Of a stretch of DNA of 32,000 nucleotides, positions 1-32,000 are shown one piece after another (the first letter of the stretch is position 1; the number at the start of each line of letters is the position of its first letter). Both the position numbers and the translations under genes were made by a program. This stretch comes from Ignicoccus islandicus DSM 13165 (lineage in GTDB: Archaea > Thermoproteota > Thermoprotei_A > Sulfolobales > Ignicoccaceae): assembly GCF_001481685.1 (NCBI RefSeq), contig NZ_CP006867.1:270001-302000 (forward strand), written 5' to 3'. A model generated the notes under the pieces. That model ran no database searches. It was not told the origin of the DNA and saw only the letters and a program-made list of their open reading frames with translations.

Positions 1-19
1 AACTTAGGGAAAGCTTGAG

Positions 20-107
20 TGGTGCGGGGGGTGGGATTTGAACCCACGCAGGCCTACGCCATCGGGTCCTCAGCCCGACCCCTTTGGCCAGGCTCGGGCA
101 CCCCCGC
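20..107 (-). tRNA. tRNA-Leu (anticodon GAG), class II with long variable arm, 3' CCA encoded
   Basis: The reverse complement reads GCGGGGG-UG-CCC..GGG-UCGGG-CUGAGGA-CCCGA-(variable arm GGC GUAG GCC)-GUGGG-UUCAAAU-CCCAC-CCCCCGC-A-CCA. It has a 7-bp acceptor stem, a 5-bp anticodon stem and a 7-nt loop with GAG at positions 34-36. The T-loop is the canonical GTTCAAATC and the discriminator is A. Confidence 0.85.
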
Positions 108-134
108 GATTTCCCGGGAGCTTCACGAAGTTTT

Positions 135-142
135 ATTTATAA
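135..142 (-). promoter_or_regulatory. TATA box candidate for the tRNA-Leu gene
   Basis: The minus strand reads TTATAAAT about 28-35 nt upstream of the tRNA 5' end at 107, which is typical archaeal TATA spacing. Confidence 0.5.
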
Positions 143-272
143 GTTTTTGCTTCCCTAGCTTCGACCCGACCGGACAACAGTCCATTCGATTTGAACGTTG
201 CTCACAGTAGAGGATATACGGATAGGTGAGGGATAATATAGGGTTCACCACTATAAAGGTAAGGTTGTAACA

Positions 273-1874
273 TTGAAATCAATCACAGTAATCTTACTGA
301 CTTTCATCTTAGCTAACGCGTTCGAGTTAAAATTAATGTGGAGTTTCGATGAACCTAGCGATCGAATAGAAGACATGGTCTTCTCCAGCAAAGGTAATCT
401 CGGTATAGCCTCTTGGGATAATTGTGCGTACGTTGTTGACCTTAATGGCCATCAACTAGGTAAGACATGTGGAACTTGGGATATGGATGGGGCTGGGTAT
501 TTTAATGGATTATTCGGTTTCGTTAATCTCGATAACTACGTGTATCTCATTAACAATAATGGTACTTTCTGGAAGAAGATATATGTAGGTGATTATCATC
601 ATACTGCTATCGCACTCTTGAATAACGGTTTCGTTGCGTGCGATAGTTATTGCGCAAGATTTAATCTCAATGGAGAAAAACTATGGGATACTTACGTAGG
701 CGCGTACGTTGAAGACGTGGCTATTCGTAAGGGTTACATATACGCAGCTAATAGTGGAAGCCAGAAACTTCAAGTAATCGATCTAAACACAGGTAAGGTA
801 GTTAGTGAAATAAAGTACGAAAGAAGACCGGGTAGTGTAAGCGTTTGCAATGACTACTTGGCAGTTATAGCGGGGGAACTATACTTTTACGATATCAGTG
901 ACCCAAGAAATCCGAAGTTGATTTGGAAGAGTACTGGACTAAACGTTGATGATAACGAACATTCTCCTGCCTTTTCTCCAAATTGTAAGTACGTTGCTGT
1001 GGCAGACAATTATTGGTTTATTACGTCTATCGGTAACAGTGAATTGAAGATATTTGACGTAAACGGTGATCTAATTTACTCAAAGTACTTGCCCGGAATT
1101 ACGTCCGTTGCGTGGTGGAACGATGTAATAGCTGTCGGCTACCTTAGCGGTAAGGTGGAATTATATCGCGTTATAAATTATACATCACCAATAGCTCGTT
1201 ATTCCGAAATAGAGAAGATGAATGGAGCGGGAACGCTCGTGATTCAAATAAAGCCCCTCTATGTCTACCAAGATGAGTTTTCTAAGGTACCAATAATAGG
1301 TAGGCTCTTAGTTGCCGGGCTCGTAAAGGCGCTTTACGGAAAACTGAGCTTAGATTCACTCTATGTTAGCGTAAAGGCTTATTTGGAAACGATCAACCTA
1401 GCTAAATCGTACTACATTCAAGCTGAGAAGTTCTTTAAGAATGGAGATTTCGTAAACTCCTTGGAAAAATTAAAAGTGGCCAAGGCACTATTACATACGA
1501 TTAATACCACCTACTCAAACTTAAAGGCTTCTTGGGAAAGAATCGAAACGCAGATGAGGTCCTTAGAGGAACGAATTGTTCCAGTTAGAGAAATACTCGT
1601 AAACGCTTGCGGAACCGATATAGGCGTGGACTGGAATAGTTCTATTGCAATCGAAAAGTTAAAGGAGTGTTCAACATCAATAGAAAAGATATTGAACCTA
1701 ATTGAAGCTCTTAAGCGATACAAGGGCTGGGAAGGTTTCTCGGCTTCATTGGTACTTAGAGACTTGACCGAGTTTGGAAATACAATTAAAGAGATGTACC
1801 CAAGAGTAGAAGATTTAAGCAATCGAATAATTGAACTGGAAACGAAGGCGAAATTGGTTTTAGAGAGTAATTGA
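273..1874 (+). CDS. secreted or membrane-anchored repeat protein (beta-propeller-like N-terminal part, coiled-coil C-terminal part), function unknown
   Basis: 533-aa ORF with a TTG start. The N-terminus is hydrophobic (KSITVILLTFILANAF). The first ~300 aa contain recurring G/W/D/Y-rich beta-strand-like repeats. The C-terminal ~200 aa are helical and heptad-like. Confidence 0.7.
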   Translation: MKSITVILLTFILANAFELKLMWSFDEPSDRIEDMVFSSKGNLGIASWDNCAYVVDLNGHQLGKTCGTWDMDGAGYFNGLFGFVNLDNYVYLINNNGTFWKKIYVGDYHHTAIALLNNGFVACDSYCARFNLNGEKLWDTYVGAYVEDVAIRKGYIYAANSGSQKLQVIDLNTGKVVSEIKYERRPGSVSVCNDYLAVIAGELYFYDISDPRNPKLIWKSTGLNVDDNEHSPAFSPNCKYVAVADNYWFITSIGNSELKIFDVNGDLIYSKYLPGITSVAWWNDVIAVGYLSGKVELYRVINYTSPIARYSEIEKMNGAGTLVIQIKPLYVYQDEFSKVPIIGRLLVAGLVKALYGKLSLDSLYVSVKAYLETINLAKSYYIQAEKFFKNGDFVNSLEKLKVAKALLHTINTTYSNLKASWERIETQMRSLEERIVPVREILVNACGTDIGVDWNSSIAIEKLKECSTSIEKILNLIEALKRYKGWEGFSASLVLRDLTEFGNTIKEMYPRVEDLSNRIIELETKAKLVLESN

Positions 1875-1890
1875 TTTTCAACGTTCTTTT

Positions 1891-3144
1891 TCATGTTTGG
1901 ATTAAATTCCTTTGGCGAAGCCATGGACTAACAATTATCGTTCCCTTTTCAATTAATTCGACCACCTTCCAAGAGATTTCCTCTTGCTTTAGCCACTGAC
2001 CCCAAGCCTTACCTTCACCTACCAACTTCGCTATTTCCTTCCTAACCCTTTGGGGTAAGGGAGCGGGCTTCTCGAAGGCAAAGGGGGTTCCGGGAAGGGG
2101 CATGAAGTAGTGTAAGTGAGCTCTAGCGCCCATGGATATCAGCTTCCTCATTCCTTCCAACGTCGCCATCATTTCCTCCTCGCTTTCGCCCGGGAGGCCC
2201 AAAATGAAGTCCACTTCCGGCGTGAAGCCGTGCTCAACGCTCAACTGAACGGCGTTAACTACGTCCTCCCAAGTATGGCCTCTGTTCAACCTCTTCAGTA
2301 CCTCATCGCTGGCGCTCTGGGCCCCTATTACTATTCTTTTATTCGAAACATACTTCCTCATTACCTTGAGAGCCTCTTCGTTCACGAACTCTGGCCTGAC
2401 TTCGCTGGGGAAGGAACCGAAGAAGACCCTTACCCCGGTGCTCTTTACGGCGCTCAAGAGCTCCTCTACTTTATCGAGTTCGAGCCTCCTTCCGTCTCCG
2501 CCATAGGAAAGGGAGTTGGGCGAAATGAACCTGAGGTCCTTCCCTCCCAATTCCCTCAACTTCTTCGAGTACTCCCTAACGTTCTCAACGCTTCTGTGCC
2601 TAACTATGGCCTTGAATATGAACGACGTTTGGCAGTACTTACAAGCGAACGGGCAACCCCTAGTTACTTCAATTGGACCGAAAGTTCCTCTCCAGTAAGG
2701 CCAAGGCGGGTAATCGTCCAGTTCAATTAACTTCCTCGGGCCCGTATAGCTTCCATCGCTCAAATATATTCCCTTAACCTCCTCCGGGTTTCCTTCCTGG
2801 AGGGCCTCGAGGAGCTCAGCTAGGCTCTCTTCCGCTTCCCCCTTAACCACGTAATCGAAGCCTAACTTCAAAGTTCCATAGGGATCCCCAGTGGCGTGAG
2901 GGCCTCCGGCTATTAGAGTCACCTTTCCCTTGAGGAGCCTTATTTTCATCGTAAGCTCGTCGTCTAATAGATGGGTGGTTAGGAGGGAAATTCCGAGAGC
3001 GACGTTCCCCTTGAGTTCGAGAACTTCTAACGGGTCCCTTACCCACCTTACCTTAATTCCCTTCTTCTCTAACGCGGCCGTAAGAGCGTAGACGCTGTAC
3101 TTAACTTCCCTCCTTAGTAGTAGAGCGAACGTTAACTCCTTCAA
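1891..3144 (-). CDS. B12-binding-domain radical SAM protein
   Basis: 417-aa ORF with the CxxxCxxC cluster motif (RGCPFACKYCQ). The N-terminal part is Rossmann-like (LIAGGPHATGDP), as in class B radical SAM enzymes. The TTG start is uncertain. Confidence 0.85.
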   Translation of the reverse strand: MKELTFALLLRREVKYSVYALTAALEKKGIKVRWVRDPLEVLELKGNVALGISLLTTHLLDDELTMKIRLLKGKVTLIAGGPHATGDPYGTLKLGFDYVVKGEAEESLAELLEALQEGNPEEVKGIYLSDGSYTGPRKLIELDDYPPWPYWRGTFGPIEVTRGCPFACKYCQTSFIFKAIVRHRSVENVREYSKKLRELGGKDLRFISPNSLSYGGDGRRLELDKVEELLSAVKSTGVRVFFGSFPSEVRPEFVNEEALKVMRKYVSNKRIVIGAQSASDEVLKRLNRGHTWEDVVNAVQLSVEHGFTPEVDFILGLPGESEEEMMATLEGMRKLISMGARAHLHYFMPLPGTPFAFEKPAPLPQRVRKEIAKLVGEGKAWGQWLKQEEISWKVVELIEKGTIIVSPWLRQRNLIQT

Positions 3145-3532
3145 TTCCAGTCTCCTCCATAATTCTCTTATATATCAGTTTGAGTACCTCGTCCCTTTGC
3201 GATTGCCTCTTGGCTATTTCCGAAACCCTACGGGCCCTCCAGTTGGCCTCCTTCTTCAGTAATTCGTTTAACACCTCGTTCAGTTTAAGGTCTTCTTCTC
3301 TAATACCTAATAAGTTCCATATTCCCTTGTTCAGTTTATAGTACAATTTGCCCAACTTCCTCGCTAGGGCAACCACGGTGTCCTCGTCAGCTACGTTCAA
3401 GAAGAGTAGCAAGGCCAATATTAATATCGGCAGCTCACCCGTCTCCGCTAAGAATATCATTAAAACCAAGCCCAGTAGCGCTCCGAGCACGTTCAAATGA
3501 AGTTCCCAATGCCCTTTCGCGGGGACGAACAA
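3101..3532 (-). CDS. small membrane protein with helical C-terminal tail, function unknown
   Basis: 143-aa ORF beginning 6 nt after the MoxR stop on the same strand. It has two hydrophobic segments (LGALLGLVLMIFLA, LPILILALLLFL) followed by a charged helical region. It overlaps the annotated radical SAM start by 44 nt. Confidence 0.5.
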   Translation of the reverse strand: MFVPAKGHWELHLNVLGALLGLVLMIFLAETGELPILILALLLFLNVADEDTVVALARKLGKLYYKLNKGIWNLLGIREEDLKLNEVLNELLKKEANWRARRVSEIAKRQSQRDEVLKLIYKRIMEETGIEGVNVRSTTKEGS

Positions 3533-3538
3533 AAAGCT

Positions 3539-4486
3539 TTAAGCGGGTGGCTCCACTTCCTCCAATATCTCCCTAACAACCTTCTCAGCAGTATCTCTAG
3601 CCAAGAAAAGCCTGTCTCCGGCCGCCTCAACGACTAATCTATGGACCAACACCATTGGAGCTACCTCTTTAACGTCATCTGTAATCACCACTTCCCTGTC
3701 CTCTATCGATGCCTTCGCCTTAGCTGCCCTAACTAAGTGTATAGCCGCCCTAGTAGTGGCCCCCAGTAACACTTCCGGTCTCTCTCTAGTGGCCCTTACC
3801 AAGTCAACGGCGTACTCAGCGACCTTCCTAGGAACTTCGACAGCTTGAGCTTCCTCTATTGCTTGCAAGACTGTCTCTTTATCTAACGACTTCTCCGCCT
3901 TAGGTTCAATAGCCTTCCTCATCGCATCGAGCATTACGGCCTCTATTTCTACCTCCCTCGGAGGGAACCTCAAGTCAACGCTAACGGTAAACCTGTCCTT
4001 AGCCACCTCCGGGAGCTGATACGTTCCGACCATCTCGACTGGGTTCATAGTAGCTATCACGAAGAAGGGCTTCGGGAGCTCGTACGTTTCGCCCTCTATC
4101 GTTACTTGCCCCTCTTGCATAGCTTCTATTAGAGCCGACTGGGTCCTCGGGGAAGCTCTATTTATTTCGTCCACCAACAAAACGTTCGTGAAAATGGGGC
4201 CTAATATCGTTCTGAATTGACCGCTCTTCGGGTCGAACACCTTTCCGCCTATTAAGTCCATCGGTAACGTGTCCGGGGTCATTTGGACTCTCTTGAATTC
4301 CAGTCCTAGGGTTTGGGCGAACAGCTTAGCTAACGTGGTCTTGGCCGTTCCCGGAACCCCCTCTAAGAGTACGTGACCTCTGGAAAGCATTGCTATGGTC
4401 AACGCCTTAACTGGTCTTTCCATGCCGGATAGGTGTTTGCTTATTTCGCTCAAGACAGTCTCGTAAAAGAGCTTGGGTTTCCTCAT
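3539..4486 (-). CDS. MoxR-family AAA+ ATPase
   Basis: Walker A is GVPGTAKT and Walker B is LLVDEINRA. The 315-aa length and the ATMNP motif are typical of the MoxR/AAA_3 family. Confidence 0.9.
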   Translation of the reverse strand: MRKPKLFYETVLSEISKHLSGMERPVKALTIAMLSRGHVLLEGVPGTAKTTLAKLFAQTLGLEFKRVQMTPDTLPMDLIGGKVFDPKSGQFRTILGPIFTNVLLVDEINRASPRTQSALIEAMQEGQVTIEGETYELPKPFFVIATMNPVEMVGTYQLPEVAKDRFTVSVDLRFPPREVEIEAVMLDAMRKAIEPKAEKSLDKETVLQAIEEAQAVEVPRKVAEYAVDLVRATRERPEVLLGATTRAAIHLVRAAKAKASIEDREVVITDDVKEVAPMVLVHRLVVEAAGDRLFLARDTAEKVVREILEEVEPPA

Positions 4487-4537
4487 ATAATTTCGACCCG
4501 AAGAATTTCAGGAGATAGGAGCGGAAAAACGGGGGTC

Positions 4538-5581
4538 TTACCTCAAGAGCTCTTCGAGTTGGGCTACTACCTTCTGCCTTAACGCCTTTCCTAGGGGCGC
4601 GTAGCCCATCTTGGTTACTTGAGATTGCAGCTGATCGCTTAGTAGATATTCAGCGAACTTAACCAAGCTCTTGAGCTTCGGGCTGTCCTTGTAGAATATC
4701 ATGTAGGGAACTCCAACTATCGGGTAGGAGTTCTTGCCGGGCGCTAGTATTAGGGAGTGAGCGAACTCATAGGGCGCGTGAAGCGGGCAAGCCCAGTACT
4801 TCATTGCGCCTTCCGTCGCTGCGCTTATGGTCTCCGCAGTAGGCTCAACGAAGTATCCTTCCGCGTTCTTCAATGCTGCAGTGGGCAACTTTGCTTGCCA
4901 AGCGTAGGCTAGCTCTACGTAGCCTATGCTGTAGGGAGTCTTAGATACTGTAGCGGCAACTCCTTGGTTCTTGGGAGCGCCTATACCTCTCCCCATCTCG
5001 TCTACAGGCCACTTCACTACTAGTCCGCTTCCTACCTTTTGAGACCATTCGCTGGAGCTCTTGGATAAGTAGGTGGTAAAGATGGCGGTAGTTCCAGAAG
5101 CGTCAGATCTGTGAACTGCGATTATGGGCTTGTGAGGTAATCTGGAGGCCACTGCAGGGTCTTGGAGGGCCTTTATTCTGGGGTCGTCCCAGTACTTTAT
5201 CTCGCCCATGTATATCTTAGCTATAGTCTCTCCATCGAGCTTTAGCTTCATTCCGTTTAACTCGGGTACGTTATAAACGACGACGACTCCTCCGGCTACT
5301 AATGGGACGTGAATTACTTGCTTACCTTGGTATAATAACGGACAGTACTTCGCTGGCGGAATGGGAACGTCGCTCGCAGCGAAGTCCGTGAGGCCGTTTA
5401 TTAGGTTGGAAATTCCGGCACCGGATCCAGTCGCCTGGTATTGGACGTTAGCTTGGGTGTAGTAGTAAGCTGCAGTAGCTAGGAACGGGTATACGAAGCT
5501 CGAACCAGTTCCATACAAGTTAACGGCTAGAGTTGGAAAAATTAAGGCGAGCATGCTTACCATTGCGATTTTCTTATTCAT
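4538..5581 (-). CDS. pstS: phosphate ABC transporter substrate-binding protein PstS
   Basis: N-terminal signal/anchor followed by the PstS-type motifs GTGSSFVYPF, ATGSGAGI and RSDASGTT. Length is 347 aa. Confidence 0.85.
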   Translation of the reverse strand: MNKKIAMVSMLALIFPTLAVNLYGTGSSFVYPFLATAAYYYTQANVQYQATGSGAGISNLINGLTDFAASDVPIPPAKYCPLLYQGKQVIHVPLVAGGVVVVYNVPELNGMKLKLDGETIAKIYMGEIKYWDDPRIKALQDPAVASRLPHKPIIAVHRSDASGTTAIFTTYLSKSSSEWSQKVGSGLVVKWPVDEMGRGIGAPKNQGVAATVSKTPYSIGYVELAYAWQAKLPTAALKNAEGYFVEPTAETISAATEGAMKYWACPLHAPYEFAHSLILAPGKNSYPIVGVPYMIFYKDSPKLKSLVKFAEYLLSDQLQSQVTKMGYAPLGKALRQKVVAQLEELLR

Positions 5582-5768
5582 ACCGGGTTTCCTCGTGTAA
5601 GAAGTAGGATTTAGTAATTAAATTCGTTTCCGAAAAAGAGCTTATAACCGCGCTAGGTATGGTAGACTAGGTACTCAAAGAAATTACCTCCATTTGGGAG
5701 TCACTAGCTTTTGCTTCTCAAGGGGTACCTATTAATCGTTTCCAGAGGAACGCGAGAGGTGTGAGTAG

Positions 5769-7049
5769 GTGAAGTGCTCCGAAGTTGGAGTAACTTGTTT
5801 GGATGACCCGGAACTCTTGAAGGCTTACGTTAGCGATGCGTCTCCGCTTAGGGGCGAAGTACCTAAAGCCGCGTTCTTTCCAATCGATGCGACCGAAGTA
5901 GCTAAGGTTCTTAAATGGGCTAATAAGGAGAAGATTGCCGTTTACCCCTTTGCCGGAGGAACCAGCCTAGTTGGCTCCCCCCTTCCCTCCGAAGGGGTTG
6001 TAATGGACCTAATCCTAATGGATTACTTGGAAGTGTTCCCGAAGGATAAGCTAGCCTTGGTGGGAAGCGGATGGAAGCCATCAGAGCTCAATTCAGAACT
6101 TAGGGAATACGGTCTATGGTTTCCAATAGACCCGGGCAGTTACGATATAGCGACCATTGGTGGTATGATAGCAACTAACGCCGGTGGAATAAGGGCAGTG
6201 AAATACGGCGTTACGGCAGATAGAGTAAGGGCTTTGGAATTCGTTACGCCTACTGGCGAAATAGTTTGGAGCGGGGCTTGGAGCAAGAAGAGCAGTACTT
6301 GGATACGGCTTCACCAACTTCTAGTAGGCTCCGAGGGACAGTTCGGAGTAGTTACGAAGGCCCTTCTGGAATTGGAACGACTTCCCGAGAAAGCGGAGGT
6401 TCTGATGATCGAAACGAATCTAGAGGAGGTAGGAGACTTAGTCTTGAAACTCATGGAATTCGAACCGTCGGCAGTGGAGTTCATGGACGAAACCACTGTT
6501 GAGGCAGTGAACCACCATCCATCGGCCCCGTTCAAGCTCGAAGGAAACTCTATTTTACTCGTGGAATTCGATGATGAGAGGGCTTCGGAGAAGGCAGAGT
6601 CTATAGAAATGGAACTGAACGCTACCAGGGGCGAACCGGAGAAGCTCTGGAAGTACCGGAAGCTAGCTGGACAAGCTTTAACTTACAAATACGGCAAGAG
6701 GGCCGATTGGGACGTAGCAGTTCCGCTCAGCGAGCTCTCACCCGCTTTGAAGTTCGTTAAGGATAGGTTGGAAGAGGGGGCCGTTTTCGGACACTTCGGC
6801 GATGGGAACATGCACATCAATTACCTAGGCAAGTCCGTAGAGGAGGTTATTGAGGATGCGAAGGAATTGGTGTGTGAAATGGTGAAGAGGTTCAAGGCAA
6901 CTGTGAGCGGAGAGCACGGAATAGGTCTCTTAAAGCTACCTATGCTCAAATGCGAGGTTTCGGATGAAGCGATAGAGGTATGGAGGAAGCTTAAGTTAGC
7001 CTTGGATCCCAACTTAATACTGAATCCCGGTAAGAAGATACCCCTTTAG
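5769..7049 (+). CDS. FAD-linked oxidase (GlcD / D-lactate dehydrogenase family)
   Basis: A PCMH-type FAD-binding N-terminus (VYPFAGGTSLVG, ATNAGG) and a C-terminal GEHGIG motif are typical of the GlcD/Dld family. GTG start. Confidence 0.85.
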   Translation: MKCSEVGVTCLDDPELLKAYVSDASPLRGEVPKAAFFPIDATEVAKVLKWANKEKIAVYPFAGGTSLVGSPLPSEGVVMDLILMDYLEVFPKDKLALVGSGWKPSELNSELREYGLWFPIDPGSYDIATIGGMIATNAGGIRAVKYGVTADRVRALEFVTPTGEIVWSGAWSKKSSTWIRLHQLLVGSEGQFGVVTKALLELERLPEKAEVLMIETNLEEVGDLVLKLMEFEPSAVEFMDETTVEAVNHHPSAPFKLEGNSILLVEFDDERASEKAESIEMELNATRGEPEKLWKYRKLAGQALTYKYGKRADWDVAVPLSELSPALKFVKDRLEEGAVFGHFGDGNMHINYLGKSVEEVIEDAKELVCEMVKRFKATVSGEHGIGLLKLPMLKCEVSDEAIEVWRKLKLALDPNLILNPGKKIPL

Positions 7050-7705
7050 AGCTCTATCAAGAACTTGGATAACAGTAAGGCAAGTATCGTAAACGAGAAC
7101 GATGGTAAGAAGAACCCGTATCCGGGACTCCCAACTATGCATTCCACTGCAGTTGAAACCGTACTGAAGAGGTAAGGTGCGGAGAGGGCAGCTATTGATA
7201 CCGAAGCTAATAGCGTTCCAACGTCAGTGTAAATGATCATGAAGGAGACTAGGGCGCCCAATGAAGACATGTACATAGATAGTGCGAGTAAGTACATTAA
7301 GTAATCGAAAGTGATGAACAACTGGGAACTTAGGAAGGAAGCTATCGAAGCGTATGCTATGTTTAGAGATATTGTGAATAGGAAAATGACTACGGTCTTC
7401 GCCAAGAACATCACTTCCGGTGCAATTGGAGCCATCCTTAACGCGTAAAGCGTCCCCTTTTCGGCCTCTCTTATAACCATTAGAAAGCCTAGGAGGGTCG
7501 AAATAAGTATTGAAAGACCTATCTGACCAATAACTACTAAGTTGGCTGCCTCTACTTGAGTTAGAACTGTAGTTCCTGGTCCAGAGATCAAGTAAGATAA
7601 AGGTAATGAAAAAGCAGCTGAGAGTGAGAACAAGGCTAGTATTTCGTGGGGTCTCCTCGCCTCCTCTTTAACGTCCTTCGATACCAGCGTCGCTAACTGT
7701 ATCAA
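7046..7705 (-). CDS. ccmB: CcmB-like heme exporter permease (ABC-2 type, System I cytochrome c maturation)
   Basis: 219-aa polytopic membrane protein with about 6 hydrophobic segments. The motif REAEKGTLYALRMAPI resembles the conserved CcmB DGS/TLE..L...P loop. It lies directly downstream of ccmE. Confidence 0.6.
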   Translation of the reverse strand: MIQLATLVSKDVKEEARRPHEILALFSLSAAFSLPLSYLISGPGTTVLTQVEAANLVVIGQIGLSILISTLLGFLMVIREAEKGTLYALRMAPIAPEVMFLAKTVVIFLFTISLNIAYASIASFLSSQLFITFDYLMYLLALSMYMSSLGALVSFMIIYTDVGTLLASVSIAALSAPYLFSTVSTAVECIVGSPGYGFFLPSFSFTILALLLSKFLIEL

Positions 7706-7719
7706 GGGCGTGCTTCCCT

Positions 7720-8115
7720 TTAGGTGCTAACCGTGGGTTGTTGATATGCGCTGTGACATCCCTTGAGGATATCGCTAATTCTGAGCACGTTTCCGTCCCA
7801 GTAGCCCTTCACTACCATTTCTCCCTTGGTAATTACGACTTGGTTCAAGGGACCGTACTTTTTCTCTATGTAGCTAACAGGAACTCTCGCCGTTATTTTA
7901 TCTCCCTTCTTGCCTTCTAGGATTAAGACCAGATCGCTCCCTTGAACGGTCCATCTAACTACGTCACCCCTAACCATGTATACTCCGGGCTTCTTGTGTA
8001 TTAGGTCGCTAACGTCTACGTAAGATGAACTAGAAGTGGCGTATATCCCTATAGCGCCGAACAACGCGAACAGCGAAACGGAAAGTAATAGGAACCTCTT
8101 GTTGTCCTTCTTCAA
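7720..8115 (-). CDS. ccmE: cytochrome c maturation heme chaperone CcmE, archaeal variant with CXXXY motif
   Basis: 131 aa with an N-terminal anchor (FLLLSVSLFALFGAIGIYA). The OB-like core is VRGDVV...LILEG...VKGYW. The C-terminal ILKGCHSAYQQP is positioned like E. coli LAKHDENYTPP, with Cys replacing the heme-binding His. Confidence 0.8.
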   Translation of the reverse strand: MKKDNKRFLLLSVSLFALFGAIGIYATSSSSYVDVSDLIHKKPGVYMVRGDVVRWTVQGSDLVLILEGKKGDKITARVPVSYIEKKYGPLNQVVITKGEMVVKGYWDGNVLRISDILKGCHSAYQQPTVST

Positions 8116-8162
8116 CTGCCGAACCCTAAGGATACGTAACGCATCGCTCCGTAAAACTTTAA

Positions 8163-8921
8163 CTAGTCTAATCGAACTGGAACTCCCCTTTCTCTAAGGT
8201 ATTCCTTAACCTCTCTTACCCTATACTTACCGTAATGGAATATAGACGCTGCTAAGGCAGCGTCCGCTTCGCCTTTCGTGAGGACTTCGTAGATGTGTTC
8301 CGGACTTCCGGCGCCTCCAGAGGCTATAACTGGTATTCCAACGCTTTCGCTAACTTTCCTCGTGAGTTCTATATCATATCCCATTTGGGTGCCGTCGTAA
8401 TCGATGGAAGTAAGCAAAATTTCCCCTGCCCCAAGTTCTTCAACCCTCTTAGCCCACTCGATAGCATCGAGGCCAGTTGGGACCTTTCCAGCGCTAACGT
8501 ATACTTCCCAGCTACTTCCCTTCCTCTTTGCGTCTATTGCTACTACAACGGCCTGCGATCCGAACTCGGACGCTGCTATTGTGATCAGTTCGGGATTCTT
8601 AACAGCTGCTGTATTGACGCTTACCTTATCGGCACCGGAAGACAAGAGCTTCGCGAAGTGGCTTAGGGACCTGACTCCTCCCCCTACGGTTAGCGGTATA
8701 GTGAGGACCGAAGCAGTATCCCTCACGACCTTAACCATCGTCTCCCTTCCCTCGGGCGTGGCAGATATGTCTAGGAAGACTACCTCGTCAGCCCCCTCTT
8801 CCTCGTACCTCGCGGCGAGTTCAACGGGGTCTCCGGCGTCCCTTAAGTTCTCGAAGTTTACCCCCTTAACGACTCTTCCGTCCTTTACGTCCAAGCACGG
8901 AATGATTCTTTTCTTGAGCAT
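8163..8921 (-). CDS. hisF: imidazole glycerol phosphate synthase cyclase subunit HisF
   Basis: The N-terminus [20 protein letters not shown] is the HisF signature. The protein is 252 aa with a TIM-barrel pattern and the ASGGAG motif. Confidence 0.95.
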
Positions 8922-9026
8922 CTTTGCACCTAAGTTGTTGAATCGCTTAGATAGGTTTGAAGGTTTCGTCTCCTAAGAAGCCACAAATAATAACCCTTCT
9001 AATGGGCTTCCCTCTGGGATGCGGAG

Positions 9027-9467
9027 ATGGTAGTCCGTAGAAGGAAGAAGAGCAGGAAGTTGAGGGGAAGGAGCAGGACCATGGGTTGGGGTCAAATAGG
9101 CCAGCACAGGAAGAACGGTGCTAGAGGAGGATTCGGTAACGCCGGAATGCACAAACACATGTGGACGTGGGTAACTGCTAAGAGTCCCGGCTACTTCGGT
9201 AAGTTCGGTTTCAAGCTCCCTCCGGAAGCTAAAGTGGAGTTCGTTGAGATCAACGTTGACGCATTGGACGACCTAGCTAGGAAACTGAACACAACCACTT
9301 TGGACTTAGCTGCGATGGGTTACAATAAGCTCTTGGGAAGAGGAAAGGTCAAAGGCGCGTATACAGTAATAGTAGCCAATGCCTCCCCTAGCGCTATCAA
9401 GAAGGTCGTGGAGGCCGGTGGTAAGGTAATTACTCCAGATGGCGAGGAACTTAAGGTAGAGGAGTAA
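9027..9467 (+). CDS. rpl15: 50S ribosomal protein uL15
   Basis: Basic N-terminus RRRKKSRKLRGRSRTMGWGQIGQHRKNGARGGFGNAGMHKH, 146 aa, typical archaeal uL15. Confidence 0.9.
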   Translation: MVVRRRKKSRKLRGRSRTMGWGQIGQHRKNGARGGFGNAGMHKHMWTWVTAKSPGYFGKFGFKLPPEAKVEFVEINVDALDDLARKLNTTTLDLAAMGYNKLLGRGKVKGAYTVIVANASPSAIKKVVEAGGKVITPDGEELKVEE

Positions 9468-9470
9468 GGC

Positions 9471-9773
9471 GTGTTACTGGAGGGTCCAAAGGTAGTAACG
9501 GTAGTAGTCACTACCCTAATTGGACCCTTAGTGAACGACACTTCTCCCTTTACCGAGCTTAACTCTTCAATTTCCGTAGTGACGGTGACCCAAACTCTCT
9601 CCCTCGTCACAACGAAACTGATAAGGGAAACTGTTACTACCACGGTAGAGGGTTCTTGCGACAGGTTCTATGGCGCTCTGGCGTTTTTCTCTATATTAGT
9701 TTTAATTCTCCTGTATAAATATTATAAGAAGTCAAAGAGCTGTAAAGGAACATCCGAGCCCCAATTCTATTAA
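9471..9773 (+). CDS. hypothetical V/T-rich protein with C-terminal transmembrane helix (coding status uncertain)
   Basis: 100-aa ORF with a GTG start 3 nt after the uL15 stop. It is low-complexity V/T-rich with NxS/T sequons and ends in a TM segment (FYGALAFFSILVLILLY) plus a KKSK tail. The 5' part coincides with a strong hairpin, and the opposite strand also gives a V/T-rich ORF. Confidence 0.35.
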   Translation: MLLEGPKVVTVVVTTLIGPLVNDTSPFTELNSSISVVTVTQTLSLVTTKLIRETVTTTVEGSCDRFYGALAFFSILVLILLYKYYKKSKSCKGTSEPQFY

Positions 9774-10571
9774 CTCATCCGGACCCAGAACTAGCTCTCC
9801 GTTCACGTAGTATTGAATAGTATTACTAACTATAGCGAACCTAGCTTTAGATCCGTATCTAAAGCTCGGGACTTCTTCCCCAGCGAACCTCCAACAAGCT
9901 TCGTCCAAGTGCTTGGCTCTCGCCCCTTCGTTCCAGTAGTGACTTTTCGCGATTAATTCCGCCAAGAAGGAAGCGAATACTGGACCGGTACATGGGGTAT
10001 AAGGCGAATATATTGCTTCAAGTAATTCGAGGGGGATTGGACTAGATATTCCCCATCTAGGTCCCATTTCGGTCACGAAGGCCGGTAACTCAATTAGCCT
10101 CGTTTCCCACGTAGTTACCCAAAAAGGATTCAGAACGATCTTGTTTTTCAGCTTCTCTGAAGCGTGCCTTATTGGCCACTCTCCGAACTTCCTCTTATAT
10201 CCGTACGAGCTCTCCGGAGTGACGGACCTTTGAACCACTGCCTTTTCATCCGGTAACTCTTCCGGTGGGGTCATTGGATCCATAATGAACTTAGTTTCCA
10301 CTTGAGGTAAAGGCGATTTCCTCTTTTTCGGTACTATTGCTAACCCAACGCCTCCTAGAATCAACGAGTCGAGGAAGCGTTCCGGGGGTTCTGGATGCTC
10401 TATTAGCTCTTCCAACGATCTCGCTGGGTTTACAGCTAGAGTACACTTCAATGGAACTACGCGAGCTTCCTTACAGTCTATTCTCTCGGACTGTTCCTCT
10501 TCAACAATTAATCCCTTCCTAACGTTTATTGAGAGCCCATTTCTACAATTATAGAAAGTAATACCACCCAT
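9732..10571 (-). CDS. hypothetical protein (279 aa), no motif recognised
   Basis: Long ORF with ordinary, non-repetitive composition that fills the gap between neighbouring genes. I could not assign a family by eye. Confidence 0.65.
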   Translation of the reverse strand: MGGITFYNCRNGLSINVRKGLIVEEEQSERIDCKEARVVPLKCTLAVNPARSLEELIEHPEPPERFLDSLILGGVGLAIVPKKRKSPLPQVETKFIMDPMTPPEELPDEKAVVQRSVTPESSYGYKRKFGEWPIRHASEKLKNKIVLNPFWVTTWETRLIELPAFVTEMGPRWGISSPIPLELLEAIYSPYTPCTGPVFASFLAELIAKSHYWNEGARAKHLDEACWRFAGEEVPSFRYGSKARFAIVSNTIQYYVNGELVLGPDELIELGLGCSFTAL

Positions 10572-10650
10572 AAATCCTACCTTGTATGTGTTCGTTCCTC
10601 AATGTAAGTTTATTTAGGTGTACGTGTGACACTCTCTTGAGGAGAGAGTC

Positions 10651-11184
10651 TTGAAGAAGATAACTTTCTTACTACTAGTCGGTTTACTAGCTCCGGCTTT
10701 CGCGAAAATCGTTGCGACCGTAGTAGTATCGCCTCCAAGTGGTTACACTGTAACGTATTATTACAGACTGAACGCAACTCTGAACATACCGGGATATGGG
10801 GTATTGCCCTTAGGGATAGAAAACACTACTACTGTTACCGATGGCCAACCGTTCACGACAACTGCAACCATACCAGTTGACGTGGAAATCACTTACACTA
10901 ACACTACTTACGCGACCTTTGAGGTAACTTACTATATATTTGCTAAGAACGACGACGTTCCTACTACCATGACTAACACTACTGCCTCTGCAATAGTAAA
11001 GACGGCCTTACTACTACCGGGTCAGAACATTGATTATCATTACGACGTAAACCTAGGGAGTTACTTCGGTAAGAGTAGCTTCAGCGTGAAAGCGGGCTTC
11101 AACGGTACAATACTCCCAATTGTAGGCCTCGCCGGAGCCGGAGCAGTTGCCTACCTAAAGAGAAAGCTTTCTAGGAGGAACTGA
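10651..11184 (+). CDS. secreted Thr-rich surface protein with C-terminal membrane anchor
   Basis: It has a signal peptide (KKITFLLLVGLLAPAFA) and a T/V-rich body with many NxT sequons. The C-terminus has a hydrophobic segment (ILPIVGLAGAGAVAYL) followed by a KRKLSRRN tail. TTG start. Confidence 0.6.
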   Translation: MKKITFLLLVGLLAPAFAKIVATVVVSPPSGYTVTYYYRLNATLNIPGYGVLPLGIENTTTVTDGQPFTTTATIPVDVEITYTNTTYATFEVTYYIFAKNDDVPTTMTNTTASAIVKTALLLPGQNIDYHYDVNLGSYFGKSSFSVKAGFNGTILPIVGLAGAGAVAYLKRKLSRRN

Positions 11185-11667
11185 CTTTTTTAGAACTTCC
11201 TCTGTTACAACGATCACACCATCTTCAGCCTTAACTTCGAAATGATTTCTTCTCAAGTAAGCCCAAGCGGCTATTGCGCAGAGGCAAGCGTCAATTTCGT
11301 CGTTATCCATTTCTCTTATCCAATTCAAGTAGTTCCCTACTCCTCTAGGGAAAGTTTCGATGACTCGAACTTTGGTTTCGTCGAGGGCCTCTAGCACTCT
11401 CTCTACGAGTTTCCTCATCCCCCTCCAACCTGGAGGCAGTACTTTGAGCCCTAACTTCCTAGCTTTCCTATCGACGTCCCTCATGGGTCCATTCGGTAAT
11501 TGAAGGGGCGAGTCTATTGCTATAACGCTAGCTCCCATTCCAACAGCCACTCTCAAGAGGGTCTCCAAATCGCCTTTTAAGGTTAAATTAAGGGAACCGA
11601 AGAGGCAAAGGGTCGAAGGTCTGACAGCAGCCGGATCTATTCCAGCTACTAGCAAGCTCCTACCCAT
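11155..11667 (-). CDS. RNase H-fold predicted nuclease (DUF429/COG2410-like)
   Basis: 170 aa. The pattern GIDPA ... VIAIDSPLQLP ... ETFPRG ... DEIDACLCAIAAWAY resembles the acidic-residue layout of DUF429-type RNase H-fold proteins. The family assignment is from memory only. Confidence 0.55.
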   Translation of the reverse strand: MGRSLLVAGIDPAAVRPSTLCLFGSLNLTLKGDLETLLRVAVGMGASVIAIDSPLQLPNGPMRDVDRKARKLGLKVLPPGWRGMRKLVERVLEALDETKVRVIETFPRGVGNYLNWIREMDNDEIDACLCAIAAWAYLRRNHFEVKAEDGVIVVTEEVLKKSVPPRKLSL

Positions 11668-11858
11668 TCACATATAATGGAAGAGGAATATATTGAGAGA
11701 TACGCTAGAGCGAAAGCTAATGCGGAATAAAGCAGTAACGTTTCAATCAACGCACCCAAATCCGTCAATAAGAACAAGTTTCCGCTTATTATAGAAATGA
11801 AGAGGTTAGCTAATCCAACGGACAGTCCTATTACTAAGGCGAGTCTTAAATCGTCCAA
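11649..11858 (-). CDS. small membrane protein (69 aa), hypothetical
   Basis: It has two hydrophobic helices and overlaps the start of the downstream same-strand gene by 19 nt, which suggests translational coupling. The ORF is short, so confidence is weak. Confidence 0.4.
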   Translation of the reverse strand: MDDLRLALVIGLSVGLANLFISIISGNLFLLTDLGALIETLLLYSALAFALAYLSIYSSSIICEWVGAC

Positions 11859-11945
11859 AGTTCTCTCCCGCTAATCCATTCCTTGCATCGGATTAAATCC
11901 TCAGTATTTTAGGAGCCTTCGTTGTTGCGTTGATGGGTTACGGCG

Positions 11946-12380
11946 TTGAAGGTATACTTGGTTGCGCACGCTCCATCGAGCGTCCAAAGGCTCGAGGACT
12001 TCGCTAAGTTAGCTTTTAACTTAGATTTGGTGGACGTCCTAGTGGTCACCAAGCCTTCGGGAGTGGCAGCCCAAGTCGGGCTCCCTGAAATATCCAAGAT
12101 GGCCTATAAGCTAGATAAGAAGTTAGTGGTTTTACCCGATATAGATGATGCAGTAGAGTTACTTAAACCGGACAAGGTCTACACTGTCTCCCATGACTAC
12201 GGTCGAAGAGTTAGGGAACTGGAGAAGGCTGATAGCGTAATGATAGTAGTTGGATTGAGCGATCCGGGCCTTACTAAGACGGAAGCTCAGAAAGGAGAGG
12301 CAATATATCCAGACGGTACTTCCGGCGACATAGGTCCTATAGCTGCCGTTTCAATACTGCTATCGGGACTCGGAAAGTGA
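11946..12380 (+). CDS. conserved archaeal protein, possibly COG4080-type (annotated elsewhere as RecB-family nuclease-like); function uncertain
   Basis: 144-aa ORF with a TTG start. Its stop overlaps the GTG start of the next gene (GTGA). It has an alpha/beta pattern, and the family is recalled only loosely. Confidence 0.6.
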   Translation: MKVYLVAHAPSSVQRLEDFAKLAFNLDLVDVLVVTKPSGVAAQVGLPEISKMAYKLDKKLVVLPDIDDAVELLKPDKVYTVSHDYGRRVRELEKADSVMIVVGLSDPGLTKTEAQKGEAIYPDGTSGDIGPIAAVSILLSGLGK

Positions 12381-12793
12381 TAGATAGGGTCGAAATCCAA
12401 GTTCACTCCCACGCTACCGAGGACGTTGAGAAAGTGAAGGAGGCAGTTAGGAAGCTACTGGGCGTTGAGCAAATAGAGTTCACTGAGTTGAAGGCAAGGG
12501 GGCACCACGGCAATCCGATAATTACGTTAATCGCTACCCTCAAAGGGAAAGAGGCTGAGAGGGCCGTAAGGAACCTCTTATCGAAAATGGATGAGTTCGA
12601 TTTCGAAATTATGGTTAGAGAATTAGATATCAGGAGCGAGAAAAGCAAACTGTACTTGAGGTTCGATAAACAAAAGGCTTACCTCGGTAAGACTGAAATG
12701 AGCTCCGGATCGGACGTAATAAGGGTAGTAATAGTGTTCAAGGGAAGGAAAGTGAGCGAGGACTTGCTAAGGGAGCTCAGAGGTTCGGAGTGA
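12377..12793 (+). CDS. UPF0201/COG1931-like predicted RNA-binding protein (exosome-superoperon associated family)
   Basis: The N-terminal VEIQVHSHATEDVEKVKEAV matches the characteristic xTED.eKV opening of UPF0201 proteins. The protein is 138 aa and is translationally coupled to both neighbours. Confidence 0.6.
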   Translation: MIDRVEIQVHSHATEDVEKVKEAVRKLLGVEQIEFTELKARGHHGNPIITLIATLKGKEAERAVRNLLSKMDEFDFEIMVRELDIRSEKSKLYLRFDKQKAYLGKTEMSSGSDVIRVVIVFKGRKVSEDLLRELRGSE

Positions 12794-13216
12794 ATGCTTT
12801 GCTGTGGAGCTGACGAAGCGTACTTCTCAAAGAACAGCGAAATGTGTATAGGAGTAGTGTGCTTAGAGTACAGTAAGGATGAAAAGGTCAGTAAGTGCGG
12901 AATGAACGTTGTAGAGAAGATAAAGGAGCTCTGTAAGGTTAAAGGCGTCAGGGAATTGAAGGGTTCCAGTCTCTTGAAGAGTAAGAAGTGCAATTCAAGT
13001 TACTTAGAGGGAGTCCTATTGAAATTGACCTATTCAGTTAAGTGTAGTAGGGAAGCAGCTTCGAGCGAGCTAAAGGAAAGGTTGTTAAGGGAGGCTTTAG
13101 GTGAGATACTTGAACGAAGTGAAGTCCGAATAGTAATTGTAGACGAAGGCTTAGTTAGGAATCTCACTAAGAGCATTTCAATAGAAGGTCGTAAGGAGGT
13201 CCGTTTAAAGCCTTAG
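12794..13216 (+). CDS. hypothetical protein (140 aa)
   Basis: The ATG follows directly on the TGA of the preceding gene, making it the third gene of a tightly packed operon. No family recognised. Confidence 0.55.
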   Translation: MLCCGADEAYFSKNSEMCIGVVCLEYSKDEKVSKCGMNVVEKIKELCKVKGVRELKGSSLLKSKKCNSSYLEGVLLKLTYSVKCSREAASSELKERLLREALGEILERSEVRIVIVDEGLVRNLTKSISIEGRKEVRLKP

Positions 13217-13267
13217 GTCCGGTCACAAAGCGCCAGTAGTGCAGCTAGCGGACGTACTCATACACTA

Positions 13268-13642
13268 TTACAAGAAGGCGGGTTCGTGACTGCTCCCCGG
13301 TCCTTCGTCCCCCTCCGTCGGGGGGGCATCCCCGGGCTCATCGCGTTCCATCCATCGCTTTCCCCTCGTTCCTAATAAATCAACGCCTATTAATTGAGAG
13401 AGTTCGCTCAGCTCCTTTAATCCCTTCTCCGTACACCTCACCATTAGTTTAGGTCTCCCTATCAAGGTTAGCGCTTTGAAGGTTTTGACTAAGTTCAGTT
13501 CCTCTAACCTATGTAGGCACTCCCACAAGGAAGACTTACTCAGTTCTAACGCATTGATTACTTCCTTGAAGCTGGCTTCTCCGTGAACGCATACGTAAAT
13601 CAAAGCAACTAAGCACTTACTCCCCCTTACTTCCTTCCACAC
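13268..13642 (-). CDS. winged-helix transcriptional regulator (ArsR/MarR-like)
   Basis: The layout ASFKEVINALELSKSSLWECLHRLEELNLVKT ... GRPKLMVRCTEKG is typical of an HTH followed by a wing. The gene overlaps the upstream membrane protein gene by 26 nt. It has an unusual acidic, Pro/Gly-rich C-terminal tail. Confidence 0.6.
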   Translation of the reverse strand: MWKEVRGSKCLVALIYVCVHGEASFKEVINALELSKSSLWECLHRLEELNLVKTFKALTLIGRPKLMVRCTEKGLKELSELSQLIGVDLLGTRGKRWMERDEPGDAPPTEGDEGPGSSHEPAFL

Positions 13643-14177
13643 TCCCTTGCACCTCTATGTAAGGTAAGAGCTCGTACGCGCCCCTTACTAACAAGTCGAG
13701 CGATATTGCGGAATACACCACTATTACGGAAATAGCGAAGGATTTCAACGAATCGAGCCCACTAAATGTAGCGAACGCAGTTAGTGGAAAGAGAGCGAAC
13801 GATAGGAGGGCCTCTAGTACCTCCCTTAACGCAAGCAACGTAATTGAGACGAAAACGGAGATCGAGAGCGAGAGGGGCAAGAAGAACGAGCAACGCGGAT
13901 AGGCGAATTGGAACGCGAGGAACGCCGCAATAGACGCTACAAAAGCTATGACCTTATCCTTCTTATTAATAGCGTGAGTTAGCGTACCGAGCCTCTTTAC
14001 AGTCCAAGAGTAAGGGATTAGTGAAAGGGCAGTGAAAACTGGCACGAAAGCTGGCTCCTTCAGTGCTTCGTATAGATAAAGTCCGAAGCTCATTGGAGCG
14101 ACCCATGAGAGGAAGGTAAGCGCTTCGAGCCTCTTTTTCTCCACCTTTATTAAGGATCTTATTGCCAATTCGCTCAC
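13617..14177 (-). CDS. polytopic membrane protein, hypothetical
   Basis: 186 aa with 4-5 hydrophobic segments. It is the first gene of a two-gene unit with the winged-helix regulator. Confidence 0.55.
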   Translation of the reverse strand: MSELAIRSLIKVEKKRLEALTFLSWVAPMSFGLYLYEALKEPAFVPVFTALSLIPYSWTVKRLGTLTHAINKKDKVIAFVASIAAFLAFQFAYPRCSFFLPLSLSISVFVSITLLALREVLEALLSFALFPLTAFATFSGLDSLKSFAISVIVVYSAISLDLLVRGAYELLPYIEVQGSVEGSKGE

Positions 14178-14216
14178 AAATCTATTTTTACGAGAACTAT
14201 ATATTTCGGTTACATC

Positions 14217-14236
14217 AAGTTCGGAGGACCGAACTT
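14217..14236. promoter_or_regulatory. perfect 8-bp inverted repeat AAGTTCGG-AGGA-CCGAACTT in a divergent promoter region; candidate operator
   Basis: Read directly from the sequence. It lies between the divergent starts at 14177 (-) and 14280 (+), next to the A/T-rich stretches CTATATATTT and TATTTTTA. Confidence 0.4.
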
Positions 14237-14279
14237 TGTAGTATGTAGAAATATTTCCATTACATTAAAACACTATGAG

Positions 14280-14546
14280 GTGGAGAGAGTGTTGGAAATC
14301 GTTTTCCCGATATTTACTAGCTTAGCCATAGCCTTGGTCCTCTTCTATCTCTGGAAAGGTCCTCAATTCCTTCAGGAGGCCTTGGGCGGAGCCTTAATAG
14401 CCATGCTCTTTGGGAGCGTTGGAGCTTACTTAGGAACGCTGATCTTCGCGGGTCAATACGCTACTCCGGAAGTATTAACTGCCTCGGTGATAGCGGCGTC
14501 AATAACGGCCATTTGGACTTACCTTTTCGCCTACGCACATAAATAG
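14280..14546 (+). CDS. small membrane protein (88 aa), hypothetical
   Basis: GTG start, three hydrophobic helices, and GAGG just upstream of the start. Confidence 0.5.
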   Translation: MERVLEIVFPIFTSLAIALVLFYLWKGPQFLQEALGGALIAMLFGSVGAYLGTLIFAGQYATPEVLTASVIAASITAIWTYLFAYAHK

Positions 14547-14585
14547 TTCTGAATAGGGCTTAAGACTAGAGCTAGAGTAAGGCCG

Positions 14586-16010
14586 TCAACTCTTACTAAT
14601 TTTCTCTTTAATCATTTCCCTTACTAATTTGGGATCTGCCCTTCCCTTAGTAGCCTTGAGCACTTGACCTACGAGGAAGTTGATTGCTTTTTCGTTCCTC
14701 TTGGCGTCCTCTACGGCTTTCGGATTGCTTTTAATTACTTTTTCCACGATTTTTTCAATTTCACTAACGTCTTTAATTGCGCGAAGTCCCTTTTCTTTAG
14801 CTATAGCTTTCGGTCTTTTACCTGTCTTCAGTACCTCCGGGAATACGATCTCCTTAGCCTGCTTCCAAGTAATTTCTCCTTTATCAACCATGTTGAACAG
14901 TTCCTTCAAATACCCTGCATTTAAACCCTCGCCAATGTCCATACCGAGCTCCTTGACCCATCTCAAGTACTCGACTACGAGGAAGTTCGCTACCCTAATT
15001 GGGTCGCCTACAGTTTTAGCGACTTCTTCGAAGGTATCCGCTAATTTCTTGGAAGAGGTCAGTACCTTAGCTAAATATTCGCTAACTTTATACTCTTTTA
15101 CGAATCTCTCTGCCCTCTCGTCCGGTAGTTCAGGCAATTCCATTCTAATTCTCTCTATCATTTCCTCACTTACGTAATATGGCGGTATGTTAGGCTCCGG
15201 CATGTATCTGTAATCTGCCTCAAATTCCTTACTTCTAGATGGTATTGTAACCCTCTTCGAAGAGTCCCAGTGTCTAGTTTCCCTCTCAACCTTCCCGCCT
15301 TGCTTTATCAAAGTAGTTTGCCTCACTATTTCGAACGTTAAGGCCTTCTCCACTTCTTTAGGGGAGCCTATGTTCTTTACTTCGACCCTCTCTCCACCGG
15401 GAACGCTTACGTTAGCGTCTGCCCTCATTGCGCCTTCCAAGGAACAATCGCAAATGCCTAAGTGCTCCAATACGCTCCTGAGCTTTTCGAGGAAGGCCCT
15501 CGCTTCCCTCGGACTCTCCATATCGGGTTCCGTCACTATTTCCAGCAACGCTACACCGGATCTATTGTAATCTACCAATACGTACCTCGACGCGAAGCCT
15601 TGAGGCCAAACGAGCCTCCCGGGATCTTCCTCTAACTGAACCCTTCTTATTCTGACTACCTTTTCCTTTCCATCGACGTTTATCGGTATGTAACCACCGG
15701 TACAAATTGGAGAAGAGCCTAGCTTGGTGAATTGCGAGATTTGGAATCCCTTAGGTAGATCGGGGTAAAAGTAGTGTTTCCTTGCGAACACCATCTTTTC
15801 GCTTACTTTACCCTTTAAAGCCAGACATAGAGAAACTGCCATTTCAACGGCCCTTTCGTTGAGAATAGGTAACGCACCGGGCAACCCCAAGCAAACTGGG
15901 CAGACGTTAGTGTTAGGCGGCTTGTCCCTGTAATCGCTAGGACAAGAACAGAAGAGCTTCGTTTTTAATGACGTTAATTGAACGTGGACTTCGAGCCCTA
16001 TGGTCGCCAT
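14586..16010 (-). CDS. gatB: aspartyl/glutamyl-tRNA amidotransferase subunit B (GatB)
   Basis: The N-terminal GLEVHVQL...KLFCSCP and later VCPVCLGLPGALP are GatB signatures. The protein is 474 aa and carries a C-terminal GatB/YqeY tail (NFLVGQVLKATKGRADP). Confidence 0.95.
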   Translation of the reverse strand: MATIGLEVHVQLTSLKTKLFCSCPSDYRDKPPNTNVCPVCLGLPGALPILNERAVEMAVSLCLALKGKVSEKMVFARKHYFYPDLPKGFQISQFTKLGSSPICTGGYIPINVDGKEKVVRIRRVQLEEDPGRLVWPQGFASRYVLVDYNRSGVALLEIVTEPDMESPREARAFLEKLRSVLEHLGICDCSLEGAMRADANVSVPGGERVEVKNIGSPKEVEKALTFEIVRQTTLIKQGGKVERETRHWDSSKRVTIPSRSKEFEADYRYMPEPNIPPYYVSEEMIERIRMELPELPDERAERFVKEYKVSEYLAKVLTSSKKLADTFEEVAKTVGDPIRVANFLVVEYLRWVKELGMDIGEGLNAGYLKELFNMVDKGEITWKQAKEIVFPEVLKTGKRPKAIAKEKGLRAIKDVSEIEKIVEKVIKSNPKAVEDAKRNEKAINFLVGQVLKATKGRADPKLVREMIKEKISKS

Positions 16011-16054
16011 TGAGATCCAAGCCGTAAGAGAGGGAGGAAAGGAGGAGTAAAAAG

Positions 16055-17635
16055 CTACTTCTTTCTAAGAGAAAGGACTAGGAGGGCCAGACCTATTAGC
16101 GCCACTACCGGGCTTCCGTAGTATATTATAGGCGGGTACCAGTAGCCCAACTCTTCTAACGGAAGCCTGCTCCATGGACTGTGGCAATCGACGCACTTCA
16201 AGGACTCCGATACTGGCACGACGCCGTGATCCACGTTCATGTACCTAACCATTTTTATGAATTTGCCAGTAAACGTCAAGTTAGCTACTTGCGCTCCCAT
16301 TTGTACGGCCTTGTTTACGTCTCCGAGCGCGAACACAACGCCGACCTTGATCGGTATTGGTATCCTCTTCTGTTCGTCGAAAGGCACGTAAGCAACGTGT
16401 TCTCTGAAGGGATAGATTTTGCCGTCTTCCTCGCTCCCTACGGGAGCAGCGTATACTATTTCGTTACCGTTCACTGGATCGGGATACAAGTAGGCCTTTC
16501 TTTCCTTGCCGTTCCACCATAGATAAGCGGGCTTCACGTTCTTCTTTAGGACGAGCTTAGGCTCCCATCTACCGAGCTTCTCGTTGAACTCAATGTGTCT
16601 CCAGTCCCTCTCCACGTCTATCGGATACTGTCCGTGAGCTATGTACGGAATGTGGCAAGTCTGGCAAGCTACCTTGTGATGGAAGTTCTCAATAATGAAA
16701 CCGACTATAGGGGCCCTGTGCCTCTCCTTGTGGCAGTCCGTGCAAGCGACCGCTTCAGCTTCCCTAGACCACGTACCTACCGCTTTCGTACCTACTTTAT
16801 GGTCTTCGAACTTATGGCAGTCTACGCAGTGGAGACCTCTAGCCATATGAACGTCGAAGTGAACGGAAACCGTACCCATTAGGTCCGGGCTTAAGTTAGG
16901 TCTCTTGAAGTGCGGGCCTCCACCCGCGAACGCGTGACAAGCGAGGCAGGCGTCCTTAGAAGGCTTCGCAACTATCTTAGCGGCCTTCTCAATAGGGATA
17001 TTGGGTACGTACCTCCATCCCTTTTCGGTCTTAACAACTACTTTCATTCCTTTCTTAACTCCAATTGCCCCTCCTTTGTAGTAGTTTGAGTGACATACGA
17101 GGCAGTCGACGTTCTCCAAGTCCTCCTTGGTAGGAGTTACGCTCGGTATCTTGCCTAGGCTCACTCCGTGACACATGGAGCAGCCAGTAGCGATTAGCTT
17201 GCCCTTCAGTTCTTCTTTTCCGGGTGGAGTTTTCTTTAATACGGCCTTCCCAATGAAGTTAACGGATACGTTTCCGTTCCAGAAGATAGCTCCGCAGAAG
17301 TCGTTGTAGAGCGTTCTACTACCGGCCCAAGTAACGCCTTTTCCAGCTACGTCGTCTACTTGGTTTATCAGTCGATAGTGATAGCTGTGGACTAGGTCCC
17401 TTACCTCCTTCTCGTGACACTTCAAGCACGTCTTAGAACCTTCGTACTTCGTTACGTTGAACTTTTGGAACACTTCCGTGTGATCAGCTATTCTGACTCC
17501 CTTCTCTTCAACGTATTTCCATGCGTCCTCTGCACTGGGGGCGAGCGAACAGAGCTGGGTTCCCACGACGAATATCGCTATGGTGCCGGCGCCTACTAAA
17601 AGTAGTAGAAGACCCAAAAGCGCTTGCATCCTCAC
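16055..17635 (-). CDS. octaheme c-type cytochrome with N-terminal signal/anchor and C-terminal transmembrane helix
   Basis: Eight CxxCH motifs were counted in the translation: CLKCH, CSMCH, CLVCH, CLACH, CVDCH, CTDCH, CQTCH, CVDCH. The N-terminus is hydrophobic (LLGLLLLLVGAGTIAIFVV). The C-terminus has a helix (VVALIGLALLVLSL) followed by RKK. Confidence 0.9.
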   Translation of the reverse strand: MRMQALLGLLLLLVGAGTIAIFVVGTQLCSLAPSAEDAWKYVEEKGVRIADHTEVFQKFNVTKYEGSKTCLKCHEKEVRDLVHSYHYRLINQVDDVAGKGVTWAGSRTLYNDFCGAIFWNGNVSVNFIGKAVLKKTPPGKEELKGKLIATGCSMCHGVSLGKIPSVTPTKEDLENVDCLVCHSNYYKGGAIGVKKGMKVVVKTEKGWRYVPNIPIEKAAKIVAKPSKDACLACHAFAGGGPHFKRPNLSPDLMGTVSVHFDVHMARGLHCVDCHKFEDHKVGTKAVGTWSREAEAVACTDCHKERHRAPIVGFIIENFHHKVACQTCHIPYIAHGQYPIDVERDWRHIEFNEKLGRWEPKLVLKKNVKPAYLWWNGKERKAYLYPDPVNGNEIVYAAPVGSEEDGKIYPFREHVAYVPFDEQKRIPIPIKVGVVFALGDVNKAVQMGAQVANLTFTGKFIKMVRYMNVDHGVVPVSESLKCVDCHSPWSRLPLEELGYWYPPIIYYGSPVVALIGLALLVLSLRKK

Positions 17636-17927
17636 AACAACTTCCCGCTTTAGAGCTTACTGACCAGTCAGAAATATTATGTAGTAAACATTTTCACACC
17701 GAATTTCTCTTTACCTAACCAATTGGTCAATTAGTTAACCCTTTAACGCTGTCAAAAGGGAAACTAGAGCTCCAATTACGGAAGCGATGTAAAACATAGA
17801 AGTTTTGTCGGGCCCATGAGATAAGAATGTCTACACCGTTCGGTACTTCAACTCTTTAAGAAATTCTCAGTCTACTAGCCAAGTATCAATTCAGTAAAGT
17901 AACAATATCGTCGAAGAGCGAATTCCA

Positions 17928-17955
17928 ATATTCCTTAGTCTTAGTCAAGGAATAT
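17928..17955. promoter_or_regulatory. 9-bp inverted repeat (ATATTCCTT / AAGGAATAT) around a tandem TTAGTC-TTAGTC loop, overlapping a TATA-like AATATAT
   Basis: Read directly from the sequence. It lies 28-55 nt upstream of the possible starts (TTG 17983, ATG 18007) of the next + strand gene. Confidence 0.35.
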
Positions 17956-17982
17956 ATGTGAACCTTCTAAACGCTTAGGGTT

Positions 17983-18606
17983 TTGACTAAAAGCGGGGAC
18001 TCTTCAATGTTCTGTTCCTTGGTTCTTTTGCTTCATAACGTTACTTCACATGGCATTACCCTTCAGTATCTCTGGTTCCAGAACAATACGGTGGCGCTTT
18101 CTCTAACGCTTCCAAATCCATGTTACAAAGTAACCGTCTCTAACTCAACCATAAGCGTTGAGAGGTACGGATTCGCTTGCATTCAAGTACTTCGTAGAGA
18201 CGAGATATTTCTTACCGTTAAAGGTAATGCCACGTTTACGTTGAACTACTTAAATGATTCAATTCAGTTCGGCAAAGCGTATAGGTTTTGTGCAAATAAC
18301 TCGGTTAAGCTAATTGATATTCTCAATTATACTAGCAAATTTGTCAATAAGATGCTTGAACTAAAACTACTCTGTCTAGGATACTCTATCCCAGTTAATT
18401 TACCCGGCCCACCTTTCAAAGCGCCTCCGGTAACTAAATGCGATAGCGTAGTTACAGACGGATCCGCTTGGATCTACGTAAGGGGACCACTTTGCACTAG
18501 ACCTATAGAGGTCCTAGTGAAGGCAAAGGTAAGGATTGCGAAGGTTCCAAGCGGAATGGTACCCTATTTAGAGGTCATTGATGTACTTGGGAGATGGCCT
18601 AGATGA
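17983..18606 (+). CDS. hypothetical secreted protein rich in N-glycosylation sequons
   Basis: 207-aa ORF. The start may instead be ATG 18007 (MFCSLVLLLHNV...). I counted seven NxS/T sequons and several Cys. No family recognised. Confidence 0.45.
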   Translation: MTKSGDSSMFCSLVLLLHNVTSHGITLQYLWFQNNTVALSLTLPNPCYKVTVSNSTISVERYGFACIQVLRRDEIFLTVKGNATFTLNYLNDSIQFGKAYRFCANNSVKLIDILNYTSKFVNKMLELKLLCLGYSIPVNLPGPPFKAPPVTKCDSVVTDGSAWIYVRGPLCTRPIEVLVKAKVRIAKVPSGMVPYLEVIDVLGRWPR

Positions 18607-19075
18607 GGTGACGTATCCCTTGGAGCGCCGTTTGAGGACACCGCCCAAGATAAAGGTATTGGAAGCGCTAGGAGCTATAGCTGATGGAAGGGTCGCACCA
18701 ACTTCAGGCGGATTCAAGGTGAGGTCCAGTACTGGTGAGAGGACTTACGAGGTTTGGGTTGATTTGGAAAGAGGCTTAGTTTGTAGTGACGATAACGGGA
18801 CCAAGTTCAGAGGTTACGTAGGATACCCGATAATTGCCGTTCTAATGCTTAAGGGGAAGCTGCCGTTTAATGAAAAGTTAGCCGAAGCCCTTAAAGGGAT
18901 TCCTTGGAAGAAGCTTAATGAAGAGATGAAGAGCTACTCTAAGGTTATGGAGCTAATTTATGCAATGCTAAGGGATAAAGGAATAGATAGGAGCGAAGTG
19001 GATGAATTCGTCAATGAAGTAATTAGTTCCTTGAAGAAACTAAAACTTAAGAAAGTCTGTCCCGAGAATAAGTAG
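18578..19075 (+). CDS. hypothetical protein (165 aa), possibly with a degenerate SWIM-like fold
   Basis: TTG at 18578 is followed immediately by ATG at 18581. The segment YEVWVDLERGLVCSDDNGTKFRGYVGYPIIAVLM has the spacing of a SWIM element but lacks its Cys/His ligands. The C-terminal half is helical. Confidence 0.55.
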   Translation: MMYLGDGLDEVTYPLERRLRTPPKIKVLEALGAIADGRVAPTSGGFKVRSSTGERTYEVWVDLERGLVCSDDNGTKFRGYVGYPIIAVLMLKGKLPFNEKLAEALKGIPWKKLNEEMKSYSKVMELIYAMLRDKGIDRSEVDEFVNEVISSLKKLKLKKVCPENK

Positions 19076-19260
19076 TTTCACCTCTTCGCAACCACTTCTA
19101 TGAACTTTTCCAACAGTTTGTTGTTAGTTTCCAATTGGGCGCTCAGCTTGCCCATGCTCACTTTCAGTTCCTCGATCGAGGTCTCCATTTCACTAAACAT
19201 GGAATAATCCTCGCGCCATGTCTTTGTTGAGGATAAAATTTAGACGAAGTAGAGTTCATT

Positions 19261-19325
19261 GGCTTAATCAATGTTCTTAAAGAGACTCAGAATGATGAAA
19301 AAGGTGAAAAGGCTTAATATGTTTT
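19261..19325 (+). repeat. direct repeat GGCTTAAT(C)A(A)TGTT occurring twice, 50 nt apart, upstream of csx1
   Basis: GGCTTAATCAATGTT starts at 19261 and GGCTTAATATGTTTT starts at 19311, read directly. A second pair, TAATCGA at 19371 and 19381, sits next to the TATA-like CTTATAAT. Confidence 0.5.
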
Positions 19326-19410
19326 AGAGTTAATTATCCAGCCAGCAGAGTTTGCCGAAGCCATAACTTATAATCGAGAATAATCGATAGTAGGAAACGG
19401 ATGATGATGA

Positions 19411-21000
19411 TTGAGCCTGTTGGTCATATCGACATGGGGATTTTCGGGAAGCTGGAAGAGAGTTACTTACCGATTAGACGACCTACGGAAGGTTCTCGAA
19501 ACTCCGTTATCTTCTGAAGTCATTTCATGTAATGTACTGAAACTTTTTAAAGGAGAGAATATAAGGAGAGTAATACTCCTACCGATAACGCTCCTTGATA
19601 CCAAAGTCAACAACTTCGAGGAAGCAGAAGATGTGATACGGAATTCGATTATTGCATCGAATCCTGATGACAATTGCAAGAGAGATTTAGAAGAAATTCT
19701 ACACGATTCCCAAGTAAAAGTAGTCTTGGGTAGTGGGTATTTCCTTTCGAATACAAATCTTAATGAATTTATTGTGCCTTTTAGTAGCGTGTTGTCTGAC
19801 ATATACTTGAAAATATATGAGAGCTTGGAGGAAGCATATAACAATCCAAGGAGCGAGCTCAGAATTATTCTAGATATAACTCACGGCGTTAATTACTATC
19901 CAGTAAGTTTGAGAGCAGTAGTTGAGAAAATGTTAGCAATTATGAGTCATAGGGGAAGAACCAAGTTATACGTTGCTTCGAGCGATCCATTTATATCCTC
20001 ACGTAATAGTCAAAGCAAAGATATTGAAAAAAAGGTACTTAAGTATCACATAATTGAATGGAGAGAATTTCCGAAATCGAAAGTATTTTCGATGACCTCT
20101 AACATCAAACTTAAAAGCATTGTAAGGAGTCGCGACGAATTAAACACTCAACTTAGAGGGCTTAAGAGTATAGTAAAATACATAAAGCTATTAGAGGTCC
20201 CAAGCATCCTTGCGTGGAGTTATCTTAAGTATAAATTATATGAACCATTGAATAAGTGCGATAAAAATAGCATAGATAAGGCTAAGGAACTACTGGAAGA
20301 GATCAAGAAAGAAGCTAAACGGTTTAGTATCGAAGGGAATAAGTTTATTTTCCCAAAGGAATTCGACCCTGAGGGTATATTCGATTTAATATCGTTAATT
20401 GAAATTGGAAGAGCTCTCAGTGACTTAAATGGAAAAATTGAGGATAACCTATACGTAGTAAATCTCAAAGATTTGAAGAGTTATAATGAAAGGTATAGCG
20501 AATACATGGAAGCAGTATCTAAACATCTTTGGAAGAAGGAATTCGATGATTTGGTGAGAGCAGTTGAGCTATACCGAGAAAGGATACTTGATGCTAATGA
20601 AGCCCTAGAGGTAATTCCACTTAATGGTATCGAAAAGCTAGAACTTGATAATATTTTGATAGACAAGTTAAAGAAAATGGAAAAGAGGAAGATCCAAAGA
20701 AAGTTAGAGGAACTACGTAGTCTAATCTCGATGGGGTGGCTTCCATACTCGTTCCTTAAAGTTGAAGCTAGAAAGAAGAACGGTGAAGATAAGGACGAGA
20801 GCAAGGACAAGGAATACTTACTGAAAGAACTTATAAAAGAAGCGCTATGGTGGGCTGTCTGGGATAACTCACTTAACGAGAATTACGTAAGAAACTTCAT
20901 AGCTCATGCAGGCCTAGAGAAGAACCTAACTTTCGTGAGTAGCGAGAGCGTTGGTTACTATATTCCATACCTCGAGCAAATAATAAGTATTATGAAATGA
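19411..21000 (+). CDS. csx1: Csx1-family CARF/HEPN protein (cyclic-oligoadenylate-activated RNase type)
   Basis: The N-terminal LLVISTWG.. strand is typical of the CARF Rossmann-like fold. The C-terminal RNFIAHAG (nt 20890-20907) is the Csx1/Csm6 HEPN R-N-x3-H motif. It sits directly upstream of the cmr genes. Only TTG/CTG starts are available after the in-frame TGA at 19408. Confidence 0.8.
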   Translation: MSLLVISTWGFSGSWKRVTYRLDDLRKVLETPLSSEVISCNVLKLFKGENIRRVILLPITLLDTKVNNFEEAEDVIRNSIIASNPDDNCKRDLEEILHDSQVKVVLGSGYFLSNTNLNEFIVPFSSVLSDIYLKIYESLEEAYNNPRSELRIILDITHGVNYYPVSLRAVVEKMLAIMSHRGRTKLYVASSDPFISSRNSQSKDIEKKVLKYHIIEWREFPKSKVFSMTSNIKLKSIVRSRDELNTQLRGLKSIVKYIKLLEVPSILAWSYLKYKLYEPLNKCDKNSIDKAKELLEEIKKEAKRFSIEGNKFIFPKEFDPEGIFDLISLIEIGRALSDLNGKIEDNLYVVNLKDLKSYNERYSEYMEAVSKHLWKKEFDDLVRAVELYRERILDANEALEVIPLNGIEKLELDNILIDKLKKMEKRKIQRKLEELRSLISMGWLPYSFLKVEARKKNGEDKDESKDKEYLLKELIKEALWWAVWDNSLNENYVRNFIAHAGLEKNLTFVSSESVGYYIPYLEQIISIMK

Positions 21001-21089
21001 CGCAGAATCTTTGCATACTGCTCAAATGAGCTTGAGATAAGTCGAAAGTTGAATAACGCGGTTCATATACAAATCATGGGGATGAGTTC

Positions 21090-22607
21090 GTGGATTTAAC
21101 CCAGGAGGTTACAAGGAATTTCAATACATCTTTGTGGAGAGAATTAGGGAAGTTTACGAACTATACCCCCTTGATGGTGGGGGATTGGAAAGGCGATACC
21201 TATACTAAGGTTGGGAACAATAGAATTGTTACTGGAATACCTCGAGCTCAAGCACTCTTAAGTAGGGCACGTTATGCTACTACTTTAGCCCTAAGTTCCT
21301 ATTTAACGAATCCAAAGAGTTTCAATGAAGTATACGAAAAGGTGAAAGTAAAGAGTACAGTCGGAGCAATACCACTTCTATGTTTAATATACGGCTGTTC
21401 AGAGCCTCCCTTTTCATCACTGTTTAAGTTATCCCTCTCTGTTAATGTCAAGAAATGGAATGCATGGAATCCCGCTTACGCGAAGGCGAATAGATATCAC
21501 GCAATAATTTCGAGAGGCGAAAGAAGATACTCAAGGGGTCTAAAAAGTCCTTTGATTCCTGGAGCTATTGAAGTGGAAGTAAAGTATTTAATTGATAGTA
21601 ACAGAGCCAAAGCTTTAGGGTTGTCGGAAGATATTATAGATAGCATAAGAAACATCTTCGAATATAGCCTTAAAGTTGCACTGGTAGTCTTGGGTTTAGG
21701 AAAGGGGTCTAGTAGGGGGTTCGGTAAGTTCTGGTATAATGATAGAGGTCCTGCATGTAGAGATATTAAGGAGTTACTTGACGGATTGTTACTAGAGATC
21801 GAACATATACTTAAATACTTAATGAGTAAAGATCTACTAGTCAGTAAAGACATTCTCCTCAAACCTCTCAGTACAGAAACTATTGAAAGGAATAGAATGA
21901 TCCCCTTCTTCAAGAAGCCAGATGAACTTTGTAGTAATAAATTGTTCGTACGGAACGCGAGTGATTACGGAAGGAAAATAGAACTAATAGCTAAAGCTGT
22001 GTTAAAAGCCAATTGGAAAAAGGCGTCTCGTAGGAAGGGGTCTGGAAGCAACTTCCATACCTGGCCTCTAGGTCTACCCCGATCGTCTTCGATAAAGTGT
22101 ACTTGCAATGGTAAAGTGTATGAAAAAAGGAAGTATGGTTACTTGGTTTCCACAATAGCCATAGCTGATCTATATTGTGAAAATTTCTGTAAGTCTTTCG
22201 AAAGCGTAAGCGCAACTGATGCCAGAAGGGTCTCAATGATACATTTCGTTCCAACGTTAGACGGAATAGTAATACTTCCCCTTTTCGACTATTCCTTACT
22301 CCCTTTAATAAAGGGGGATAAGGGGAGGACCATTTATCATGTAAGTGGTAAATTCATGAAACATGAGAAGGTAAAAATACATTGCGACAGAACGTTTGTA
22401 AAACTAAAGAACGTTCTTATGAATAATAAACCCAAATCATCCTATCGAGGAGGTAATTGTTCTAAACCAACTTACGGTATATCTTTACCCCCGAACTCCC
22501 ATGGATTATTCCAAACCGAACCTAAGAGTATCGAAGATGCTTACGTAACAGCGCTCAACGCAGCTTTGCAATGGGTAATTTACATACTCAAGAATCCGCT
22601 GCTTTAA
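21090..22607 (+). CDS. cmr1: Cmr1-like RAMP protein (two RRM/RAMP halves)
   Basis: GTG start. The N-terminus has YTPLMVGDW ... GIPRAQALLSRARY, resembling the Cmr1 TPLf.gG ... iRG.lRfW pattern. It has a glycine-rich loop (LGLGKGSSRGFGKFW). The second half has WPLGLPRSS ... ARRVSMIHFVP, resembling fGLP ... R.aSPl. Location in a cmr cluster supports the call. Confidence 0.6.
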   Translation: MDLTQEVTRNFNTSLWRELGKFTNYTPLMVGDWKGDTYTKVGNNRIVTGIPRAQALLSRARYATTLALSSYLTNPKSFNEVYEKVKVKSTVGAIPLLCLIYGCSEPPFSSLFKLSLSVNVKKWNAWNPAYAKANRYHAIISRGERRYSRGLKSPLIPGAIEVEVKYLIDSNRAKALGLSEDIIDSIRNIFEYSLKVALVVLGLGKGSSRGFGKFWYNDRGPACRDIKELLDGLLLEIEHILKYLMSKDLLVSKDILLKPLSTETIERNRMIPFFKKPDELCSNKLFVRNASDYGRKIELIAKAVLKANWKKASRRKGSGSNFHTWPLGLPRSSSIKCTCNGKVYEKRKYGYLVSTIAIADLYCENFCKSFESVSATDARRVSMIHFVPTLDGIVILPLFDYSLLPLIKGDKGRTIYHVSGKFMKHEKVKIHCDRTFVKLKNVLMNNKPKSSYRGGNCSKPTYGISLPPNSHGLFQTEPKSIEDAYVTALNAALQWVIYILKNPLL

Positions 22608-22656
22608 TTTGTCCACACAACGTAAATGACTGAAAAAATCTTTATTTAGAGTCAGC

Positions 22657-22663
22657 TTTATAA
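22657..22663 (+). promoter_or_regulatory. TATA box candidate (TTTATAA) upstream of the P-loop NTPase ORF
   Basis: GCTTTATAAGTAG lies 35-41 nt upstream of the GTG at 22698, within an A/T-rich intergenic spacer. Confidence 0.35.
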
Positions 22664-22697
22664 GTAGAATATAGATCTTCTCTATAGGGTTACTAAA

Positions 22698-23327
22698 GTG
22701 GCCAATAACGAACGCTTTAAAAAGTCTTTTACACCATGGATTCCGGATAAGGACACGTTCAAATGTCTCGAAAATACACGAGAAGAGTTACGTGAATTAA
22801 TTCAAGCAATACGTGACTTTTACGATGATTCAAGGGAGTACTTTAACGAATATATCGGGACGGGTGAATCAGAAACAGAAAGACTGATCAATAACTATAA
22901 AAAGTTATGCAGATACATCGAGTCAAGATCCAACGCCATATTCGTACATGGTCCGCCCGGAAGTGGAAAATCCACAATAATGGGTCACGCCTTGTGGTAT
23001 CTCTCAATTAATGAGGATTCGAGGTTTTCTGAACATCCGATTAATGTCCCGTTATATCTCCTCGGGATTCTTGATATAAGCTTACTACCCCCAAACGATA
23101 CCCTAATGCAATGGCTCTTTACACTGTTAGAAGAAAATACTAGGGAATTGATCGAACGTTACAATAAACTTGGCTATACTCGAGAAGAAGATATAGAGAA
23201 TATGAAAGAACTCAAAAGACATCTTAATAGTTTGAAGAAATATTTCCCATTCTTTGAAACGGGAATTGTAGACCTAGCAAAGTTTTTCTCGACGGATATA
23301 GAGGAATTGGAAGAGGTTGTTCAATAA
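22698..23327 (+). CDS. P-loop NTPase, apparently truncated (Walker A only clearly visible), embedded in the cmr cluster
   Basis: GTG start and Walker A VHGPPGSGKST. The N-terminal ~85 aa and the C-terminal part are helical. I could not identify a clear Walker B or arginine finger before the TAA at 23325. The same frame stays open for 44 more codons after that stop. Confidence 0.6.
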   Translation: MANNERFKKSFTPWIPDKDTFKCLENTREELRELIQAIRDFYDDSREYFNEYIGTGESETERLINNYKKLCRYIESRSNAIFVHGPPGSGKSTIMGHALWYLSINEDSRFSEHPINVPLYLLGILDISLLPPNDTLMQWLFTLLEENTRELIERYNKLGYTREEDIENMKELKRHLNSLKKYFPFFETGIVDLAKFFSTDIEELEEVVQ

Positions 23328-23541
23328 ATTCTACGCTCAGGGTACGATATAAGACCTACAGAGTTCCTGAAGGCCCTAATTTTCTGCAGAATAATTTCAT
23401 TAGATCCTTTTACGATATGTCTATTTACCATAAGGAGTGAAGGCCTCGACAAGGTCGCATGAACCTACATCAATATTCACTTAAAATGATATAATAGACC
23501 TTTGGTCAAGATTACATCATATCAATTCCTTAAGGACCATT

Positions 23542-24000
23542 TTGATCAATGCAATGTATCCTTCAACTCTATTAATAAGTGAATTGAATATCGATCTCAA
23601 ACGTTTGCTCGGAACGCCGACTTACGTACCTGAACACATAATAAACCTTGCAAGAGAATACTTCCGGTTTTATAACAAACACTTTGACAGGTTAGATCTC
23701 ATAGAATTTATCACTAAGGATGGACAAATTGAGAGAACCAAAATTAAACGAATACTAGAAACGCTTAGATCCAAAATGATTAGTGAACTAAAAAAGAGAA
23801 ACATAGTAATAGAATCTTGCCCTACCTCCAACATGGTAATTACGTGGCAATTAGGTGAACATCCACTTGAGTGCTTCCTCAAAGAGGGCCTTAGAGTAGT
23901 AATTGGTACTGATGATCCAATGGTCTTGAATACCGATATACTATCGGAACTGGCTCTAGCTAAAGCATTAAGAACCCGTAGTTTAAATTTAACATTATAA
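23542..24000 (+). CDS. adenosine/AMP deaminase-family C-terminal fragment (probable gene remnant or degenerate domain)
   Basis: IVIESCPTSN ... EHPL..FLKEGLRVVIGTDDP matches the late motifs of the adenosine deaminase family (E.CP.SN, HP, and NTDDP with the Zn/catalytic Asp pair). The ORF is only 152 aa with a TTG start. The N-terminal HxH and the HAGE and RIGHG motifs are absent. Confidence 0.55.
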   Translation: MINAMYPSTLLISELNIDLKRLLGTPTYVPEHIINLAREYFRFYNKHFDRLDLIEFITKDGQIERTKIKRILETLRSKMISELKKRNIVIESCPTSNMVITWQLGEHPLECFLKEGLRVVIGTDDPMVLNTDILSELALAKALRTRSLNLTL

Positions 24001-24068
24001 AATACTCAGCAATAGGATAAGCATTATAACGTCTGAGAATTAGGAGTAACCTCGGGTGTAATCTCTCA

Positions 24069-24938
24069 TTGAAAAACTTTGAGGATAAAGTTCTGCCAGC
24101 ATTAATGAGTGCAATTACCCACGTTCACGTTGGTTCTGGAAAAAGCTACGGTGATGTAGATCAACCAATAATTAGGGATCCCCTTGGAGTACCTTTCATA
24201 CCCGGTTCTTCCATAAAAGGAGCTCTCAAATCGAAGTTCCTAATTGAGAAGAATTGCGTAGAGAAGTGTAATGGGGACTGCGAGCAAGAGGAGAAATGTG
24301 AAGAGGAATGTTATCAAGTGTATTGCCTTTTCGGACCTGAAAGAGGAGATAAGGGGGCATCTAGAATAGTTGTTGCAGACTTCTATCCTCTTTTCGTTCC
24401 TATGCCATCGCTAAGTAGCGGATACGTTTACGTAACATCGAATTTCCTTTTGCAATATGCAGAAACTCTTAACGTTAAATTGGTAGAAGGGAAAGGAGAG
24501 AGTGAGGAAATATTCATTGGAACCCAGAAGATCAAAGCTGAAGTGGTTAGAATCAATGAACGTATCATAGAGATTCATCCATTTCTAAAGAATTTCTATA
24601 GAAAGGCGGACGGTAAGGGATACGTAACGGTGTACAAGATCAACGACAAGCATCTATTCCACCTCATAGATAGAGCGCTATTAAGACTCACGAGAGTTAA
24701 GATAGAGAGGACTACGAAGACTGCCGAACGTAATAAACTTTGGACTGAGGAATACCTACCTCACGGAACCATTCTGGTGGGCGCCTTCGTATACAGACCT
24801 TGGAGAAATGCTTGCTGCGAAAAATGCAAACATTGCGAGAACCTCTTAGAAGAGTTGAATGACATATTCTTCGTAGTTGGTGGTAAGGAAACGATTGGCA
24901 AGGGCTTGGCTAGAATCAAAGTAATGGAGGGAGCATAG
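24069..24938 (+). CDS. cmr4: Cmr4 (Cas7-family RAMP, backbone/target-cleaving subunit)
   Basis: ITHVHVGSGKSYGDVDQPIIRDPLGVPFIPGSSIKGALKS matches the Cmr4 tPlHvGsG...D.Pv.rd...P.ipgSSlKGalR pattern. It also has LFG ... IVVADFYPLFVPMPS ... YVYVTS and a C-terminal GGKETIGKG loop. TTG start. Confidence 0.85.
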   Translation: MKNFEDKVLPALMSAITHVHVGSGKSYGDVDQPIIRDPLGVPFIPGSSIKGALKSKFLIEKNCVEKCNGDCEQEEKCEEECYQVYCLFGPERGDKGASRIVVADFYPLFVPMPSLSSGYVYVTSNFLLQYAETLNVKLVEGKGESEEIFIGTQKIKAEVVRINERIIEIHPFLKNFYRKADGKGYVTVYKINDKHLFHLIDRALLRLTRVKIERTTKTAERNKLWTEEYLPHGTILVGAFVYRPWRNACCEKCKHCENLLEELNDIFFVVGGKETIGKGLARIKVMEGA

Positions 24939-24939
24939 A

Positions 24940-25578
24940 ATGAGCGAAACGATAGCGACGGTAGCTAATCCCATGAAGTTAGCGCTAACTCACATTCTGA
25001 AAATAGAACGCCTTAGGAAGGAGTACCTTGAGAAACAGTTAGTGGAGGACAGCGAAAAGCTTGATCTCGGGGGATTCGTTACTCGAATGAAGCAATATCC
25101 GTCGCTCTTGATGAGTTCCGGTTTAGTAACTTCAGTAAGCTTCTATATATCGAAAATTGAAAAAGAGAAAGGATCCGGTGAAGCATTGAGACTTCTTTAC
25201 GAATACCTCACTACTAATCGCGATGAAAGTCATGAAGACGAAGAAAGATCAGTACTTGAAAAGTTGACTACTAGCGAATCAGTGAGGAAAGCAATTCTTA
25301 GTGAAATGAAGAGCGACGCGAAGGGGTACCTAATTGCATCAGCATTGCTAATAGCAGCTATAAGCGAGTTCTCACGGGCGATAGGCCTTGAATTGCCCGA
25401 TGAGGGAGAATTCCTAACGAAATTCATTGAATTCTTAAAGGAATTACTTGAGGACACATCGTTAGAAAATCTAATTCTATTAGAAAACTTGATGAGGGAG
25501 TACTCCATTGAGGTAAAGAGGCTTGTAGAGGCTTATAAGTCAATTGTATGGGAGGGTAAAGATAATGGAAAGGCCTGA
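24940..25578 (+). CDS. cmr5: Cmr5 (Cas11-type small subunit)
   Basis: All-helical 212-aa protein. Its ATG is one nt after the cmr4 stop. KQYPSLLMSSGLVTSVSFYISK resembles the Cmr5 lp.li...GL.qalafl motif. It lies between cmr4 and cmr6. Confidence 0.75.
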   Translation: MSETIATVANPMKLALTHILKIERLRKEYLEKQLVEDSEKLDLGGFVTRMKQYPSLLMSSGLVTSVSFYISKIEKEKGSGEALRLLYEYLTTNRDESHEDEERSVLEKLTTSESVRKAILSEMKSDAKGYLIASALLIAAISEFSRAIGLELPDEGEFLTKFIEFLKELLEDTSLENLILLENLMREYSIEVKRLVEAYKSIVWEGKDNGKA

Positions 25579-26476
25579 CTTAAAGGCGGAAGAAATGTAT
25601 GTAAGGGCAGTCCTCAGCGGAGGAGGTACTCTGGACGAGCGTTCCAAGAAGGCTATAGTAAGAATAATTACAGGCAACGTTTCATTTCTCCAGGAGATGC
25701 TTAAGCTATCGAAAGAGAACATGGAAGCCATCGAAACGGGATACGAGAAAGCCGGATATATGGTCGGATCAATAAATGTGGTCCTCAAGTCAGAGGGCTT
25801 AGTGGGTATAGGTTCTGGCGCTTTTAAGTCAATCTTTGAGGTTGGCCTAAATATCGATCCTATCTTAGGTTTACCCTACTATCCGGGATCTGGGATTAAA
25901 GGCGCAGTGAGATCGTTCATCGAAAGCTTCTTACCTTCGGGGAAAGGAATTGAATACTTGGAGGAGATATTTGGTTCAAGTAGAGCTAATAAGGGTGAGG
26001 AGGTCAGCTCAAGTGATGGTTCGAGTGGAGCCGAAGGCATGATAGTGTTCTCAGATATGTATCCAATAGGTTGCAAGAGTGGTGGGTGCTCGATATATAC
26101 ACCACTAGTAATTACTCCACATTACTTCAAAGGCGGTAAGGTAGTTGATACGGAGTTAGACGTTCAGCCAGTCCCCGTTGTACACATAGGTATATCAAAG
26201 GACTTGGTATTCAAATTAATAATAGCTATTAGGAAGGACTTGAAAGAACGATTAATGAAAAACCTGAAAGGGATATTCGAAATGATCAAGAAAAGCGATG
26301 GAACGACCCCTCTTTTCAAAGGAATTAGAGAAGATCCCTTAATCGCGATAGGTTTGATTACTATATATACTCTAAATATGGGTATCGGAGCGAGATCGGC
26401 TAAAGGCTATAACTTGTTCGAACCGTATTCGGGTCCCCTTGCATTCAAAGTTAGTAAGTACGTTCTAAGGAGGTAA
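25565..26476 (+). CDS. cmr6: Cmr6 (Cas7-family RAMP)
   Basis: GIGSGAFKSIFEVGLNIDPILGLPYYPGSGIKGAVRSF and the C-terminal GIGARSAKGYNLF glycine-rich loop support the call. ATG 25565 is preceded by GGAGG at 25551, whereas the ORF track opens at TTG 25544. It overlaps the cmr5 end by 14 nt. Confidence 0.8.
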   Translation: MERPDLKAEEMYVRAVLSGGGTLDERSKKAIVRIITGNVSFLQEMLKLSKENMEAIETGYEKAGYMVGSINVVLKSEGLVGIGSGAFKSIFEVGLNIDPILGLPYYPGSGIKGAVRSFIESFLPSGKGIEYLEEIFGSSRANKGEEVSSSDGSSGAEGMIVFSDMYPIGCKSGGCSIYTPLVITPHYFKGGKVVDTELDVQPVPVVHIGISKDLVFKLIIAIRKDLKERLMKNLKGIFEMIKKSDGTTPLFKGIREDPLIAIGLITIYTLNMGIGARSAKGYNLFEPYSGPLAFKVSKYVLRR

Positions 26477-26481
26477 TAGGT

Positions 26482-29400
26482 ATGGACTGCAATGGATTAC
26501 TAAAAAAGAAAATTGTTGCATTGCTTCACGATACACCCGAGAAAACGTGGCTAATGTACACTCGCACAAGACACGAAGATTACGCTAAAAATAGAATAAG
26601 AGAGCTTTACGGAGAAGATTACTTAGAATACCTTAGGGATGTAAAAAAGTACGACGTTATCTCCTCTACTATTGATAGATGGGTCATACCATCGCGTACG
26701 ATAATACCTCGAGTCGTCAGGTTACTCAACCCGTTCGATCCAAGCTTTTACTACGAAGTTGATATAGGACAGATTGATAAAGAAAAAGTGAATGAGTATT
26801 GGCGTAGCCTCAGAGAGTGCTTAGGTAAGTTAAGTAACGATAGAGAAAGATACCATGTTCAATACGCACTCATGGAACTGTTATGGTATAAGATAGTGGG
26901 AAGTCCTCTCCCGGCAGATACTAGGTTCCCTACGCATACCGTTTTCGATCACGTTTACTCGACGGCGTCTGTAGTTAATATCTACCACGAAGGGAAGTTC
27001 ACAGGTTTCTTAGTAGAGGTTGATATACCGGGTATTCAAAACTTCGTGAGTGGTGGACGAAGACCCGGAGATTGGTGGATTAGAAGTTGGCTGATTTCCG
27101 CGATAACGTGGTATTTAATAAAGGATCTCGTCTGGGAGTTCGGACCAGATATACTATTGAGCCCGAGCGCTCGGTACAATCCCTTCTATTATTCGACCAT
27201 TTTAGAAAAAATTCCATTTATCAGTAAATGCATCAGTTCAGATAATCTAGATGAGGCAGAGAAGAAATTTGTTAAAAGTCTCATTACGCCCGATCAACCG
27301 TTGATGCCAGCTACGGTGACCTTGTTACTTCCTAAGTGCTCTCTAGAGTTCATATTAAGAGATGTTTCTACCTCAGATACCTATGATGCGATAAGGCAGT
27401 ATTTTAAGCAGTATTTTAAGAAGAGATTGGAAGAGGTATGGAAAAATATAGTTAACGAGCTACAGAGAAGCCTAGATAGAAAGTTGAATGACGATAAAGC
27501 TTGGCAGAATCAATTTGAAGGAGTCAGATATTGCTTAGAAAGTTGTAACGACAGTATAACGTATGAAGACCTCAAGAGAATAATAGAAAGAGCGGAAAAG
27601 CCTCCCTTCGAAATTAGAGTTACAGTCATAGATATAGAAAAAGCCTACGAAGACTTTCGCAATATTTTCAATTCTCAAAAAAGCGAAATTAGGAATAGAA
27701 TAAACCAACGTTTAAATGGAACGAAAAGGAAACTGGAAATAGGGAAAGACGTCTTCCCTTATTCTAAAGACATTGATGATGTAATGAACGATTTAGAAAA
27801 GAAACTATTCTTTCACTGGCTCCTCACTAAAAAATATCCCGAGGAGGTGCATAGAGTAAAGAGTATTAGTATAGACCCATTGCTTCTAGATAGTTGGACG
27901 CTCGAGATCACTAACGCTAGGTATAGTAAGTATAGCGAGAAAACGGCGCTTACGTGCACTTGCGGTAGACCAGCTGCAATCCATAATCCAAGGGACGAAC
28001 CCACCTCAATCCTCAGATCACACGAGGCCCTTTGTCCATACTGCTTCGTCCTAAGATTGCTTCAATATAATACTGACGCTCTAACTCGTCTGGTGCCTTC
28101 CGGAGAAATTAGAGTGCCGAAGATAGTGACCTCCACCTTGGCAGCTCTACCCGAATTGATTGAATGGTTCCTTAACGATAAAGAAGTGATTGAGTTCCTA
28201 GATCAAGAAGGTAATAAAATAGAGGTTAAAGGTGATCAACTACGATATTTGCTATTAGAGACATTGAAGCAACATAATCCTCCGATACGTAGTACTTCGT
28301 TTCCTCACGGTTACAATACTCGCTTTCACTTAAACCTTGAAGAGCTGGTAGATGAACTGCAAAGGATCGATAAGATTACATCACTAATAGTAGTTCCTTC
28401 TAACCTTAAAGACATGCTTTCCAATCCTTCTGAACAACAGTTGTACTTGAAGGTATCGTTAAGTAATAAAACAAGTAAGCATTTACGCGTACTTAACTCC
28501 TTAAATAAGTATATAGTGATGATAAGGGCTGACGCCGATAATATGGGTGATCTCAAAAGAGGTGCATTAGGTTATAGTACTAGAGATTACTTCAACAAGG
28601 TTTTCGAACATCTCAAGATTTACAGTGTTAATGATAAAGATGCAGAACTATACAGTGCGGCAAGTAGTATTATAGAAAGCGTACTGGAAAGGTTTTATGA
28701 AAGTTACCCAAGGGAGGTTTCTAAGGACTCTAAGAAGAATGACGGCTCACAGCAACTCCCTACCACGTTAGTCACGCCAACGTACTTATCCCAGCTTTCT
28801 TATTCGCTGATGATAGAAGCTATACTGGATAAGGAAATAATCGAAAGTAACTATGGCATAGTAATATTCTCTGGAGGAGACGATCTACTAGCCCTCCTTC
28901 CAGCTAGGAGCGTCTTTAGTAAATCTCCTATACCCCCTCTTAGAGATTTGGAATCACTACTCTCTAACGAATTGCTAAACCTAGTAAAGAGGTTCTACTA
29001 CTCTCCAGCGCTCTGGGTTTGGTGGCTAACCAGACTCAATCACTGGGGATTGCTTAAGGGAATAGATGGATTCAGACATACTAAAAGCTTCTTTGCTCCG
29101 GCCTTAGTAGCCTATGGGCGGAGCTACGGGATAGCCGTGAGACATTACCGTGATCCCTTGGCCAAGGTCTTTGAAGACGTGAAAGATCTAGAAGATAAAG
29201 CGAAACATCAGAAAGAAGAGGTCACTAAAGATAAAGTAAAAGATGGAGTAAGCGTAAGCTACGGCCGATTAGGGGCGGAAGGCGTTGCTCTGTCGAATAC
29301 ATTAGGCACGAAGGAGAAGCGCGATTTACGAGAGCGTAACTCCTTGGGTCCTTTCGTGGCTACCTTTGCATCTCTCCATTACCAAGGTTTAAGCAATAAT

Positions 29401-29649
29401 TACTATTACGATATCATAAGAGAATTGCAAAGACACCTAGATCTATATGAGGAGGATCGATACCTTATAAGCGATCCATTCATGGTCCTGCTAAGGTACA
29501 TAATTAAAAGAAATATACGTAACGAAGGAGCGAAATCACAGCCCCCCTTGCTGAACCTTAAAGAGACGTTAGAATTTTTGGAATCAGTGAAAAACGACCT
29601 TTTCGATTTGTTGAAGTTCGGCTTTATGTGGCACAAATCGATGAGGTGA
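26482..29649 (+). CDS. cas10: Cas10/Cmr2 large subunit with HD motif and GGDD cyclase palm
   Basis: 1055 aa. The N-terminal ALLHDTPEK (HD at nt 26527-26532) resembles the LHDPPDK opening of Cmr2. It has a Cys cluster CTCG...CPYC (treble-clef-like). The first palm has IRADADNMGD. GGDD is in FSGGDDLLAL at nt 28873-28884. Confidence 0.9.
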   Translation: MDCNGLLKKKIVALLHDTPEKTWLMYTRTRHEDYAKNRIRELYGEDYLEYLRDVKKYDVISSTIDRWVIPSRTIIPRVVRLLNPFDPSFYYEVDIGQIDKEKVNEYWRSLRECLGKLSNDRERYHVQYALMELLWYKIVGSPLPADTRFPTHTVFDHVYSTASVVNIYHEGKFTGFLVEVDIPGIQNFVSGGRRPGDWWIRSWLISAITWYLIKDLVWEFGPDILLSPSARYNPFYYSTILEKIPFISKCISSDNLDEAEKKFVKSLITPDQPLMPATVTLLLPKCSLEFILRDVSTSDTYDAIRQYFKQYFKKRLEEVWKNIVNELQRSLDRKLNDDKAWQNQFEGVRYCLESCNDSITYEDLKRIIERAEKPPFEIRVTVIDIEKAYEDFRNIFNSQKSEIRNRINQRLNGTKRKLEIGKDVFPYSKDIDDVMNDLEKKLFFHWLLTKKYPEEVHRVKSISIDPLLLDSWTLEITNARYSKYSEKTALTCTCGRPAAIHNPRDEPTSILRSHEALCPYCFVLRLLQYNTDALTRLVPSGEIRVPKIVTSTLAALPELIEWFLNDKEVIEFLDQEGNKIEVKGDQLRYLLLETLKQHNPPIRSTSFPHGYNTRFHLNLEELVDELQRIDKITSLIVVPSNLKDMLSNPSEQQLYLKVSLSNKTSKHLRVLNSLNKYIVMIRADADNMGDLKRGALGYSTRDYFNKVFEHLKIYSVNDKDAELYSAASSIIESVLERFYESYPREVSKDSKKNDGSQQLPTTLVTPTYLSQLSYSLMIEAILDKEIIESNYGIVIFSGGDDLLALLPARSVFSKSPIPPLRDLESLLSNELLNLVKRFYYSPALWVWWLTRLNHWGLLKGIDGFRHTKSFFAPALVAYGRSYGIAVRHYRDPLAKVFEDVKDLEDKAKHQKEEVTKDKVKDGVSVSYGRLGAEGVALSNTLGTKEKRDLRERNSLGPFVATFASLHYQGLSNNYYYDIIRELQRHLDLYEEDRYLISDPFMVLLRYIIKRNIRNEGAKSQPPLLNLKETLEFLESVKNDLFDLLKFGFMWHKSMR

Positions 29650-30716
29650 ATGCGTTGATAGTATTGGAGCCACTTAGCTTTGTAAGTTTCAGAAAGCCTG
29701 GACCTTTCGGTATAACTCAACGAGGACCTCTTTCCACGAGTTCCACCTATTTCATGAAGACGACTACATTAATAGGGGCACTAGCCTATTTAGCTTATAC
29801 CCAGAACGTTGAATGTAGTAATAAGGAAGGTCTCTTTGAAGCAACTAGGGAATGCCTAAGACGATGTTTTAGAGGAAATCTGAGGGGACCCTATGTTGTT
29901 TGTAAGGATCAACCCTCGTTATTCTTCGCTGAAGAAAAGCTGTTGGACTTGAACATCTTGTTCGAAAGGTGGGATGATATTAGAGTGGACCTAGCAATGC
30001 TCCTCAACGGTAAAGTTGTCCTAAAAAGGAAAAAGAAGGGACTAATCGAACATTACTTGAGCGACGAAGAACGAGATTGCATCCCTAAAATCTTCGAGAA
30101 ACACGCTACTGGAAAAACGCGAAGGAAATTAATTTCTCATCAGTTTTCCAATAAGTTGCAGAAGTTTAGCAAGAATAGCGAATTTATCTTTGTCAGAGAA
30201 AGGCTTTACGCTAGGGGCCTCAAGTTCTTTCTCGAAGTTAATGAATTCAACGAGCAGTGTCTCTATGATACGCTAATACCTTTGGGGGGTGACGGGGGTC
30301 TTGCGAAAGTAGAAATCGTAACCGGAAATCCAATAGAAGAAAACCTCAGGAAATTATGGGGCAACGAGTGCTGGGAAACATGTAAGGGGAAGCGATCGGT
30401 AGTAGTAGTGATCTCTCCCTTAATACTAGAATCTAGTTCTAACTCTAAATGTGATTATAAGGATTACAAATGCCACTTCCAAGAGATCCTTGAAGTCGAG
30501 GAAATAGCACCTCTCTACGATAGATATTCTGTTAAGGCATATCCTCTAGGCTGGGACTTAAGGAAGGACCGTCCACGACCATTCGTTCCCACAGTAACTC
30601 CTGGATCCGCTGTAGTTGGAACGCTGAAGAAATCGCCAAGAGACGTCTATTGGGAAGGCGTAGGTCTCTTTAAAGATATCGGTTTTGGAACAGTAATCCC
30701 ATTACCTTTTGACTAA
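29628..30716 (+). CDS. cmr3: Cmr3 (Cas5-family RAMP)
   Basis: The N-terminal LEPLSFVSFRKPGPF resembles the Cmr3 P.dpl.fRdgrPf pattern. It also has PLGGDGG and a C-terminal GFGTVIPLPF. It overlaps the cas10 end by 22 nt; an alternative GTG start is at 29646. Confidence 0.8.
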   Translation: MAQIDEVNALIVLEPLSFVSFRKPGPFGITQRGPLSTSSTYFMKTTTLIGALAYLAYTQNVECSNKEGLFEATRECLRRCFRGNLRGPYVVCKDQPSLFFAEEKLLDLNILFERWDDIRVDLAMLLNGKVVLKRKKKGLIEHYLSDEERDCIPKIFEKHATGKTRRKLISHQFSNKLQKFSKNSEFIFVRERLYARGLKFFLEVNEFNEQCLYDTLIPLGGDGGLAKVEIVTGNPIEENLRKLWGNECWETCKGKRSVVVVISPLILESSSNSKCDYKDYKCHFQEILEVEEIAPLYDRYSVKAYPLGWDLRKDRPRPFVPTVTPGSAVVGTLKKSPRDVYWEGVGLFKDIGFGTVIPLPFD

Positions 30717-30723
30717 TTGCTCC

Positions 30724-30741
30724 CCTCCCACTTCTGGGAGG
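30724..30741 (+). terminator. hairpin CCTCCCA-CTTC-TGGGAGG 8 nt after the cmr3 stop (possible 3' end structure)
   Basis: The 7-bp GC-rich stem was read directly. No adjacent oligo-T tract, so a terminator function is not established. Confidence 0.3.
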
Positions 30742-31221
30742 ATCATCGCATTCTCTCCACTCAACGCTCTACTATACCATTCCTCCTCGCGTCATTTCTT
30801 TCTAACCCCGTATTGAGGGTAGTTACGTCGGAGCCTAAGTTACTTCTAACTCAGTAACATCTGCAAATTACTTTATTCGTATTAATACCATTAAATTAGT
30901 CTTGAAAAACCAACTTACAGAAGCTATATTTAGCGAGCCCTAAACATAGGTATTACAATAGCTAGGTGTTACCAGGAAATTAGGTTCAAAGGATCTAGAT
31001 AATTTAGACAGCTAATCGAGCCTAAATCAAGGTTCGTAATATTAAAATAAGGCCTAATTCGGCACAACCTTCATGACGTGGAAGGGAACGCTTCAAACGA
31101 GTTCGAACTGATTAAGTGAATTGAATTTACTTCCGTACAGGGAGGTAATAAGGGCCTCCAAGGAGATGCAAATGTGATGGTGTACCGGGATAACACCGTT
31201 GATGGTAGAGTTAACGCCCAC

Positions 31222-31246
31222 TTAACTTTCCAGCTTGGAAAGTTAA
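31222..31246. repeat. perfect 11-bp stem / 3-nt loop hairpin TTAACTTTCCA-GCT-TGGAAAGTTAA
   Basis: Each base pair was checked by hand. An upstream AGTTAA at 31209-31214 could pair alternatively with the left arm (31222-31227). Confidence 0.7.
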
Positions 31247-31406
31247 CCTCCGGGATGGTTTGCTAGCGGTAATACGAGGAGATGTAAATGCCGATTGAAT
31301 CCGGGGGACCGGAACGGGTTTAGGATCTGTAAGGAACTGAGGTCTTGATCGATAGCTAGGCACATATTTATTATGAATTTCGGTGCTATAGTAGCTTGGG
31401 GTATAG

Positions 31407-31440
31407 CGCCCAGGTGGCTGCCAAACCTCGCGCCTGGGCG
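31407..31440. repeat. 8-bp inverted repeat CGCCCAGG / CCTGGCGC-type (CGCCCAGG ... CCTGGGCG) with embedded direct repeat GGCTGCCAAA x2; possible 3' structure of the convergent minus-strand gene
   Basis: The arms are at 31407-31414 and 31433-31440. GGCTGCCAAA occurs at 31416-31425 and 31440-31449. The element lies 17-50 nt downstream of the minus-strand stop at 31457. Confidence 0.5.
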
Positions 31441-31456
31441 GCTGCCAAAGCGTATC

Positions 31457-32000
31457 TCAACACGCCCTTCCAATTACCTCACATAGCTCTCCAACAAAGT
31501 TGCTCGTTAAATCGAAGCCCCTTGCGAAAGCTAGCTTCTCCTTAAGGCGCTCATTGCGATGCAATAGGGCGTTCCTATAGCTCCCAGCTAACACGTCTAC
31601 AATAGCGAACGGTAGAGCGTGATGCGACTTCACTTCCATCGCATCTACAACTTTATAACATTGGAAGCGTCTCTTAGGTAGTTCCCTATCGCTTATGCCT
31701 CTCCAAGAGAAGAACTTTTCATCAAACAAGACGAGCGCGTCTTCGATCAACGAGTTACAAAGCTCCGTCTTAACGTTATTAAACACGTAAGGCTTCATGG
31801 TCTTCGATAAGGCCTCTCTTAACGGCTCGGAGAATTCGCCTAAACCCTTCAAGAACTTAGCTATCTCTGCTTTGTTAACGTAATGAATTAAGGCTCTCAT
31901 GGAACTACACGTACGAAGTGAAGTAACTACGTCGAAGAACTTCCCGAGGGCTTCATCTATTGCTTCGTTCACTTCCTTCGTTTCGGTACCCTTAAAGCAC
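31457..32000 (-). CDS. hypothetical protein with an RNxxxH (HEPN-like) motif; 5' end may lie outside the window
   Basis: The ORF track starts at GTG 31972, but the frame stays open to nt 32000. The protein is helical, with SYRNALLHRNE near the C-terminus matching the Rx4-6H HEPN signature. Confidence 0.6.
   Translation of the reverse strand, partial: CFKGTETKEVNEAIDEALGKFFDVVTSLRTCSSMRALIHYVNKAEIAKFLKGLGEFSEPLREALSKTMKPYVFNNVKTELCNSLIEDALVLFDEKFFSWRGISDRELPKRRFQCYKVVDAMEVKSHHALPFAIVDVLAGSYRNALLHRNERLKEKLAFARGFDLTSNFVGELCEVIGRAC

Follow-up and report, generated by a model that had tools for sequence, protein, structure and literature searches.

Remnants of a RADAR-like ATPase–deaminase gene pair inside a type III-B cmr operon of Ignicoccus islandicus

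In the type III-B CRISPR locus of Ignicoccus islandicus DSM 13165, two short open reading frames, ORF1 and ORF2, are found between a cmr1-like gene and cmr4. Both are remnants of much larger genes. Intact relatives of the pair occur in other archaea, where they lie next to each other and, in three loci, within a cmr operon, and the full-length proteins resemble those of the bacterial defense system RADAR more than any other family. The stretch from 22698 to 24000 thus very probably represents the inactivated remains of a module made up of an RdrA-like ATPase of ~840–880 aa and an RdrB-like deaminase of ~690–770 aa, which in this type III-B lineage normally resides inside the operon, between the cmr1-like gene and cmr6. 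Positions refer to the 32-kb stretch of I. islandicus DNA that was analyzed, referred to in the following as the window.

Results

Organization of the cmr locus

All genes of the locus are on the + strand, in the order csx1, cmr1-like, ORF1, ORF2, cmr4, cmr5, cmr6, cas10/cmr2, cmr3. The csx1 gene (19411–21000) encodes CARF and HEPN domains (Pfam Csx1_CARF, 1.6e-34; Csx1_HEPN, 5e-6), and its product is predicted to be the intact, cOA-dependent accessory effector of the locus. It is followed by a 505-aa cmr1-like RAMP gene (21090–22607; PADLOC Cmr1, E 2.5e-8). ORF1 (22698–23327, GTG start, 209 aa) is annotated as EYM_01750 (WP_075049387, "ATP-binding protein"), and ORF2 (23542–24000, TTG start, 152 aa) as EYM_01755. 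Downstream are cmr4 (24069–24938, TTG start; NCBIfam Cmr4, 2e-46), cmr6 (25544–26476; NCBIfam Cmr6, 3e-21) and, within 24069–30716, cmr5, cas10/cmr2 (NCBIfam Cas10/Cmr2, 7e-42; GGDD and HD motifs visible) and cmr3 (Pfam Cmr3, 9e-6). The cmr5 product scored just under the NCBIfam Cmr5 cut-off (1e-5, 25.7 bits vs. 27.9 bits) but above that of Pfam Cas_Cmr5 (28 bits vs. 21 bits).

Judged by these profile matches, the cmr4–cmr5–cmr6–cas10/cmr2–cmr3 block (24069–30716) is apparently intact, and since Cas10 has its GGDD and HD motifs and Csx1 its CARF and HEPN domains, the Cmr/Csx1 system as a whole looks intact as well. No CRISPR array was found within the 32-kb window. The neighboring genes bear out the original prediction that an ATPase and deaminase unit sits inside a Cmr operon beside Csx1, and its description of ORF1, with a Walker A motif, and ORF2, with the motifs ESCPTSN and GTDDP, between the cmr1-like gene and cmr4 was accurate in both coordinates and motifs.

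Two independent read-set assemblies reproduce the window sequence exactly, L001 over 12698–32000 and L003 over 20971–32000, and the only difference in a third (L002) was a 1-nt indel in csx1. The stop codons described below are therefore not sequencing errors, and an artefactual origin was ruled out.

ORF1 is the beginning of a large ATPase gene

The Walker A motif of ORF1, GPPGSGKST, is located at 22950–22976. Profile searches with ORF1 gave matches at the P-loop level only, AAA_16 (E 2e-5) being under the Pfam cut-off. When 1.84 billion representative proteins were searched exhaustively with phmmer, only four relatives were found; three of them are 838–876 aa long, and the fourth is a 338-aa fragment. 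ORF1 aligned to the first ~166–209 residues of the 838–876 aa proteins, and likewise to the N-terminal part of the fragment, and by this alignment it is the N-terminal quarter of a large RdrA-like ATPase gene.

ORF1 terminates at a TAA nonsense codon (23325–23327). When the long ATPases were compared with the window by tblastn, the homology continued past this codon in the same frame, from 23328 to about 23447. Residues 5–282 of the ATPase from metagenomic contig L005 matched 22734–23435 (E 6e-22), and residues 24–300 of that from L007, a metagenome-assembled genome (MAG), matched 22746–23447. The continuation of the pseudogene beyond the stop (23328–23447, + strand) still encodes ILRSGYDIR and FCRIISLDPFTICLF. 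In the residue alignment, ~36–51 codons are missing between these two segments, including the Walker B motif, which has the form hhhhDN/D and is present in every relative (LLLIAIDNIE, LLLFAFDNVE, LITLIIDNVED, IAYILDDLD). The stop codon is upstream of the point at which Walker B was deleted; a working ATPase core needs both Walker motifs, of which the window copy has only Walker A.

ORF2 is the end of a large deaminase gene

The ESCPTSN and GTDDP motifs of ORF2 are at 23812–23832 and 23905–23919, respectively. ORF2 passed the gathering score of Pfam A_deaminase (45.7 bits vs. 27, E 6e-12), which places it inside the adenosine deaminase family, as had been proposed. The match was restricted to positions 227–293 of the 330 in the model, corresponding to the C-terminal end of the fold and 20% of its length. 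Residues 23–144 of ORF2 aligned with residues 564–682 of the 689-aa L005 deaminase at 41% identity (E 6e-29), and the identity to the last 107 residues of a 725-aa deaminase was also 41%. By tblastn, the homology begins at 23491/23494, upstream of the TTG start. The C-terminal remnant of the RdrB-like adenosine deaminase thus spans 23491–24000 on the + strand, and ORF2 is the part that follows the first start codon, at 23542. Based on these alignments, ORF2 is the last ~150 residues of a deaminase of 689–768 aa.

The intact deaminases keep the motifs DHHVH, SFHAGE, DRIGHG, ESCPTSN and GSDDP. ORF2 does not have a complete active site: the HxH, HAGE and GH motifs are absent, and only ESCPTSN and GTDDP are kept. 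It retains only strands 7–8 of the TIM barrel, with one of the four zinc ligands and neither the catalytic Glu nor the catalytic His. Since ORF1 also lacks Walker B, neither stump can perform its ancestral reaction.

The two genes are joined by a deletion

The deletion junction was located at 23448–23490 (strand not assigned) from the translations and from the positions where the ATPase and deaminase tblastn alignments stop and start. Only ~45 nt separate the ATPase homology from the deaminase homology, with a change of frame, and the junction contains stops in both the ATPase frame (TGA, 23460–23462) and the deaminase frame (TAA, 23482–23484). Missing at this point are about 540–590 ATPase codons and about 535–586 deaminase codons, or ~3.2–3.5 kb. 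The decay of the module thus comprised three lesions: a nonsense mutation within the ATPase gene, giving the TAA at 23325, an in-frame loss of ~36–51 codons that removed Walker B, and a deletion of ~3.2–3.5 kb, as a result of which ATPase codon ~300 is now followed, in a different frame, by deaminase codon ~535–590.

A single frameshifted fusion gene was ruled out, as two different genes are involved. The original prediction had called for a conceptually repaired 22698–24000 product. No such product exists, as the deletion joins two separate genes. In word-index homology searches, a concatenated ORF1–ORF2 protein gave no match, and ORF2 matched only itself. The same note had allowed that the unit might be the wreck of an accessory effector arrangement, and this alternative is what the homology running through the stop, the loss of Walker B and the large deletion uphold. 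EYM_01750 and EYM_01755 should be annotated as pseudogene fragments.

Intact pairs in other archaea

An intact pair, ATPase followed by deaminase, was found between a cmr1-like gene and cmr6 in Ignicoccus pacificus DSM 13166 (L008), which was recovered by a scan of one genome per species, and in the metagenomic contigs L005 and L006. The pair is also present in L007 (60% G+C), which has no cmr genes in the available flanks. In all four, a large ATPase gene (838–876 aa) and a large deaminase gene (689–766 aa) are adjacent and co-oriented, overlapping or 5–14 nt apart, which is the gene layout of RADAR. The I. pacificus ATPase is split into ORFs of 338 and 473 aa, followed by a 747-aa deaminase. 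In L010, a 768-aa deaminase is encoded beside a ParA-like gene, and here, too, the available flanks show no cmr genes; upstream of the deaminase is a 454-aa ORF, perhaps truncated where the contig begins, in which no similarity to the ATPases was detected. Given L007 and L010, the module can probably also stand alone. No relatives of the pair were found in a scan of viral contigs, and the ATPase had no matches among plasmid sequences.

The surroundings of the pair were similar in the three embedded loci. In L006, the order is cmr4–cmr5–cmr1–ATPase–deaminase–cmr6, with csx1 upstream. In I. pacificus, cmr4–cmr5–cas10 are on one strand and a 190-aa ORF, the cmr1-like gene, ATPase, deaminase and cmr6 on the other. 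The cmr1-like protein of the window is 37–40% identical over its full length to the product of the gene that precedes the pair in L005 (526 aa, 40%), L006 (500 aa, 37%) and L008. The gene following the deaminase in L005 and L006 encodes Cmr6 (TIGR01898, E 1e-22 and 1e-23, respectively); whereas cmr6 directly follows the deaminase in the related loci, it is cmr4 that follows the deaminase remnant in the window. L005, L007 and L008 have overlapping start and stop codons (ATGA, GTGA or TTGA) where the ATPase and deaminase genes meet, and two of the three embedded loci, L005 and L008, have them between deaminase and cmr6 as well. The latter overlap suggests that translation of the putative deaminase and cmr6 frames may be coupled.

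The Cas proteins of the related loci are 27–40% identical to those of the window, and the G+C content of the loci ranges from 43 to 55%. The presence of the pair in a common slot, after the cmr1-like gene and before cmr6, in loci this diverged argues that the arrangement is old rather than a recent insertion, and from these comparisons the module looks ancestral to this Cmr lineage. With the window included, the pair is found within or beside a cmr cassette in four loci, a small sample, of which only the three described above are known to be intact. These results are in line with the suggested connection to cas loci, the exceptions being L007 and L010, without visible cmr genes.

Promoter-like elements and base composition

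The 90-nt gap between the cmr1-like gene and ORF1 contains a TATA-like heptamer, TTTATAA (22657–22663, + strand), 35 nt before the GTG start of ORF1, and a second one, ATTATAA (24023–24029, + strand), is present 46 nt before the TTG start of cmr4. Each heptamer occurs four times in the 32 kb, and both of these copies are intergenic; going by their sequence and position, it is plausible that they are promoters. The original prediction had noted both elements and had taken them as consistent with an inserted cassette. The heptamers are real and uncommon, but an insertion is unsupported, given the common slot in diverged loci. A gap of 64–83 nt precedes the ATPase in the related loci as well, and the gap is therefore part of the operon structure and not an insertion mark. 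Nor did the G+C content of 22400–24200 (0.36–0.38), compared with the neighboring genes (0.34–0.41 in csx1/cmr1 and 0.40–0.43 in cmr4–cmr6), reveal any compositional anomaly that would mark an insertion.

Relationship of the full-length proteins to RADAR

Among the NCBIfam and PADLOC families, RdrB gave the best match to each of the four full-length deaminases tested (E 1e-13 to 1e-18), at scores of 50–67 bits, far from the 800-bit cut-off for membership in the NCBIfam RdrB family (NF041744); ORF2 itself reached 17.8 bits. When searched against PDB sequences, a profile built from the deaminases aligned to the RdrB structures 8fnv/8fnw over ~400 residues (E 5e-12), and ordinary adenosine deaminases matched it over the last ~65 residues only. 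A tblastn search with the I. pacificus deaminase gave five plasmid matches, one annotated as rdrB and four as hypothetical proteins. A housekeeping add fragment was ruled out as the source of ORF2, because the relatives are RdrB-like and are partnered with an ATPase.

At the sequence level, the link of the ATPases to RdrA was weaker. The full-length proteins had no match to NCBIfam RdrA (NF041743, cut-off 600 bits) at E<=0.01, ORF1 matched it at E 0.08, the hhalign probability between ATPase and RdrA was 22%, and the ATPase profile gave only generic P-loop matches among PDB sequences. All scores are far below the equivalog cut-offs for both RdrA and RdrB. A degenerate-motif scan also retrieved a RADAR relative from Clostridia, the first gene of which matches RdrA at 1e-17.

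Fold comparisons were made with AlphaFold models of both proteins and are indicative only, as both models are of low confidence. The only significant Foldseek matches to the deaminase model (pLDDT 37) were to RdrB (E 2e-6 to 3e-4), the next match being at 0.38. For the ATPase model (pLDDT 47 overall, about 70 for the N-terminal domain, residues 13–285), the top 16 PDB matches were all to RdrA (best E 6e-5, ~305 columns), and the next family, BrxC, followed at 0.02.

Neither a CARF nor a SAVED domain was found by Pfam in the four full-length deaminases or in the ATPases, and PADLOC CARF_ADA matches covered only the deaminase part, so the N-terminal CARF domain of Cad1/CAAD is not a feature of these proteins. 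That the unit is devoid of CARF thus holds for its full-length relatives as well. The claim that it resembles neither Cad1-type deaminases nor RADAR does not hold, because the full-length relatives match RdrA and RdrB best, by sequence and by fold, and have the gene order and sizes of RADAR. From the sequences and models, we conclude that the ancestor was most likely a distant RADAR-like pair and not a Cad1/CAAD-type effector, and that it falls outside the curated RdrA and RdrB equivalog families.

Discussion

Comparison with known systems

RADAR, reportedly described by Gao et al. in 2020, consists of an AAA+ ATPase, RdrA, and an adenosine deaminase, RdrB (PMC9994260). The archaeal pairs share with it the order of the genes, ATPase first and deaminase second, the protein sizes (838–876 and 689–768 aa, vs. 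about 800–900 and 800 for RADAR), a C-terminal deaminase core that has the full set of catalytic motifs and is preceded by large insertions, and the lack of a CARF domain. RdrB and RdrA are their best matches by family, sequence and fold, except that the ATPase has no RdrA family match. They differ from RADAR in their archaeal hosts and in their place within a cmr operon, where two of the loci show an overlap with the cmr6 start codon; the window copy differs further in being a deletion remnant without catalytic capacity.

Cad1/CAAD is a CARF-fused adenosine deaminase of type III CRISPR (PMC11645235, PMC12669630, PMC12993439). Like Cad1/CAAD, the archaeal pairs include a protein of the adenosine deaminase family that is encoded alongside Csx1 and type III(-B) cas genes, and the reaction presumed for them, from ATP to ITP, is that of Cad1/CAAD. 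Unlike Cad1/CAAD, the archaeal deaminases have no CARF domain and are nearer to RdrB than to the CARF_ADA model, and a separate large ATPase partner takes the place of a cOA sensor. RADAR-like modules have also been found genetically linked to the Kongming KomBC effectors (bioRxiv 10.1101/2024.12.20.629578). This case is a precedent in that a RADAR-like pair is coupled to another defense system, in which it may act as a sensor or generate a signal, but the partner there is the KomBC NADase, the hosts are bacterial, and no Cas proteins are involved. Finally, ORF2 has the same ESCPTSN and GTDDP motifs as Add (PF00962), but its relatives have twice the length, and their alignment to Add is confined to the last ~65 residues and the HAGE/GH region.

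What remains in I. islandicus

The frames still open in both stumps are long, and a promoter-like element precedes ORF1, so that the stumps may have a residual or new role. That ORF1 and ORF2 form a functional miniature accessory module, a small NTPase and a deaminase-derived protein acting together with Cmr, would fit two uninterrupted frames of 209 and 152 aa, both annotated as genes in the deposited genome, and the rare TATA-like element upstream of ORF1. However, similarity to the long proteins extends beyond the stop codon and from one frame into another, the Walker B segment has been lost, the HxH, HAGE and GH motifs present in every intact relative are absent from ORF2, and no similar protein of like size was found in 1.84 billion representatives or 5.8 billion clusters, which makes such a module very improbable. 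We consider it improbable, too, that the region, with its stumps enzymatically dead, is kept as regulatory sequence, providing internal promoters for cmr4–cmr3, or as a small neofunctionalized protein, such as an N-terminal fragment of RdrA. The heptamers at 22657 and 24023 and the near absence of further intergenic space in the downstream cmr4–cmr3 genes are consistent with this idea, but the 24023 element is outside the remnants, and a recent deletion would explain the retention of 1.3 kb equally well. Cad1/CAAD is found with type III-B systems and Csx1 (PMC11645235; PMC12993439), and PADLOC CARF_ADA does match ORF2 (E 3e-8), as would be expected if ORF2 derived from a CARF-fused deaminase and ORF1 from an unrelated ATPase. 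This match spans only the deaminase part of the model (positions 484–561 of 605), however, and the nearest relatives of ORF2 (689–768 aa) have no CARF domain, score better against RdrB and always follow an ORF1-type ATPase (in L010, the preceding 454-aa ORF has no detected similarity); the chance that the remnant is of this origin seems almost negligible. The reading that we prefer is that of an inactivated RADAR-like module, a dead gene pair that matters in itself for annotation only and is of value as a pointer to its intact relatives.

A possible role for the intact pair

By analogy with RADAR (PMC9994260) and Cad1 (PMC11645235), the intact module could serve as an arm for abortive infection. 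On sensing infection, the ATPase would license its partner, and the deaminase, once licensed, would arrest growth by turning (d)ATP into (d)ITP. The module would be co-transcribed with the Cmr complex, and I. islandicus would have lost this arm while keeping Cmr and Csx1 intact.

How closely the pair would be tied to Cmr is a separate matter. The position inside the operon and the frame overlap with cmr6 argue for a link between target recognition by Cmr and the pair, whereas the pairs without visible cmr neighbors and the intact Cmr of I. islandicus argue that each works without the other. There is about an even chance that the intact pair is a mere defense-island neighbor of Cmr, with no functional link, and that the window simply holds an ordinary dead defense pair. 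The pairs in L007 and L010, the autonomy of RADAR in bacteria (PMC9994260) and the persistence of Cmr in I. islandicus after loss of the pair are all in keeping with this reading. It accounts less readily for a pair that three diverged loci carry at one and the same position within the operon, not beside it, and for the start/stop overlap that joins the deaminase to cmr6 in two of them. Alternatively, the intact pair might constitute a CARF-less effector arm of the type III-B system, in which recognition of target RNA by Cmr would switch on ATP-to-ITP conversion by the ATPase and deaminase, whether through RNA products, docking on the unusual 500-aa Cmr1 or on Cmr6, or a nucleotide signal. We consider this possible but rather doubtful.

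Implications

Full-text searches of open-access papers and preprints turned up no account of RADAR-like pairs within type III loci, and the word "deaminase" is absent from a 2018 survey of type III accessory genes; the association between RADAR-like proteins and Cmr thus appears to be unreported. The remnant led to an archaeal clade of RADAR-like ATPase/deaminase pairs that is unannotated and very rare, and that standard defense finders would miss because the ATPases have no RdrA match and the deaminases are far below the RdrB cut-off.

Decay of the pair seems to have recurred, being complete in I. islandicus and possibly starting in I. pacificus, where the ATPase is split, which suggests that the arm carries a cost or can be spared where there is Csx1. 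With Cad1/CAAD, ATP-to-ITP conversion has been established as a defense output of type III systems, and the question of what triggers RADAR is left open in the discussion of PMC11645235. A RADAR-type deaminase without CARF but wired into Cmr would bring these two subjects together and, if true, would represent a new class of type III accessory effector and provide a defined trigger for a RADAR-type machine.

Neighbours of the cas region and overlaps among the cmr genes

On its minus strand the window encodes a multihaem cytochrome c of 520–526 aa (16055–17635; Pfam Cytochrome_cB), which also gave weak or faint matches to Cytochrome_C7, Cytochrom_c3_2 and MtrC/MtrF-type domains. The gene adjoins gatB and is separated by about 2 kb from the cas region, upstream of which it lies. 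Two of the cmr gene boundaries overlap in the ORFs as listed: cmr5 (24940–25578) and cmr6 (25544–26476) share 35 nt, and cas10 (26482–29649) and cmr3 (29628–30716) share 22 nt. When cmr6 is read from the alternative start codon used in the Logan gene calls, it encodes 303 aa and the overlap with cmr5 is 14 nt; an alternative start codon for cmr3, used in one of the two Logan gene calls, yields 353 aa and removes the overlap with cas10.

The window (19411–21000) and two other assemblies have an unbroken csx1 gene. The assembly of run ERR9765778 (L002:6715–8303) shows a 1-nt indel that divides the gene into ORFs of 213 and 302 aa; the difference reflects either variation within the population or a fault in that assembly.

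Loci with related ATPase–deaminase pairs

The examined 19 kb of L006 (1–19081; ENA ERZ27262679, k141_408069), a type III-B locus, contains csx1, cmr4, cmr5, the cmr1-like gene, the ATPase and deaminase genes and cmr6. Neither cas10 nor cmr3 was found in this stretch, but the contig extends for another 12.7 kb, so a locus without Cas10 is only a possibility. Two unrelated contigs, L006 (5679–6408) and the MAG contig L007 (7030–7714), each have a HEPN/nucleotidyltransferase (MNT-type) toxin–antitoxin-like gene pair at a distance of a few kb from the ATPase–deaminase pair.

A bacterial RADAR relative, in the Clostridia MAG contig JAFTKN010000012.1 (L009:5668–13524), consists of an 856-aa RdrA-like gene and a 922-aa deaminase. 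The next gene after the deaminase encodes 713 aa, had no Pfam match, and may be a third component.

The Cmr1-like protein (window 21090–22607; L005:1113–2693; L006:8415–9917; L008:5543–7096) is unusually long in this lineage, at 500–526 aa, with a cysteine-rich C-terminal half. This long form had no NCBIfam match and has so far been observed only in loci carrying the ATPase–deaminase pair or its remnant.

In I. pacificus (L008:7161–9641, CP006868.1), the RdrA-like ATPase is encoded by two ORFs of 338 and 473 aa in a common frame, separated by a 42-nt gap in which TAA occurs twice in frame and a GGAGGTG motif precedes the second ATG by 7 nt. Either this is a truly split gene, or it represents the opening stage of decay of the type seen in I. 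islandicus.
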